Positions 1 through 64,000 of a stretch of DNA of 64,000 nucleotides are shown piece by piece. Numbering within the stretch: position 1 is the first letter of the stretch; every line of letters begins with the position of its first letter. Source of the DNA: Strigamia acuminata (Eukaryota). The DNA lies in the NCBI GenBank assembly GCA_949358305.1, contig OX442314.1, positions 62,001 to 126,000 of the forward strand, in the 5' to 3' direction. The notes below the pieces were generated by a model. That model was given only the letters and a program-made list of their open reading frames with translations. It had not been told where the DNA came from and did no database searches. The position numbers and the translations under genes were made by a program.

Positions 1-3000
1 AGAGCCCTCAGAGCCCTCAGAGCCCTCAGAGCCCTCAGAGTCCTCAGAGCCCTCAGACTCAGAGTTCTCAGAGCCCTCAGTCTGCTCAGAGCTTTCAGAG
101 CCCTCAAAGCCTTCAGAGCCCTCAGACTCAGAGCCCTCAGAGCCCTCAGAGCTTTCAGACTCAGAGCCCTCAGACTCAGAGCCCTCAGACTCAGAGCCCT
201 CAGACTCAGAGCCCTCAGACTCAGAGCCCTCAGACTCAGAGCCCTCAGACTCAGAGCCCTCAGACTCAGAGCCCTCAGACTCAGAGCCCTCAGACTCAGA
301 GCCCTCAGACTCAGAGCCCTCAGACTCAGAGCCCTCAGAAGTCTCAGAGCCCTCAGAAGTCTCAGAGCCCTCAGAGCCCTCAGAGCCCTCATAGCCTCAA
401 AAAACGCTGTATTTTATGCCAAAAAATGCTGTATTTTATGCCAAAAAATGCTGTATTTTATGCCAAAAAATGCTGTATTTTATGCCAAAAAATGCTGTAT
501 TTTATGCCAAAAAATGCTGTATTTTATGCCAAAAAATGCTGTATTTTATGCCAAAAAATGCTGTATTTTATGCCAAAAAATGCTGTATTTTATGCTAAAA
601 AATGCTGTATTTTATGCCAAAAAATGCTGTATTTTATGCCAAAAAATGCTGTATTTTATGCCAAAAAATGCTGTATTTTATGCAAAAAAATGCTGTATTT
701 TATGCCAAAAAATACTGTTTTTGTGCATAATAAGACTTTGTTTTTTGAAGAAATGTATTTTATACCAAAAAATGCTGTTTCGGTGCATTAAAAGCGTTTG
801 TTTTTATGAGAAAAAATATTTTATGCCAAAAAATACTGTTTTTGTGCATAATAAGACTTTGTTTTTTGAAGAAATGTATTTTATACCAAAAAATGCTGTT
901 TTGGCGGATAAAAAGCGTTTGTTTTAATGAGAGAAAATATTTTATGCCTCCAGAATGCTATTTTGATGAATAAAAAAAGTTTGTTTTTGCGAATAAATGT
1001 ATTTTATGTCAAAAAATGCTGTTTTTGCACATAAAAAGACTTTGTTTTTTGAAGAAATGTATTTTATACCAAAAAATGCTGTTTCGGTGCATTAAAAGCG
1101 TTTGTTTTTATGAGAAAAATTATTTTCTGCCTTCAAAATGCTGTTTTGGCGGATAAAAAGCGTTTGTTTTATGAGAAAAAATATTTTAAGCTCTCAGTGC
1201 CCTTAGAGCCCTCAGAGCCCTCAGAGCCCTTAGAGCTCTCAGAGCCCTCAGAGCCCTCAGAACCCTCAGAGCCCTCAGAGCCCTCAGAGCCCTTAGAGCC
1301 CTCAGAGCCCTCAGAGCCCTCAGAGCCCTCAGAGCTTTCAGAGCCCTCAGAGCCCTCAGAGCTCTCAGAGCCCTCAGACTCAGAGTCCTCAGAGCCCTCA
1401 GTCCGCTCAGAGCTTTCAGAGCCCTCAAAGCCCTCAGAGCCCTCAGACTCAGAGCCCTCAGAGCCCTCAGAGCTTTCAGACTCAGAGCCCTCAGACTCAG
1501 AGCCCTCAGACTCAGAGCCCTCAGACTCAGAGCCCTCAGACTCAGAGCCCTCAGACTCAGAGCCCTCAGACTCAGAGCCCTCAGAAGTCTCAGAGCCCTC
1601 AGAAGTCTCACAGAGCCCTCAGAGCCCTCAGAGCCCTCAGAGTCTCAAAAAACGCTGTATTTTATGCCAAAAAATGCTGTATTTTATGCCAAAAAATGCT
1701 GTATTTTATGCCAAAAAATGCTGTATTTTATGCCAAAAAATGCTGTATTTTATGCCAAAAAATGCTGTATTTTATGCCAAAAAATGCTGTATTTTATGTC
1801 AAAAAATACTGTTTTTGTGCATAATAAGACTTGTTTTTTGAAGAAATGTATTTTATACAAAAAAATGCTGTTTCGGTGCATTAAAAGCGTTTGTTTTTAT
1901 GAGAAAAAATATTTTCTGCCTTCAAAATGCTGTTTTGGCGGACAAAAAGCGTTTGTTTTAATGAGAGAAAATATTTTATGCCTCCAGAATGCTATTTTGA
2001 TGAATAAAAAGAGTTTGTTTTTGCGAATAAATGTATTTTATGTCAAAAAATGCTGTTTTTGCGCATAAAAAGACTTTGTTTTTTGAAGAAATGTATTTTA
2101 TACCAAAATATGCTGTTTCGGTGCATTAAAAGCGTTTGTTTTTATGAGGGAAAGTATTTTATGCCTAAAAAATGCTTATTTTGTACATAAAAAGCGTTTG
2201 TTTTATGAGAAAAAATATTTTAAGCTCTCAGTGCCCTCAGAGCCCTCAGAGCCCTCAGAGCCCTCAGAGCCCTCAGAGCCCTCAGAGCCCTCAGAGACCT
2301 CAGAGCCCTCAGAGCCCTCAGAGCCCTCAGAGCCGTCAGAGCCCTCAGAGCCCTCAGAGCTTTCAGAGCCCTCAGAGCCCTCAGAGCTCTCAGAGCCCTC
2401 ACACCTCTCAGAGCTTTCAGAGCCCTCAGAGCCCTCAGAGCCCTCAGAGCCCTCAGAGCCCTCAGACTCAGAGCCCTCAGAGCCCTCAGAGCCCTCAGAG
2501 CCCTCAGAGCCCTCAGAGCCCTCAGAGCCCTCAGACTCAGAGTCCTCAGAGCCCTCAGTCCGCTCAGAGCTTTCAGAGCCCTCAAAGCCCTCAGAGCCCT
2601 CAGACTCAGAGCCCTCAGAGCCCTCAGAGCTTTCAAACTCAGAGCCCTCAGACTCAGAGCCCTCAGACTCAGAGCCCTCAGAAGTCTCAGAGCCCTCAGA
2701 AGTCTCAGAGCCCTCAGAAGTCTCAGAGCCCTCAGAAGTCTCAGAGCCCTCAGAGCCCTCAGAGCCCTCAGAGCCTCAAAAAACGCTGTATTTTATGCCA
2801 AAAAATGCTGTATTTTATGCCAAAAAATGCTGTATTTTATGCCAAAACAATGCTGTATTTTATGCCAAAAAATGCTGTATTTTATGCCAAAAAATGCTGT
2901 ATTTTATGCAAAAAAATGCTGTATTTTATGCAAAAAAATGCTGTATTTTATGCCAAAAAATACTGTTTTTGTGCATAATAAGACTTTGTTTTTTGAAGAA

Positions 3001-6000
3001 ATGTATTTTATACCAAAAAATGCTGTTTCGGTGCATTAAAAGCGTTTGTTTTTATGAGAAAAAATATTTTCTGCCTTCAAAATGCTGTTTTGGCGGATAA
3101 AAAGCGTTTGTTTTAATGAGAGAAAATATTTTATGCCTCTAGAATGCTATTTTGATGAATAAAAAGAGTTTGTTTTTGCGAATAAATGCTGTTTTTGCCC
3201 TCAGAGCCCTCAGAGCCCTCAGAGCCCTCAGAGCCCTCAGAGCCCTCAGAGTCCTCAGAGCCCTCAGAGCCCTCAGACTCAGAGTCCTCAGAGCCCTCAG
3301 AGCCCTCAGAACCCTCAGAGCCCTCAGAGCTCTCAGAGCCCTCACACCTCTCAGAGCCCTCAGAGCCCTCAGAGCCCTCAGAGTCCTCAGAGCCCTCAGA
3401 GCCCTCAGACTCAGAGCCCTCAGAGTCCTCAGAGCCCTCAGAGCCCTCAGACTCAGAGCCCTCAGAGCCCTCAGAGCCCTCAGAGCCCTCAGAGCCCTCA
3501 GAGCCCTCAGAGCCCTCAGAGCCCTCAGAGCCCTCAGAGCCCTCAGAGCCCTCAGAGCCCTCAGAGCCCTCAGACTCAGAGTCCTCAGAGCCCTCAGTCC
3601 GCTCAGAGCTTTCAGAGCCCTCAAAGCCCTCAGAGCCCTCAGACTCAGAGCTCTCAGAGCCCTCACACCTCTCAGAGCTTTCAGAGCCCTCAGAGCCCTC
3701 AGAGCCTTCAGAGCTCTCAGTGCCCTCAGAGCCCTCAGAGCCCTCAGAGCCCTCAGAGCCCTCAGAGCCCTCAGAGCCCTCAAAGCCCTCAGAGCCCTCA
3801 GAGCCCTCAGACTCAGAGTCCTCAGAGCCCTCAGTCCGCTCAGAGCTTTCAGCCCTCAAAGCCCTCAGAGCCCTCAGACTCAGAGCCCTCAGAGCCCTCA
3901 GAGCTTTCAGACTCAGAGCCCTCAGACTCAGAGCCCTCAGACTCAGAGCCCTCAGACTCAGAGCCCTCAGACTCAGAGCCCTCAGACTCAGAGCCCTCAG
4001 ACTCAGAGCCCTCAGACTCAGAGCCCTCAGACTCAGAGCCCTCAGACTCAGAGCCCTCAGACTCAGAGCCCTCAGACTCAGAGCCCTCAGACTCAGAGCC
4101 CTCAGAAGTCTCAGAGCCCTCAGAAGTCTCAGAGCCCTCAGAGCCCTCAGAGCCCTCAGAGCCTCAAAAAACGCTGTATTTTATGCCAAAAAATGCTGTA
4201 TTTTATGCCAAAAAATGCTGTATTTTATGCCAAAAAATGCTGTATTTTATGGAAAAAAATGCTGTATTTTATGCCAAAAAATGCTGTATTTTATGCCAAA
4301 AAATGCTGTATTTTATGCCAAAAAATGCTGTATTTTATGCCAAAAAATGCTGTATTTTATGCCAAAAAATGCTGTATTTTATGCCAAAAAATGCTGTATT
4401 TTATGCCAAAAAATGCTGTATTTTATGCCAAAAAATGCTGTATTTTATGCAAAAAAATGCTGTATTTTATGCCAAAAAATACTGTTTTTGTGCATAATAA
4501 GACTTTGTTTTTTGAAGAAATGTATTTTATACCAAAAAATGCTGTTTCGGTGCATTAAAAGCGTTTGTTTTTATGAGAAAAAATATTTTCTGCCTTCAAA
4601 ATGCTGTTTTGGCGGATAAAAAGCGTTTGTTTTAATGAGAGAAAATATTTTATGCCTCCAGAATGCTATTTTGATGAATAAAAAGAGTTTGTTTTTGCGA
4701 ATAAATGTATTTTATGTCAAAAAATGCTGTTTTTGCACATAAAAAGACTTTGTTTTTTGAAGAAATGTATTTTATACCAAAAAATGCTGTTTCGGTGCAT
4801 TAAAAGCGTTTGTTTTTATGAGAAAAAATATTTTCTGCCTTCAAAATGCTGTTTTGGCGGATAAAAAGCGTTTGTTTTATGAGAAAAAATATTTTAAGCT
4901 CTCAGTGCCCTCAGAGCCCTCAGAGCCCTCAGAGCCCTCAGAGCTCTCAGAGCCCTTAGAGCCCTCAGAGCCCTCAGAGCCCTCAGAGCCCTCAGAGCCC
5001 TCAGAGCCCTCAGAGCCCTCAGAGCCCTCAGAGCTTTCAGAGCCCTCAGAGCCCTCAGAGCTCTCAGAGCCCTCACACCTCTCAGAGCCTTCAGAGCCCT
5101 CAGAGCCTTCAGAGCTCTCAGTGCCCTCAGAGCCCTCAGAGCCCTCAGAGCCCTCAGAGCCCTCAGAGCTCTCAGAGTCCTCAGAGCCCTCAGAGCCCTC
5201 AGACTCAGAGCTCTCAGAGCCCTCACACCTCTCAGAGCTTTCAGAGCCCTCAGAGCCCTCAGAGCCTTCAGAGCTCTCAGTGCCCTCAGAGCCCTCAGAG
5301 CCCTCAGAGCCCTCAGAGCCCTCAGAGCCCTCAGAGCCCTCAAAGCCCTCAGAGCCCTCAGACTCAGAGCTCTCAGAGCCCTCACACCTCTCAGAGCTTT
5401 CAGAGCCCTCAGAGCCCTCAGAGCCTTCAGAGCTCTCAGTGCCCTCAGAGCCCTCAGAGCCCTCAGAGCCCTCAGAGCCCTCAGAGCCCTCAGAGCCCTC
5501 AGACTCAGAGTCCTCAGAGCCCTCAGTCCGCTCAGAGCTTTCAGCCCTCAAAGCCCTCAGAGCCCTCAGACTCAGAGCCCTCAGAGCCCTCAGAGCTTTC
5601 AGACTCAGAGCCCTCAGACTCAGAGCCCTCAGACTCAGAGCCCTCAGACTCAGAGCCCTCAGACTCAGAGCCCTCAGACTCAGACTCAGAGCCCTCAGAG
5701 CCCTCAGAGCCCTCAGAACCCTCAGAGCCCTCAGAGCTCTCAGAGCCCTCACACCTCTCAGAGCCCTCAGAGCCCTCAGAGCCCTCAGAGTCCTCAGAGC
5801 CCTCAGAGCCCTCAGACTCAGAGCCCTCAGAGTCCTCAGAGCCCTCAGAGCCCTCAGACTCAGAGCCCTCAGAGCCCTCAGAGCCCTCAGAGCCCTCAGA
5901 GCCCTCAGAGCCCTCAGAGCCCTCAGAGCCCTCAGAGCCCTCAGAGCCCTCAGAGCCCTCAGAGCCCTCAGAGCCCTCAGACTCAGAGTCCTCAGAGCCC

Positions 6001-9000
6001 TCAGTCCGCTCAGAGCTTTCAGAGCCCTCAAAGCCCTCAGAGCCCTCAGACTCAGAGCTCTCAGAGCCCTCACACCTCTCAGAGCTTTCAGAGCCCTCAG
6101 AGCCCTCAGAGCCTTCAGAGCTCTCAGTGCCCTCAGAGCCCTCAGAGCCCTCAGAGCCCTCAGAGCCCTCAGAGCCCTCAGAGCCCTCAAAGCCCTCAGA
6201 GCCCTCAGAGCCCTCAGACTCAGAGTCCTCAGAGCCCTCAGTCCGCTCAGAGCTTTCAGCCCTCAAAGCCCTCAGAGCCCTCAGACTCAGAGCCCTCAGA
6301 GCCCTCAGAGCTTTCAGACTCAGAGCCCTCAGACTCAGAGCCCTCAGACTCAGAGCCCTCAGACTCAGAGCCCTCAGACTCAGAGCCCTCAGACTCAGAG
6401 CCCTCAGACTCAGAGCCCTCAGACTCAGAGCCCTCAGACTCAGAGCCCTCAGACTCAGAGCCCTCAGACTCAGAGCCCTCAGACTCAGAGCCCTCAGAAG
6501 TCTCAGAGCCCTCAGAAGTCTCAGAGCCCTCAGAGCCCTCAGAGCCCTCAGAGCCTCAAAAAACGCTGTATTTTATGCCAAAAAATGCTGTATTTTATGC
6601 CAAAAAATGCTGTATTTTATGCCAAAAAATGCTGTATTTTATGGAAAAAAATGCTGTATTTTATGCCAAAAAATGCTGTATTTTATGCCAAAAAATGCTG
6701 TATTTTATGCCAAAAAATGCTGTATTTTATGCCAAAAAATGCTGTATTTTATGCCAAAAAATGCTGTATTTTATGCAAAAAAATGCTGTATTTTATGCCA
6801 AAAAATACTGTTTTTGTGCATAATAAGACTTTGTTTTTTGAAGAAATGTATTTTATACCAAAAAATGCTGTTTCGGTGCATTAAAAGCGTTTGTTTTTAT
6901 GAGAAAAAATATTTTCTGCCTTCAAAATGCTGTTTTGGCGGATAAAAAGCGTTTGTTTTAATGAGAGAAAATATTTTATGCCTCCAGAATGCTATTTTGA
7001 TGAATAAAAAGAGTTTGTTTTTGCGAATAAATGTATTTTATGTCAAAAAATGCTGTTTTTGCACATAAAAAGACTTTGTTTTTTGAAGAAATGTATTTTA
7101 TACCAAAAAATGCTGTTTCGGTGCATTAAAAGCGTTTGTTTTTATGAGAAAAAATATTTTCTGCCTTCAAAATTGTTGAAAGTATGGATTGATGAACAAA
7201 TTCCAGGCCAAAAGTGAGTAAAAGAACAAGATTTAATCATCTCATGCAAGCATGGAGAAAAATCAACAACAAGAGAACAAGTAATAACAACAGTTGCTAA
7301 GCAGTTAAAAAACAACTCCAACTACGGTAACCCAATTGATACATCAATGTTTACATGATAATAAACTATAAAATCATAAATAATTACAAATCAAACATGT
7401 GTAACATCAATAATCAATTGCATATCACAAATCTCGGAGAACAAAAGCCAACAAAAATGCTGTTTTGGCGGATAAAAAGCGTTTGTTTTATGAGAAAAAA
7501 TATTTTAAGCTCTCAGTGCCCTCAGAGCCCTCAGAGCCCTCAGAGCCCTCAGAGCTCTCAGAGCCCTTAGAGCCCTCAGAGCCCTCAGAGCCCTCAGAGC
7601 CCTCAGAGCCCTCAGAGCCCTCAGAGCCCTCAGAGCCCTCAGAGCTTTCAGAGCCCTCAGAGCCCTCAGAGCTCTCAGAGCCCTCACACCTCTCAGAGCC
7701 TTCAGAGCCCTCAGAGCCTTCAGAGCTCTCAGTGCCCTCAGAGCCCTCAGAGCCCTCAGAGCCCTCAGAGCCCTCAGAGCTCTCAGAGTCCTCAGAGCCC
7801 TCAGAGCCCTCAGACTCAGAGCTCTCAGAGCCCTCACACCTCTCAGAGCTTTCAGAGCCCTCAGAGCCCTCAGAGCCTTCAGAGCTCTCAGTGCCCTCAG
7901 AGCCCTCAGAGCCCTCAGAGCCCTCAGAGCCCTCAGAGCCCTCAGAGCCCTCAAAGCCCTCAGAGCCCTCAGACTCAGAGCTCTCAGAGCCCTCACACCT
8001 CTCAGAGCTTTCAGAGCCCTCAGAGCCCTCAGAGCCTTCAGAGCTCTCAGTGCCCTCAGAGCCCTCAGAGCCCTCAGAGCCCTCAGAGCCCTCAGAGCCC
8101 TCAGAGCCCTCAGACTCAGAGTCCTCAGAGCCCTCAGTCCGCTCAGAGCTTTCAGCCCTCAAAGCCCTCAGAGCCCTCAGACTCAGAGCCCTCAGAGCCC
8201 TCAGAGCTTTCAGACTCAGAGCCCTCAGACTCAGAGCCCTCAGACTCAGAGCCCTCAGACTCAGAGCCCTCAGACTCAGAGCCCTCAGACTCAGAGCCCT
8301 CAGACTCAGAGCCCTCAGACTCAGAGCCCTCAGACTCAGAGCCCTCAGACTCAGAGCCCTCAGACTCAGAGCCCTCAGACTCAGAGCCCTCAGAAGTCTC
8401 AGAGCCCTCAGAAGTCTCAGAGCCCTCAGAGCCCTCAGAGCCCTCAGAGCCTCAAAAAACGCTGTATTTTATGCCAAAAAATGCTGTATTTTATGCCAAA
8501 AAATGCTGTATTTTATGCCAAAAAATGCTGTATTTTATGCCAAAAAATGCTGTATTTTATGGAAAAAAATGCTGTATTTTATGCCAAAAAATGCTGTATT
8601 TTATGCCAAAAAATGCTGTATTTTATGCCAAAAAATGCTGTATTTTATGCCAAAAAATGCTGTATTTTATGCCAAAAAATGCTGTATTTTATGCCAAAAA
8701 ATGCTGTATTTTATGCCAAAAAATGCTGTATTTTATGCCAAAAAATGCTGTATTTTATGCCAAAAAATGCTGTATTTTATGCCAAAAAATGCTGTATTTT
8801 ATGTCAAAAAATACTGTTTTTGTGCATAATAAGACTTGTTTTTTGAAGAAATGTATTTTATACAAAAAAATGCTGTTTCGGTGCATTAAAAGCGTTTGTT
8901 TTTATGAGAAAAAATATTTTCTGCCTTCAAAATGCTGTTTTGGCGGACAAAAAGCGTTTGTTTTAATGAGAGAAAATATTTTATGCCTCCAGAATGCTAT

Positions 9001-12000
9001 TTTGATGAATAAAAAGAGTTTGTTTTTGCGAATAAATGTATTTTATGTCAAAAAATGCTGTTTTTGCGCATAAAAAGACTTTGTTTTTTGAAGAAATGTA
9101 TTTTATACCAAAATATGCTGTTTCGGTGCATTAAAAGCGTTTGTTTTTATGAGGGAAAGTATTTTATGCCTAAAAAATGCTTATTTTGTACATAAAAAGC
9201 GTTTGTTTTATGAGAAAAAATATTTTAAGCTCTCAGTGCCCTCAGAGCCCTCAGAGCCCTCAGAGCCCTCAGAGCCCTCAGAGCCCTCAGAGCCCTCAGA
9301 CTCAGAGCCCTCAGACTCAGAGCCCTCAGAAGTCTCAGAGCCTTCAGAGCCCTCAAAGCCCTCCAAGCCCTCAGAGCCCTCAGAGCTCTAAAAAATGCTG
9401 TATTTTATGCCAAAAAATGCTGTATTTTATGCCAAAAAATGCTGTATTTTATGCCAAATAATGCTGTCTTTTATGCCAAAAAATGCTGTATTTCATGCCA
9501 AAAAATGCTGTATTTTATGCAAAAAAATGCTGTATTTTATGCCAAAAAATGCTGTTTTTGCGCATAAAAAGACTTTGTTTTTTGAAGAAATGTATTTTAT
9601 ACCAAAGAATGCTGTTTCGGTGCATTAAAAGCGTTTGTTTTTATAAGAAAAAATATTTTCTGCCTTTAAAATGCTGTTTTGGCGGACAAAAAGCGTTTGT
9701 TTTAATGAGAGAAAATATTTTATGCCTCCAGAATGCTATTTTGATGAATAAAAAGAGTTTGTTTTTGCGAATAAATGTATTTTATGTCAAAAAATGCTGT
9801 TTTTGCGCATAAAAAGACTTTGTTTTTTGAAGAAATGTATTTTATACCAAAAAATGCTGTTTCGGTGCATTAAAAGCGTTTGTTTTTATGAGGGAAAGTA
9901 TTTTATGCCTAAAAAATGCTTATTTTGTACATAAAAAGCGTTTGTTTTGTGAGAAAAAATATTTTAAGCTCTCAGTGCCTTCAGAGCCCTCAGAGCCCTC
10001 GGAGCTCTCAGAACCCTCACAGCTCTCAGAGCCCTCAGAGCCCTCAGAGCCCGCAGAGCCCTCAGTGCCCTCAGAGCCCTCAGAGCCCTCAGACTCAGAG
10101 CCCTCAGACTCAGAGAGCTCTCAGAAGTCTCAGAGCCCTCAGAAGTCTCAGAGCCCTCAGAAGTCTCAGAGCCCTAAAAAATGCTGTATTTTATGCCAAA
10201 AAATGCTGTATTTTATGCCAAAAAATGCTGTATTTTATGCCAAAAAATGCTGTATTTTATGCCAAAAAATGCTGTATTTTATGCCAAAAAATGCTGTATT
10301 TTATGCCAAAAAATGCTGTATTTTATGCCAAAAAATGCTGTATTTTATGCCAAAAAATGCTGTATTTTATGCCAAAAAATGCTGTATTTTATGCCAAAAA
10401 ATGCTGTATTTTATGCCAAAAAATGCTGTATTTTATGCAAAAAAATGCTGTATTTTATGCCAAAAAATACTGTTTTTGTGCATAATAAGACTTTGTTTTT
10501 TGAAGAAATGTATTTTATACCAAAAAATGCTGTTTCGGTGCATTAAAAGCGTTTGTTTTTATGAGAAAAAATATTTTCTGCCTTCAAAATGCTGTTTTGG
10601 CGGATAAAAAGCGTTTGTTTTATGAGAAAAAATATTTTAAGCTCTCAGTGCCCTCAGAGCCCTCAGAGCCCTCAGAGCCCTCAGAGCTCTCAGAGCCCTT
10701 AGAGCCCTCAGAGCCCTCAGAGCCCTCAGAGCCCTCAGAGCCCTCAGAGCCCTCAGAGCCCTCAGAGCCCTCAGAGCTTTCAGAGCCCTCAGAGCCCTCA
10801 GAGCTCTCAGAGCCCTCACACCTCTCAGAGCCTTCAGAGCCCTCAGAGCCTTCAGAGCTCTCAGTGCCCTCAGAGCCCTCAGAGCCCTCAGAGCCCTCAG
10901 AGCCCTCAGAGCTCTCAGAGTCCTCAGAGCCCTCAGAGCCCTCAGACTCAGAGCCCTCAGAGCCCTCAGAGCCCTCAGAGCCCTCAGAGCCCTCAGAGCC
11001 CTCAGAGCCCTCAGACTCAGAGTCCTCAGAGCCCTCAGTCCGCTCAGAGCTTTCAGAGCCCTCAAAGCCCTCAGAGCCCTCAGACTCAGAGCCCTCAGAG
11101 CCCTCAGAGCTTTCAGACTCAGAGCCCTCAGATTCAGAGCCCTCAGACTCAGAGCCCTCAGACTCAGAGCCCTTAGACTCAGAGCCCTCAGAAGTCTCAG
11201 AGCCCTCAGAAGTCTCAAGAGCCCTCAGAGCCCTCAGAGCCCTCAGAGTCTCAAAAAACGCTGTATTTTATGCCAAAAAATGCTGTATTTTATGCCAAAA
11301 AATGCTGTATTTTATGCCAAAAAATGCTGTATTTTATGCCAAAAAATGCTGTATTTTATGCCAAAAAATGCTGTATTTTATGCCAAAAAATGCTGTATTT
11401 TATGCCAAAAAATGCTGTATTTTATGTCAAAAAATACTGTTTTTGTGCATAATAAGACTTGTTTTTTGAAGAAATGTATTTTATACAAAAAATGCCCTCA
11501 GATTCAGAGCCCTCAGACTCAGAGCCCTCAGACTCAGAGCCCTTAGACTCAGAGCCCTCAGAAGTCTCAGAGCCCTCAGAAGTCTCAAGAGCCCTCAGAG
11601 CCCTCAGAGCCCTCAGAGTCTCAAAAAACGCTGTATTTTATGCCAAAAAATGCTGTATTTTATGCCAAAAAATGCTGTATTTTATGCCAAAAAATGCTGT
11701 ATTTTATGCCAAAAAATGCTGTATTTTATGCCAAAAAATGCTGTATTTTATGCCAAAAAATGCTGTATTTTATGCCAAAAAATGCTGTATTTTATGTCAA
11801 AAAATACTGTTTTTGTGCATAATAAGACTTGTTTTTTGAAGAAATGTATTTTATACAAAAAAATGCTGTTTCGGTGCATTAAAAGCGTTTGTTTTTATGA
11901 GAAAAAATATTTTCTGCCTTCAAAATGCTGTTTTGGCGGACAAAAAGCGTTTGTTTTAATGAGAGAAAATATTTTATGCCTCCAGAATGCTATTTTGATG

Positions 12001-15000
12001 AATAAAAAGAGTTTGTTTTTGCGAATAAATGTATTTTATGTCAAAAAATGCTGTTTTTGCGCATAAAAAGACTTTGTTTTTTGAAGAAATGTATTTTATA
12101 CCAAAATATGCTGTTTCGGTGCATTAAAAGCGTTTGTTTTTATGAGGGAAAGTATTTTATGCCTAAAAAATGCTTATTTTGTACATAAAAAGCGTTTGTT
12201 TTATGAGAAAAAATATTTTAAGCTCTCAGTGCCCTCAGAGCCCTCAGAGCCCTCAGAGCCCTCAGAGCCCTCAGAGCCCTCAGAGCCCTCAGACTCAGAG
12301 CCCTCAGACTCAGAGCCCTCAGAAGTCTCAGAGCCTTCAGAGCCCTCAAAGCCCTCCAAGCCCTCAGAGCCCTCAGAGCCCTAAAAAATGCTGTATTTTA
12401 TGCCAAAAAATGCTGTATTTTATGCCAAAAAATGCTGTATTTTATGCCAAATAATGCTGTCTTTTATGCCAAAAAATGCTGTATTTCATGCCAAAAAATG
12501 CTGTATTTTATGCAAAAAAATGCTGTATTTTATGCCAAAAAATGCTGTTTTTGCGCATAAAAAGACTTTGTTTTTTGAAGAAATGTATTTTATACCAAAG
12601 AATGCTGTTTCGGTGCATTAAAAGCGTTTGTTTTTATAAGAAAAAATATTTTCTGCCTTTAAAATGCTGTTTTGGCGGACAAAAAGCGTTTGTTTTAATG
12701 AGAGAAAATATTTTATGCCTCCAGAATGCTATTTTGATGAATAAAAAGAGTTTGTTTTTGCGAATAAATGTATTTTATGTCAAAAAATGCTGTTTTTGCG
12801 CATAAAAAGACTTTGTTTTTTGAAGAAATGTATTTTATACCAAAAAATGCTGTTTCGGTGCATTAAAAGCGTTTGTTTTTATGAGGGAAAGTATTTTATG
12901 CCTAAAAAATGCTTATTTTGTACATAAAAAGCGTTTGTTTTGTGAGAAAAAATATTTTAAGCTCTCAGTGCCTTCAGAGCCCTCAGAGCCCTCGGAGCTC
13001 TCAGAACCCTCACAGCTCTCAGAGCCCTCAGAGCCCTCAGAGCCCGCAGAGCCCTCAGTGCCCTCAGAGCCCTCAGAGCCCTCAGACTCAGAGCCCTCAG
13101 ACTCAGAGAGCTCTCAGAAGTCTCAGAGCCCTCAGAAGTCTCAGAGCCCTCAGAAGTCTCAGAGCCCTAAAAAATGCTGTATTTTATGCCAAAAAATGCT
13201 GTATTTTATGCCAAAAAATGCTGTATTTTATGCCAAAAAATGCTGTATTTTATGCCAAAAAATGCTGTATTTTATGCCAAAAAATGCTGTATTTTATGCC
13301 AAAAAATGCTGTATTTTATGCCAAAAAATGCTGTATTTTATGCCAAAAAATGCTGTATTTTATAACAAAAAATGCTGTATTTTATGCCAAAAAATGCTGT
13401 ATTTTATGCCAAAAAATGCTGTATTTTATGCCAAAAAATGCTGTATTTTATGCCAAAAAATGCTGTATTTTATGCCAAAAAATGCTGTATTTTATGCCAA
13501 AAAATGCTGTATTTTATGCCAAAAAATGCTGTATTTTATGCCAAAAAATGCTGTATTTTATGCCAAAAAATGCTGTATTTTATGCCAAAAAATGCTGTAT
13601 TTTATGCCAAAAAATGCTGTATTTTATGCCAAAAAATGCTGTATTTTATGCCAAAAAATGCTGTATTTTATGCCAAAAAATGCTGTATTTTATGCCAAAA
13701 AATGCTGTATTTTATGCCAAAAAATGCTGTATTTTATGCCAAATAATGCTGTCTTTTATGCCAAAAAATGCTGTATTTCATGCCAAAAAATGCTGTATTT
13801 TATGCCAAAAAATGCTGTATTTTATGTCAAAAAATACTGTTTTTGTGCATAATAAAACTTGTTTTTTGAAGAAATGTATTTTATACAAAAAAATGCTGTT
13901 TCGGTGCATTAAAAGCGTTTGTTTTTATGAGAAAAAATATTTTCTGCCTTCAAAATGCTGTTTTGGCGGACAAAAAGCGTTTGTTTTAATGAGAGAAAAT
14001 ATTTTATGCCTCCAGAATGCTATTTTGATGAATAAAAAGAGTTTGTTTTTGCGAATAAATGTATTTTATGTAAAAAAATGCTGTTTTTGCGCATAAAAAG
14101 ACTTTGTTTTTTGAAGAAATGTATTTTATACCAAAATATGCTGTTTCGGTGCATTAAAAGCGTTTGTTTTTATGAGGGAAAGTATTTTATGCCTAAAAAA
14201 TGCTTATTTTGTACATAAAAAGCGTTTGTTTTATGAGAAAAAATATTTTAAGCTCTCAGTGCCCTCAGAGCCCTCAGAGCCCTCAGAGCCCTCAGAGCCC
14301 TCAGAGCCCTCAGAGCCCTCAGACTCAGAGCCCTCAGACTCAGAGCCCTCAGAAGTCTCAGAGCCCTCAAAGCCCTCAAAGCCCTCCAAGCCCTCAGAGC
14401 CCTCACAGCCCTAAAAAATGCTGTATTTTATGCCAAAAAATGCTGTATTTTATGCCAAAAAATGCTGTATTTTATGCCAAAAAATGCTGTATTTTATGCC
14501 AAAAAATGCTGTATTTTATGCCAAAAAATGCTGTATTTTATGCCAAAAAATGCTGTATTTTATGCCAAAAAATGCTGTATTTTATGCCAAAAAATGCTGT
14601 ATTTTATGCCAAAAAATGCTGTATTTTATGCCAAAAAATGCTGTATTTTATGCCAAAAAATGCTGTATTTTATGCCAAATAATGCTGTCTTTTATGCCAA
14701 AAAATGCTGTATTTTATGCCAAAAAATGCTGTATTTTATGCCAAAAAATGCTGTATTTTATGCCAAAAAATGCTGTATTTTATGCCAAAAAATGCTGTAT
14801 TTTATGCCAAAAAATGCTGTATTTTATGCCAAAAAATGCTGTATTTTATGCCAAAAAATGCTGTATTTTATGCCAAAAAATGCTGTATTTTATGCCAAAA
14901 AATGCTGTATTTTATGCCAAAAAATGCTGTATTTTATGCCAAATAATGCTGTCTTTTATGCCAAAAAATGCTGTATTTTATGCCAAAAAATGCTGTATTT

Positions 15001-16836
15001 TATGCAAAAAAATGCTGTATTTTATGCCAAAAAATGCTGTTTTTGCGCATAAAAAGACTTTGTTTTTTGAAGAAATGTATTTTATACCAAAGAATGCTGT
15101 TTCGGTGCATTAAAAGCGTTTGTTTTTATAAGAAAAAATATTTTCTGCCTTCAAAATGCTGTTTTAGCGGACAAAAAGCGTTTGTTTTAATGAGAGAAAA
15201 TATTTTATGCCTCCAGAATGCTATTTTGATGAATAAAAAGAGTTTGTTTTTGCGAATAAATGTATTTTATGTCAAAAAATGCTGTTTTTGCGCATAAAAA
15301 GACTTTGTTTTTTGAAGAAATGTATTTTATACCAAAAAATGCTGTTTCGGTGCATTAAAAGCGTTTGTTTTTATGAGGGAAAGTAGTTTATGCCTAAAAA
15401 ATGCTTATTTGTACATAAAAAGCGTTTGTTTTATGAGAAAAAATATTTTAAGCTCTCAGTGCCTTCAGAGCCCTCAGAGCCCTCAGAGCCCTCAGAGCCC
15501 TCGGAGCTCTCAGAGCCCTCACAGCTCTCAGAGCCCTCAGAGCCCTCAGAGCCCGCAGAGCCCTCAGAGCCCTCAGAGCCCTCATAGCCCTCAGAGCCCG
15601 CAGACTCAGAGCCCTCAGAGCCCTCAGAGCCCTCAGAGCCCTCAGAGCCCTCAGAGCCCTCAGAGCCCTCAGACTCAGAGCCCTCAGACTCAGAGCCCTC
15701 AGAAGTCTCAGAGCCCTCAGAAGTCTCAGAGCTTTCAGAGCCCTCAAAGCCCTCAAAGCCCTCAGAGCCCTCAGAGCCCTAAAAAATGCTGTATTTTATG
15801 CCAAAAAATGCTGTATTTTATGCCAAAAAATGCTGTATTTTATGCCAAAAAATGCTGTATTTTATGCCAAAAAATGCTGTATTTTATGCCAAAAAATGCT
15901 GTATTTTATGCCAAAAAATGCTGTATTTTATGCCAAAAAATGCTGTATTTTATGCCAAAAAATGCTGTATTTTATGCCAAAAAATGCTGTATTTTATGCC
16001 AAAAAATGCTGTATTTTATGCCAAAAAATGCTGTGTTTTATGCCAAAAAATGCTGTGTTTTATGCCAAAAAATGCTGTATTTTATGCCAAAAAATGCTGT
16101 ATTTTATGCCAAAAAATGCTGTATTTTATGCCAAAAAATGCTGTATTTTATGCCAAAAAATGCTGTATTTTATGCCAAAAAATGCTGTATTTTATGCCAA
16201 AAAATGCTGTATTTTATGCCAAAAAATGCTGTATTTTATGCCAAAAAATGCTGTTTTTTATGCCAAAAAATGCTGTATTTTATGCCAAAAAATGCTGTAT
16301 TTTATGCCAAAAAATGCTGTATTTTATGCCAAATAATGCTGTCTTTTATGCCAAAAAATGCTGTATTTTATGCCATAAAATGCTGTATTTTATGCCAAAA
16401 AATGCTGTATTTTATGCCAAAAAATGCTGTATTTTATGCCAAAAAATGCTGTATTTTATGCCATAAAATGCTGTATTTTATGCCAAAAAATGCTGTATTT
16501 TATGCCAAAAAATGCTGTATTTTATGCCAAAAAATGCTGTATTTTATGCCAAAAAATGCTGTATTTTATGCCAAAAAATGCTGTATTTTATGCCAAAAAA
16601 TGCTGTTTTTGCGCATAAAGAGCGTTTGTTTTATGAGAAAAAATATTTTAAGCCTTCAGAATGCTATTTTAATGAATAAAAAGCGTTTGTTTTTGCGAAG
16701 AAATGTATTTTATGTCAAAAAATGCTGTTTTTTATGCCAAAAAATGCTGTATTTTATGCCAAAAAATGCTGTTTTTGCGCATAAAAAGACTTTCTTTTTT
16801 TAAAAAATGTATTTTATACCAAAAAATGCTGGTTCT
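1..16836 (+). repeat. Composite higher-order satellite array 1 (9/15/18-bp block + 22-bp block + 60-61-bp monomers)
   Basis: Recurring ~0.7-2.6 kb units. Each has (TCAGAGCCC)n with TCAGACTCAGAGCCC and TCAGAAGTCTCAGAGCCC variants, then (AAAAAATGCTGTATTTTATGCC)n, then diverged 60-61-bp AT-rich monomers. Units typically restart at TTTTAAGCTCTCAGTGCC. Confidence 0.97.
7174..7453 (-). mobile_element. Solo LTR, 280 bp, with 5-bp TSD
   Basis: TGTTG...CAACA termini. AAAAT is duplicated at 7169-7173 and 7454-7458. Removing it restores the satellite string CTGCCTTCAAAATGCTGTTTTGGCG seen in sister units. Strand is inferred only from an ATTAAA on the minus strand. 5-bp TSD and TGTTG ends fit Copia or BEL types. 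Confidence 0.85.
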
Positions 16837-17050
16837 TGTTATGTTTTGATTGCAAATTAATGAATAAGCTTTATGACGTACAATGTAATTAGTTAGAACA
16901 ATATACCATGGTTACCTATTGTGTGTAAGGTAGCCATGGTAACAGTATTCTGGAATCAGTCATGTGTGAACTATGAATAAATGAGGGAGTTTCGTGTACA
17001 CTCTTTCCCATTCCAATTTGAGAGTCTAAATCGTTGGTGAGAACCCTTCA
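16837..17050 (+). repeat. 5' LTR of element A
   Basis: TGTTATG...CCTTCA, AATAAA near 16976, followed by G-TGG. Inverted copy at 21298-21511. Confidence 0.8.
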
Positions 17051-20000
17051 GTGGTATCCACGATAAACAGTTTAAGTAAAACGTTTGGACAGTGGACTGG
17101 GCAGTTTGAAATTGCTAATACAGAGCGTATTTACCTAATTGTGAGTTTTTTGCGACAATTTTCAATTGATGAAGTCCGTGTCGGCGAGTCGACGTTCGGG
17201 CGGAGTCCTGGACTGTTTTTTGTGGCGGGCGGCGTGTGAGCCGTTGGCGGCGAGTTTTGGACGTGAGTTGGAGCGATTTTGGCGACGGGAGAAGCGCCAA
17301 GGACACGCGATCGAACACGGGACATCGAACGTGAGGTTTATCGGTTGGTGTAGTTTTCTGCTCCTTGTAATGGCGCAGGTAATGCTTGGTGGCATTCCTC
17401 CATTTTCTGGGTCCACGTTGCACGAGTGGACGAGTTGGAAGCAAACTTACCAACAATTCGTCTTGTTGAACAAGGTAGAAGCCGACAGACAGGTGCCGTT
17501 GCTTTTGACGGTCATCGACATCCCGATGTTCGACAAAATCAAGCGATGGGCGCATCCGAAGGACGTGGTGACGATGGGTTTGGATGTGATTTTGGAGGTG
17601 GTGGACGACCATTACAAGTCGGTCGACACTCCGTACATGGCACGGCAGAGATTTGGGGCACGGAAGCGACACGAGGCCGAGTCAATTGAAAAATACATCT
17701 CGGAACTCCGGATTTTGTCGCAGCGTTGCGGATTCGCAACCAAAGAGGAGACGGACGGGGCGATCGTTCATCAGGTCGTGCGCGGGTCGCGCAATGAGGT
17801 ATTGGTGCGAGAGATCCTTTTAAATATGCCGTTGACGGCGGCCGAGGTGACGAAGCGAGCGGTGGCCCACGAGATGGCGCACATCGCTGCGACGGGGCGA
17901 GAAGAACCACTGCCATTTTCGGATGAGGAATCGGCGAAAGCGACGTCGTCGGCTGCCGTGTTACAGTTGTCATCAGGTGGGAGACGCGGTGTGCAGAGGG
18001 GACGTGGAAGAGCCGGCCAGTTCGGTTCACCCAGCACTCCTGCCCCAGGGACCAGTGCCCAGCGAGGATCGTATCAGCGACCGTGGCGCGGTCGCCAAGG
18101 ACAGGGCAGTGGACGCGGCGGCCAACCAGTTAAAAGGGACGGCACACCCGTCGATTGTTTTTGGTGCGGCGGTCTGCATTTCGTAAAGGACTGCCCTTTT
18201 GAGCCAGCGCTGGGACCAAGGCCCAGCCAAAGTCAAGGGACTGGCGGACGATTGGTTGGTGAGTGGCGGAGAAAAGCGAGTGACCAGGAGGGGGCTTGCC
18301 CGCCGACGACGTTTCCACCTGATGTTGATGGCGGATTTGGAGGTGCAGGGGCACCCGACGAGAAATGGAGACAACGAAACGTCCCGATCAACGCTATACA
18401 GGAGCAAGATGAGGACTATGCCCTGTTTCATCTGGCGGGAGTGAGTGGGCGCCCGCCACCCCTTATTGTGCGAGCGGTTGTAAATTCTTTTAGTTTCAAT
18501 TTGTTGCTGGATACCGGCAGCGAATTGTCAGTGTTGAATGCGGCTGATTGTAATGTCTTGTTGAATAAGCGTTTGTTGTCAAGGAGGGAAATCATTCCCA
18601 CTACGGTCAAGCTGTTTGCGTACCAGCGCCAGCCCATCGAGGTGTTGGGGCAAGTTCGGTTAGTCATGCAAATGGGTCAGGTAACTGCAAGGGTAAATTT
18701 TGTGGTGGTGGGACGTTTGGGCCCAAGTCTTATCGGTCGAGACATAGTGCAAAAATTTGGGTGGCATAATATTTCTGCTGCTTTAATTTCAGGAAACGGA
18801 CGCGACTCGGCAGCGCCAGCGGACGGTGGTGGAGTTGGGTTGAGTGGTCAACATCCGTCGGCGAGCCCAGTGGATCATGTGGAAGCGGCGAGCACGAGCG
18901 CACAGAGAGCTGGTTCCCTTAGCGAGTTGTTGTTGCGTTATGCGCATGTTTTCAGTGAGTGTCTCGGTACCTATAAGGGAGACCAAGTCAACCTTATTTT
19001 AAGGCCTGACGCGGTCCCCAGGTTTTACAGGCCCAGGCCGATCCCGCTGCCCTTGAGAGATGCGGTCAGTTCCGAAATCGATGATTTGATTAGTAAGGGG
19101 GTGTTTAAGCCAATCCCGTTTTCCGCATGGGGGACCCCCCTCGTCACAGTTCGCAAGAAAGATGGGGGGGTTCGCCTGTGTGGCGATTACAGGTCCACCG
19201 TCAACGCAAACCTGCAGCCAGACCCTTATCCTTTACGCCGCATTGCTGAGCTTTTAGCCTCCATCGGGAGGGCGCGAGTGTTCAGTACGCTTGACCTTAG
19301 GCAAGCGTATTTGCAAATCCCGTTGTCCGAGGGGTCGGCCATTATAGCGGCCGTCAACACGCCCAAGGGCCTGATGGCCGTTACGAGGCTCCCGTTCGGG
19401 ACCATGCCTTCTGCAGGCATATTTCAGCGCATTATCATCTCGGTCTTGGACGGGGTGCCTCGTATTTTTGTGTACTTGGACGACATTCTTGTGGCAACTT
19501 GGAGTTTGCCGGAGCATTTGTGGGTTTTAGAGCAAATTTTTGTCAGGTTGGCTGACAGAGGATTACATCTGGCCAGGGAGAAGTGCTTATTTTGTCAGAG
19601 TGGGCTAAATTTTTTAGGGTTTGCGATTAGTGAGAAGGGAGTGAAACCCATCGCGTCAAAAGTGGAAGCGGTGTTGGCAATCCCACCTCCGGTGGATGTG
19701 AAGGGCCTCAGAACCTTTTTGGGAATGGTGGCTTTTTATGCCGTGTTCATTGAGCACTTGGCTGATAAGGCGACGCCACTGTATGAACTTCTGTGCACTG
19801 ACGCAAATTGGGTTTGGAACCAGCGTAGGCAGAGGGCGTTTGATGGGATCAAGCGGGCTTTGACCTCCGCTCCAATTTTGACATACTACGACCTCCACCG
19901 TCCGTTGGTGGTCGCATCGGACGCGTCCCCTTACAGGGTTGGAGCCGTCCTTGCCCACGTGGATGAGTTAGAGAGAGAATACCCGGTCGATTTTGCTTTC

Positions 20001-20641
20001 CGGTCCGTCAGCCGCGCCGAGAGCAATTATGCGCAGATAGATAAAGAGGCGCTGTCGGTTGTATTCGCGGTGAGAAAGTTCCACATTTACCTTATGGATA
20101 GGAAATTTACGATATACACCGACCATAAGCCCTTGCTGGGCATCTTGGGGTCTGACTGGCCGATCCCCTTGGTGGTCAGCCCCAGGATGCTCCGCTGGGC
20201 CTTGCTTTTATCGGCATATTCATATGTGTTGCGGTATCGCAGGGGGACGGACAATTCTAATGCTGATGTCCTGAGTAGGTTCCCTTGCGACCCGGCGCCG
20301 GCTGAGGTGGATGACCGACCCGTGTTTTTGGTGGAAATGGAGGGCAAGAATTTGTTAACAGCGGTGGAAGTCGCGAAGGCGACGTTGGTGGATGTGGAAC
20401 TGATGGTGGTGGTCGCCGCGGTTCGGTTGGGAAGCCCTGCCTCGCTCATGGGGCACCCTGAATTGGCGGTGTTTGTGAGTCGTTTTGAGGAGCTATCTTT
20501 GATGGCAGGAGTCCTCTTGTGGGGGGCTCGAGTAGTAATACCGGGTGCTTTGCAGACTAGGATGCTGCGGCTGCTTCATGAAGGCCATCCTGGCATCGTG
20601 GCCATGAAAAAGAGGGCCCGCAGTGCTATGTGGTGGGCGGG
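16837..20641 (+). mobile_element. Gypsy element A (Mag-like), 3'-truncated
   Basis: 214-bp 5' LTR (TG...CA, 16837-17050), PBS-like TGGTATCCACG at 17052, single gag-pol ORF. Breaks off in the integrase zinc finger at WWAG; no 3' LTR. Confidence 0.9.
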
Positions 20642-20666
20642 GTTCCGAGATGTATTTTTCAATTGA
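17166..20666 (+). CDS. gag-pol: Gag-Pol polyprotein of element A, truncated in integrase
   Basis: Zinc knuckle CFWCGGLHFVKDC, protease LDTGS, RT LDLRQAY/YLDD, RNase H DAS...EAL...TDHKPL, integrase start LHEGHPG. Likely true start is ATG 17370 (MAQV). The last codons come from the inversion junction. Confidence 0.9.
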   Translation: MMKSVSASRRSGGVLDCFLWRAACEPLAASFGRELERFWRREKRQGHAIEHGTSNVRFIGWCSFLLLVMAQVMLGGIPPFSGSTLHEWTSWKQTYQQFVLLNKVEADRQVPLLLTVIDIPMFDKIKRWAHPKDVVTMGLDVILEVVDDHYKSVDTPYMARQRFGARKRHEAESIEKYISELRILSQRCGFATKEETDGAIVHQVVRGSRNEVLVREILLNMPLTAAEVTKRAVAHEMAHIAATGREEPLPFSDEESAKATSSAAVLQLSSGGRRGVQRGRGRAGQFGSPSTPAPGTSAQRGSYQRPWRGRQGQGSGRGGQPVKRDGTPVDCFWCGGLHFVKDCPFEPALGPRPSQSQGTGGRLVGEWRRKASDQEGACPPTTFPPDVDGGFGGAGAPDEKWRQRNVPINAIQEQDEDYALFHLAGVSGRPPPLIVRAVVNSFSFNLLLDTGSELSVLNAADCNVLLNKRLLSRREIIPTTVKLFAYQRQPIEVLGQVRLVMQMGQVTARVNFVVVGRLGPSLIGRDIVQKFGWHNISAALISGNGRDSAAPADGGGVGLSGQHPSASPVDHVEAASTSAQRAGSLSELLLRYAHVFSECLGTYKGDQVNLILRPDAVPRFYRPRPIPLPLRDAVSSEIDDLISKGVFKPIPFSAWGTPLVTVRKKDGGVRLCGDYRSTVNANLQPDPYPLRRIAELLASIGRARVFSTLDLRQAYLQIPLSEGSAIIAAVNTPKGLMAVTRLPFGTMPSAGIFQRIIISVLDGVPRIFVYLDDILVATWSLPEHLWVLEQIFVRLADRGLHLAREKCLFCQSGLNFLGFAISEKGVKPIASKVEAVLAIPPPVDVKGLRTFLGMVAFYAVFIEHLADKATPLYELLCTDANWVWNQRRQRAFDGIKRALTSAPILTYYDLHRPLVVASDASPYRVGAVLAHVDELEREYPVDFAFRSVSRAESNYAQIDKEALSVVFAVRKFHIYLMDRKFTIYTDHKPLLGILGSDWPIPLVVSPRMLRWALLLSAYSYVLRYRRGTDNSNADVLSRFPCDPAPAEVDDRPVFLVEMEGKNLLTAVEVAKATLVDVELMVVVAAVRLGSPASLMGHPELAVFVSRFEELSLMAGVLLWGARVVIPGALQTRMLRLLHEGHPGIVAMKKRARSAMWWAGFRDVFFN

Positions 20667-22843
20667 CTCGGCCTCGTGTCGCTTCCGTGCCCCAAATCTC
20701 TGCCGTGCCATGTACGGAGTGTCGACCGACTTGTAATGGTTGTCCACCACCTCCAAAATCACATCCAAACCCATCGTCACCACGTCCTTCGGATGCGCCC
20801 ATCGCTTGATTTTGTCGAACATCGGGATGTCGATGACCGTCAAAAGCAACGGCACCTGTCTGTCGGCTTCTACCTTGTTCAACAAGACGAATTGTTGGTA
20901 AGTTTGCTTCCAACTCGTCCACTCGTGCAACGTGGACCCAGAAAATGGAGGAATGCCACCAAGCATTACCTGCGCCATTACAAGGAGCAGAAAACTACAC
21001 CAACCGATAAACCTCACGTTCGATGTCCCGTGTTCGATCGCGTGTCCTTGGCGCTTCTCCCGTCGCCAAAATCGCTCCAACTCACGTCCAAAACTCGCCG
21101 CCAACGGCTCACACGCCGCCCGCCACAAAAAACAGTCCAGGACTCCGCCCGAACGTCGACTCGCCGACACGGACTTCATCAATTGAAAATTGTCGCAAAA
21201 AACTCACAATTAGGTAAATACGCTCTGTATTAGCAATTTCAAACTGCCCAGTCCACTGTCCAAACGTTTTACTTAAACTGTTTATCGTGGATACCACTGA
21301 AGGGTTCTCACCAACGATTTAGACTCTCAAATTGGAATGGGAAAGAGTGTACACGAAACTCCCTCATTTATTCATAGTTCACACATGACTGATTCCAGAA
21401 TACTGTTACCATGGCTACCTTACACACAATAGGTAACCATGGTATATTGTTCTAACTAATTACATTGTACGTCATAAAGCTTATTCATTAATTTGCAATC
21501 AAAACATAACAAGAACCAGCATTTTTTGGTATAAAATACATTTTTTAAAAAAAGAAAGTCTTTTTATGCGCAAAAACAGCATTTTTTGGCATAAAATACA
21601 GCATTTTTTGGCATAAAAAACAGCATTTTTTGACATAAAATACATTTCTTCGCAAAAACAAACGCTTTTTATTCATTAAAATAGCATTCTGAAGGCTTAA
21701 AATATTTTTTCTCATAAAACAAACGCTCTTTATGCGCAAAAACAGCATTTTTTGGCATAAAATACAGCATTTTTTGGCATAAAATACAGCATTTTTTGGC
21801 ATAAAATACAGCATTTTTTGGCATAAAATACAGCATTTTTTGGCATAAAATACAGCATTTTATGGCATAAATTACAGCATTTTTTGGCATAAAATACAGC
21901 ATTTTTTGGCATAAAATACAGCATTTTTTGGCATAAAATACAGCATTTTATGGCATAAAATACAGCATTTTATGGCATAAAAGACAGCATTATTTGGCAT
22001 AAAATACAGCATTTTTTGGCATAAAATACAGCATTTTTTGGCATAAAATACAGCATTTTTTGGCATAAAAAACAGCATTTTTTGGCATAAAATACAGCAT
22101 TTTTTGGCATAAAATACAGCATTTTTTGGCATAAAATACAGCATTTTTTGGCATAAAATACAGCATTTTTTTGCATAAAATACAGCATTTTTTGGCATAA
22201 AATACAGCATTTTTTGGCATAAAAGACAGCATTATTTGGCATAAAATACAGCATTTTTTGGCATAAAATACAGCATTTTTTGGCATAAAATACAGCATTT
22301 TATGGCATAAAATACAGCATTTTTTGGCATAAAATACAGCATTTTTTTGCATAAAATACAGCATTTTTTGGCATAAAATACAGCATTATTTGGCATAAAA
22401 TACAGCATTTTTTGGCATAAAATACAGCATTTTTTGGCATAAAATACAGCATTTTTTGGCATAAAATACAGCATTTTTTGGCATAAAATACAGCATTTTT
22501 TGGCATAAAATACAGCATTTTTTGGCATAAAATACAGCATTTTTTGGCATAAAATACAGCATTTTTTGGCATAAAATACAGCATTTTTTGGCATAAAATA
22601 CAGCATTTTTTGGCATAAAATACAGCATTTTTTGGCATAAAATACAGCATTTTTTGGCATAAAATACAGCATTTTTTGGCATAAAATACAGCATTTTTTG
22701 GCATAAAATACAGCATTTTTTGGCATAAAATACAGCATTTTTTGGCATAAAATACAGCATTTTTTGGCAAAAAATACAGCATTTTTTGGCATAAAATACA
22801 GCATTTTTTGGCATAAAATACAGCATTTTTTGGCATAAAATAC
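20642..22843 (-). repeat. Inverted duplication of the 5' end of element A plus upstream satellite (array 2, minus orientation)
   Basis: 20642-21740 is the reverse complement of about 16608-17706 (coordinates sum to 38348), including the LTR/satellite junction. It continues as minus-strand 22-bp repeats to 22843. Confidence 0.93.
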
Positions 22844-23366
22844 TGTCACGGGTGTCCCTTCCCAATTCTTAATTTTCAATTTATTTTCTACATTTCTTCC
22901 CGATTTAATTTATGCACGCGACCTTGTCGCGGTATTGTTTAACCTCAAACCTCGTTCTCGAGTTGGTGACAATCGATCAGCTGATCACTCGATCAGCTGA
23001 CCGATTGTTATAAATATTGCGTCGTGTCGATATGCCGACACTTCGCGACCGATACCCATTTGGACCACAAGTCAATTTCTTTTCGTATCTATTTTTTCTG
23101 ACCGTGCTCGCTCTAACTCCCACCTTTTTATTCATCCGGTGACATTCGAAGCCCCCATTTGAGCTACCGAATTATCTGGAATTGGTCGATTATTTTCGAT
23201 ATAAAACATTATTCGATAACAAGAATCTAGTTGACAGAATTATTCAACGGAACCGGAGTTCTCGAATGACCGACACCCACGCTGAAGGTCATTTTCACTA
23301 CGGGGATTCCACGAACCTGCGACTGCGCGTTTAACACACGCATTGTTTTGTAACGTCATTGTTACA
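22844..23366 (+). repeat. 5' LTR of element B
   Basis: Direct repeat of 34871-35393; about 8 substitutions counted by eye. Confidence 0.95.
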
Positions 23367-23370
23367 AACT

Positions 23371-23390
23371 TGGCGAGCTAGACAGGATTC
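23371..23390 (+). promoter_or_regulatory. Primer-binding site, probably tRNA-Arg
   Basis: TGGCGAGCTAGACAGGATTC 4 nt after the LTR; the same 20-mer occurs in element C at 54695. Resembles the complement of a tRNA-Arg(ACG) 3' end as I recall it. Confidence 0.75.
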
Positions 23391-23473
23391 CGCTTTATTG
23401 AGGGAACCAGCGAGATAGTTAGTATTTTCATTTTTCGTTAATTATTACAATTTTCTTTTCACGTTATTTCAAA

Positions 23474-25351
23474 ATGGCGTCGCCGTTAGAAGGCAATGGT
23501 ATTCGATATCCAACCCTAGACCCTTTTGACATAAACGAGTTGGAATTGATGGAGGAAATGCGCGATAACAGAAGACAAAGGACAGCGACAACAGTTGTGA
23601 ACGTTACAACTACACCATTGGTAACATTTTCAACTGATATTTTAACATCAGTCGCGAGTCCAATTAATACAATGGTGCAACCAATTGTTTTAAATACAAC
23701 GACGACACGAATGTCACCAATTCAGTCGACTAGTAGTTCGTCGACGTTGCCAGTCGGTAATGGGGATCAAACAAACCCTCAAACATCGTTTTTTGCCGGT
23801 TTGCGCACCGAATTTCAGCAGTTTTTAAGGGATTGCAGGGAAAGCATTCTAACACAGCCTGCTTCACGTTCTCCCGGATCGGTACACTCCGAGGGATACT
23901 CTGCCTCAAAGGATCAACAGAGGGGTGACAGGCGAGCGTCTTCTTTATTTGCAGAACCTTCCACGGGCACAGCTCGAGCGAGCGCAACGTTTCGTCAGAG
24001 ATCAGCATCAACGACCAACCGACGCACAGGTGCGGCAGGAGCCCAAGGAATTCCAGTGGAGGAGTATAAAAGAACTCCATCACTTAAAGACGCGCGGGAT
24101 GATGCGACCAAAGCCAATGAAGAGGTAATGTCATCAATATTATACTCAAAAATGAAGTTCTCCAGACCGGAACCAGCAACTAGAGAACAGTTGTCATTAC
24201 CATCTATGCCAGACGAAGATGACCCGACTGGCCACCGTAGATGGAAAGTGGAAAAAATTCCACACTTTAATCCGGATAGGACAGACTTCGACACGGTAAA
24301 TTCATTTTTGGCAGAACTTTATTCGCACATGTGGCAAGTGGGAGCTCCCGAACGCGATTATTTGAAGGCTTATGCTGCCACCACGCTAAAAGGTCGCGCG
24401 TTAACTTGGTGGACGAATATGAAGCCTAAACCCACAACTTGGAAAGAATTCGAGGCAATCTTCCGACAAACGTATTCAATGAACACTGCGGCAGCAAATA
24501 CCAAATTGAGCCAACGAAAGCAAAGAGGTGGTGAATCTACAACTGCATTCTTGAGTGAAATAGCTCATTATTTGCAAATTGCGGGTTACAGAGATAAAGC
24601 ACTTAAGTGGGAAAAGGCCCAGAACATGCTGCAAACTCAAGTAGTATTATTGATGCGAAATTGGGGAGTTAATAGTCTAGAAAAAGCGATTCGAGTTGGA
24701 AATGATGTAGACAATAGATTACAACTCGACGCGTTGCGAGCGCTCGAATTCAAACAAAGTGGGACATTGGATATGGCCCTCATGCCCCTTCCTCAGGGGT
24801 ATTCCATGCCCACAATGTTAAAGCCCGTGGAAGAAACCAAGGTGGAGAAGCCCAAATATTCTACTTTCTCTAGATCTGGACAGTTTTCGCGACAGCTTTC
24901 CAAACAAATTGCTGCAGTTTTGCTGGCAATGGAAACACAGCCGGAAGAATCCCGACCGTACGGAGCAGATGAAGACTCGGAGAGTAGTGGATATGATCCC
25001 GAGGTGAGTAAACAGGATGTGGCAGCAGCAGCTGTTAAAACGGAGACTAAAGCAGCAGTCGCAAAAAATGAAATAAAAATCGCGACGACAAGACTCGAGG
25101 TCCCACCAAATGTTCCAAAGGATCATGTTTGTTCGACTCGGGTCACCACTTTTGATCCGACACCATCACCACCGGAATCAGTCAAACGCCCGGATCATGC
25201 AACCTGGCGTCGGACAAAAAAGAACCGTTGGTTTATGGTCGAAAAGGACACCTGGCGTCCATTTTGCCTGGTGTGTCATAAACTCTTCGAGCGGTCGGAA
25301 AACTTCCAAGGCCTGCCAGGAAGCGAGGCAACAAAGCCAGGCCAAAAGTAA
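23474..25351 (+). CDS. gag: Gag of element B
   Basis: 625 aa. Capsid-like LKGRALTWW...TWKEFEAIF and MHR-like RKQRGGESTTAFLSE. Clearly homologous to 54841-56757. Confidence 0.88.
   Translation: MASPLEGNGIRYPTLDPFDINELELMEEMRDNRRQRTATTVVNVTTTPLVTFSTDILTSVASPINTMVQPIVLNTTTTRMSPIQSTSSSSTLPVGNGDQTNPQTSFFAGLRTEFQQFLRDCRESILTQPASRSPGSVHSEGYSASKDQQRGDRRASSLFAEPSTGTARASATFRQRSASTTNRRTGAAGAQGIPVEEYKRTPSLKDARDDATKANEEVMSSILYSKMKFSRPEPATREQLSLPSMPDEDDPTGHRRWKVEKIPHFNPDRTDFDTVNSFLAELYSHMWQVGAPERDYLKAYAATTLKGRALTWWTNMKPKPTTWKEFEAIFRQTYSMNTAAANTKLSQRKQRGGESTTAFLSEIAHYLQIAGYRDKALKWEKAQNMLQTQVVLLMRNWGVNSLEKAIRVGNDVDNRLQLDALRALEFKQSGTLDMALMPLPQGYSMPTMLKPVEETKVEKPKYSTFSRSGQFSRQLSKQIAAVLLAMETQPEESRPYGADEDSESSGYDPEVSKQDVAAAAVKTETKAAVAKNEIKIATTRLEVPPNVPKDHVCSTRVTTFDPTPSPPESVKRPDHATWRRTKKNRWFMVEKDTWRPFCLVCHKLFERSENFQGLPGSEATKPGQK
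25297..25343 (+). promoter_or_regulatory. Putative -1 ribosomal frameshift signal of element B
   Basis: G_GAA_AAC in gag phase, 6-nt spacer, then GGCCTG (25310-25315) able to pair with CAGGCC (25338-25343). The pol frame is -1 and open from 25282. Confidence 0.6.
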
Positions 25352-25566
25352 ACACCAATTGCCTCGACTTACCCGAAAACTGTGCAGAAACACGAGAAAG
25401 TACAGCACAATCATCAGCGCCAACATCGACGGGTGGAGGCGCCACTCATAATTCTTTAATTCAAAACAATTCATCAATTGCTCCCAAGGAGCTTAAACTT
25501 CAAGAGAAATCAACTTCAGTTCTTCCGAAATCACCCATCATCACACTTCAACCGGAAAAATCCAAG

Positions 25567-28500
25567 TTGATCATTCTGCAACCTAAAAATCAGGACAAAG
25601 TGGTAAGTAAGATCATCACTAATGACTTTATTAACACTATTTCCAGGATTAGCGTCGCGACACTGCCTCCATCTGGCTCGATCACCCAAATGGATGCGAA
25701 GTTTGTGATGTTATCACCTGCAGAGCTAGTTGAAACGCGGGAGCCCATAATTGAGATCACCAAACGCGATAGATTTAAAGCTGATGCGCCATGTGTAAGA
25801 ATTGCGTGGTCGGATATCTCTTTCGTCGCGATTTTCGATTCTGGAGCCCAAACCTGCATAATGTCGAACAAATTATTTAACCAACTTAAGGAGAAAATGG
25901 AACTGCAAATGATGCCTTTAAATGAATTTGTCAGGACTGCAACAAATGATACTGTCAAGGTGACAGGTTCTGTACAGCTCGCAGTGAGAGGACCTCTCGC
26001 AATTATTAAATTCGTTTGCCTTGTTGTACCCGAAACATCTCAAGATTTGCTTTTGGGACGCGATTTTTGCCGTGCAGTAGGCCTATGCACGTTGCATGGT
26101 CGACAACAATGGTATTTAGAGGGATCCGAAGAGCGACGTAAGTTTTTGACAATTGACGAAGCATCAAGATCAGAACCAGTGCTATTGCTACCAATTGATA
26201 GAAAATATAGTAATGAACCCAAAATAGACACATTACCTGTCCCTACATCAAAAATCAATTGTGTTCTGCTTGACCATCGTCCACTTACACGAGAAGTGTT
26301 TGAATATCCAAACGACGATGCTCAATTTCGAGTAAAGAAAATCAAACATCGCGATTCTAACGAGTGGTCGAATATTTGGTCACCCAAACGACAGGAAAGA
26401 TCCACCTCATATTCGCGACGGGCGTCTGGTTTTCAGTTACAACCATCATTTAGTCAAATTCAACGTTGGAAGCGACAATCTAAACGTATTGCCAAAGTTA
26501 AACCAATTGTTCAACAGTTGAATCAACAAGCATCGCGACTTTTGAAAGAAGATATTCTTAAGGAAGCGGAAAGGCAGAAGATTGAACATCAAGATAAAGG
26601 TGACAGTATTGGACATATTAATCAATGTAATTTTTTATCTTATCAGCCAAATAAGGATCCAACATGCCTGGATTGGATTTACCATCAACTGTGGAATCAA
26701 CTGACGGTTCCACAAATCCAGCTTCTCATCAAAACACTCCGACCAGTTGCAAATGTTTTTCGAGAAGAGGTCGGACTCTGCAATAATACAGAGTTTGAAG
26801 TCAATTTAAAGCCAGGATTTCGACCTATCCATGTGCCAGTGCGACCCGTAAATCCAGCCAAGAAGTTGGTAATCGATAAATACATTGATGAAAAATTGAA
26901 ACAAGGAATAATTAGGCGATCCAAAAGCGATTGTGCCGTGGCACCAGTTGTGGTACCAAAAAAGACGAGTGACTGGAGAACTGCTATGGATTTTCGCCCA
27001 ATTAACGCTCAAACAATTCCTGATGTGTACCCATTACCAGACATTGACAACATTTTCGCGTATCTCGGTGGAGCCCATTGGTTTTCGATTATTGATGGTC
27101 GCGAAGCTTTTCATCAAATGGGAGTACGAAAAGGCGATGAAAGGTATTTAGCGTTTATTACTCACCGTGGACTTTTTGAGTACGTGAGAATGCCATTTGG
27201 GCCCATTAATGGACCAGCGACGTTACAACGCGCGATGAACAAAACTCTCGCGAAACATTTGTACAAATTTGTGTTTGTGTATTTGGATGACGTGATTGTA
27301 TTCAGCAAAACATACGAGGAAAATGTTGAACATTTAAAAATCATACTTGGTGAACTCTATGACGCTGGATTTACAATGAACGCGGATAAAACAGAGTTGT
27401 GTCGTCGACGTCTAGAAGTTTTGGGACATATCGTTGAAGCAGGTCAAATTACTCCAAACCCAAAAAAGGTAACAGCGATCCAAAGTTACCCTGCACCAAC
27501 AAATCTTCGCGAATTACAAAGATTTAAGGGAATGGTGGGATACTACCAAACTTTTATTCCTAACTTTGCAAAAATTTGCGAAGTATTTCGTCCACTTTTA
27601 AAGAAAGATTGTACATGGGTTTGGACTGACGCGCATCAAAGTGCTTTTGAACATTTGAAACGATTTGTCGCCGAACCAACTTTAAAGCGTAATTTTCCAA
27701 ATTGGAGTAAACCATTTATTCTACAAACTGACGCAAGTTATTCTGGTCTTGGGGCAGCTTTAATGCAAATTGATAATGAAGGAAATCGTTATCCAGTCGC
27801 ATTTGCATCGCGAGCATTAAACAGTGCCGAAAAAAATTATCCAGTCACTGAGATTGAATGTCTTGCAGCTGTTTGGGCGGTGAAAAGATTTAGACCTTAC
27901 CTGGAAATGATGGATTTCTACTTAGAGAGTGATCATATGTCACTCAAATGGCTATTTCAACAACGCGAACCACGAGGTAGACTGGCAAGATGGGTTTTAT
28001 CCCTTAGTGAATATCGTTTCACGTTCATCTACATTTCCGGATGTAAAAATCGAGTCGCAGATGCATTAAGTCGTGCTCCTGTCGACCCTCCAGAAGAAGA
28101 AGATGAGGACGACAGTCCCCTTGTAGATGATGCATGCTATCTTGCATTTTTTGACGATATTTCAGACTGGCCAGAATTAAGAGTCATAGAGGATTTGATA
28201 AATGAACCTCAGTTCGCATATTGTAAGTTAAGAAATAATTTTCATAATAATAGAAGACATTTAATTTCAGCCTTGACACCAACCAAATCAACGAAGAAGA
28301 AAAAACCACCAAAACAAATGGTGTCATTAAAACGACCGGTGGGACGGCCGCGAAAGGATCCTACAGTTCCAACTTTTTCACCGCGATCTCGTCGTGCAAT
28401 TTCAACTAGAACTAGAGCACGAATTCAAGACCCAACGCTGATTCCACCTACACCAGCTCCACCAACGCCATCAATTGGAAAACGTCTAGTGGGTCGACCA

Positions 28501-30716
28501 CGGAAGAGAAGAGCTATGGATCCAGTCGCTGCAGATACGTCACCAAAAACACGACGTTTAATTCCGCCTACAACTCCAGGAGCTGCACCCGTAAGGCGAC
28601 CAGTGGGAAGGCCTAAAAAACAATTAGTAATACCACCACAAATTCCACCAATCGCGATGCCGGTGCCACCACAAATTATTGTGGCTCCACCAACTCCTCC
28701 AACTCCATTAATTCCTTTAACCCCAACTCCGTTAATTCCCCCTCTTCCAGTCAGCATACCTCCATCACTGCCATCAATACCGGAGGAAGATGTACCAAAA
28801 CGTCCACCAGGGCGTCCAAAAAAACGCAAAACTGGAATTCCGGAGCCAATTGTGCCATCACCAAGGTTGAGAAGACTTACGGCACCTGTGTTACCACCTG
28901 AAGAGGTGCCATTTAAGCGTCGAGTTGGTAGACCACGTAAAACGCAGTCTGGTATTCCAATACCAATTGGAAAGCCAAAACCAATTTTGAAACCAACTTC
29001 TTCCCAAATTTATACACCATCACCACCAATGTCTCCAATTTCTTCACCCATTAGTCCCCATCCATTCTCAAAACCTTTTATAGATCCAGAAGAACCTCAA
29101 GCTGGACCATCGGGTTACAGGCCAGAACCATCTTATGCTGCGACGGACAGTTCGGAATCATCCTCAGATGAAAGCTACGGGCCAAATTTGGGCACACAGA
29201 CGCCCGAAACAGTTTATTTTCGTCCTTCTTTGGATCCCAGAAGGACTCCTAGACCACGTCGCAGACCACGACGGAACTACGATGAGGACGAGGGTGACGA
29301 GCCACCAAACGAAGTGGAGAGACAAGCGGAGTTGGATCACGACCCACCAGTAGATCATCCAGCATTTGAAGTTCTACCTAGTGCAGCAGAAATCATCGCA
29401 GCACAGCAGGACGATCAAGATTCGCGAGAACTGGTGGAGTATTTAACTTTACACACACTTCCGGATGAACCGGAACGTGCTAATTTCATTTTACGTAATT
29501 CTAATGATTTTGGCATGTCAAAAGGGTTACTTTGTCGTTTTCCACCTGTGGACATAAATAAGTTTCACAAAGGTCGCCAAATTTATTTACCCACAATTGC
29601 CCTTCGCGAACGATATTTTCGCGCTTTACATTATCCGCCAATTGGGGGACACATGGGAATTGAAAAAACTTTACAAAGATTAAAATCTAGAGTATACTGG
29701 CCGAAAATGCGAGAAGATGTGCAGACCTGGATATTGGTTTGTGACGCATGTCAACGAGCAAAACCTTTAAATCGCTTGCCATATGGTAAACTGCTCATGT
29801 CAAAACCGCAACATTTATTTTCAGCCATTTATATAGACTATTACGGTAAGAAACCTCGCTCGACAGGCGGAAATTGCTATACATTCGTAATGGTAGATGC
29901 AGCAAGCAGATGGTTGGACGTGAGACTTACCGAAAACGCGAACATTCCTACTACTATTAGACAGATTGTTAAAATTTGTAAAAGATGGGGGTTCCCGAAA
30001 GTCATAATAAGTGACAACGCACCAACATTCAGGTCCCCCGAATTTCAAAATCAATGTCAGCAATTAGGAGCGGTGAACAGATATACAGCAGTATATCATC
30101 CGCAGAGTAATTTAGCCGAAAGGTTAAATCAATCGCTAAAAAATTGCATTTTAGCCTACATTGATGACCATTCAAGGTGGGACATCCACATAGGATATTT
30201 TGTTCTCGCGATAAATTCAGCATACCAAGTGTCGTTAAAATTCTCTCCCTTTAAAATGGTCATTGGCCAGGAGGCCAGATTTCCCGGAGATCTAGAGAGC
30301 GATTCGGATGATGGCGAGCCTTTACCGCCATCAGAAGCGGAGAATTTACACGCTGCGAAAATCAGGCACAAAAGATGGTTTGATCGCGGTAGAAGGCCCC
30401 ATGATTTTAAACCAGGAGACTGGGTAACTTTAAAAAATCGCCAACAATCATCTGCTGATCGCCAATTTGCCGCTGGTTTGAGACAGCGAACTGAAGGAAT
30501 TCATATTATACACAAGTTGGTGGGACCAAATACTGTAATATTAATGGATAATGAAAGGAGCAAATCACCCCCATACAATGTGATTGAATTAAGACACTGG
30601 CATTTTGATGATGCTGAAGCACCAACAGTCGAAGAAATTAATTTGATTGATTTACACGTTGACAAATTCATCTTATCAACTTTTGACATTTTTACAGCGC
30701 ACATAGTTACTTCTAA

Positions 30717-30723
<7 letters not shown>
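25567..30723 (+). CDS. pol: Pol of element B (PR-RT-RNase H-AT-hook-like linker-integrase)
   Basis: FDSGA, YLDD, TDAS...ECLA...SDH, HHCC (LHYPPIGGH...CDAC), catalytic IDYY/SDNA/AERLN. The frame is open from 25282 and overlaps gag. Confidence 0.95.

Positions 30724-30760
<37 letters not shown>
30722..30760 (+). repeat. A39 tract starting in the pol stop codon
   Basis: TAA followed by an uninterrupted A run. Confidence 0.9.
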
Positions 30761-30761
<1 letters not shown>

Positions 30762-31511
30762 GAATGTAACCATGCGGTGTTAGATTGTGGTAACTTTATG
30801 TGATATTGTTTATTTCTTGCATTATAGAAAATTGCATTTTTTATAATTTGAAGTTTGGTTGTTTTCATTTCATTTCGTTCGTTCGTCTTTGTTCGTTTGA
30901 TTTGTTTACTAATTAAATGTTCCCTATGATGTTTGTCAATGTCTGTGTTGCATTGTGGTATTTGTAAAAAGTTAAACCATCTACTCTGAGGTTTATAGTA
31001 ATTATTTTTGTCACTAGGTGACGTTGATATTTTAGCCTCGCACAGGGCACATGCAATTCAGAAAACGGATAAATGTCGCGAGACTTAATTTTAATAATCA
31101 AATGAATTTTTAATTTTTTTTCTATTCATAACTAAAGACATGCGCATTATTTTTAAGGAAATTTGGTTAAGAATTAAACCTTTTGGGGGATTAAGCTACT
31201 GGTTTATGCCTGGCAACAGATATGATTACTCAGCACTCTTCAAACTGACCAATCCTAGAGCGCTAGCCTCTAAGGCCATGCGTCTTTTATTTCGCGCATG
31301 CCGGTACTTGATTTTCAACACGCGGTTAGTCTAGCGGACATTTCATCTAATTTATCATGTCGTGTGTCGAGTGCCGTATTTTGTTTTGTCCATTGTAGCA
31401 TATCGAATTATGTGAGTACTAATTAAGTGTTTTTCATTGTTGTCAGTTCAATAGCTAATTTTATTTTGTTCTCTAAAAAGACCATATAGTTTATCGCGAA
31501 TTTTCTCAAAC

Positions 31512-33965
31512 ATGTCGAACAGCAAACTCCAAAATGGCGACGAAAAACAAAGGAAGTTAAAATATCCGAAGAATTTGCCCATTCCACCAATTAGAGCGAA
31601 AGGAGAATGGATATACCCTCACTTCCACCCCGACGAGCCTCTCGAACAATCTTTCCTGAACTTCGAAGTTTGTCCTATATGCTCGGGCTGGGGTGTTGAG
31701 ACCACACCACCGGTTAAAGAAATTGTTTGTCGCGCATGTGAAGGAGCAGGAGAACTCAGGAGATGTAAATTTCGGGAGTGGATGCGCATCTACTTTAATT
31801 GGGTGTTCCACTTCAAATATGCAGACGGGGTGAGGATATACGAATGGATTTTGCCGCCAACACGAATAATTCAGGGGAGCATCACCGCGCTTCTAAGATT
31901 TCGCTTTACACACTATTGGTATTGGGCCAGGGTGCAGCAACTGGCCGAAGAGCGTGGTGTAGCGCCGCGGCGATGGATTTATCCGATGGGAAACGCGATC
32001 CGATGCCAACATGAGGCAGTGCCGCGTATGAGCAACGAGGACATCGCGAAATTATCTAATTTTGCCAGAGAGCAATATCTTACCGACCTACAATACTCAG
32101 GCATGATTAAAACTCTCCCTGCATTTCTAGGAACAACTGCCAACTCCGAGCAGGCGAGATTATGGATCGAAGATTTAAATCGCGAAATCGACCTCCTCAC
32201 GGCCGAAGCCAGAGCCCAGCCGATGCCTGAACCTCGTTTATATATGCCCAAAGGTACTGAAAGTTTCGCGGTCCGATACAAGGAGAGTGGTGGCCAGGTA
32301 GTCCAAGCTATCATGGCAGGCGGTACTACGTTGCCGAGAGACCGCTCTCGTGACCATCAATTCACACCAGGAATGGTGTATGCACCGAAGCCTTTACAAA
32401 TTGCGCAAGCGACCACACCAGTCGAGGAAGAGGAAGAAGTGACAAAACACGATGAGTCGACGTCATTGCCGTCCGAATCTAATAAGGAAATCAGCCCTGA
32501 CAGAATGAGACCTGGAATGCTGTCAAAAATGGTAAATTTTCCGCGACCTATCAAATCAGTCCCAATTTTGACTCCAATACCGGACCCCACACAACGTCGC
32601 CTGGACGAGTTCATGGAAAGAAACAGAGACATTAGATCACTACCACCCAGTATTGAAAAGAAAAATGAAGAATCGGCACCGGCTAAATGCGAATTGAAGC
32701 CAACTGCGACAGAACTTCATATGAAGAGGGTTCCGACTCCATTCAAGAGTCAGATTCCAATCAAATCAACATCAATCCCAACCAAGACGACTACTACAAC
32801 AGTCAACACCACAGCCACGACGAGCGTGATGGCAACAACCAATACCGTAGCGGCACAGGCTTCTACGACACGCAGCTCGCCTCAAGATGGTGTCCTGTCA
32901 ACAACCAAAACCACAAAGGTAATCACTCCTCCTCCTCATTATACTCAAACCGATCATTACGGAGTATCTGACTGCCCCACCTTCACTCTTCATTATATTC
33001 GAAACATTTTGAAACCCTTCGAGCTTCAGGTTCTGAGGAGAAGCGCTACCATCAGCAACTCCCGTATGGAGTTGGAGCCGAAGGGTTGGAGGGAACTTTT
33101 TACCGTGATGTCGAGTCGAGATTTTGACATCAATCAATACGATGTCTACCCAGTAAAAAATGCGACATTCAAAGAGCTGAAGAACATCGCCGCCAGTGTT
33201 GAAGCTCGTATGGACCAAGAGATCCACATGGATGAGGATCGTCTATTCGCTGTACTGGTATGGGAAACGCATCGGGTAATGGGCATGTATGTTAAAAAAT
33301 TCGCGATTGAACGGGAAAAGAAGAAATATGCGGTGCAGGAAAGTTTGAGGAGGGAAGCTGAAAAAGTGGCGGCAGAGAAAATCGAATTCGAAAGAATAGA
33401 AAAAGCCCGAAAGGAAAAAGAGGATAAAGAGAAAGAGGAAATTCAGAAAAGAAGAGAAGAGGAGAAAAGGGTTCGAGAGATTCAAGTCCAAGAGATGTCA
33501 AAACTTGCCGTCTCTTCGCGATTTATGGCGCCCACTCCTGAGGAAAAATCCTTGAAAGACGTACTTTCTCTCCCAGTTTCCAAGGAAAAACCGGAGATAA
33601 CCATTTTAATGTCCAACGCAATAATTCCGACGATGAACATTATCTGCGATTTTACTTTCAATCCAACAAAGTGTGTGAAACTAATGATCCCTTATCACAC
33701 ACAGAGTGCCCTTTTCCGATCATTGGCATTGTCGGATTTAAATTTAACCATTCCCGAGACCGAAGAAGTTATTGAACTAATGGACACATATTTTCGCGAT
33801 GCATTTATCGACCTATGCTTGCAGGAAATTAATCGCCGTGGAGCCGCAAATGTGGCCAGAGCCCGTTTAATTATCATAGATGTGGCGTTTGATTTGATTC
33901 GACATTACTCGGACCCGGAACAACGCCTTATCGTTAAAGAATTCCACAAGGACTTGACGTCGTAA
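31512..33965 (+). CDS. ORF3 of element B, 817 aa, unknown function, not env-like
   Basis: Long ATG-initiated open frame between pol and the 3' LTR. Motifs CPICSGWG and CRACEGAG, a Thr/Pro-rich middle and an E/K/R-rich coiled-coil-like stretch. No evident signal peptide or membrane anchor. Confidence 0.85.
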   Translation: MSNSKLQNGDEKQRKLKYPKNLPIPPIRAKGEWIYPHFHPDEPLEQSFLNFEVCPICSGWGVETTPPVKEIVCRACEGAGELRRCKFREWMRIYFNWVFHFKYADGVRIYEWILPPTRIIQGSITALLRFRFTHYWYWARVQQLAEERGVAPRRWIYPMGNAIRCQHEAVPRMSNEDIAKLSNFAREQYLTDLQYSGMIKTLPAFLGTTANSEQARLWIEDLNREIDLLTAEARAQPMPEPRLYMPKGTESFAVRYKESGGQVVQAIMAGGTTLPRDRSRDHQFTPGMVYAPKPLQIAQATTPVEEEEEVTKHDESTSLPSESNKEISPDRMRPGMLSKMVNFPRPIKSVPILTPIPDPTQRRLDEFMERNRDIRSLPPSIEKKNEESAPAKCELKPTATELHMKRVPTPFKSQIPIKSTSIPTKTTTTTVNTTATTSVMATTNTVAAQASTTRSSPQDGVLSTTKTTKVITPPPHYTQTDHYGVSDCPTFTLHYIRNILKPFELQVLRRSATISNSRMELEPKGWRELFTVMSSRDFDINQYDVYPVKNATFKELKNIAASVEARMDQEIHMDEDRLFAVLVWETHRVMGMYVKKFAIEREKKKYAVQESLRREAEKVAAEKIEFERIEKARKEKEDKEKEEIQKRREEEKRVREIQVQEMSKLAVSSRFMAPTPEEKSLKDVLSLPVSKEKPEITILMSNAIIPTMNIICDFTFNPTKCVKLMIPYHTQSALFRSLALSDLNLTIPETEEVIELMDTYFRDAFIDLCLQEINRRGAANVARARLIIIDVAFDLIRHYSDPEQRLIVKEFHKDLTS

Positions 33966-34870
33966 GTTTTCATTTTGCCGGATGGTGTCGAGAAGGGTAA
34001 CCCTCGATCAGGCCGCCAGTGCAACCATTCGGCGGGATGAAAATCTTTCCACAGTGATTTGTGTAAATGTGCAGTGCTGTGATTTTTATTTTCGCGAAGA
34101 ACTTTATTTACTCTTTTCTATTTTCCGTTATTTAAATTGTGTAAATCTGTCCTGTCTTCTTTTCCTTCGTTGTTCTATTCTTCATTCGCGACAATTCATG
34201 ATATAAAAATATTGTGAACATTTAGCATCACCATGGTGACGAACTTCATGTGAAATTAAAAAACTGTTTTATTTCCATTGGACATTAGTGGTACTGAAAT
34301 GGTACAAAATGAAAAAATTCGCGAAACCATCGCGATCTTCTGATGTGGACTCACATTTTCGAATTATCAAATCATCATTTTATATGTTCATCACAAGTGT
34401 TTTATTTTTATTTTAAGTGTCCAATGATAGTGTTCCTTTATTAAGATTGAAAATTTTGAATATTTTAATTCAGTATAACTAATTGTTTTATTTTCAGACT
34501 TTTATTTCAAGTGATATCATTCTTTTATACTTACCATTTTGCCGATACGAGTAGTGTCGATGATCCAAAGCTGTGATAATTGTTTTACTTTACCTTTTTT
34601 GATGCCAAAGTGTTTTCTAGTGTTCGTTTATGATTCCGCGGGATATCTCGCGAAGTAATTTTATTTTCATTGTTTCATTTCATGCTTAATTCGCGATAAA
34701 TCATCGCCACCGTTTTATTCTTATTGATTTTATTAGTTATAATCATTGCTTTTAAGTACCATGGTACCATTGTTAATTTTTGAAATCGTTTATGTTCACA
34801 TTTATATTGCGATCCTTTGGATCACCCTACCTTTTGTTTACATTGTAATAAAAGTCTGGGTGGCGGAGGA

Positions 34871-35393
34871 TGTCACGGATGTCCCTTCCCAATTCTTAAT
34901 TTTCAATTTATTTTCTACATTTCTTCCCGATTTAATTTATGCACGCAACCTTGTCGCGGTATTGTTTAACCTCAAACCCCGTTCTCGAGTTGGTGACAAT
35001 CGATCAGCTGATCACTCGATCAGCTGACCGATTGTTATAAATATCGCGTCGTGTCGATATGCCGACACTTCGCGACCGATACCCATTTGGACCACAAGTC
35101 AATTTATTTTCGTATCTATTTTTTCTGACCGTGCTCGCTCTAACTCCCACCTTTTTATTCATCCGGTGACATTCGAAGCCCCCATTTGAGCTACCGAATT
35201 ATCTGGAATTGGTCGATTATTTTCGATATAAAACATTATTCGATAACAAGAATCTAGTTGACAGAATTATTCAACGGAACCGGAGTTCTCGAATGACCGA
35301 CACCCACGCTGAAGGTCATTTTTACTACGGGGATTCCACGAACCTGCGACTGCGCGTTTAACACACGTTTTGTTTTGTAACGTCATTGTTACA
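34871..35393 (+). repeat. 3' LTR of element B
   Basis: Preceded by PPT-like GGGTGGCGGAGGA; direct repeat of 22844-23366. Confidence 0.95.
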
Positions 35394-38300
35394 GTATTTT
35401 ATGCCAAAAAATGCTGTATTTTATGCCAAAAAATGCTGTATTTTATGCCAAAAAATGCTGTATTTTATGCCAAAAAATGCTGTATTTTATGCCAAAAAAT
35501 GCTGTATTTTATGCCAAAAAATGCTGTATTTTATGCCAAAAAATGCTGTATTTTATGCCAAAAAATGCTGTATTTTATGCCAAAAAATGCTGTATTTTAT
35601 GCCAAAAAATGCTGTATTTTATGCCAAAAAATGCTGTATTTTATGCCAAAAAATGCTGTATTTTATGCCAAAAAATGCTGTATTTTATGCCAAAAAATGC
35701 TGTATTTTATGCCAAAAAATGCTGTTTTTGCGCATAAAAAGAATTTGTTTTTTGAAGAAATGTATTTTATACCAAAAAATGCTGTTTCGGTGCATTAAAA
35801 GCGTTTGTTTTTATGAGAAAAAATATTTTCTGCCTTCAAAATGCTGTTTTGGCGGATAAAAAGCGTTTGTTTTAATGAGAGAAAATATTTTATGCCTCCA
35901 GAATGCTATTTTGATGAATAAAAAGAGTTTGTTTTTGCGAATAAATGTATTTTATGTCAAAAAATGCTGTTTTTGCGCATAAAAAGACTTTGTTTTTTGA
36001 AGAAATGTATTTTATACTAAAAAATGCTGTTTCGGTGCATTTAAAGCGTTTGTTTTTATGAGAAAAAATATTTTAAGCTCTCAGTGCCCTCAGAGCCCTC
36101 AGAGCCCTCAGAGCCCTCAGAGCCCTCAGAGCCCTCAGAGCCCTCAGAGCCCTCAGAGCCCTCAGAGCCCTCAGAGCCCTCAGAGCTTTCAGAGCCCTCA
36201 GAGCCCTCAGAGCTCTCAGAGCCCTCACACCTCTCAGAGCCTTCAGAGCCCTCAGAGCCTTCAGAGCTCTTAGAGCCCTCACACTTCTCAGAGCCCTCAG
36301 AGCCCTCAGAGCCTTCAGAGCTCTCAGTGCCCTTAGAGCCCTCAGAGCCCTCAGAGCCCTCAGAGCCCTCAGAGCCCTCAGAGCCCTCAGTCCGCTCAGA
36401 GCTTTCAGAGCCCTCAAAGCCCTCAGAGCCCTCAGACTCAGAGCCCTCAGAGCCCTCAGAGCCCTCAGAGCTCTCAGAGCCCTCACACCTCTCAGAGCCT
36501 TCAGAGCCCTCAGAGCCTTCAGAGCTCTTAGAGCCCTCACACTTCTCAGAGCCCTCAGAGCCCTCAGAGCCTTCAGAGCCCTCAGAGCCCTCAGAGCCCT
36601 CAGATCCCTCAGAGCCCTCAGAGTCCTCAGAGCTCTCAGAGCCCTCAGACTCAGAGCCCTCAGAGCCCTCAGAGCCCTCAGAGCCCTCAGAGCCCTCAGA
36701 GCCCTCAGACTCAGAGTCCTCAGAGCCCTCAGTCCGCTCAGAGCTTTCAGAGCCCTCAAAGCCCTCAGAGCCCTCAGACTCAGAGCCCTCAGAGCCCTCA
36801 GAGCTTTCAGACTCAGAGCCCTTAGACTCAGAGCCCTCAGACTCAGAGCCCTCAGAAGTCTCAGAGCCCTCAGAAGTCTCAGAGCCCTCAGAAGTCTCAG
36901 AGCCCTCAGAGCCCTCAGAGCCCTCAGAGCCTCAAAAAACGCTGTATTTTATGCCAAAAAATGCTGTATTTTATGCCAAAAAATGCTGTATTTTATGTCA
37001 AAAAATGCTGTATTTTATGCCAAAAAATGCTGTATTTTATGCCAAAAAATGCTGTATTTTATGGGAAAAAATGCTGTATTTTATGCAAAAAAATGCTGTA
37101 TTTTATGCAAAAAAATGCTATATTTTATGCCAAAAAATGCTGTATTTTATGCCAAAAAATGCTGTATTTTATGCCAAAAATGCTGTATTTTATGCAAAAA
37201 AATGCTGTATTTTATGCAAAAAATGCTGTATTTTATGCCAAAAAATACTGTTTTTGTGCATAATAAGACTTTGTTTTTTGAAGAAATGTATTTTATACCA
37301 AAAAATGCTGTTTCGGTGCATTAAAAGCGTTTGTTTTTATGAGAAAAAATATTTTAAGCTCTCAGTGCCCTCAGAGCCCTCAGAGCCCTCAGAGCCCTCA
37401 GAGCTCTCAGAGCCCTCAGAGCCCTCAGAGCCCTCAGAGCCCTCAGAGCCCTCAGAGCCCTCAGAGCCCTCAGAGCCCTCAGAGCCCTCAGAGCTTTCAG
37501 AGCCCTCAGAGCCCTCAGAGCTCTCAGAGCCCTCACACCTCTCAGAGCTTTCAGAGCCCTCAGAGCCCTCAGAGCCTTCAGAGCTCTCAGTGCCCTCAGA
37601 GCCCTCAGAGCCCTCAGAGCCCTCAGAGTCCTCAGAGCCCTCAGAGTCCTCAGAGCCCTCAGAGCCCTCAGACTCAGAGCCCTCAGAGCCCTCAGAGCCC
37701 TCAGAGCCCTCAGAGCCCTCAGAGCCCTCAGAGCCCTCAGAGCCCTCAGAGCTTTCAGAGCCCTCAGAGCCCTCAGAGCTTTCAGAGCCCTCACACCTCT
37801 CAGAGCTTTCACAGCCCTCAGAGCCCTCAGAGCCTTCAGAGCTCTCAGTGCCCTCAGAGCCCTCAGAGCCCTCAGAGCCCTCAGAGCCCTCAGAGCCCTC
37901 AGAGTCCTCAGAGCCCTCAGAGCTCTCAGACTCAGAGCCCTCAGAGCCCTCAGAGCCCTCAGAGCCCTCAGAGCCCTCAGAGCCCTCAGAGCCCTCAGAG
38001 CCCTCAGAGCCCTCAGAGCCCTCAGAGCCCTCAGAGCCCTCAGAGCTTTCAGAGCTTTCAGAGCCCTCAGAGCCCTCAGAGCTCTCAGAGCCCTCACACC
38101 TCTCAGAGCTTTCAGAGCCCTCAGAGCCCTCAGAGCCTTCAGAGCTCTCAGTGCCCTCAGAGCCCTCAGAGCCCTCAGAGCCCTCAGAGCCCTCAGAGCC
38201 CTCAGAGTCCTCAGAGCCCTCAGAGCTCTCAGACTCAGAGCCCTCAGAGCTCTCAGAGCCTTCAGAGCTCTCAGTGCCCTCAGAGCCCTCAGAGCCCTCA

Positions 38301-39059
38301 GAGCCCTCAGAGCCCTCAGAGCCCTCAGAGTCCTCAGAGCCCTCAGAGCTCTCAGACTCAGAGCCCTCAGAGCCCTCAGAGCCCTCAGAGCCCTCAGAGC
38401 CCTCAGAGCCCTCAGAGCCCTCAGAGCCCTCAGAGCCCTCAGAGCCCTCAGACTCAGAGTCCTCAGAGCCCTCAGTCCGCTCAGAGCCCTCAGAGCCCTC
38501 AGAGCCCTCAGAGCCTCAAAAAACGCTGTATTTTATGCCAAAAAATGCTGTATTTTATGCCAAAAAATGCTGTATTTTATGGAAAAAAATGCTGTATTTT
38601 ATGGAAAAAAATGCTGTATTTTATGCCAAAAAATGCTGTTTTATGCCAAAAAATGCTGTTTTATGCCAAAAAATGCTGTATTTTATGCCAAAAAATGCTG
38701 TATTTTATGCCAAAAAATGCTGTATTTTATGCCAAAAAATGCTGTATTTTATGCCAAAAAATGCTGTATTTTATGCAAAAAAATGCTGTATTTTATGCAA
38801 AAAAAATGCTGTATTTTATGCAAAAAAATGCTGTATTTTATGCCAAAAAATGCTGTATTTTATGCAAAAAAATGCTGTATTTTATGCCAAAAAATACTGT
38901 TTTTGCACATAAAAAGACTTTGTTTTTTGAAGAAATGTATTTTATACCAAAAAATGCTGTTTCGGTGCATTAAAAGCGTTTGTTTTTATGAGAAAAAATA
39001 TTTTAAGCTCTCAGTGCCCTCAGAGCCCTCAGAGCCTTCAGAGCCCTCAGAAGTCTCAG

Positions 39060-40167
39060 CACTGGAAAAAAAATCAGATTTACTCACTTGTAAAGAATTG
39101 TAAATATATAGGTAGATGAATTTTACAAGTTTGTAAATTAGATTTACAAACAATTGAAAATAAGCCTTTTCCAAACTTATTTACAATCTGGAAAGAGACC
39201 ATTTCCGTGACTTTTTTTACAATAACTTTACAAACATTTTCAATTGTGTAATTATGAAATTTCATAATATATTTCCAATGTATTTCCAATGTATTTCCAA
39301 TATATTTCCAATATAAAAAACTACTACCCTCCATTTTGAAAAATTTAAATACACAAAGTCAATTTTTTTTTTAAGCTGTTTGATGTTTTATTTCAAACAC
39401 CATTCAACAATTAGTTTTCATTGATTTCATCACAATTTGCATGTTTTATTAACAGTTTTTTTTAGATTTATTTTAATCTTATAGTTTTCTTTTTTCTTAC
39501 CTTGACCTCTGCCAGAATTGAACCTGGAACCCTTTGTTCTAAAGACCACTGCTCTATCCACTAGGCTAGTATGACCTGTAGTAGTTTTATGCATAACTTT
39601 CTATATATAGTACTCCGTAACTTCTTTGTTAAATAATCTATTTGAGATTCATTGTATTAAAAATACAATCAATCTCACATTGATTATTTTTGGAAGAGTC
39701 GGATTGTTTCATCGACGGTACGTTTCATCGACACGTATTTCTCCGTCCCTGCGCCCTGATTGGCCCGATTTCATATTGTCCATGTCGGTTCGAAATTGGA
39801 TCGTTTTATTGTTCCTGACCGTATTTTATCTTGTTCTTGTTACATTTCAGATATTTAAATGTTACATTTAAATTTCAAGCATTTTCTTGCTTTTACATTA
39901 TTTTTACAATCATTGTAAAATGAAGTTTACAACACATTTCCATCTAAAAGAAAATTGATTGCAAACATAACATTTCAAACAAAAGATTTACAACTAATTG
40001 AAAATATGAATTTTCATCTCTAGGATTTACTACACATTTTCAGAAGTTTGGAAATATATAAATATTTCCAACACATTTCCAACAAATTTCCACATCGTAG
40101 TAAATTCAACTTTTCCATATAAATTTTCAACTTGGAAATGTTTGGAAATATGCTTTTTTTTCCAGTG
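39060..40167. mobile_element. Non-autonomous DNA transposon (CMC/Chapaev-3-like MITE), 1108 bp
   Basis: 14-bp TIR CACTGGAAAAAAAA/TTTTTTTTCCAGTG, 3-bp TSD CAG (39057-39059, 40168-40170), subterminal ~11-bp TATTTCCAATG-like repeats, no transposase. Superfamily is inferred from CACTG ends plus 3-bp TSD. Confidence 0.85.
39503..39576 (-). pseudogene. Degenerate tRNA-like segment inside the MITE
   Basis: Minus strand reads TAGCCTAGTGGATAGAGC (A-box-like) and CCAGGTTCAATTCTGG (B-box/T-arm-like). The acceptor stem does not pair. Confidence 0.45.
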
Positions 40168-43100
40168 CAGAGCCCTCAGAGCCCTCAGAGCCCTCAGAGT
40201 CTCAAAAAACGCTGTATTTTATGCCAAAAAATGCTGTATTTTATGCCAAAAAATGCTGTATTTTATGCCAAAAAATGCTGTATTTTATGCCAAAAAATGC
40301 TGTATTTTATGCCAAAAAATGCTGTATTTTATGCCAAAAAATGCTGTATTTTATGTCAAAAAATACTGTTTTTGTGCATAATAAGACTTAATTTTTGAAG
40401 AAATGTATTTTATACCAAAAAATGCTGTTTCGGTGCATTAAAAGCGTTTGTTTTTATGAGAAAAAATATTTTCTGCCTTCAAAATGCTGTTTTGGCGGAC
40501 AAAAAGCGTTTGTTTTAATGAGAGAAAATATTTTATGCCTCCAGAATGCTATTTTGATGAATAAAAAGAGTTTGTTTTTGCGAATAAATGTATTTTATGT
40601 CAAAAAACGCTGTTTTTGCGCATAAAAAGACTTTGTTTTTTGAAGAAATGTATTTTATACCAAAATATGCTGTTTCGGTGCATTAAAAGCGTTTGTTTTT
40701 ATGAGGGAAAGTATTTTATGCCTAAAAAATGCTTATTTTGTACATAAAAAGCGTTTGTTTTATGAGAAAAAATATTTTAAGCTCTCAGTGCCCTCAGAGC
40801 CCTCAGAGCCCTCAGAGCCCTCAGAGCCCTCAGAGCCCTCAGAGCCCTCAGAGCCCTCAGACTCAGAGCCCTCAGACTCAGAGCCCTCAGAAGTCTCAGA
40901 GCCCTCAGAGCCCTCAGAGCCCTCCAAGCCCTCAGAGCCCTCAGAGCCCTAAAAAATGCTGTATTTTATGCCAAAAAATGCTGTATTTTATGCCAAAAAA
41001 TGCTGTATTTTATGCCAAAAAATGCTGTATTTTATGCCAAAAAATGCTGTATTTTATGCCAAAAAATGCTGTATTTTATGCCAAAAAATGCTGTATTTTA
41101 TGCCAAAAAATGCTGTATTTTATGCCAAAAAATGCTGTATTTTATGCCAAAAAATGCTGTATTTTATGCCAAAAAATGCTGTATTTTATGCCAAAAAATG
41201 CTGTATTTTATGCCAAAAAATGCTGTATTTTATGCCAAAAAATGCTGTATTTTATGCCAAAAAATGCTGTATTTTATGCCAAAAAATGCTGTATTTTATG
41301 CCAAAAAATGCTGTATTTTATGCCAAAAAATGCTGTATTTTATGCCAAAAAATGCTGTATTTTATGTCAAAGAATGCTGTATTTTATGCCAAAAAATGCT
41401 GTATTTTATGCCAAAAAATGCTGTATTTTATGCCAAAAAATGCTGTATTTTATGCCAAAAAATGCTGTATTTTATGCCAAAAAATGCTGTATTTTATGCC
41501 AAAAAATGCTGTATTTTATGTCAAAAAATGCTGTATTTTATGCCAAATAATGCTGTCTTTTATGCCAAAAAATGCTGTATTTCATGCCAAAAAATGCTGT
41601 ATTTTATGCAAAAAAATGCTGTATTTTATGCCAAAAAATGCTGTTTTTGCGCATAAAAAGACTTTGTTTTTTGAAGAAATGTATTTTATACCAAAGAATG
41701 CTGTTTCGGTGCATTAAAAGCGTTTGTTTTTATAAGAAAAAATATTTTCTGCCTTCAAAATGCTGTTTTGGCGGACAAAAAGCGTTTGTTTTAATGAGAG
41801 AAAATATTTTATGCCTCCAGAATGCTATTTTGATGAATAAAAAGAGTTTGTTTTTGCGAATAAATGTATTTTATGTCAAAAAATGCTGTTTTTGCGCATA
41901 AAAAGACTTTGTTTTTTGAAGAAATGTATTTTATATCAAAAAATGCTGTTTTTGCGCATAAAAAGACTTTGTTTTTTGAAGAAATGTATTTTATACCAAA
42001 AAATGCTGTTTCGGTGCATTAAAAGCGTTTGTTTTTATGAGGGAAAGTATTTTATGCCTAAAAAATGCTTATTTTGTACATAAAAAGCGTTTATTTTATG
42101 AGAAAAAATATTTTAAGCTCTCAGTGCCTTCAGAGCCCTCAGAGCCCTCGGAGCTCTCAGAGCCCTCACAGCTCTCAGAGCCCTCAGAGCCCTCAGAGCC
42201 CGCAGAGCCCTCAGAGCCCTCAGAGCCCTCAGAGCCCTCAGACTCAGAGCCCTCAGACTCAAAGCCCTCAGAAGTCTCAGAGCTCTCAGAAGTCTCAGAG
42301 CCCTCAGAAGTCTCAGAGCCCTAAAAAATGCTGTATTTTATGCCAAAAAATGCTGTATTTTATGCCAAAAAATGCTGTATTTTATGCCAAAAAATGCTGT
42401 ATTTTATGCCAAAAAATGCTGTATTTTATGCCAAAAAATGCTGTATTTTATGCCAAAAAATGCTGTATTTTATGCCAAAAAATGCTGTATTTTATGCCAA
42501 AAAATGCTGTATTTTATGCCAAATAATGCTGTCTTTTATGCCAAAAAATGCTGTATTTTATGCCAAAAAATGCTGTATTTTATGCCAAAAAATGCTGTAT
42601 TTTATGCCAAAAAATGCTGTATTTTATGCCAAATAATGCTGTCTTTTATGCCAAAAAATGCTGTATTTCATGCCAAAAAATGCTGTATTTTATGCAAAAA
42701 AATGCTGTATTTTATGCCAAAAAATGCTGTTTTTGCGCATAAAAAGACTTTGTTTTTTGAAGAAATGTATTTTATATCAAAGAATGCTGTTTCGGTGCAT
42801 TAAAAGCGTTTGTTTTTATAAGAAAAAATATTTTCTGCCTTCAAAATGCTGTTTTGGCGGACAAAAAGCGTTTGTTTTAATGAGAGAAAATATTTTATGC
42901 CTCCAGAATGCTATTTTGATGAATAAAAAGAGTTTGTTTTTGCGAATAAATGTATTAGATGTCAAAAAATGCTGTTTTTGCGCATAAAAAGACTTTGTTT
43001 TTTGAAGAAATGTATTTTATATCAAAAAATGCTGTTTCGGTGCATTAAAAGCGTTTGTTTTTATGAGGGAAAGTATTTTATGCCTAAAAAATGCTTATTT

Positions 43101-43716
43101 TGTACATAAAAAGTGTTTGTTTTATGAGAAAAAATATTTTAAGCTCTCAGTGCCTTCAGAGCCCTCAGAGCCCTCAGAGCCCTCAGAGCCCTCGGAGCTC
43201 TCAGAGCCCTCACAGCTCTCAGAGCCCTCAGAGCCCTCAGAGCCCGCAGAGCCCTCAGAGCCCTCAGAGCCCTCAGAGCCCTCAGAGCCCGCAGACTCAG
43301 AGCCCTCAGAGCCCTCAGAGCCCTCAGAGCCCTCAGAGCCCTCAGAGCCCTCAGAGCCCTCAGACTCAGAGCCCTCAGACTCAGAGCCCTCAGAAGTCTC
43401 AGAGCCCTCAGAAGTCTCAGAGCTTTCAGAGCCCTCAAAGCCCTCAAAGCCCTCAGAGCCCTCATAGCCCTAAAAAATGCTGTATTTTATGCCAAAAAAT
43501 GCTGTATTTTATGCCAAAAAATGCTGTATTTTATGCCAAAAAATGCTGTATTTTATGCCAAAAAATGCTGTATTTTATGCCAAAAAATGCTGTATTTTAT
43601 GCCAAAAAATGCTGTATTTTATGCCAAAAAATGCTGTATTTTATGCCAAAAAATGCTGTATTTTATGCCAAAAAATGCTGTATTTTATGCCAAAAAATGC
43701 TGTATTTTATGCCAGG

Positions 43717-45154
43717 TGAGTGGTCAACATCCGTCGGCGAGCCCAGTGGATCATGTGGAAGCGGCGAGCACGAGCGCACAGAGAGCTGGTTCCCTTAGCG
43801 AGTTGTTGTTGCGTTATGCGCATGTTTTCAGTGAGTGTCTCGGTACCTATAAGGGAGACCCAGTCAACCTTATTTTAAGGCCTGACGCGGTCCCCAGGTT
43901 TTACAGGCCCAGGCCGATCCCGCTGCCCTTGAGAGATGCGGTCAGTTCCGAAATCGATGATTTGATTAGTAAGGGGGTGTTTAAGCCAATCCCGTTTTCC
44001 GCATGGGGGACCCCCCTCGTCACAGTTCGCAAGAAAGATGGGGGGGTTCGCCTGTGTGGCGATTACAGGTCCACCGTCAACGCAAACCTGCAGCCAGACC
44101 CTTATCCTTTACGCCGCATTGCTGAGCTTTTAGCCTCCATCGGGAGGGCGCGAGTGTTCAGTACGCTTGACCTTAGGCAAGCGTATTTGCAAATCCCGTT
44201 GTCCGAGGGGTCGGCCATTATAGCGGCCGTCAACACGCCCAAGGGCCTGATGGCCGTTACGAGGCTCCCGTTCGGGACCATGCCTTCTGCAGGCATATTT
44301 CAGCGCATTATCATCTCGGTCTTGGACGGGGTGCCTCGTATTTTTGTGTACTTGGACGACATTCTTATGGCAACTTGGAGTTTGCCGGAGCATTTGTGGG
44401 TTTTAGAGCAAATTTTTGTCAGGTTGGCTGATAGGGGATTACATCTGGCCAGGGAGAAGTGCTTATTTTGTCAGAGTGGGCTAAATTTTTTAGGGTTTGC
44501 GATTAGTGAGAAGGAAGTGAAACCCATCGCGTCAAAAGTGGAAGCGGTGTTGGCAATCCCACCTCCGGTGGATGTGAAGGGCCTCAGAACCTTTTTGGGA
44601 ATGGTGGCTTTTTATGCCGTGTTCATTGAGCACTTGGCTGATAAGGCGACGCCACTGTATGAACTTCTGTGCACTGACGCAAATTGGGTTTGGAACCAGC
44701 GTAGGCAGAGGGCGTTTGATGGGATCAAGCGGGCTTTGACCTCCGCTCCAATTTTGACATACTACGACCTCCACCGTCCGTTGGTGGTCGCATCAGACGC
44801 GTCCCCTTACGGGGTTGGAGCCGTCCTTGCCCACGTGGATGAGTTAGAGAGAGAATACCCGGTCGATTTTGCTTTCCGGTCCGTCAGCCGCGCCGAGAGC
44901 AATTATGCGCAGATAGATAAGGAGGCGCTGTCGGTTGTATTCGCGGTGAGAAAGTTCCACATTTACCTTATGGATAGGAAATTTACGATATACACCGACC
45001 ATAAGCCCTTGCTGGGCATCTTGGGGTCTGACTGGCCGATCCCCTTGGTGGTCAGCCCCAGGATGCTCCGCTGGGCCTTGCTTTTATCGGCATATTCATA
45101 TGTGTTGCGGTATCGCAGGGGGACGGACAATTCTAATGCTGATGTCCTGAGTAG
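43717..45154 (+). pseudogene. pol: Internal RT-RNase H fragment of Gypsy family A
   Basis: Near-identical to 18841-20278, with a few substitutions (DQV/DPV, LVA/LMA, KGV/KEV, PYRV/PYGV). No LTR or TSD. Confidence 0.92.
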
Positions 45155-48100
45155 TCTTTTTATGTGCAAAAACAGCATTTTTTGACATAAAATACATTTA
45201 TTCGCAAAAACAAACTCTTTTTATTCATCAAAATAGCATTCTGGAGGCATAAAATATTTTCTCTCATTAAAACAAACGCTTTTTATCCGCCAAAACAGCA
45301 TTTTGAAGGCAGGAAATATTTTTTCTCATAAAAACAAACGCTTTTAATGCACCGAAACAGCATTTTTTGGTATAAAATACATTTCTTCAAAAAACAAAGT
45401 CTTTTTATGCGCAAAAACAGCACTTTTTGGCATAAAATACATTTCTTCGCAAAAACAAACGCTTTTAATTCACCAAAACAGCATTCTTTGATATAAAATA
45501 CATTTCTTCAAAAAACAAAGTCTTTTTATGCGCAAAAACAGCATTTTTTGGCATAAAATACAGCATTTTTTTGCATAAAATACAGCATTTTTTTGCATAA
45601 AATACAGCATTTTTTGGCATAAAATACAGCATTTTTTGGCATAAAAGACAGCATTTTTTGGCATAAAATACAGCATTTTTTGGCATAAAATACAGCATTT
45701 TTTGGCATAAAATACAGCATTTTTTGGCATAAAATACAGCATTTTTTGGCATAAAATACAGCATTTTTTGGCATAAAATACAGCATTTTTTGGCATAAAA
45801 TACAGCATTTTTTGGCATAAAATACAGCATTTTTTGGCATAAAATACAGCATTTTTTGGCATAAAATACAGCATTTTTTGGCATAAAATACAGCATTTTT
45901 TGGCATAAAATACAGCATTTTTTTGCATAAAATACAGCATTTTTTTGCATAAAATACAGCATTTTTTGGCATAAAATACAGCATTTTTTGGCATAAAATA
46001 CAGCCTTTTTTTGGGCTCTGAGGGCTCCAAGGGCTTTGAGGGCTTTGAGGGCTCTGAGGACTCTGAGACTTCTGAGGGCTCTGAGACTTCTGAGGGCTCT
46101 GAGACTTCTGAGGGCTCTGAGACTTCTGAGGGCTCTGAGACTTCTGAGGGCTCTGAGACTTCTGAGGGCTCTGAGACTTCTGAGGGCTCTGAGACTTCTG
46201 AGGGCTCTGAGACTTCTGAGGGCTCTGAGACTTCTGAGGGCTCTTAGTCTGAGGGCTCTGAGTCTGAGGGCTCTGAGTCTGAGGGCTCTGAGGGCTCTGA
46301 TTGCTCTGGCGCTCTGAGGGCTCTGAGGGCTCTGAGAGCTCTGAGGGCTCTGAGGGCTCTGAGGGCTCTGAGGGCTCTGAGGGCTCTGAGGGCTCTGAGG
46401 TTTCTGAGGGCTCTGAGGGCTCTGAGGGCTCTGAGGGCTCTGAGGGCACTGAGAGTTTAAAATATTTTTTCTCATAAAACAAACGCTTTTTATGTACAAA
46501 ATAAGCATTTTTTAGGCATAAAATACTTTCCCCCTTAAAACAAACGCTTTTTATGTACAAAATAAGCATTTTTTAGGCATAAAATACTTTCCCTCATAAA
46601 AACAAACGCTTTTAATTCACCGAAACAGCATGTTTTGGTATAAAATACATTTCTTCAAAAAACAAAGTCTTATTATGCTCAAAATCAGCATTTCTTGCCA
46701 TAAAATACGTTTCTTTGCAATAACAAACGCTTTTTATTCATCAAAATAGCATTCTGGAGACATAAAATATTTTTTCTCATAAAAAGAAACGCTTTTAATG
46801 CACCAAAACAGCATTTTTTTGGTATAAAATACATTTCTTCAAAAAACAAAGTCTTTTTATGCGCAAAAACAGCATTTTTTGGCATAAAATACAGCATTTT
46901 TTGGCATAAAATACAGCATTTTTTGGCATAAAATACAGCATTTTTTGGCATAAAATACAGCATTTTTTGGCATAAAATACAGCATTTTTTGGCATAAAAT
47001 ACAGCATTTTTTGGCATAAAATACAGCATTTTTTGGCATAAAATACAGCATTTTTTGGCATAAAATACAGCATTTTTTGGCATAAAATACAGCATTTTTT
47101 GGCATAAAATACAGCATTTTTTGGCATAAAATACAGCATTTTTTGGCATAAAATACAGCATTTTTTGGCATAAAATACAGCATTTTTTGGCATAAAATAC
47201 AGCATTTTTTGGCATAAAATACAGCATTTTTTGGCATAAAATACAGCATTTTTTGGCATAAAATACAGCATTTTTTGGCATAAAACACAGCCTTTTTTGG
47301 GCTCTGAGGGCTCCGAGGGCTTTGAGGGCTTTGAGGGCTCTGAGGACTCTGAGACTTCTGAGGGCTCTGAGACTTCTGAGGGCTCTGAGACTTCTGAGGG
47401 CTCTGAGACTTCTGAGGGCTCTTAGTCTGAAAGCTCTGAGTCTGAGGGCTCTGAGTCTGAGGGCTCTGAGTCTGAGGGCTCTGAGGGCTCTGAGGGCTCT
47501 GAGTCTGAAAGCTCTGAGGGCTCTGATTGCTCTGAGGGCTCTGAGGGCCCTGAGGGCTCTGAGGGCTCTGAGGGCACTGAGAGTTTAAAATATTTTTTCT
47601 CATAAAACAAACGCTTTTTATTCATCAAAATAGCATTCTGGAGACATAAAATATTTTTTCTCATAAAAAGAAACGCTTTTAATGCACCGAAACAGCATTT
47701 TTTTGGTATAAAATACATTTCTTCAAAAAACAAATTCTTTTTATGCGCAAAAACAGCATTTTTTGGCATAAAATACAGCATTTTTTGGCATAAAATACAG
47801 CATTTTTTGGCATAAAATACAGCATTTTTTGGCATAAAATACAGCATTTTTTGGCATAAAATACAGCATTTTTTGGCATAAAATACAGCATTTTTTGGCA
47901 TAAAATACAGCATTTTTTGGCATAAATTACAGCATTTTTTGGCATAAAATACAGCATTTTTTGGCATAAAATACAGCATTTTTTGGCATAAAATACAGCA
48001 TTTTTTGGCATAAAATACAGCATTTTTTGGCATAAAATACAGCATTTTTTGGCATAAAATACAGCATTTTTTGGCATAAAATACAGCATTTTTTGGCATA

Positions 48101-48328
48101 AAATACAGCATTTTTTGGCATAAAATACAGCATTTTTTGGCATAAAATACAGCATTTTTTGGCATAAAATACAGCATTTTTTGGCATAAAATACAGCATT
48201 TTTTGGCATAAAATACAGCATTTTTTGGCATAAAATACAGCATTTTTTGGCATAAAATACAGCATTTTTTGGCATAAAATACAGCATTTTTTGCCATAAA
48301 ATACAGCATTTTTTGGCATAAAATACAG
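45155..48328 (-). repeat. Composite satellite array 4 (minus orientation)
   Basis: Reverse complement of the same blocks: (GGCATAAAATACAGCATTTTTT)n, (GGGCTCTGA)n, and an expanded 18-mer at about 46060-46240. Confidence 0.96.
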
Positions 48329-51300
48329 TGTTAGCCTTGTGAGAGCACACGAATAAACGAAAGACGTCTGTTAATGTTGAAAGTTGTGCACAAACTATTT
48401 AATTTCCTCAAAATACAAAAACAAAGTAAACAAATGCAATTCTCGAAATAAAATGTAACCGCCTCTCTGGTTGGCTGGGCCGGCTCGACGTCATTGATAG
48501 CGCCGACAGGTGCGCCGTGTGGCAGGTGCTGTCCCGCGGCACAAGGTCGTCGCCAGACGTGAGGTCATCGCATGGCCTTACACGTTCACCCCGGGGGTAG
48601 TGATGGTCCCCATCACGGCCTCTTCCTTGTAGAACCTCTTAAGTTGGGCCCCGTGCGCTTTCCAGGTGCGCCCATCGTCCCCTGCCAGCAAAAAGACTTC
48701 GGTCGCCAAACGTTCCACAATCGTGTATGGGCCCTCATACAGGGCGTCGAACTTCTTCTGTCGATGTCTCCTGGTAAACAGCACTCTGTCTCCCACTTTC
48801 ATACTAGATGGTGCCCGGTTGCGGTCGAAGCGCCCCTTCTGCAACCTCCCCGCCTCCTCCAAATTTCTGACCGCTTCCTCCCTATCTTCCCATAGTCTCT
48901 CCAATCCCTCTGTCAAATCGTCTTCATCGATCGTCGCCAACTCCTCCTTAAAGTCCGGGCGAGAACTTCGACGACGACTGCACTGTATTATTTATCGCCC
49001 ACACCTGGGCTGGTAGGTTCTTTGCCCACTTCTCCAGCCCGCCTTCGGCCTTACGCAGCTTTTGGACAATTGTTTGAATTGTCCTCTCGATTAATCCGTT
49101 AGAGGCGTGGTGATACGGTGGGCAGACCTCCACCTCCGCTTTCTCGCCTTCCGCAAATTCCACAAATTTTTTAGCGATAAATGAGGTACCGGCGTCGGTA
49201 ATGATCTTTCTCGCGGCCCCGAAACGCCCAAAAATATCGGTTCTAACCTTCTCTACCGATGTTGCCGCCTTCGTGTTGCGGACTGGAACTGCCACGACGA
49301 ATCTAGAAAACAGGTCGATCGCCGCCCACACGTACAAATTTCTCCCGCTGCACGGGTACGGGCCCCCGTGATCAATCGCGATCGTATGAAACGGCCTAGG
49401 AGGGATGGGTCGATTTGTCAGGAGCCCGGCTGGCTTTGCCGTCCGATGGTTCTGGCGCTGGCACTCCCAACATCCACGCACAAAACCCTCCACGCATCCC
49501 CGCATCCCCTTCCACCAGTGTCGCCTTCTTAGCCTTGAAAGTGTCTTAAATGCGTCCGCGTGTCCGCATGACTCGTGCACTGCCTTCGTCAATCCGTCCG
49601 TCATATTCTTCGGTACTACAATCTGTGAATGCTTCTTGCCCCCTCGCGTCTCCACGTGAAGGAGAAGTCCGTCAACCACCTCGAACTCTGTTGGGGGATG
49701 ATCCATTTTATTCTTACAAAAGATGTCATTCATTTGTTCCTCCCTCAACGTCCCATCGCGTAACTTAATCATCGCCAGAGCGACCGCCGCTCCCGACTCG
49801 ATTGCGCGCGAGAGTGCGTCCGCAATTTCGTTCTCCTTTCCCTTCTTATGCTTCATGTTAAAGTCAAACTCCTGCAAATCGAGGATCCACCGCGCATATT
49901 TCCTATTTAAGTCCGTCTTTGCGAGCATGTGGGCCACCGCCCAATTGTCTGTGAATAAGATGAACTTGGTCCCCAGTAAATACGTCCGAAATTTCTCCGT
50001 GATCGCCCAATGGACCGCCAGGCACTCAAGTTCATTAGAATGGGCTGTCCTATATGATTCCGGTATCCCCCTAGAGGCGTATGCGATGGTCACCCACTCG
50101 CCCTCCTGCCGCTGTTGTAGGGTCGCCCCCAAACCGTCGTAACTGGCGTCCACACTCACGCATGTCTCAGTGTCGCTCTGAAAATGGGCCAGCCACTCGC
50201 ACGCCTTTAATTCCTTCTTTATTGCCTCGACGGCCTCCTGGTGTGCCTCCGTCCAGGCAAAACGTGCCTCCTTTCTGGTCAAAGCCTGTAATATCTTCAC
50301 CTTCGCAGCGAATCCCCTCACGAATCGGCGGTGATAACCCGCGAACCCCAAAAATGCCCGGACATCTCTCACGCTGCGAAAACGCTGAAATCGATCGATG
50401 GCCCGTATACGCGCCGGGTCGGGTTTCTTCCCCTGTCTAGACACGATATAACCGAGGAAACTCACTTCTTTTCGCAACAGCTGACACTTCGATAATCGAA
50501 CGCGAAGGCCCTTTCTTATCAATTCCTCCAGAAACTTCTCCCATCTTGAGATCAGCTCGTTCACAATCCGGCTCGCTTGGCCCACGTCGTCGATGTATGC
50601 GGCCGTGCGCTCTACTCGCTTACACAACTTATCCATGATTTCCTGCATCTTGAAAGGCGAGATTTTTAATCCCATCGGCATCCTTGTTAATTCCATTAAC
50701 CCGTCTGGTGTCAGAAATGCGATCTTATGGCAATCGCCGCCACGCAATCGCACGTGGTAGAAAGCCATCGCGACGTCTCCCACGTTGAAATAAATCGGCT
50801 GATCGGCCAGCAAAAACTCAATTGTCTCGTCAATAGTTGGCATGCGGTACATTGACACGTCGACGATCTCATTTAATCGCCTCAAGTCAAGCACCGGTCG
50901 CAGCTTTTGCTTATTCTCGCCTTGCTTCACAAACCACAGCGGGAAGTTGTACTGTGACGTCGAGGGCCGGCAAATACCCAGTCTAAGCCAGAGCGCAATT
51001 GTCTCGCTGCACGCCTTCTCGTCTGCGGGCGAAAATTTCCTCGGTTTGGTTTTAATTGGGTTATTGTGTCGCAGGCGGATCTCGCACTCCTCGCCCACGC
51101 ACTCCCCCAGCTCGTCCTGCTCGCTAAACGCCTCCCTATTCGTCCATAGAACGCGTCGGAGCCGCTCCCTTTCCACTGCTGTAACGTCGACGTCCACCGC
51201 CCCCACGAGCGCGTCGACTTCTTCTCCGAACGCGCGGTCCTCCGCTGAAACCTGGCGCGAGGCCCGTACGATGCAGCTCACCGTTGGCGCCGGTCCCGTA

Positions 51301-52707
51301 ATCTCCTTGAAGAATGTTACATCTCCGTCGCCGGTGATCATCCACGCCAGCCCGGCCTGCCTGCGCCAGTCCATCCCGATGACCAATGGGAAAGGTGAAT
51401 CTTGGACCACGGCGACGTCACTGATTCTAGTCCTCATCTTTCCAATCTGGACATTTAAGTCCACGTGTCCTAAAACCTGCTTATCGCCATTCGCCGTTTT
51501 GAAGTACTCCTTCTCTAAATTGGGTCTGATTTCGACGCTATCGCTAACGAAAAGCTGATCCACGGTCGAGCAATTTGCCCCGCAATTGATCAGGGCCTCC
51601 ACCTGCCCCCCGAGTTCCGCTGATTGGCAGTCGACCACTACGAGATTCGACTCCGGGCACTTCGTCTTCACCATACAAATATTGATCTTCTTTTTCTCAG
51701 CCTCCCTCGGATGTTGCTTTGCGTCTCCCTCCTTCTGTTCGGGCTTCTTCGCTTTGGGGCAATCAAATGAACAATGGCCCATTTCGCTGCAACGCCAACA
51801 TTGCATTTTCGACATGTCCATGCCTTTTTTGTATGACGTGTCGTCGCGTGATGTCCTTGTCCTTGCGTCGGTCTTCGGCTTCGCAGTCTCTTTCGGCGTC
51901 GTCCTTGGCGGTGATCCGCTAGCCTCTCTGTTCCGGTCAATCTCGCGTCCCTTCCTAATTAATTCAATAAAAGAATCAAATTTTGACATGCGAAATAAAT
52001 CACGCGTGTGTAAATCGCAAACTCCCTCTATTGTGACATTTATCGCATCGTCCTTCGAGAAACTAAACGCCTTCTTTGTTGTTTCTATCAATGCGATTTT
52101 TGCGGCGAAATATGTGGCGAGGGATTCATTCTCCAGCTGCTTTCTTGCAGCAATTCGTTGCCTCCACCTATCGTATGTGTCGACGTCCAGAAAATAGTCT
52201 CTGATCGACGCCACCCACTCCGTCCACGAAACAAATTTTTTTCCGAAAAAGTCATACCAATACAGGGCCTCCTCCTTCAATTGTCCGTTTGCCACCGCAA
52301 TTTTCGCGTGCTCCGTCCATTTTCCCAATGTGGCCGCACGCTCGACGCACTCGATGAAATGTTCGACGTTCTCGTCACGTTTTCCTTTGAACACGGGCAC
52401 TCCCTTCGTCGTGTCCACCTCGTGCTGCACTTTAATCTGTCCCGCGAGTCCCGCTGCGGTTGAGACGATGGCCGACTGGGTTGCCCCGGGTTTGACCTTG
52501 GCTGCCTCATTTGCCACGTTGTCCGCCAAAATAGTGGCTAAATAATCGCTTTTCTTTTTACAATTACTTACGTCGATTCCCCGCAGCAAACACTCGTCAC
52601 GAATGTTCTCGCACGTTAAAAGGTCCAAAACCGGCTCACAAATTGAAGTCAACACACCTTTCATGTCCGCCATTTTGCTTCCGAGTTCTCCTTCCTCACG
52701 TACACGC
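48329..52707 (-). mobile_element. Gypsy element E; 5' LTR not seen in window
   Basis: 254-bp putative 3' LTR at 48329-48582 (minus strand TGTAAG...CTAACA) directly after the integrase end. The leader is interrupted at 52708. Confidence 0.85.
48578..52673 (-). pseudogene. gag-pol: Gag-Pol of element E, probably defective
   Basis: ORF 48948-52673: CWRCSEMGHCSFDC, protease site degenerate (LINCGA), YIDD, DAS, HHCC, DDE. The integrase C-terminus (YEGPY) continues in a separate ORF, 48578-48940, after a break. Confidence 0.87.
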
Positions 52708-52950
52708 CACTGGAAAAAAAATCAGATTTACTCACTTGTAAAGAATTATAAATATATAGGCAGATGGATTTTACAAGTTTGTAAATTAGATTTACAAAGA
52801 ATTGAAAATAAGTCTTTTCCAAACACATTTACAATCCGGACCATTTCCGTGACTTTTTTTACAATAACTTTACAAACATTTTCAATTGTGTAATTATGAA
52901 ATTTCATAATGTATTTCCAATGTATTTCCAATGTATTTCCAATGTATTTC
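52708..52950 (+). mobile_element. Left part of a second copy of the CACTG MITE
   Basis: Highly similar to 39060 to about 39300; cut off at 52950 within the 11-bp repeats. Confidence 0.88.
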
Positions 52951-53052
52951 TGTTGTTAGAGAATTTACTCCTTTGGTCCAAGCACCAAATGGGCAATCCA
53001 TCATTTCTGGCTCAAGAATAGGAGGTGGTTCGAGGGCGGGAGAATGAGGATG

Positions 53053-53137
53053 TTTAGGTTAGGTTAGGTTAGGTTAGGTTAGGTTTAGGTTTAGGTTTAG
53101 GTTTAGGTTTAGGTTTAGGTTTAGGTTTAGGTTTAGG
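53053..53137 (+). repeat. Telomere-like tract TTTAGG(TTAGG)5(TTTAGG)9
   Basis: Counted directly from the sequence. Confidence 0.9.
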
Positions 53138-53400
53138 ATAGCCAGCGCCATCTACTAACAAAATTGACAAGTAAAAGTGGTCCATTTCGTCCGAGGACAA
53201 AATGAACAAGATGGCGGTGAGTCATACTAGGCCGCGAGCAACCTTGGAGAGAAAAACGTCTTTTGACCTTTGACCTTGACCTTTGACCTTTGTGGCGGAA
53301 AATTTGACCTTTGACCTTTGAGGCGAAAAATTTGGCTTTTGACCTTTGACATCTGAAGGTGGAGAGTTTAACCATTGACCTGTATGACTCACTTCCTGTT

Positions 53401-53579
53401 TTGGAATTTTCTAGAATTTTTATTATCTCTTATTTCTTCCTGGATTGTCCTTGATTGGAATTTTCTAGAATTTTTATTATCTCTTATTTCTTCCTGGATT
53501 GTCCTTGATTGGGATTTTCTAGAATTTTTATTATCTCTTATTTCTTCCTGGATTGTCCTTGTTTGGAATTTTCTAGAAT
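53401..53579. repeat. 54-bp tandem repeat, about 3.3 copies
   Basis: Unit TTGGAATTTTCTAGAATTTTTATTATCTC... starts at 53401, 53455, 53509 and 53563. Confidence 0.9.
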
Positions 53580-54840
53580 GTTCTGTGATGAATCATCACT
53601 TCCGGTTTTGTGGGTATATAAGGAGTGACAAATCAGAACTTTTTCAGTTTGTCACGGTCCTGACTTGAGCAGTAGTAATTTTCAAAATTTTAAGCGCATT
53701 TTGCGTCCCTCCTTTAAATTTTTCCCAATTTTATTGAGAAATTGTTCTAGTTTCTTTAAATTATTTTATTTTCCCCAAATCTAAATTTATTATTTTATTT
53801 TATATTATTTTCCTTATTTTTGACATTTATCTTTAATCTGGCCTGGTTTTAATCACCCCATCCAGACAATTCATGAGAATTCTGCAATAAGTTGATATAA
53901 TCGCGCTCTAAATTTGCATATTTCACCCCTGATCGCCTGTTTTCTGCTCGGTCCCCATTGGGAATTGACTTGGCCTTTGACATGTGATCAGAGGTGACTT
54001 GTTCTGTCAAGACACTTTGAACAGAGAGAATAATTTTCGCCTTCGACTAGTCAACATCTCCTGTCTTAACTAGGAAGATTTCCAAGTGCGATTTATGTTG
54101 CGTCTCAACGCATACGGTCATTATGCAGCCCGAATTCTCATGGTTGGCTATCTAACCACTACATTTATTATTTGCCCATTATTTGCGTACAAATTACTGG
54201 AAAAACGGCGTATTCGACGGTCTTAATTCGTCAATACATTTTATGCCACGACTGTGACTTCCTCCTCAGCCTAGACATTTTGAACTCATACTCGTCTCAA
54301 TTGCGTATTCATTTCATTATCGACGGTTCGGCGACGTTGTCTGCGGTTTGGTACCTGTTTGCGCGTTCACCCAACGTTTGCGCGTGTTCAGGAGAAGAAA
54401 CATACTCTTCGTAAGTACGCCTAGCATGTGACGACATTTTCCCTAGTGAAGAGCGATATTTTGGTCTTAATTCGAAATATCAACGTTCGCCATTTTGTAC
54501 GGCGCCCGAATTGAATCCTGCACCCATATAAAACAGATTTCACGAATAGACGCTGTCTTAACCTAGCTACCACCTCCGGCAAAGTTTTAAGAGTTGCAGC
54601 GCCTGCGAACCTAAATTTTCTGGTTATCACAATCCCTGGAAATTCTTAAATTTCCGAAACCATTGTTAAAAAGTCGACTACGACGTGACAATCTTGGCGA
54701 GCTAGACAGGATTCAACTCGAAACGTGTTCTAAGAGAACACAAACCACCATTTTCTTCAGTGAAGACTGCGCAAGTATAGGTCGTTATATTTATTTAATT
54801 AATTACTTATTTTTGCCGGCACACATATTATTATTTCAAC

Positions 54841-56757
54841 ATGGCTTCACGCGACGCTTTGTCAGAGTCCAGTGTTTCGGACGTAGAAGCCGAAATAGCG
54901 CATACTACGCCACTTCCAGACTCACCTATCCATGAGTCAGACCACCAGCAAGATCTACTAGTACAACCAATTTCTACTGACGTACCATTTTCCAATCCTT
55001 GGAGGACATACGCCCAAATGGAAGCGGATCAACTCCAACATGAACGGGAAGCGGCTGCGGCACGGGATCAATGGGAGGAAAATAGACGCCATTTGCAGGA
55101 ATCACTCATGGAAAGAAGACGAGTTGTGGACGGAATGCGAGCGGTTCGAGAAGAAATTCAACGAGGACCGCCGCCTACTTATCAACCTGAATTTATGCAA
55201 CCGGAACCACAACAACATCGAAGGAATCCACCTGCATTGACGATGGAAGCATTGATGCGAGTATTACGAGAGGATAGAAGGGAGTTACAACACGAACTTC
55301 GCCAGGAGTTGCTCGAGTCGATGAGGCAAATTAGGCGCGAGCTGAACGACAGAGTGGAGGAATTTATCCATTCGCACAACGAGCGAACTCAGCCTGAACC
55401 ACCAGCACCTGAAGCAGGTTCGGGGGCCACACGTCGTGGTCGAGAGGACGCTCGGGGAGCCGACTTTTTATTTGGAGATACTGGACGTGCGTCAGGACCA
55501 CGACGCACTGGCTCTTATTCTCCGAGACGACGCCAACAACATTCACAACAGGGAGACACAACTTTCAATGTTCCACGGGACCCACCAACGAATCCTGATC
55601 CGGATTCCGCTCAAAGAGGTGACCAAGGCATACCACTCAGCGCCTCAAGACAGCAGCCTCACACGAGATCTCAACTCTCGTTGGAGTCGGAAGATCAGCG
55701 TCAAGCCGCTCAGGTTGGAAGGTATAAACTTAAAGTTGAAAAAATTCCATACTTTGACCCGGATGAAGCTACTTTCGACACAGTGGACTTGTTCCTGGGT
55801 AAGCTATATGCGCACATGTTTACCATGGGAGCACCGGAAGGAATATATTTGAAAGTATACGTGGTTCTCGCGCTTCGAAATAGAGCGCAGCGTTGGTGGA
55901 TGGCTCTGACTCCAAAACCAAACAATTGGGAGGACTTTGAATTAGTTTTCAGGCAGGTATTTTCCATTAATTCAGCTTTAGCTAATGTTAAGTTGTCTCA
56001 GCGCAAACAAAAGCCAGGGGAATCAACTATGTCGTTCCTCAGCGAGATGATTCATTATTTAAACATTGCTGGATACAAGGATAAGGGCTTGCAGTGGGAA
56101 CGAGTTCAGGGCATGATGCAAACTCAGGTCGTACAATTAATGCGCTCTTGGTGCATCAGGACAATCGACGACGCAGTCAAAATGGGCAACGACGTCGATA
56201 ATCGCCTTCAGTTGGATTCGTTGCGGACTTTTGAGTACAAACAGTGCGGAGTTTCGGACCAAGAGATGCCTTTACCCGCAGGAGTGGGTCCTGCCACACG
56301 TACCAAAACGAAGGAGGAGAAGTTAAATCAACAATCTACTTCGTCCAGGTCTGGTCGTTTTTTACGATTCAACAAAGTATTTACAGCATTGCTCGAGGAC
56401 ATGTCGACTTGTGCGCTTGATCCGGAAGATCCCAACAGCGAGAAAACAAATAAAGACCCGCCAAAAGAGTCTGCATCAGCGGCAGCACAAAAGTCTGATG
56501 TCCACGTCATGAATGCGACTACCACGCCAACACCTAGAACGGATACACAGCACACATGTCCCAAGGACGTTGTCATTTTTCCAGCCGCTAAAGAAGCGCC
56601 TTCAGAGCCAAAGCTCCCGAAGAATGCTATGTGGAGAAAAACCCCAACGGATAAATGGTTCATGTCTGACAGGCAATCATGGAGGCCTGTGTGCCCCGTT
56701 TGCGGCAAGGAATGGATTCGTCAGTCGGGAAACGCAAGCGGCCTGCTCAAAGCATGA
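54841..56757 (+). CDS. gag: Gag of element C
   Basis: 638 aa. LRNRAQRWW...NWEDFELVF and RKQKPGESTMSFLSE; alignable to the gag of B. Confidence 0.88.
   Translation: MASRDALSESSVSDVEAEIAHTTPLPDSPIHESDHQQDLLVQPISTDVPFSNPWRTYAQMEADQLQHEREAAAARDQWEENRRHLQESLMERRRVVDGMRAVREEIQRGPPPTYQPEFMQPEPQQHRRNPPALTMEALMRVLREDRRELQHELRQELLESMRQIRRELNDRVEEFIHSHNERTQPEPPAPEAGSGATRRGREDARGADFLFGDTGRASGPRRTGSYSPRRRQQHSQQGDTTFNVPRDPPTNPDPDSAQRGDQGIPLSASRQQPHTRSQLSLESEDQRQAAQVGRYKLKVEKIPYFDPDEATFDTVDLFLGKLYAHMFTMGAPEGIYLKVYVVLALRNRAQRWWMALTPKPNNWEDFELVFRQVFSINSALANVKLSQRKQKPGESTMSFLSEMIHYLNIAGYKDKGLQWERVQGMMQTQVVQLMRSWCIRTIDDAVKMGNDVDNRLQLDSLRTFEYKQCGVSDQEMPLPAGVGPATRTKTKEEKLNQQSTSSRSGRFLRFNKVFTALLEDMSTCALDPEDPNSEKTNKDPPKESASAAAQKSDVHVMNATTTPTPRTDTQHTCPKDVVIFPAAKEAPSEPKLPKNAMWRKTPTDKWFMSDRQSWRPVCPVCGKEWIRQSGNASGLLKA
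56727..56733 (+). promoter_or_regulatory. -1 frameshift slippery heptamer G_GGA_AAC
   Basis: Canonical X_XXY_YYZ in gag phase, inside the gag/pol overlap; pol is in the -1 frame. Confidence 0.75.
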
Positions 56758-58808
56758 GTCCAGAGAGTGGGTCGGATACAAACATCAAGGACTCTACTGA
56801 AAAGAAGACTGAAGAATCACCAGACATCGATGGAAGTACAAAACCGTCTACTCCGACATCAGAGGCGCCATCTGCTGTTCGAGAAGACAACAACAAATCA
56901 TTAAACCCGTCTACTGACATTAAATTAAATACACCAATCAAATCAGATTCAAGTAAATCAAAATCAAAAATACCCGGTGTCGTAACACCACAACCAACAA
57001 AATCAGCGCAACTTTCGTCTGTGAAAGCCAAGGAAACCCCCAAACAATCAACTTCGTTGACAACGCAGAGTGAGACGTTGCAAACAAACTTCGTTCTTTT
57101 GTCGCCTGAGGAATTGCAAAAATCCGACGAGCCAATAATCGAAATTACGAAGATTGACCGCTTCAACAGAGAAGCACCATACATCAAGATAACATGGGCC
57201 AACGTGAGTTTTGTCGCACTTTTGGATTCAGGCGCTCAGACATGTGTAATGTCGGAGTCGTTATTTAACAAACTTAAAGCCAATATGGGTTTGGAATTGC
57301 TCGAACTTCACGAAACAGTGCGTACAGCGGCCGATGACAAAATTCCAGTTAAGGGATCTGTTAAACTGTCGGTGCGCGCACCTTTGGCCATCATTTCTTT
57401 CATTTGCTTAATTATACCCAAAACATCAGAGGACCTTCTGCTGGGAAGAGATTTCTGCAGAGCGGTTGGTCTGTGCGCAGACTTTGAATTGTGCCAGTGG
57501 TATTTGAAGGGATCACCGGAGCGAAGACAATTCATGACTTTAGAACAAGCTAATAAGTCGGAATCTGTTCTTTTGTTCCCCATCAAGAAGCCCGATGATA
57601 CAAAGGACAGCATTAAGGATGTACCCAAGGTAGAAATTAATAACATTAATTGTATTCTTCTAGAACATCGACCTTTGTCACAAGAGATTTTCGAATATCC
57701 AAATGACGATGCTCAGCACCAAATCAAGAGGATTCGGAATCGTACACGAGATCAATGGTCATTGATATGGTCACCAAAGAGGAAGGATTCCATTAAAAAA
57801 TCAAGAAAATTCAATTCATCATTGTTTTCAACGCTTAGCCAACGCAGACGTGCAAGACGACAGCGAAGACGCCTTTATGAATTGTCACCAACAATAAAAC
57901 AACTTAACACGCAGGGAAGACAGCTTTTGCGTCGTGTAGATGAAAATGCGCTCATGGCCAGAGTACACGATCATCCGACGATTTCGGAGCCACCTCTGGA
58001 TGTTAATGTACTACAATATCAACCAAGCAGTGATCCAACACAACTGGACTGGATTTACGACCAGCTGTGGTCATCATTGACGGTACCCCAAATTCGTTTA
58101 TTGATTCAGACTCTTCGACCAATTTCGAAAGTGTTTCGCGAAGAGGTTGGATTATGTAACAACACTCAGTTTGAAGTAAATTTAAAACCGGACTTTAGAC
58201 CAATTCATGTGCCTGTAAGACCCGTTAACCCAGCAAAAAAGATGGTAATTGACGCTTATTTGGATCAAAAACTAAAACAAGGCATTATTCGTCGATCAAA
58301 AAGTGATTGTGCGGTGGCGCCTGTTGTTGTTCCAAAAAAGACTGGAGACTGGCGTACAGCCATGGATTTTAGACCAATGAATGCTCAAACTTTACCAGAT
58401 GTCTACCCATTACCCGACATCGATAATATATTTTCTTATTTAGGAGGATCAAATTGGTTTTCGATCATAGATGGACGAGAAGCCTTCCACCAGATTGGAG
58501 TGCGTCCGGGTGACGAGAGATTTCTCGCATTTATCACGCACAGAGGACTTTTCGAGTATGTGAGAATGCCGTTTGGACCCATTAATGGCCCAGCAACTCT
58601 ACAGAGAGCCATGAACAAGACTTTGTCGAAATATCTTTACAAATTTGTGTTCGTTTATCTCGATGACGTCATAATTTTCAGCAAGACTTTCGAGGAGCAT
58701 GTACAACATCTTAAAATTATTCTTCAAGCCTTGGATGAAGCGGGATTCACGATGAACGCCAACAAGACGGAATTATGTCGAACATCGCTCGAGGTTTTAG
58801 GACACATT

Positions 58809-59425
58809 AGGTGCGTTCAATTCCAAATGGTTTTCCCCGTTTTCGTCGTTTTCCTCGTTTTTGCTGTTTTCCAACACGGGATGTAGACGCATTTGACGTC
58901 ACATTTCGAAAATCGGTTTTTTCGAAAACCGATTTCCTGAAAACTAGAAATTCGTGGTTTTCGTGGTTTTTCAAATCGTTTTCCCCCGGGCCGCCATTTT
59001 GTAATCGAATAGATCGGCGGTGGAAGCACACACAAAAATGTAGGTTTAATGTTTTAATATTGCAAATTCAATTTGTATAATTATTAGGCCTTTAAGAACG
59101 ATCGAATGCGCCCAAATTTCGGGTGCATGTGCGCGATCAAATGCGGCCAATTTTCGGGCGCATTTGCGCGATCGAATGCGGCCAATTTTAGGCTAATTTC
59201 CCGCTCCCAAATGAATAACAATAATACTATCAATTTAAACAAACTTACATTACTATTAAATTAAATATATTTAAATACATTTACAGACTGAGCATGCTCC
59301 GTGGCTGTTGAAAGCTGTTGACAGCTGTTGGTAATAATGCTGCTCAATGTTGAAAACCGTTTTCATCGTTTTCGGAAAACGACGAAAAACGGTTTTTGAA
59401 AGCCATTTTAGAATTGAATGCACCT
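58809..59425. mobile_element. MITE, 617 bp, PIF/Harbinger-like
   Basis: TIR AGGTGCGTTCAATTC/GAATTGAATGCACCT (1 mismatch), 3-bp TSD ATT. The 620-bp gain accounts for the pol frame change. Confidence 0.85.
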
Positions 59426-61320
59426 ATTGTGGAGTCTGGACACATTAAACCAAATCCGAATAAGGTGACGGCAATTCAATATTTTCCGGCGCCTACCAAT
59501 ATCAAAGAATTACAAAGATTCAAAGGAATGATTGGCTATTATCAGTCATTTTTCCCAAATTATTCAAAAACATGCGAGGTGTTTCGCCCTTTGCTCAAAA
59601 AAGATTCCGAGTGGAAATGGACGATTCAACACCAAGAAGCATTTGATTCACTCAAGAGAGGATTGGCAGAACCAACTCTACACCGGAAGTTCCCAGATTG
59701 GACCAAGCCATACATATTACAGACAGACGCCAGCTATTCGGGTTTGGGCGCTGCACTTATGCAACTCAATGATCAAGGTGAGCGAACACCAATCGCCTTT
59801 GCATCACGTGCATTAAATTCTGCTGAGAAGAATTACAGCGTCACCGAGATTGAATGCTTGGCGGCGGTTTGGGCGGTCAAGAGATTTCGGGTGTATCTTG
59901 AGATGATGAATTTTTATTTGGAAAGCGATCATTTGTCGTTAAAGTGGCTTTTCCAGCAGCGAGAACCAAAAGGACGCCTGGCACGATGGGTTTTGTCCCT
60001 CAGTGAGTATGGATTCACATTTCTTTACTGTTCGGGAGCACAGAATCGTGTTGCGGATGCTTTGAGCCGTGCGCCTGTGGAACCATCGGAACCATTGGAT
60101 GCGGACGACTCGCCTCTCGTTGATGAAACATGCTACATCGCCTATTTTGACGACCCAAATGATTGGCCAAAATTACCAATAATCAACATTATTGGAGTTG
60201 GATTAGCTGCGGCACAACAACGAAATGACGCAGCTGTGATGACGAGAGCGCAGAGACGACAACAGCAAGTTAAACCAAAATTGGGCAGGCCAAAGGGTTC
60301 TAAAAGTAAGAAGAGACCGCCACCAAATTATCAGGTATTAACTCGAGCCAGAGCACGTCAGCAGGCACAGGTTTCGACGCCTCATGGAGCTGACGCACCA
60401 CTATCGCCTTTGATATCGCCCTTGCCATCGCCAAATTTGCCGACTACATCGTGTCCAACCCCTAATATGTTGAGCCCACCTGCAGGACCATCCGGAGCTG
60501 CACGACCGAATTTTGACGGATATGGAGGTCCGGATTCGGATTCGTCGGACGATTCAACAACATATCGACCGGCATGGATGGGACGTGCAGGATTTATTCT
60601 ACAACAAGTGCGTCAAGATCGATCACAATTTCAAAGAAATGCATCGAGACGACCAATTGCTGATGAGCAACAGGACGAAGAAGAAGATGAGGCCGAACAA
60701 GCACATGATGCGCCGCAGGATCACCAACCTTTTCGTCTGATACCAACAATTAACGAAATAATTTGCCGACAACACGAAGACACGTGGAGCGCCGAATTGA
60801 TCGAATATCTTGATCAAGGACATTTACCCAATGACCAAGTACAAGCAGCACGTATCAAATATCGTGCCGTAGATTTTGCTATTTATAAGGGAATGTTGTG
60901 TCGCTATCCACCGATCGACATAAATAAAATTCGCCGTAGAAGACAAATCTATTTGCCCTTAGTGTTACGTGAACAATATTTCAAGGCTCTGCATTACCCG
61001 CCGAGCTGCGGACATTTAGGAGTTGAAAAAACACTTCATCGACTCCGGGCCCGAGTTTATTGGCCAAAAATGAAAGAGGACGTTTTGCTTTGGATTCAGA
61101 AATGTGAACCGTGTCAACGAGCTAAGTCGTTGAATCGCCTCCCATATGGACCAATGATTATGGCCAAACCACGACATTTGTTTCACACAATTTACATCGA
61201 CTATTACGGTAAAAAGCCCCGATCGATTGGAGGACATTGTTACGCATTAGTAATTGTAGATGCCGCCAGTCGATGGTTGGATGTGAGATTGACTGAAGCA
61301 TCTGACTGGAAGACAACAAT

Positions 61321-61536
61321 CAGTGTTGTGCGCGGTACACACAACATGGACCGCGGTCCCGGTACGCGTTACTGTACCGGCCGCAAAAAAGTAACGCGGT
61401 CCCGGTACGCGTTACTTCCAACGATACCGCGGTCCCGGTACGCGTTACACCGTGTACCGCGTTCCAATACCGCGGTCCCGGTACAGTACCGAGACCGCGA
61501 TTTTGCGGTACATCTCGCGGTACGCGATATTCTCGG
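61321..61536. mobile_element. Left end of a probable hAT-like MITE
   Basis: Begins CAGTGTTG where pol homology stops; repeated CGCGGTCCCGGTAC motifs. The other end and the TSD are not visible. Confidence 0.55.
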
Positions 61537-64000
61537 TTCAACAAAGTATTTACAGCATTGCTCGAGGACATGTCGACTTGTGCGCTTGATCCGGAAGATC
61601 CCAACAGCGAGAAAACAAATAAAGACCCGCCAAAAGAGTCTGCATCAGCGGCAGCACAAAAGTCTGATGTCCACGTCATGAATGCGACTACCACGCCAAC
61701 ACCTAGAACGGATACACAGCACACATGTCCCAAGGACGTTGTCATTTTTCCAGCCGCTAAAGAAGCGCCTTCAGAGCCAAAGCTCCCGAAGAATGCTATG
61801 TGGAGAAAAACCCCAACGGATAAATGGTTCATGTCTGACAGGCAATCATGGAGGCCTGTGTGCCCCGTTTGCGGCAAGGAATGGATTCGTCAGTCGGGAA
61901 ACGCAAGCGGCCTGCTCAAAGCATGAGTCCAGAGAGTGGGTCGGATACAAACATCAAGGACTCTACTGAAAAGAAGACTGAAGAATCACCAGACATCGAT
62001 GGAAGTACAAAACCGTCTACTCCGACATCAGAGGCGCCATCTGCTGTTCGAGAAGACAACAACAAATCATTAAACCCGTCTACTGACATTAAATTAAATA
62101 CACCAATCAAATCAGATTCAAGTAAATCAAAATCAAAAATACCCGGTGTCGTAACACCACAACCAACAAAATCAGCGCAACTTTCGTCTGTGAAAGCCAA
62201 GGAAACCCCCAAACAATCAACTTCGTTGACAACGCAGAGTGAGACGTTGCAAACAAACTTCGTTCTTTTGTCGCCTGAGGAATTGCAAAAATCCGACGAG
62301 CCAATAATCGAAATTACGAAGATTGACCGCTTCAACAGAGAAGCACCATACATCAAGATAACATGGGCCAACGTGAGTTTTGTCGCACTTTTGGATTCAG
62401 GCGCTCAGACATGTGTAATGTCGGAGTCGTTATTTAACAAACTTAAAGCCAATATGGGTTTGGAATTGCTCGAACTTCACGAAACAGTGCGTACAGCGGC
62501 CGATGACAAAATTCCAGTTAAGGGATCTGTTAAACTGTCGGTGCGCGCACCTTTGGCCATCATTTCTTTCATTTGCTTAATTATACCCAAAACATCAGAG
62601 GACCTTCTGCTGGGAAGAGATTTCTGCAGAGCGGTTGGTCTGTGCGCAGACTTTGAATTGTGCCAGTGGTATTTGAAGGGATCACCGGAGCGAAGACAAT
62701 TCATGACTTTAGAACAAGCTAATAAGTCGGAATCTGTTCTTTTGTTCCCCATCAAGAAGCCCGATGATACAAAGGACAGCATTAAGGATGTACCCAAGGT
62801 AGAAATTAATAACATTAATTGTATTCTTCTAGAACATCGACCTTTGTCACAAGAGATTTTCGAATATCCAAATGACGATGCTCAGCACCAAATCAAGAGG
62901 ATTCGGAATCGTACACGAGATCAATGGTCATTGATATGGTCACCAAAGAGGAAGGATTCCATTAAAAAATCAAGAAAATTCAATTCATCATTGTTTTCAA
63001 CGCTTAGCCAACGCAGACGTGCAAGACGACAGCGAAGACGCCTTTATGAATTGTCACCAACAATAAAACAACTTAACACGCAGGGAAGACAGCTTTTGCG
63101 TCGTGTAGATGAAAATGCGCTCATGGCCAGAGTACACGATCATCCGACGATTTCGGAGCCACCTCTGGATGTTAATGTACTACAATATCAACCAAGCAGT
63201 GATCCAACACAACTGGACTGGATTTACGACCAGCTGTGGTCATCATTGACGGTACCCCAAATTCGTTTATTGATTCAGACTCTTCGACCAATTTCGAAAG
63301 TGTTTCGCGAAGAGGTTGGATTATGTAACAACACTCAGTTTGAAGTAAATTTAAAACCGGACTTTAGACCAATTCATGTGCCTGTAAGACCCGTTAACCC
63401 AGCAAAAAAGATGGTAATTGACGCTTATTTGGATCAAAAACTAAAACAAGGCATTATTCGTCGATCAAAAAGTGATTGTGCGGTGGCGCCTGTTGTTGTT
63501 CCAAAAAAGACTGGAGACTGGCGTACAGCCATGGATTTTAGACCAATGAATGCTCAAACTTTACCAGATGTCTACCCATTACCCGACATCGATAATATAT
63601 TTTCTTATTTAGGAGGATCAAATTGGTTTTCGATCATAGATGGACGAGAAGCCTTCCACCAGATTGGAGTGCGTCCGGGTGACGAGAGATTTCTCGCATT
63701 TATCACGCACAGAGGACTTTTCGAGTATGTGAGAATGCCGTTTGGACCCATTAATGGCCCAGCAACTCTACAGAGAGCCATGAACAAGACTTTGTCGAAA
63801 TATCTTTACAAATTTGTGTTCGTTTATCTCGATGACGTCATAATTTTCAGCAAGACTTTCGAGGAGCATGTACAACATCTTAAAATTATTCTTCAAGCCT
63901 TGGATGAAGCGGGATTCACGATGAACGCCAACAAGACGGAATTATGTCGAACATCGCTCGAGGTTTTAGGACACATTAGGTGCGTTCAATTCCAAATGGT
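61537..64000 (+). repeat. Direct duplication of element C interior (copy of 56368 onward), runs off the window
   Basis: Constant 5169-bp offset; the same MITE begins at 63978. Confidence 0.95.

Follow-up and report, generated by a model that had tools for sequence, protein, structure and literature searches.

Inversions mediated by transposable elements (TEs) carry a signature in which the elements lie in opposite orientation, their target site duplications (TSDs) have been exchanged, and the copies are chimeric (PMC2775673, available portion). In the same portion of that report, the Galileo inversions of Drosophila buzzatii combine a TE at the breakpoint with opposite-orientation parents that were inferred, exchanged TSDs, and a chimeric copy. 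Several Gypsy families of Drosophila, namely 297, 412, blood, mdg1, Stalker2, and Transpac, are described in the accessible text as using an ATAT target motif genome-wide with a 4-bp TSD (PMC3276498), and Gypsy elements with the ATAT/TATA motif share the Ty3/Gypsy domain order (PMC3276498, PMC5408687, as far as their available sections go). Gypsy-LTR copies have also been described inside satellite arrays of animals, where host recombination has reshaped them, and in the part of the account at hand these copies lie on the same strand with identical TSDs (10.64898/2026.09.17.752431).

The locus presented here, element B, lies within a 64,000-nucleotide stretch of Strigamia acuminata contig OX442314.1 (the window) and, if it is a recombinant, would resemble Galileo in all of the features listed above. 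Galileo, however, is a DNA transposon that lies in unique DNA, and both breakpoints were recovered in that case according to the available text (PMC2775673), whereas B is an LTR element in satellite DNA of which one breakpoint copy is seen. Since both parents of B would have sat at one phase of the repeat, their exchanged flanks would look like a mirror, unlike those of Galileo. The GTAT/ATAC site of B is one base from ATAT; in contrast to the Drosophila Gypsy elements as described in the available sections (PMC3276498, PMC5408687), B has a 493-aa linker in Pol and a third ORF unlike env. Unlike the satellite-embedded Gypsy-LTR copies in the accessible part of their description (10.64898/2026.09.17.752431), B lacks a TSD, and the polarity of the array differs between the two sides of the element.

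Structure and coding content of the element

Element B, which spans 22844-35393, is an intact LTR retrotransposon of the Ty3/Gypsy group and lacks env; it possesses the TG...CA LTRs, primer site, polypurine tract, and Pol domain order of that group (Table 1). The closest match to its reverse transcriptase (RT) is that of Ty3 (E 5e-82), and its three ORFs of 642, 1813, and 836 codons are all open. The primer site, which we take to resemble the end of an arginine tRNA, is nearly the same in a relative, element D (93% match over 30 bases, 54685-54714), which shares 58-65% identity with B in RT/RNase H and starts after CAGTT, outside the satellite. No close relatives of the B proteins were found in the protein search, where the top identity was 37-42% among the best 120 of 314 matches. 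The third ORF was considered as an env and rejected, as no 19-residue hydropathy window exceeded 1.8 and no membrane segment was found; this sets it apart from the env of an errantivirus, a protein with signal and membrane segments, and searches of Pfam, Atlas, and PDB returned no match and no known relative. The initial TGT of the 5' LTR is the reverse complement of the final three bases of the LTR.

Table 1. Features of element B, its flanks, and neighbouring element A (window positions)
Feature	Position	Strand	Remarks
Element A, 5' part	16837..20642	+	gag-pol ORF up to integrase zinc finger; cut at 20642
A', inverted copy of A's 5' end	20643..21511	-	1 difference in 1106 bases versus 16600-17705
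Left flank of B	21744..22843	-	50 reversed 22-mer satellite units, last bases ATAC at LTR
5' LTR of B	22844..23366	+	523 bp, TG...CA
Likely primer-binding site	23371..23388	+	starts TGG, 4 bases past LTR
gag ORF	23474..25351	+	Retrotrans_gag
pol ORF	25282..30723	+	-1 frame; protease, RT, RNase H, 493-aa linker, integrase
Five GRP[RK] AT-hook-like motifs	28327..28950	+	Pol aa 1021, 1071, 1109, 1177, 1216
A run, 39 bases	30722..30760	+	begins inside pol stop codon
Third ORF	31512..33965	+	817 aa counted from ATG
Polypurine tract	34858..34870	+	precedes 3' LTR
3' LTR of B	34871..35393	+	523 bp; 8 differences versus 5' LTR
Right flank of B	35394..35723	+	15 perfect 22-mer units from GTAT, then ~62-mer and 9-mer blocks
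A pol fragment	43717..45154	+	at third satellite strand switch

Mirror flanks and satellite polarity

The left junction of B, at 22843/22844, reads ...GGCATAAAATAC^TGTCACGG (ATAC^TG, the caret marking the junction), while the right junction, at 35393/35394, reads ...GTTACA^GTATTTTATGCC (CA^GTAT). As the initial annotation had claimed, the two flanks are exact reverse complements, in fact over 73 bp, and there is no direct TSD of the 4-6 bp expected of a normal Ty3/Gypsy insertion. That the left flank is simply the right one inverted was rejected, as the match ends at 73 bp. Past that point the left array carries its own variants, shared with the array linked to element A, whereas the right array is perfect, and thus the flanks mirror one another in phase and are not copies of one another.

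Polarity switches of satellite arrays are common, and their cause can rarely be read. Here, the 22-mer runs on the + strand at 3-16749, the - strand at 21588-22832, the + strand at 35394-43702, and the - strand at 45429-48315, so that the reported change of strand across B, as expected of a TE-mediated inversion, is confirmed. All three strand switches of the 48-kb array coincide with DNA of LTR elements, and the two beyond that of B, located at the fragments of another LTR element, had gone unmentioned in the initial annotation. The junction between A and A', at 20642/20643, forms the opposite end of the 2.2-kb inverted block; a read fold-back artefact was rejected for this block on the basis of its unit numbers (37 versus 50), differing variants, and 2.9-kb asymmetric spacer. 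Searches of metagenome contigs and of viral contigs for the 22-mer pattern gave 0 matches in each.

If cuts fell at random in the 22-mer, an identical phase at two insertions would arise by chance in 1/22 of cases, and a local target motif of the integrase would make that chance much higher. Among the 4-mers of the unit in which purines and pyrimidines alternate, GTAT alone matches ATAT at 3/4 positions, a description chosen after the fact, and three more positions in the unit match ATAT at 3/4. The phase data comprise the two junctions of B; the end of element C lies 2 bases from B's phase, that of element A, in a degenerate unit, lies ~5-6 bases from it, and D is outside the array. A strict, family-wide GTAT motif does not fit D, with its start after CAGTT outside the satellite. 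With two junctions only, and GTAT/ATAC a 3/4 match to an ordinary ATAT-like motif, the phase-specific targeting of the satellite that had been proposed was an over-reading.

Origin of the mirror-flanked element

The probable explanation, and the one we favor, is that two copies entered the GTAT/ATAC site of the 22-mer facing opposite ways and later recombined to give B, which likely lies at one of the breakpoints of an inversion in the satellite. The integrase would prefer the bendable GTAT step as its cut site, and any two insertions in the array would therefore share a phase. Homologous recombination between two inverted 12.5-kb copies would then give products with one flank from each parent, one of the two flanks being reversed. 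The reciprocal product would subsequently have been lost, possibly during the event behind the A-A' junction 2.2 kb leftward. This reading is preferred because it accounts at once for the mirror phase, the change of strand, and the LTR divergence beside intact ORFs, and the exact LTR ends at mirror junctions whose flanks are not copies add support. A blunt non-homologous join was rejected, as it would need to fall exactly on the first base of the LTR and also in the mirror phase.

The two LTRs of one element are identical at insertion. Those of B, in agreement with the initial annotation, differ at 8/523 positions (1.5% divergence) beside fully open ORFs, and the differences, at LTR positions 9, 77, 109, 175, 236, 453, and 498-499, comprise seven events and no indel. 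Taken as age, seven events correspond to ~65 substitutions and 2.6-3.2 expected stops over the 9765 ORF sites, with a probability that all ORFs stay open of 0.06 for substitutions only and of 0.013 or 0.003 when 5% or 10% indels are assumed. Age is therefore hard to reconcile with the LTR differences, because stops would be expected, yet all three ORFs are open. Gene conversion could also be a source of the differences. The divergence between the LTRs of B is greater than that between A and A' (p 0.002), but not significantly higher than that between A and its fragment (8/1438, p 0.09).

The chimera proposal can also be held against two public sequencing runs from the same study, X1 and X2, among which the assembled sample may be found. 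Contigs of both runs contain the left and the right junction of B, each with 27 satellite letters against a formal bridging threshold of 31, and in both runs one LTR type is followed by the primer site and the other by GTAT. The two types occur at ~1:1, with per-LTR depths under that model of 198/228/194/257 and 50/46.5/43/50, and the bin depths equal the sums of only these junction and LTR contigs. Many B-specific contigs cluster at a depth near 200-250 in X1 and 45-50 in X2, at most a hint as to copy number. No third flank of the B LTR was seen in the contigs, nor were the parental junctions (GTAT^TG, CA^ATAC) in contigs or depth sums. The reciprocal product, whose recovery had been suggested as a check, is absent from the window and was not seen in the depth sums or in the X1 and X2 contigs, which show presence and not absence. 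X3, from a second study, gave no coverage of the B-specific LTR part at 35325-35389, which does not prove the absence of that part. The proposal of a chimera thus stands in what it explains, while neither parents nor reciprocal product were seen in X1 and X2, and the two independent insertions remain inferred. Moreover, the B-type LTRs look like one locus, whereas a recombinant requires two insertions, and no normal copy of the subfamily was seen.

A single aberrant integration, in which one intasome joined each CA end to the same-sense bond before GTAT in two different stretches of the array and created the inversion, the LTR differences arising later by mutation or conversion, would account for the identical phase with no lost partners. 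It would also accord with the precise, integrase-type ends of B and with the apparent lack of any other B junction in the contigs. Joining to two targets is rare in vivo, however, and seven LTR events by age leave the ORFs open at P about 0.003-0.06, so that we regard this course as unlikely. Another alternative is one normal insertion followed by a template switch at the terminal inverted bases of the LTR, whereby backward synthesis, having copied the right flank, would enter the 3' LTR at its end and jump at TGT to the start of the 5' LTR, the left flank becoming reversed right-type with no phase preference required. The LTR start, TGTCAC, shares 5/6 bases with the reversed LTR end, TGTAAC, a single insertion suffices, and two other features of the region fit, namely the fold-back-like junction of A and the third switch of strand. 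Contiguous homology is only 3 bases, however, the LTR divergence is left unexplained, and the left array (50 units with variants shared with the A-linked array) was not copied from the 15 units on the right, so that a second switch would be needed; we consider it a little less credible still than the aberrant integration.

It is very improbable that an assembly mis-join fused two normal B loci, each flanked by a TSD, through the sequence that they share. The 12.5-kb repeat does lie within satellite, no available long read spans both flanks, and contig assemblers prune branches; indeed, a contig joining the polypurine tract to the 3' LTR, which is necessarily real, did not appear. Two normal loci, however, would predict junctions of four types, and contigs would break off where the LTRs end, whereas in each of X1 and X2 the contigs run on unbroken, belong to just two types, and account for the depth sums in full. 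With both junctions present, two LTR types at ~1:1, and no third flank, a mis-join, the outcome that was to have overturned the chimera, is unlikely to have occurred; nor do the arms of A and A', which differ in unit number and variants, resemble a read fold-back.

The strand switch at B retains integrase-precise ends and thereby offers a simple signature, mirror flanks without a TSD, of a kind that annotation based on TSDs would discard. The kind of rearrangement proposed here has itself been described before. Among titles and abstract openings of a mainly open-access literature on insertion phase and on changes of strand in satellites, no mirror-flanked LTR elements were found.

AT-hook-like motifs in the Pol linker

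The initial annotation did not mention a cluster of AT-hook-like motifs that the Pol of B carries in a proline-rich stretch, downstream of RNase H and ahead of the zinc finger of the integrase. Two or more GRP[RK] motifs in the corresponding stretch were seen in 0/211 measurable relatives, and five cores were reached in 0/20000 shuffles. An AT-hook (PF02178) has basic residues on either side of a GRP core and binds the minor groove of AT-rich DNA. The cores of B read [VP]GRP[RK] and not RGRP. Two of four short pieces matched PF02178, scoring 13.9 and 15 bits against a cut-off of 17.4, and the whole 233-aa stretch gave no match to that profile; a protein search with the linker returned weak matches to the edges of RNase H and integrase and nothing else. 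No report of an AT-hook in a gypsy Pol was found among titles and abstract openings of a mainly open-access literature.

It is conceivable, if doubtful, that these motifs tether B to the A/T-tract satellite. If the arm does bind satellite, it would represent a direct, sequence-read route by which a retrotransposon is targeted to satellite DNA, testable with one protein fragment. Quite improbable is the further idea that a five-fold arm might grip the A6/T4 tracts and fix the bond to be cut, with such tightness that the intasome could join its ends to that bond in two array stretches and invert the satellite upon integration. AT-hook-like motifs also occur on the integrase part of other invertebrate gypsy Pols (e.g., P0001, P0125, P0139, and P0223), with only about 30-42% identity to B in RT/RNase H. 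These carry one to three motifs at the integrase C-terminus, whereas the five of B are on the N-terminal side, in the linker between RNase H and integrase.

Element B and its flanks

Element B, a Ty3/Gypsy retrotransposon embedded in a 22-mer satellite, possesses gag and a −1 frame pol whose protease, reverse transcriptase (RT), RNase H and integrase follow the Ty3/Gypsy order, with a polypurine tract and a likely primer site and with Ty3 as the nearest RT among solved structures. Because these features are present and its third ORF showed neither a membrane segment nor a match in Pfam, Atlas or PDB, B is an LTR retrotransposon that lacks env. No close relatives were found in the protein collection, where the best identity among the 120 of 314 matches listed was 37–42%.

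Features of the window and their positions
Feature	Position	Description
Composite satellite	1–16830; 35394–48328	22-mer runs, ~62-mer (including degenerate 22-mer pieces), GC-rich 9-mer; recurs as kilobase higher-order blocks, 97–99% identity
Non-satellite sequence	7173–7463	~290 bases, AT-rich, inside ~62-mer block
Element A, 5′ part	16837–20642	LTR element
A′	20643–21511	reversed copy of A 5′ end
Element B	22844–35393	Ty3/Gypsy
B LTRs	22844–23366; 34871–35393	523 bp each
Palindrome in B LTR	22969–23008	40 bp, imperfect; in part common to high-depth related LTR families of all three runs
A run	30722–30760	39 bases, starting within B pol stop codon; either genuine or a homopolymer error
Third ORF of B	31512–33965	817 aa; CxxC...CxxC motif near N-terminus; charged stretch, likely coiled-coil
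DNA transposon	39060–40167	non-coding; CACTGG terminal inverted repeats, 3-bp CAG duplication, in 9-mer array
A fragment	43717–45154	1438 bp, internal pol; 8 differences from A
Element C	48329–52707	gypsy, − strand; open 1257-codon ORF
End of CACTGG transposon	52708–52950	94% similar; truncates C on 5′ side
TTAGG and TTTAGG repeats	53052–53137	inside another repeat; resembling arthropod telomeric units
Element D	53651–64000	relative of B; 48–65% Pol identity
Internal duplication of D	56365–58831; 61534–64000	99.96% identical

The initial annotation described the junctions of B as mirror images, and this was borne out, with the left junction (ATAC|TG, 22843/22844) and the right junction (CA|GTAT, 35393/35394) having flanks that are exact reverse complements over 73 bases. 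The satellite also changes strand across the element, as had been claimed, with polarity running +, −, +, − over the first 48 kb of the window. The left flank consists of 50 reversed 22-mer units with their own variants, and the right flank of 15 perfect units followed by ~62-mer and 9-mer blocks; since unit numbers, variants and adjoining blocks differ, the flanks share a phase yet are not copies of one another. Left of B lies an inverted block only 2.2 kb long, bounded by the junction where A breaks off at 20642 and its 5′ end follows as a reversed copy, with 1 difference over 1106 bases. This A–A′ junction (16837–21511) is fold-back-like, with a 2.9-kb spacer and 1–2 bases of possible microhomology. 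The third strand switch falls on the pol fragment of A, with + satellite at its left, − satellite at its right and ~3 bases common to both sides of the right join.

Origin of the mirror flanks

B was present in contigs of two public sequencing runs from one study (X1 and X2), which may include the assembled sample, and was not found in a third run with the same species label (X3). Contigs matching the left junction numbered 61, 39 and 21 in the three runs (24 pieces listed, 110 further), and those matching the right junction 125, 43 and 42 (24 listed, 198 further). X1 and X2 each yielded a 201-base contig leading from satellite to LTR position 174, an 83-base contig leading from a 3′-type LTR into GTAT with zero differences, and a 63-base contig leading from a 5′-type LTR to the primer site. 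These contigs are short, none covering the full 12.5 kb, and the satellite part of each junction contig is 27 letters, less than the 31-letter bridging criterion; 27 would be the limit with 31-letter words were satellite plus TGT common to both junctions. Adding up the listed contigs alone reproduces the bin depths in X1 (476.8 = 282.5 + 194.3; 450.9 = 194.3 + 256.7) and X2 (114.4 = 71.1 + 43.3; 93.3 = 43.3 + 50), so the right-junction contig also maps, reversed, onto the left flank. Assuming two LTR types at 1:1, per-LTR depths from four contigs are 198, 228, 194 and 257 in X1 and 50, 46.5, 43 and 50 in X2. The mirror-flanked B is real as an observation and is probably present in the DNA.

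Whatever the TSD length, both junctions define one target site starting at GTAT, in opposite directions. Two copies of B would have inserted in opposite directions at this site and then recombined as inverted copies, one product being B with its observed flanks and the reciprocal carrying GTAT|TG and CA|ATAC. Such a model carries the signature described, in the available text, for Galileo inversions, namely opposite orientation, exchanged TSDs and chimeric copies (PMC2775673). A deletion or fold-back at the A–A′ junction would have removed the reciprocal copy. Two normal B loci would predict four junction types; parental and reciprocal junctions were looked for among contigs of X1 and X2 and none was seen, in assemblies that lose variants and whose listed pieces also omit a polypurine-tract|LTR contig that is necessarily real. 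B resembles a single locus on this account, which speaks against the model and is predicted by either of two routes from a single insertion: two-target integration, which we regard as unlikely, and a template switch at TGT, the inverted bases at the LTR termini, which we rate slightly lower still.

The LTRs bear on a dual ancestry. The ~8 differences originally counted were confirmed as 8 positions, representing 7 events and no indel. Were these due to age, ~65 substitutions and 2.6–3.2 stop codons would be expected in the 9765 ORF sites, and the probability of all ORFs remaining open would be 0.06 from substitutions alone, 0.013 with an assumed 5% indels and 0.003 with 10%. These low values favour, but do not prove, LTRs derived from two lineages, and gene conversion could be an alternative source of the differences. 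LTR divergence in B was above that between A and A′ (p 0.002) and not significantly higher than that between A and its fragment (p 0.09). The chimera originally proposed is partly supported by the exchanged-TSD-like flanks and by LTR differences beside open ORFs, but not by its parents or reciprocal junction, which were not seen. The likeliest cause of the mirror-flanked B is an already known mechanism operating in a satellite setting.

Insertion phase in the satellite

Phase-specific targeting had also been claimed, and both B junctions do share a phase (chance 1/22), but they are only two, and an ordinary ATAT-like motif would suffice. In Drosophila, several Gypsy families are reported to insert at an ATAT core and to leave a TSD of 4 bp (PMC3276498; PMC5408687), and an ordinary local motif on a tandem repeat would produce a fixed phase without satellite recognition. 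Four positions of the 22-mer match ATAT at 3/4, and GTAT is the only one with purine-pyrimidine alternation, in a comparison made after the fact. The one intact end of C joins satellite at ATACAG|TG, 2 bases off the B phase, and no second LTR of C occurs in the window. If 16837 is taken as the first LTR base of A, its start is ~5–6 bases off and falls in a degenerate unit. D, which shares identical first 8 LTR bases and a near-identical primer site with B, starts after CAGTT, outside the array. Directly before the start of D, another sequence contributes a pair of TATA-like and initiator-like motifs. Satellite-specific targeting by B is a lead, not a result. Gypsy copies in satellites of a centromere atlas are reported, in the available portion, on the same strand with shared TSDs, whereas B has mirror flanks (10.64898/2026.09.17.752431); the accessible text of 10.1101/2025.06.02.657473 has nothing bearing on insertion phase.

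AT-hook-like motifs in Pol

The linker between RNase H and integrase is 493 aa in B versus a median of 75 in relatives, and contains five GRP[RK] cores with codons differing among them, a number reached in 0 of 20000 shuffles. Two of four short pieces of this region matched Pfam AT_hook below cut-off, and searching the entire stretch yielded no match. Among 223 fetched proteins, 211 had a measurable linker; one core was found there in 2/211 and two or more in 0/211. At least two cores anywhere in the protein occurred in 13/223, all near the integrase C-terminus, a count enriched by a second search that used words from the B hook region. Hook-like motifs on gypsy integrases are accordingly not unique to B, and it is their number and position that set B apart among the fetched proteins. 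D has one core and lies outside the array. The motifs of B might just as well serve nuclear localisation or general binding to chromatin. Among the papers listed, none dealt by title or abstract start with an AT-hook-like arm on gypsy Pol. The C-terminal motifs may represent an under-described targeting module. The thirteen proteins (P0001, P0019, P0125, P0130, P0138, P0139, P0141, P0171, P0182, P0192, P0206, P0207 and P0223) are distant gypsy Pols in which the motifs are mostly paired.

What the first reader, a model, noticed from the sequence alone, without database searches (positions are those of the whole stretch)
28330..28941. Five AT-hook-like motifs between RNase H and integrase, in an element sitting in AT-rich satellite
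Seen: KRPVGRPRK, KRLVGRPRKR, RRPVGRPKK, KRPPGRPKKRK and KRRVGRPRK spaced by Pro-rich linkers, followed by an acidic stretch and then the integrase HHCC. Element C has one such motif (KPKLGRPKGSK, about 60272-60304) at the same place. Known: HMGA-type AT-hooks (core R-G-R-P) bind A/T-tract minor grooves; the best-known Gypsy targeting module is a C-terminal chromodomain. Inference: an HMGA-like N-terminal integrase extension that tethers integration to A-tract satellite. Caveat: the residue before GRP is V, P or L, not the canonical R.
Basis: partly seen in the sequence, partly recalled or inferred. Interest (0 to 1): 0.82.

Follow-up and report, generated by a model that had tools for sequence, protein, structure and literature searches.

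The report
AT-hook array ahead of retrotransposon integrase
An intact jumping gene (a Gypsy-type retrotransposon) carries five AT-hook DNA-binding motifs in a long, probably floppy insert just ahead of its integrase; relatives share the add-on, and it likely helps the element grip AT-rich DNA such as the satellite it sits in, though no binding has been tested.

Summary
Window 28330-28941 encodes five [KR]R.[VP]GRP[KR]K motifs. They lie in a 528-residue, 19% proline insert between RNase H and the integrase zinc finger of an intact, young Ty3/Gypsy element. Its LTRs are 22844-23366 and 34871-35393, 98.5% identical. The median RNase H-integrase spacer in 123 other pairs is 103 residues.

Chance does not explain the motifs: 0 of 100,000 shuffles reach three. 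Their G-R-P codons differ synonymously, while the spacers between them are barely alignable. Element C keeps hook 1. Two Strigamia maritima relatives keep hooks 4 and 5, there as canonical RGRP. The V/P/L before GRP also occurs in annotated hooks of Drosophila D1, the satellite-binding protein.

A separate arthropod Gypsy clade carries canonical hooks at the integrase C-terminus (94 of 120 relatives). Hooks near integrase were therefore gained at least twice.

The satellite-tethering inference is untested and gets no support inside the window. Hookless Gypsy fragments lie in the same satellite, C's 5' flank is not satellite, and B has only one detectable junction in the reads.

I found no paper describing retroelement-encoded AT-hooks. 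Verdict: a real, conserved, undescribed variant of integrase-linked targeting modules. Its function is inferred.

The parts
22844..23366 (+). 5' LTR of element B (523 bp, TG...CA)
   Evidence: It aligns with 34871-35393 at 98.47% over 523 bp.
23371..23383 (+). Primer-binding-site-like sequence 4 nt after the 5' LTR, shared with element C (54695-54707)
   Evidence: There are two exact matches in the window, each just inside a 5' LTR. The PBS role is inferred from position.
23474..25351 (+). gag ORF (from the first Met of the 23423-25351 frame)
   Evidence: Pfam Retrotrans_gag, E 5.9e-08.
25282..30723 (+). pol ORF, 1813 codons uninterrupted, -1 frame relative to gag, order PR-RT-RH-insert-IN
   Evidence: Pfam domains: Asp_protease_2 aa 178-262, RVT_1 558-718, RT_RNaseH 808-911, Integrase_H2C2 1440-1495, rve 1527-1607.
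28015..29598 (+). 528-residue insert between RNase H and the integrase zinc finger (19% Pro, 10% Arg)
   Evidence: The median RH-to-H2C2 spacer in 123 other pairs is 103 aa; B has 529. AlphaFold predicts no secondary structure for pol aa 996-1343, but the model is poor overall (mean pLDDT 44).
28330..28356 (+). AT-hook 1, KRPVGRPRK; positional equivalent of the single hook of element C
   Evidence: A 21-aa window scores 15.9 bits on Pfam AT_hook, cut-off 17.4.
28480..28506 (+). AT-hook 2, KRLVGRPRK
28594..28620 (+). AT-hook 3, RRPVGRPKK
28798..28824 (+). AT-hook 4, KRPPGRPKK(RK); it also reads as a classical NLS-like PKKRK
   Evidence: It aligns with KRGRGRPRK of P0238 and P0239.
28915..28941 (+). 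AT-hook 5, KRRVGRPRK followed by SGIPIPIG
   Evidence: It aligns with KRKRGRPPKNPKRLSGIPIPVG of P0238 and RRRRGRPPKNPRRLSGIPTPLG of P0239. Pfam AT_hook scores 15.5 bits.
29146..29175 (+). Ser/Asp/Glu patch DSSESSSDES after the hook array; similar patches occur in C, P0238 and P0239
   Evidence: The comparison with the acidic tails of D1 and HMGA1 rests.
29239..29301 (+). Basic RRTPRPRRRPRR followed by acidic DEDEGDE
29599..30102 (+). Integrase zinc-binding (H2C2) and catalytic core domains
   Evidence: Pfam PF17921 E 2.6e-19; PF00665 E 1.3e-10.
31512..33965 (+). ORF3 of element B (817 aa from the first Met), unknown function
   Evidence: It has no Pfam family and no usable Atlas hit. It has two CxxC motifs, no strongly hydrophobic 19-mer (best Kyte-Doolittle mean 1.44), and a Lys/Glu-rich stretch.
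34871..35393 (+). 3' LTR of element B
21572..22843 (-). 22-bp satellite array abutting the 5' LTR, in inverted orientation
35394..35729 (+). 22-bp satellite array abutting the 3' LTR
   Evidence: Each unit has two A/T tracts (AAAAAAT, TATTTTAT) starting 11 bp apart.
60272..60298 (+). Single AT-hook KPKLGRPKG of the related, rearranged element C

Best explanation
Positions 28330-28941 encode five GRP-core AT-hook motifs inside a 528-residue proline-rich insert between RNase H and the integrase zinc finger of an intact Ty3/Gypsy element; this module is predicted to bind the minor groove of A/T tracts and would thereby tether the integration complex to AT-rich DNA.

Shown directly: the motifs, their position in an uninterrupted pol frame, their non-random occurrence, their conservation in related elements, and the hooks-then-acidic-patch layout shared with D1 and HMGA1.

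Inferred:
1. The insert stays attached to integrase as an N-terminal extension after protease processing.
2. Each hook inserts its G-R-P core into a narrow A/T minor groove, as HMGA hooks do.
3. Five hooks on 29-59-residue flexible spacers bind several tracts at once. This would favour DNA with closely phased tracts, such as the 22-bp satellite with two tracts per unit, 11 bp apart.
4. This raises the local concentration of the intasome on such DNA and biases where the element lands.

The module works like a built-in version of what lentiviruses borrow from the host, namely the AT-hook-bearing tether LEDGF/p75. It also parallels what chromoviruses achieve with a C-terminal chromodomain.
For: - Motif reality: there are 5 hooks in 204 aa. 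0 of 100,000 shuffles reach 3, and there are only 6 hits in six frames of 64 kb.
- Selection on the core: G is encoded by GGA/GGT/GGA/GGG/GGT, R by CGG/CGA/AGG/CGT/AGA and P by CCG/CCA/CCT/CCA/CCA across the five hooks. Of the 10 spacer pairs, only 3 score above most shuffles (5, 12 and 20 of 300 shuffles reach them).
- Lineage conservation: C keeps hook 1 although B-C synonymous sites are saturated (pS 0.81-0.83).
- Relatives: a full-library HMMER search gave only 3 of the 150 listed hits whose best stretch reaches into the insert, all from Strigamia maritima. Two of them carry two hooks each, aligned with B hooks 4 and 5 and canonical RGRP.
- Hook variants: RPVGRP, LGRP and PGRP cores occur in annotated hooks of D1 and ASH1L.
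- Layout: D1 (10 hooks) and HMGA1 (3 hooks) bind AT-rich satellites and have acidic C-tails (passages). B has hooks followed by DSSESSSDES and DEDEGDE.
- Recurrence near integrase: 13 of 120 other Gypsy pols and 94 of 120 relatives of one of them end in P[IL]R[KR]RGRPRK after the integrase SH3 domain.
- That clade is separate from B and C (100* and 98*). An AU test rejects one clade for all 15 hook-bearing rows (p 5e-05).
- Target fit: 65-67% of the bases in the flanking 22-mer arrays lie in A/T runs of 6 or more, against 14% inside B, and the tracts are phased at 11 bp.
- The two B junctions fall at the same position of the 22-bp unit, at the edge of TATTTTAT.
Against: - No binding or integration data exist.
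- Hookless Gypsy fragments A (17145-20666), E (43717-45154) and D (48948-52721, minus strand) lie in the same satellite block. Residence in satellite therefore does not need hooks.
- Element C, with one hook, has a non-satellite 5' flank.
- B's satellite-LTR junction contig has the same depth as B-unique sequence (71 vs 78 in X1, 282 vs 234 in X2). Only one insertion of this element is visible, and no preference can be measured.
- B has no target-site duplication, so its present flanks may not be its original target.
- All six hooks of B and C lack the first Arg of the RGR core, which the review calls important.
- Pfam AT_hook: 2 of 6 motif windows score 15.5-15.9 bits, below the 17.4 cut-off, and 4 of 6 give nothing.
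- Protease cleavage sites are unknown, so the insert could end up on RT-RNase H or as a free peptide.
- Hook 4 overlaps an NLS-like PKKRK.
Confidence: 0.45

Rival explanations
1. The hooks may act as a built-in HMGA-like architectural cofactor. They would bind and bend the element's own AT-rich cDNA ends to help assemble the intasome, rather than choosing the target.
For: The host AT-hook protein HMGA1 was identified as a factor that restores integration activity of salt-stripped HIV-1 preintegration complexes (Farnet and Bushman 1997, as told in passages of review PMC3420096). The first 75 nt of B's LTR hold three A/T runs of 8-11 bp, and C's LTR start is richer still.
Against: The U5 end of B's LTR has only two 5-bp A/T runs in its last 120 nt. 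This does not explain why five hooks are needed. No data exist either way.
Confidence: 0.2
2. The basic motifs may serve mainly as nuclear localisation signals or as a sequence-independent chromatin tether, getting integrase or the preintegration complex into the nucleus without any AT preference.
For: KRPPGRPKKRK contains a classical K-K/R-x-K/R pattern. The insert also has KKKKPPK and RRTPRPRRRPRR. From recall, not from a call: LTR-retrotransposon integrases such as Ty1 and Ty3 carry NLSs, and an HMGA2 hook doubles as an NLS.
Against: An NLS needs only basic residues. Yet the invariant part in all 6 hooks of B and C and all 4 hooks of the Strigamia relatives is G-R-P, which is the DNA-groove-binding core. 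The separate arthropod clade conserves RGRPRK, with R before G in 109 of 110 hooks.
Confidence: 0.2
3. The hooks may bind RNA, as described for extended AT-hooks, and would help genome packaging or reverse transcription as part of the RT-RNase H product.
For: The review describes extended AT-hooks: a GRP core with basic patches about 12 residues away. Their preference for RNA is my recall. Several B hooks have basic clusters 10-20 residues downstream (SPRSRR, SPKTRRL, SPRLRRL). The insert directly follows RNase H.
Against: The basic residues of B's hooks are immediately adjacent to GRP, the canonical arrangement. In the other hook-bearing Gypsy clade the hook is at the integrase C-terminus, far from RT.
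Confidence: 0.06
4. The insert may be a tolerated low-complexity expansion with no function of its own. The hooks would then be leftovers of internal duplication.
For: The insert is the fastest-evolving part of pol: B-C amino-acid identity is 34% over 175 alignable codons, against 76% in the RNase H end. Its length varies widely: B 528 aa, C about 316 aa, and P0237 is short and hookless. Hook number varies from 0 to 5.
Against: The hook cores are kept while the spacers and synonymous sites are randomised. Hooks are retained at aligned positions in 4 of the 5 lineage members seen. The frame is open for 528 codons in a young element. Hooks were gained independently near integrase in another Gypsy clade.
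Confidence: 0.07

Closest known systems
Drosophila D1 and mammalian HMGA1 (multi-AT-hook satellite-binding proteins)
   Same: Both have several GRP-core hooks on one disordered polypeptide, followed by an acidic region. D1 lists hooks with V, L or A before GRP (RPVGRPSA, RGLGRPKK, RKAGRPKK), like B and C. D1 and HMGA1 bind AT-rich satellites.
   Different: There is no detectable sequence homology beyond the motif. No PDB hit was found. No non-retroelement protein matches the insert among the 150 best of 2341 hits. Here the module is a segment of a retrotransposon polyprotein, not a free chromatin protein. No binding has been shown.
LEDGF/p75, the host tether of lentiviral integrase
   Same: It links an integrase to chromatin and contains AT-hook(-like) motifs and an NLS (review passages). 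It supplies the logic of 'integrase plus AT-hook tether'.
   Different: LEDGF is a host protein that binds integrase through a separate integrase-binding domain and reads chromatin mainly through PWWP. In element B the hooks are encoded in cis, in the same polyprotein.
Chromoviruses (Ty3/Gypsy with a chromodomain at the integrase C-terminus)
   Same: A chromatin-targeting module is fused to a Gypsy integrase, and the elements accumulate in heterochromatin (titles and abstracts in the listing; the targeting experiments are recalled, not read here).
   Different: B has no chromodomain. Its module is N-terminal to the zinc finger, and it is a DNA minor-groove motif rather than a histone-mark reader.
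Arthropod Ty3/Gypsy clade with a C-terminal RGRP hook
   Same: It has a GRP-core AT-hook attached to a Gypsy integrase. The hook is present in 94 of 120 relatives, 16 of them with more than one. Named hosts include Tribolium, Zophobas, Plutella, Helicoverpa, Cydia, Anthophora, Argiope and Araneus.
   Different: There the hook follows the integrase SH3 domain at the extreme C-terminus, is canonical (R before G in 109 of 110) and is usually single. It is a separate clade from B and C. I found no paper describing it.
HMGA1 as a cofactor of retroviral preintegration complexes
   Same: An AT-hook protein takes part in the integration machinery.
   Different: It is host-encoded, and its proposed role is on viral DNA ends rather than on the target.
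Fungal chromoviruses with AT-hooks, noted earlier in this scan
   Same: Earlier AI notes describe two or three hooks in the RNase H-integrase linker, or hooks after the chromodomain, in fungal Gypsy elements.
   Different: They come from other genomes and another kingdom, and most are decayed copies. These are unchecked notes that I did not test.

Membership tests
AT-hook motif (Reeves/HMGA definition; Pfam PF02178) | GRP tripeptide core | tested here: met
   5 of 5 hooks in B and 1 of 1 in C.
AT-hook motif (Reeves/HMGA definition; Pfam PF02178) | Basic residues (K/R) flanking the core on both sides, often with nearby Pro (definition as worded in review PMC11354804) | tested here: met
   All six hooks have at least 2 K/R within 4 residues on each side. 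Pro is at position -2 or -1 in hooks 1, 3 and 4.
AT-hook motif (Reeves/HMGA definition; Pfam PF02178) | Arg immediately before G (central R-G-R) | tested here: not met
   B has V, V, V, P, V and C has L. The aligned hooks of the Strigamia relatives have R. In review Table S1, by my manual count, 35 of 42 GRP hooks have R, and the 4 with A, V, L or P are in D1 (3) and ASH1L (1).
AT-hook motif (Reeves/HMGA definition; Pfam PF02178) | Pfam AT_hook gathering score (17.4 bits) | tested here: inconclusive
   The whole array gives no hit. Among 21-aa windows, hook 1 scores 15.9 bits, hook 5 scores 15.5 bits and 4 of 6 give none. In the controls, the canonical RGRP hooks of P0238, P0239 and P0116 score 14.1, 13.7 and 10.4 bits, and P0097 and P0106 give none. 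The cut-off therefore does not discriminate.
AT-hook motif (Reeves/HMGA definition; Pfam PF02178) | Binds the minor groove of A/T-rich DNA | not testable with these tools
   This needs EMSA or footprinting with distamycin competition.
HMGA/D1-type multi-AT-hook proteins | Three or more hooks on one non-globular polypeptide, plus an acidic tail | tested here: met
   Five hooks are followed by DSSESSSDES and DEDEGDE. AlphaFold predicts no secondary structure for pol aa 996-1343, in a poor model.
HMGA/D1-type multi-AT-hook proteins | Sequence homology to HMGA or D1 beyond the motif | tested here: not met
   No PDB hit at E up to 10. Only retroelement relatives match the insert. The Atlas's nearest cluster carries AT_hook in 46% of its members, at a weak score of 0.78. 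The module is an analogue, not a member.
Ty3/Gypsy (Metaviridae) LTR retrotransposon | LTRs, gag, and pol in the order PR-RT-RH-IN | tested here: met
Chromovirus | Chromodomain at the integrase C-terminus | tested here: not met
   No chromo family appears among the 11 Pfam families at E up to 10.
Arthropod C-terminal-hook Gypsy clade | RGRP hook after the integrase SH3 domain, and placement in that clade | tested here: not met
   B has no hook downstream of integrase. B and C sit in another clade. The AU test rejects joining them.

The most novel reading that the evidence does not exclude
AT-hooks are an unrecognised, repeatedly evolved class of integrase-targeting module in Ty3/Gypsy elements, on a par with chromodomains. 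In this lineage a D1-like five-hook array lets the element read phased A/T tracts directly and home to AT-rich satellite as a safe haven. It would be a cis-encoded, DNA-sequence-based route to 'centrophilic' or heterochromatin-directed integration.
Probability: 0.3. Interest if true: 0.85.

Novelty: new variant of a known kind. Interest (0 to 1): 0.62.

Why it matters
How retrotransposons come to populate satellite and centromeric repeats is an open question. [quoted passage not shown] The known Gypsy targeting modules read chromatin marks or host proteins.

A hook array encoded in pol would be a direct DNA-shape reader. It is simple to test in vitro with a peptide and two oligonucleotides. 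The test can also be done comparatively, because hook number varies from 0 to 5 within the lineage, hookless sister families exist, and a second large arthropod clade gained hooks independently at the other end of integrase. It would also offer a compact natural tether for retargeting integrases.

If the hooks instead serve intasome assembly or nuclear import, the finding still shows an element internalising a function that retroviruses borrow from HMGA1 or LEDGF.

Tried and rejected
- Whole genome: none is held for this window, so family-wide insertion mapping was impossible.
- Word-indexed protein searches: 120 listed hits covered only 14-35% of the RH-insert-IN query, never the insert. The 'shorter' search with the insert alone gave nothing at E up to 0.001 among 7986 candidates.
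- PDB sequence search with the hook array: 0 hits at E up to 10.
- ESM Atlas: the only hit shown scored 0.78, a cluster carrying AT_hook in 46% of members. This is a weak lead only.
- Sequencing runs: no RNA holder is listed.
- Reads: both runs are contigs. They confirm the sequence and show many diverged relatives of pol, but the tables were capped and I could not read variant letters inside the hook array.
- LTR edge: laying the edge showed one junction contig, with only 27 nt on the satellite side, and no alternative flanks among the rows shown; 38 loose-end rows were not shown.
- dN/dS between B and C: synonymous sites are saturated (pS 0.81-0.83), so no ratio could be computed.
- AlphaFold on a 5-row alignment: mean pLDDT 44. 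It is usable only as 'nothing folded is predicted in the insert'.
- A long linker in P0005 (478 aa) turned out to be two partial pol copies in one gene model. P0006 (1384 aa) looks like the same kind of artefact, though I did not inspect it.
- Capture of a host AT-hook gene was considered. No non-retroelement protein matches the insert, so there is no support, but short motifs would escape detection.
- Earlier-scan look-ups by place and by sequence returned nothing.
- Literature: five full-text searches found no paper on AT-hooks encoded by LTR retrotransposons. Subscription journals are not covered.

Full report
**What is there**

The window is a block of composite satellite made of a 9-mer AGCCCTCAG, a 22-mer CAAAAAATGCTGTATTTTATGC and a 60-62-mer. 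Ty3/Gypsy elements interrupt it.

Element B is the only complete one:
- Its LTRs lie at 22844-23366 and 34871-35393. They are 523 bp, run TG...CA and are 98.47% identical.
- A PBS-like sequence lies at 23371.
- gag runs to 25351 (Retrotrans_gag).
- pol is an uninterrupted 1813-codon frame, 25282-30723, in the -1 frame relative to gag.
- An 817-codon ORF3 follows pol (31512-33965).

Pfam places the pol domains as protease aa 178-262, RT 558-718, RNase H to 911, the integrase zinc finger from 1440, and the integrase core 1527-1607.

The RNase H-to-zinc-finger spacer is therefore 528 residues. In 123 other RNase H-integrase pairs taken from 120 database Gypsy polyproteins the median is 103. Of the two larger or similar values, P0005 proved on inspection to be a chimeric gene model and P0006 looks like one. 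In the hookless Gypsy fragments of this same window the spacer is 106 residues (A) and 83 residues (D).

**The observation**

They follow the pattern [KR]-R-x-[VP]-G-R-P-[KR]-K. The spacers between them are 41, 29, 59 and 30 residues long and rich in proline.

Several checks exclude chance and assembly error:
- A six-frame scan of all 64 kb finds the pattern only at these five places and once in element C.
- 0 of 100,000 composition-preserving shuffles of the insert reach three such motifs.
- Contigs of two coded public runs reproduce 27975-28944 (X1) and 28069-28944 (X2) without a single difference.

After the hooks come a Ser/Asp/Glu patch (DSSESSSDES), a basic RRTPRPRRRPRR, an acidic DEDEGDE, and then the conserved integrase N-terminal helices.

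**Are the hooks kept by selection?**

Three lines of evidence say yes.

1. Across the five repeats, Gly, Arg and Pro of the core are written with different codons. With the cores removed, only 3 of the 10 spacer pairs score above most shuffles. The repeats are therefore old, and only the core has been held.
2. Element C is a rearranged relative, 71-73% identical to B in the conserved RNase H-integrase columns. It keeps one hook at the position of B's hook 1, followed by the shared TRxRAR. This holds although synonymous sites between B and C are saturated (pS 0.81-0.83).
3. An index-free HMMER search of 1.84 billion representatives used the RNase H end, the insert and the integrase start as query. 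It returned 2341 hits at E up to 0.001. Among the 150 listed, only three have a best stretch that reaches into the insert.

All three of those hits are UniRef entries of the centipede Strigamia maritima. P0238 and P0239 each carry two hooks. PKRGRGRPRK aligns with B's hook 4. K/RR.RGRPPKNP.RLSGIP.P.G aligns with B's hook 5 and its SGIPIPIG tail. P0237 has a short insert without hooks.

So 4 of the 5 lineage members seen carry hooks, and hook number ranges from 0 to 5.

**Are they AT-hooks?**

A 2024 review defines most AT-hooks as a GRP core flanked by K/R and often by proline (passages). All six motifs of B and C meet that definition.

- The aligned hooks in the Strigamia relatives are canonical RGRP.
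- In the review's supplementary table of UniProt-annotated hooks I count 42 with a GRP core. Of these, 35 have R before G, 3 have K and 4 have a non-basic residue. Three of those four are in Drosophila D1 (RPVGRPSA, RGLGRPKK, RKAGRPKK) and one is in ASH1L (KRRPGRPRK).

D1 is the textbook binder of AT-rich satellite, with 10 hooks and an acidic tail. The RPVGRP core of B's hooks 1 and 3 is literally a D1 hook core.

The Pfam AT_hook model is not decisive. Two of six 21-residue windows score 15.9 and 15.5 bits against a cut-off of 17.4, and the other four give nothing. Canonical RGRP hooks used as controls score only 14.1, 13.7 and 10.4 bits or are not reported at all.

Beyond the motif there is no homology to HMGA, D1 or any solved structure. 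The module is an analogue, not a captured, recognisable host gene.

**An unexpected wider pattern**

While measuring linker lengths I found that 13 of the 120 other Gypsy polyproteins end in P-[IL]-R-[KR]-R-G-R-P-R-K, within about 45 residues of the C-terminus. The motif comes right after the Tf2-type SH3 domain of integrase.

- A search from one of them showed the hook in the last 90 residues of 94 of 120 relatives. Sixteen carry more than one hook, and R precedes G in 109 of 110 hooks.
- Most of the 26 without a strict match have degenerate versions or different tails.
- Named hosts are beetles, moths, a bee and spiders.

On a 123-row FastTree these 13 fall in one clade (100*, 14 rows). B and C sit elsewhere, sister to five hookless proteins (98*). 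On a 44-row IQ-TREE subset, chosen by me after seeing the first tree, the AU test rejects uniting all 15 hook-bearing rows (log-likelihood difference 89.5, p 5e-05).

Hooks were therefore attached next to Gypsy integrases at least twice, at opposite ends of the enzyme. Earlier AI notes of this scan report hooks in the same linker, or after the chromodomain, in fungal chromoviruses. I did not test those notes.

Five full-text literature searches found no paper that describes AT-hooks encoded by LTR retrotransposons. Subscription journals are outside the library.

**Does it tether integration to the satellite?**

This is inference, and the window gives mixed signals.

In favour:
- The 22-mer has two A/T runs (AAAAAAT and TATTTTAT) starting 11 bp apart, about one helical turn.
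- 65-67% of the bases in the flanking arrays lie in A/T runs of 6 or more, against 14% inside B and 0% in the 9-mer.
- Five hooks on flexible spacers are the kind of multivalent reader that D1 and HMGA1 use on satellites.
- B's two junctions fall at the mirror-image position of the 22-bp unit, at the edge of TATTTTAT. The flanks are reverse complements of each other for about 330 nt, with one mismatch.

That last pattern is what two insertions at the same site in opposite orientation, followed by exchange between them, would leave. The chance of such a phase match is about 1 in 22 (my estimate), so it is a hint only.

Against:
- The hookless fragments A, E and D lie in the same satellite block.
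- A is embedded in a 1.9-kb inverted duplication, and E is a 99.4% copy of part of A. Segmental rearrangement, not targeting, moves sequences around here.
- C's 5' LTR (from 53650) abuts non-satellite DNA.
- B has no target-site duplication.
- The satellite-LTR junction contig has the same depth as B-unique sequence (71 vs 78 in X1, 282 vs 234 in X2). Only one insertion of B is visible, and no distribution can be built.
- Where the protease cuts is unknown, so attachment of the insert to integrase is assumed.

**Mechanism and rivals**

My best reading (0.45) is that the insert is an N-terminal extension of integrase. Its hooks would bind A/T minor grooves and concentrate the intasome on AT-tract-rich DNA.

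The rivals are:
- A built-in HMGA1-like cofactor acting on the element's own AT-rich LTR ends (0.20). HMGA1's role in HIV preintegration complexes is, and the A/T runs in the first 75 nt of B's LTR are.
- Nuclear import or non-specific chromatin tethering (0.20). Hook 4 overlaps PKKRK. However, the invariant residues are G-R-P, not merely basic ones.
- RNA binding (0.06).
- Neutral filler (0.07). Core conservation and independent gains argue against it.

**Verdict**

The array is conserved in a centipede-associated Gypsy lineage, and it belongs to a recurrent, apparently undescribed habit of Gypsy elements of placing AT-hooks beside integrase. The functional claim remains a well-motivated hypothesis that is cheap to test. 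I rate it a new variant of a known kind (integrase-linked targeting modules), with interest 0.62.

Noticed in passing
window 22778-22843 and 35394-35459 (extends about 330 nt each side): The two flanks of element B are exact reverse complements of each other (first mismatch at nt 73; 299 of the first 300 match), and there is no target-site duplication. Both LTR ends abut the same position of the 22-bp unit, in opposite orientation. Two same-site insertions followed by exchange between them would give this. Otherwise it is a 1-in-22 coincidence.
   Followed up: partly
window 15780-17710 vs 20638-22570: A near-perfect (about 96-100%) inverted duplication of about 1.9 kb, made of satellite plus Gypsy sequence, brackets the central part of Gypsy fragment A. 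It explains the flip of satellite orientation left of element B.
   Followed up: partly
window 18841-20278 and 43717-45154: A 1438-bp piece of Gypsy fragment A is repeated at 99.4% identity 25 kb away, inside another stretch of the satellite. Satellite orientation flips there as well.
   Followed up: no
window 31512-33965: ORF3 of element B (817 aa) has no Pfam family and no usable Atlas hit. It holds CPICSGWG...CRACEGAG, which resembles DnaJ-type CxxCxGxG zinc motifs (recalled). It also has a Thr-rich stretch and a Lys/Glu-rich stretch, and no clear membrane segment. It does not look like an envelope protein.
   Followed up: partly
window 53650-64000 (element C): Element C is rearranged. About 614 bp foreign to B interrupt RT (58808-59421). 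Homology to B's integrase stops at about 61297. A second copy of gag-end/PR/RT follows (56365-58831 equals 61534-64000 at 99.96%), carrying the same RT interruption.
   Followed up: partly
window about 53053-53138: An internal run of (TTAGG)n grading into (TTTAGG)n lies between elements D and C. From recall, TTAGG is the arthropod-type telomere repeat.
   Followed up: no
proteins P0003, P0060, P0073, P0076, P0091, P0094, P0097, P0105, P0106, P0116, P0117, P0120, P0122 and P0123-P0236: A large arthropod Ty3/Gypsy clade ends its integrase with a canonical P[IL]R[KR]RGRPRK AT-hook. The hook is in the last 90 residues of 94 of 120 relatives, and 16 have more than one. I found no description of it in five literature searches.
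   Followed up: partly
window 22988-23031 (inside the LTR of B): A short LTR segment holding the palindromic GATCAGCTGATC-type repeats has a summed contig depth of about 7,000-10,000 (X1) and 21,000-28,000 (X2). The neighbouring LTR sequence has 71 and 282. The segment is therefore shared with a far more abundant repeat.
   Followed up: no
window 28185-28308: One contig in each run joins 28184 to 28309, skipping 124 nt just upstream of hook 1. Its depth is higher than that of the B-exact contig (534 vs 87 in X1; 1375 vs 230 in X2). A commoner relative therefore differs in this part of the insert.
   Followed up: no

Follow-up and report, generated by a model that had tools for sequence, protein, structure and literature searches.

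Non-envelope extra genes are known from LTR retrotransposons, and to our knowledge very few of them have a tested role, CERV of Cer1 being the clear case. In Cer1, a Ty3/gypsy element of C. elegans, the ORF in the env position is described as non-Env and without a homologue outside Caenorhabditis; it is carried by a spliced mRNA whose first exons lie in the gag frame, and it is required for export of the genomic RNA (PMC10309623). The CERV protein has 517 aa and is described with a leucine zipper and with signals for nuclear localisation and nuclear export; that description mentions no zinc-binding motif (PMC10309623). Bdelloid rotifer LTR retrotransposons carry non-envelope ORF3s encoding a GDSL esterase or a DEDDy exonuclease, (PMC5408684), while the Envs of metazoan Gypsy elements are classed as F-type or gB-type (PMC13524379). 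Here we describe a Ty3/gypsy element in a 64,000-nucleotide stretch of Strigamia acuminata DNA (the window), which is intact and bears in its env position a real-looking coding frame, ORF3, of another kind.

The host element was assigned to Ty3/gypsy by Pfam domains in the pol order PR-RT-RNase H-IN and by two LTRs paired in blastn, in agreement with the Gypsy identity given in the first-pass annotation. The LTRs share 98.47% identity (8 mismatches in 523 positions). The pol gene lies in the -1 frame relative to gag, opens 70 nt ahead of the gag stop and has its first ATG at 25690. A long Pro-rich linker separates RNase H from IN in its product and carries five AT-hook-like GRP[RK]K motifs. 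The CCHC zinc knuckle (pattern C-x2-C-x3-5-H-x3-5-C) is absent from gag. A tRNA scan and an Rfam scan of the window gave no matches and hence no tRNA gene to pair with the primer-binding-site-like stretch. The element is complete: both LTRs, gag, the -1-frame pol and a polypurine tract are present. A direct target-site duplication was not found, the two flanks being reverse complements of each other (a 22-bp satellite, inverted), which is consistent with a rearrangement after insertion, inverted segments being abundant in this satellite region.

Table 1. Features of the ORF3-bearing element, in window coordinates.
Feature	Position	Strand	Basis or description
5' LTR	22844..23366	+	523 bp, TGT...ACA ends; blastn of two flanks
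Putative primer-binding-site-like stretch, starts TGG	23371..23388	+	4 nt past 5' LTR
gag, 625 aa	23474..25351	+	ORF; Pfam Retrotrans_gag E=5.7e-08
pol	25282..30723	+	Pfam RVT_1, RT_RNaseH, Integrase_H2C2, rve, Asp_protease_2
Run of 39 A, merging with pol stop codon	30722..30760	+	Public contigs break at run
5' spacer, AT-rich	30724..31511	+	788 nt, GC 0.32, 17 ATGs
ORF3, 817 aa, orphan non-envelope protein	31512..33965	+	ATG to stop, codon scores
CPICSGWG-x11-CRACEGAG, predicted single Zn(Cys)4 hairpin	31671..31751	+	Sequence position, shuffles, weak Pfam match
Thr/Pro/Ser-rich linker, probably disordered	32382..33011	+	aa 291-500: T 16%, P 12%, S 9%
Long E/K/R-rich alpha-helix, aa 575-664	33234..33503	+	DSSP on AlphaFold model
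3' spacer, AT-rich	33966..34870	+	905 nt, GC 0.33, polypurine tract at end
Polypurine tract	34858-34870	+	End of 3' spacer
3' LTR	34871..35393	+	Partner of 5' LTR in blastn

The intact ORF that had been noticed in the env position is indeed open from ATG to stop, in an element whose gag and pol are intact as well. Its stop-to-stop frame begins at 31455. In sense orientation it follows the pol stop (30723) and precedes the polypurine tract and 3' LTR, the placement given for the aORF-3S class (PMC7264820). A frame of this length would be open by chance with a probability of about 1.4e-20 given the base composition, and each of the five other frames contains 24-48 stops. When codon log-odds were learnt on gag and pol, frame 0 scored best in all eight blocks of 300 nt across ORF3. 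A nested transposon around ORF3 was ruled out by the absence of terminal inverted or long direct repeats.

By sequence comparison ORF3 is an orphan with no detectable relative in the libraries searched. The whole protein had no match at threshold in Pfam, nothing was found among 5.8 billion clustered proteins, and a word-indexed protein search at near and shorter lengths returned nothing at its thresholds. The same holds for phmmer against 1.84 billion representatives, a set in which the host lineage is poorly sampled, for the ESM Atlas queried with the whole protein and with aa 1-290, and for viral and metagenome contigs. A PDB sequence search gave only composition-type matches on the charged helix (V-ATPase subunit G, E=0.05), and with aa 1-290 it was empty up to E=10. 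At 21 metagenome loci the integrase part had relatives, all with just 22-38% identity; no ORF3 relative accompanied them at E up to 1, the sole C..C.G.G lying in a 31-aa frame. No paper connecting a retrotransposon ORF3 with a CxxCxGxG or DnaJ motif turned up in searches of an open-access library; two matches concerned plant ORANGE proteins. A confident match to a known Env or a described accessory ORF, which the first-pass annotation had named as the result that would speak against it, was found neither in Pfam nor among PDB sequences and protein libraries.

The motif pair reported earlier was located at aa 54-61 (CPICSGWG, 31671-31694) and aa 73-80 (CRACEGAG, 31728-31751), 11 residues apart. 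In shuffles of the protein at least one C..C.G.G motif appeared in 4 of 20,000 and two motifs in 0 of 20,000; the pair is not due to chance. The DnaJ cysteine-rich domain contains four CxxCxGxG repeats and two zinc centres. DnaJ_CXXCXGXG (PF00684) was the top Pfam match of a 60-aa piece around the motifs (E=0.006); its score of 17.2 bits (14.2 bits on aa 1-290) stays well below the family cut-off of 32.7. Anti-TRAP (PF15777) and BSD2_CRD (PF25436), which presumably also bear a CxxCxGxG-type motif in two repeats, stood lower in the weak match list, all far below cut-offs. We infer that the four motif cysteines may bind one zinc ion, like one zinc centre of the DnaJ cysteine-rich domain; the other 7 of the 11 cysteines are scattered.

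Two single-sequence AlphaFold2 models of ORF3 were unusable (mean pLDDT 38.8 and 37.0), and we therefore derived the domain layout from amino-acid composition and weak secondary-structure assignments. The aromatic-rich segment, the Thr/Pro-rich linker and the charged helical region described at first sight were each recovered. F, Y or W make up 16 of 56 residues in aa 86-141 (hand count). The linker, which bears a PPHY motif at aa 474, has nearly no secondary structure in the AlphaFold model apart from one short helix (aa 359-370). Residues 601-690 contain 22% E, 17% K and 11% R, and only the 10-residue blocks at about aa 611-660 exceed a pLDDT of 70 (72-89). The protein would accordingly begin with a zinc-binding and helical N-terminal part, continue through a disordered Thr/Pro linker into a long E/K/R helix and end in a helical C-terminal part, a predicted arrangement which suggests an adaptor rather than an enzyme.

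We propose that ORF3 is a lineage-restricted non-envelope accessory gene, likely captured, whose product acts for the element as a soluble zinc-binding scaffold, and we give this proposal an even chance of being correct. A subgenomic mRNA, probably a spliced one, would encode this soluble, non-envelope protein, which like CERV in Cer1 would have its targets within the cell, namely the RNA or the particles of its own element. From the first interpretation, a soluble accessory protein with a DnaJ-type motif, the non-Env coding frame and the real CxxCxGxG pair are retained, whereas the DnaJ match falls below the cut-off. For the chromatin targeting that had been mentioned as one function, the AT-hook-like motifs of Pol are a better candidate than ORF3.

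The expression of ORF3 can be considered from its flanks. The AT-rich non-coding flanks, estimated earlier at about 0.8 and 0.9 kb, have the measured lengths listed in Table 1; neither contains an ORF with coding-like codon scores, and codon log-odds are negative in all frames. Because 17 ATGs precede ORF3, the full-length RNA is an implausible template for its translation, and a spliced or internally started mRNA would be needed. The AG sites noted near 31446 and 31480 are present behind pyrimidine-rich runs at 31445/6 (13 of 20 pyrimidines) and 31479/80 (14 of 20), with others at 31397/8 and 31453/4. Those at 31445/6, 31453/4 and 31479/80 are candidate acceptors by consensus match only, and zero ATGs lie between 31447 and the ORF3 ATG. 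The best donor-like site, likewise a consensus match only, is GAG/GTGAGT at 25004, after gag codon 510; spliced to the AG at 31453/4, this putative donor would join gag and ORF3 in frame. In the alignment with the gag of a second element in the window (element C, 55342-64000) the site falls into a gap and is thus not conserved there.

A more far-reaching version of the proposal, which we regard as speculative and unlikely, is that ORF3 founds an undescribed accessory family. Its members would be large cytoplasmic or nuclear adaptors in which a DnaJ-style Zn(Cys)4 hairpin grips a partner and a disordered linker plus a rigid E/K/R helix keeps a second helical domain apart; translated from a spliced message, perhaps with Gag(1-510) fused to ORF3, they would be required by the element to handle its RNA or assemble its particles.

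The main alternative, which we hold to be rather unlikely, is that the element recently transduced a host gene as an intronless copy, ORF3, which has no part in the element's life cycle and is still open by chance. The codon usage of ORF3 differs from that of gag and pol: its GC3 reaches 0.476, compared with 0.416 for gag and 0.314 for pol, and the RSCU correlation of ORF3 with gag and pol is 0.53-0.65 compared with 0.845 between gag and pol. This difference indicates that ORF3 was probably captured from elsewhere, and it is compatible with an accessory gene and with a recent passenger alike. The run of 39 A exactly at the junction behind pol and the long AT-rich, UTR-like flanks also speak for the passenger reading, and with an LTR divergence of 1.5% an ORF of this size could, by our estimate, have remained open by luck since insertion. 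On the other hand, no poly(A) tract was found on the 3' side of ORF3, and the A run was rejected as a templated poly(A) tail, AATAAA not being found in the 60 nt upstream. Nor was a host-type homologue present among the 1.84 billion representatives, with the host lineage poorly sampled.

The number and divergence of copies bear on the same question. Within the window, element C is rearranged and lacks the region downstream of integrase, and the remainder contains nothing resembling 30724-34870. Copies were sought in the contigs of four public runs. Two of them under the same species label (X1 and X2) contain ORF3 exactly, and a third has no exact copy. The exact copy forms one unbranched unitig of 4,135 letters ending 3 bases into the 3' LTR, with a depth matching that of its own pol unitigs (X1, 77.6 for ORF3 vs 87.2 and 90.4; X2, 234.3 vs 229.6-268.9). 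A single unbranched unitig fits a single or very few exact copies, in line with a recent passenger. Against this, other contigs of the species carry diverged stretches of ORF3 and both spacers, some of them at greater depth than the exact copy. In X1, contigs with at least 85% identity raise the depth in two of the five bins wholly within ORF3 (32062-32480 and 32900-33318). In X2 extra depth is clear in one of the five (32900-33318, 887.4), with a slight excess of 258.9 at 33319-33737. The bin covering the end of ORF3 and the 3' spacer (33738-34156) gained depth in both, and the third run gave faint cover of 31224-32480. A diverged contig departs from the alignment at 33272 and continues in the ORF3 frame, with 7 of 10 residues identical; among its 10 base differences, 4 are silent changes at third positions. 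These diverged patches indicate that ORF3 is probably not a one-off; its putative conservation is read from patchy contig depth and one 10-residue stretch.

ORF3 could also be what remains, in much-diverged form, of a captured DnaJ-type co-chaperone whose zinc hairpin would hold clients, or which would steer host Hsp70, to the benefit of the element, a reading we consider improbable. It would account for DnaJ_CXXCXGXG being the best Pfam match of the motif pair and for an HPD tripeptide at aa 39-41, 12 residues ahead of the first motif. However, ORF3 has just two of the four DnaJ repeats and scores about half of the profile cut-off. Despite the HPD, neither aa 1-75 nor aa 1-290 gave a J-domain profile match up to E=10, the PDB sequence search with the latter was empty, and the interval from HPD to the first cysteine is too short for the later helices of a J-domain.

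That ORF3 is a formerly coding or chance frame without a present product is very improbable: although it has no homologues and its structure models are unusable, the chance probability of the open frame, the preference for frame 0 in every block and the intact gag and pol of the same copy argue against a dead frame. The non-env nature claimed at the outset was borne out by every Env hallmark tested. No signal peptide, membrane segment or C-terminal anchor was seen, in agreement with the first-pass annotation, the N-terminus being hydrophilic and the best 19-residue Kyte-Doolittle window reaching 1.44 on this simple scale, applied in place of a dedicated predictor. There is no furin-type R-x-K/R-R site, just 3 sequons accompany the 11 cysteines in 817 aa, and neither a Pfam glycoprotein nor, by PDB sequence search, a solved glycoprotein was matched. 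A degenerate or novel cell-entry protein, or an envelope remnant, would suit the env-like position, the sense orientation and the AG sites behind pyrimidine-rich runs, as for spliced env mRNAs, but with these hallmarks and glycoprotein matches missing it is the least credible reading, with hardly any probability left to it.

Should the proposed accessory function hold, an intact element with an 817-residue orphan and a probable zinc site would represent one more independent acquisition, and ORF3 would offer a tractable object for the role of such cargo in RNA export, assembly, chaperone use or counter-silencing. Large, well-structured coding frames of heterochromatic elements embedded in satellite DNA can, as ORF3 also shows, fall outside every current protein library. 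The present finding is a novelty at the level of annotation.

Compared with known systems, ORF3 resembles the DnaJ cysteine-rich domain (PF00684), Anti-TRAP and BSD2_CRD in that its two motifs are spaced so that four cysteines could make one zinc centre. It differs from type I DnaJ in having two repeats instead of four and in lacking a J-domain and the DnaJ C-terminal domains. The Errantivirus-type Env of metazoan Ty3/gypsy elements (PMC13524379) shares the genomic position of ORF3, whereas ORF3 is without signal peptide, anchor, cleavage site and glycoprotein homology. The rotifer ORF3s are recognisable enzymes (PMC5408684), in contrast to the Strigamia acuminata ORF3, which has no enzyme signature or family match. 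Nevertheless, the rotifer ORF3s (PMC5408684), the sense additional ORFs of plant LTR retrotransposons (PMC7264820) and the present ORF3 all occupy the env slot of a Gypsy-like element in sense orientation, are family-specific and were acquired, probably in the case of the present ORF3 as well, apart from gag and pol. The closest parallel may be CERV. Compared by description (PMC10309623), both proteins are non-Env, have homologues in a narrow group or none, and contain helical or zipper-like parts; ORF3 is larger (817 vs 517 aa) and has its own ATG and the CxxCxGxG pair. The likeness to Cer1 may extend to expression, as the candidate donor at 25004 and the AG at 31453/4 would here, too, join the gag frame to ORF3.

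The window holds a single complete Gypsy element (22844–35393, 12,550 bp), whose LTRs show 8 mismatched positions over 523 bp. The Pfam domains of pol follow the order aspartyl protease, RVT_1, RT_RNaseH, Integrase_H2C2 and rve, and the pol frame starts at 25282, −1 relative to gag, overlapping its final 70 nt as in the usual frameshift arrangement. The RT-RNase H part is only 36–44% identical to its top matches in a collection of 5.8 billion protein clusters, which indicates a poorly sampled lineage; the host is probably also thinly represented in protein collections. A CCHC knuckle was searched for and found absent in gag of this element and of element C, a related, rearranged Gypsy element in the same window. 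Both gags end in a conserved W-R-P-x-C-x-V-C stretch, in which a nucleic-acid-binding motif may survive as a remnant or variant. Between RNase H and integrase, pol has a long, Pro-rich linker with five AT-hook-like GRP[RK]K motifs, whereas the linker of element C is shorter and has one (PKLGRPKGS); these motifs may steer integration to AT-rich satellite DNA, which surrounds the element.

Features of the complete Gypsy element (positions in the window, forward strand)
Feature	Position	Description
5′ LTR	22844–23366	523 bp, TGT...ACA ends
Primer-binding-like stretch		just 3′ of the 5′ LTR; starts TGG
gag	23474–25351	625 aa; Pfam match Retrotrans_gag
W-R-P-x-C-x-V-C stretch	25247–25270	in element C, 56668–56691
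RNase H-integrase linker	28335–28940	pol aa 882–1085
Run of 39 A	30722–30760	begins within the pol stop codon
ORF3	31512–33965	817 aa
HPD tripeptide	31626–31634	ORF3 aa 39–41
PPHY motif	32931–32942	ORF3 aa 474–477
Polypurine tract	34858–34870	directly 5′ of the 3′ LTR
3′ LTR	34871–35393	523 bp, TGT...ACA ends

The window consists mainly of 22-bp and 9-bp satellite arrays with embedded Gypsy fragments, and is a patchwork of recent rearrangements. No direct target-site duplication was found at the ends of the complete element. Both LTRs adjoin one and the same 22-bp satellite, oppositely oriented on the two sides (21513–22843 and 35394–36030), the nearest 23 bases per side being exact reverse complements. 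This suggests that, after insertion, the DNA was inverted or two copies recombined. Element C (55342–64000; gag 40%, pol 48–65% identical to the complete element) has 56365–58831 repeated at 61534–64000 (99.96%), an integrase broken at about aa 1423 and fused to the end of a gag, and no 3′ part in the window. An inverted duplication (15781–17710 versus 20638–22567, 98.96%) surrounds another Gypsy fragment, of which 18841–20278 has a direct duplicate 25 kb off (43717–45154, 99.4%). Long frames in satellite blocks (36045–38973 and others) were rejected as genes, since these satellites open long frames in several frames through their 9-bp or 22-bp periodicity, as in 36951–38912 (653 aa, SEPSEP... 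repeats).

The intact frame in the env position claimed by the first-pass annotation was found (ORF3). No relatives were detected in Pfam, among PDB sequences, by word-indexed protein search at near and shorter lengths, by exhaustive phmmer against 1.84 billion representatives, in the ESM Atlas, in viral and metagenome contigs or at 21 distant integrase-bearing metagenome loci. The rest of the window showed no likeness to 30724–34870, and literature searches covering an open-access library turned up no retrotransposon whose ORF3 has a CxxCxGxG motif. Judged by these comparisons, ORF3 is without a described or detectable relative. For the reading of ORF3 as a kept, non-envelope accessory gene we regard the balance as about level.

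That ORF3 is instead a passenger appears unlikely, though it is the strongest rival. Codon usage sets the frame apart (GC3 0.476, against 0.416 in gag and 0.314 in pol; RSCU correlation 0.53–0.65, against 0.845 between gag and pol), and together with the 39-A run it suits acquisition from outside. Public contigs break at this run, and no AATAAA lies in the 60 nt upstream; microsatellite growth and a recombination junction from ORF3 acquisition are candidate origins. Neither codon usage nor the run shows whether ORF3 is a recent passenger or an accessory gene that has been kept. Contigs from four public runs under one species label were aligned to the element. In two of them, X1 and X2, 30771–34873 forms one exact 4,135-letter unitig with depths of 77.6 and 234.3, close to those measured for this copy's exact pol unitigs (X1, 87.2 and 90.4; X2, 229.6, 242.5 and 268.9). 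Exact ORF3 thus has the copy number of the rest of the element, and this version is possibly present once. Additional contigs of at least 85% identity raise the depth at 32062–32480 (X1 only), at 32900–33318 and 33738–34156 (both runs) and across both spacers, where X2 lies locally well above the exact copy. The third run lacks the exact copy and faintly covers 31224–32480; no contig of the fourth aligned. One diverged contig, leaving the alignment at 33272, stays in the ORF3 frame with 7 of 10 residues identical, and 4 of its 10 base differences are silent third-position changes. This argues, on a thin basis, that related elements have a related, still coding ORF3. One-off capture is thus improbable given the diverged patches, one of which keeps the frame.

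A narrower reading, DnaJ-derived chaperone cargo, is quite improbable. The CxxCxGxG pair noted in the first-pass annotation is present (aa 54–61 and 73–80, 11 residues between), and among 20,000 shuffled ORF3 proteins one such motif occurred in 4 and two in none. Membership of the DnaJ family was rejected: a 60-aa piece with the motifs scored 17.2 bits where the cut-off is 32.7, and there are two repeats, not four. An HPD tripeptide stands 12 residues ahead of the first motif, yet a J-domain profile gave no match. Chance could account for this tripeptide, and likewise for PPHY, a motif of PPxY type within the disordered linker.

Little speaks for an Env in this position, as each hallmark tested was absent: in agreement with the earlier claim of no signal peptide or anchor, the N-terminus is not hydrophobic and the top 19-residue Kyte-Doolittle window reaches 1.44, and no R-x-K/R-R site was found; the frame encodes only 3 sequons and 11 Cys. 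A nested transposon was rejected, no terminal repeats bracketing the frame. A dead frame without present product has little probability, given an openness of P about 1.4e-20 (24–48 stops in the remaining five frames) and codon log-odds, trained on gag and pol, that rank frame 0 top in each of the eight 300-nt blocks and fall below zero in all frames of the two flanking spacers.

As a kept accessory gene, ORF3 would require a subgenomic RNA for translation, since the 788-nt spacer before it contains 17 ATGs, and ribosomes scanning full-length RNA would miss it; the spacer is ATG-free from 31447 to the ORF3 start. A putative env-style splice would join an ATG-free leader to an AG at 31445/6 or 31479/80; the sole donor-like site of this leader is weak (ATA|GTTAGT, 23418). 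Alternatively, a putative splice would use the AG at 31453/4 and a near-consensus donor (GAG|GTGAGT, 25004) that directly follows gag codon 510. As this AG ends the in-frame stop preceding ORF3, the join would be in frame, a match expected by chance in one of three cases; conservation of this donor does not extend to element C.

In the product, a Zn(Cys)4 hairpin is probable, and there would also be a long, disordered linker containing PPHY, a rigid, charged helix and a helical part at the C-terminus. The aromatic-rich segment, Thr/Pro linker and charged region of the first-pass annotation were all seen, the last as an E/K/R-rich helix. AlphaFold2 without alignment gave a mean pLDDT of 38.8 (37.0 for aa 1–290), the charged helix being the sole confident part (72–89, in blocks covering about aa 611–660). 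This layout and the lack of any enzyme signature suggest an adaptor working inside the cell. Other elements are already known to have a non-envelope ORF in place of env: CERV in Cer1, those of Juno and Vesta in rotifers, and the additional ORFs of plants. The rotifer ones are thought to arise by outside acquisition (PMC5408684), and splicing from within gag would mirror CERV, whose first exons are in the gag frame (PMC10309623).
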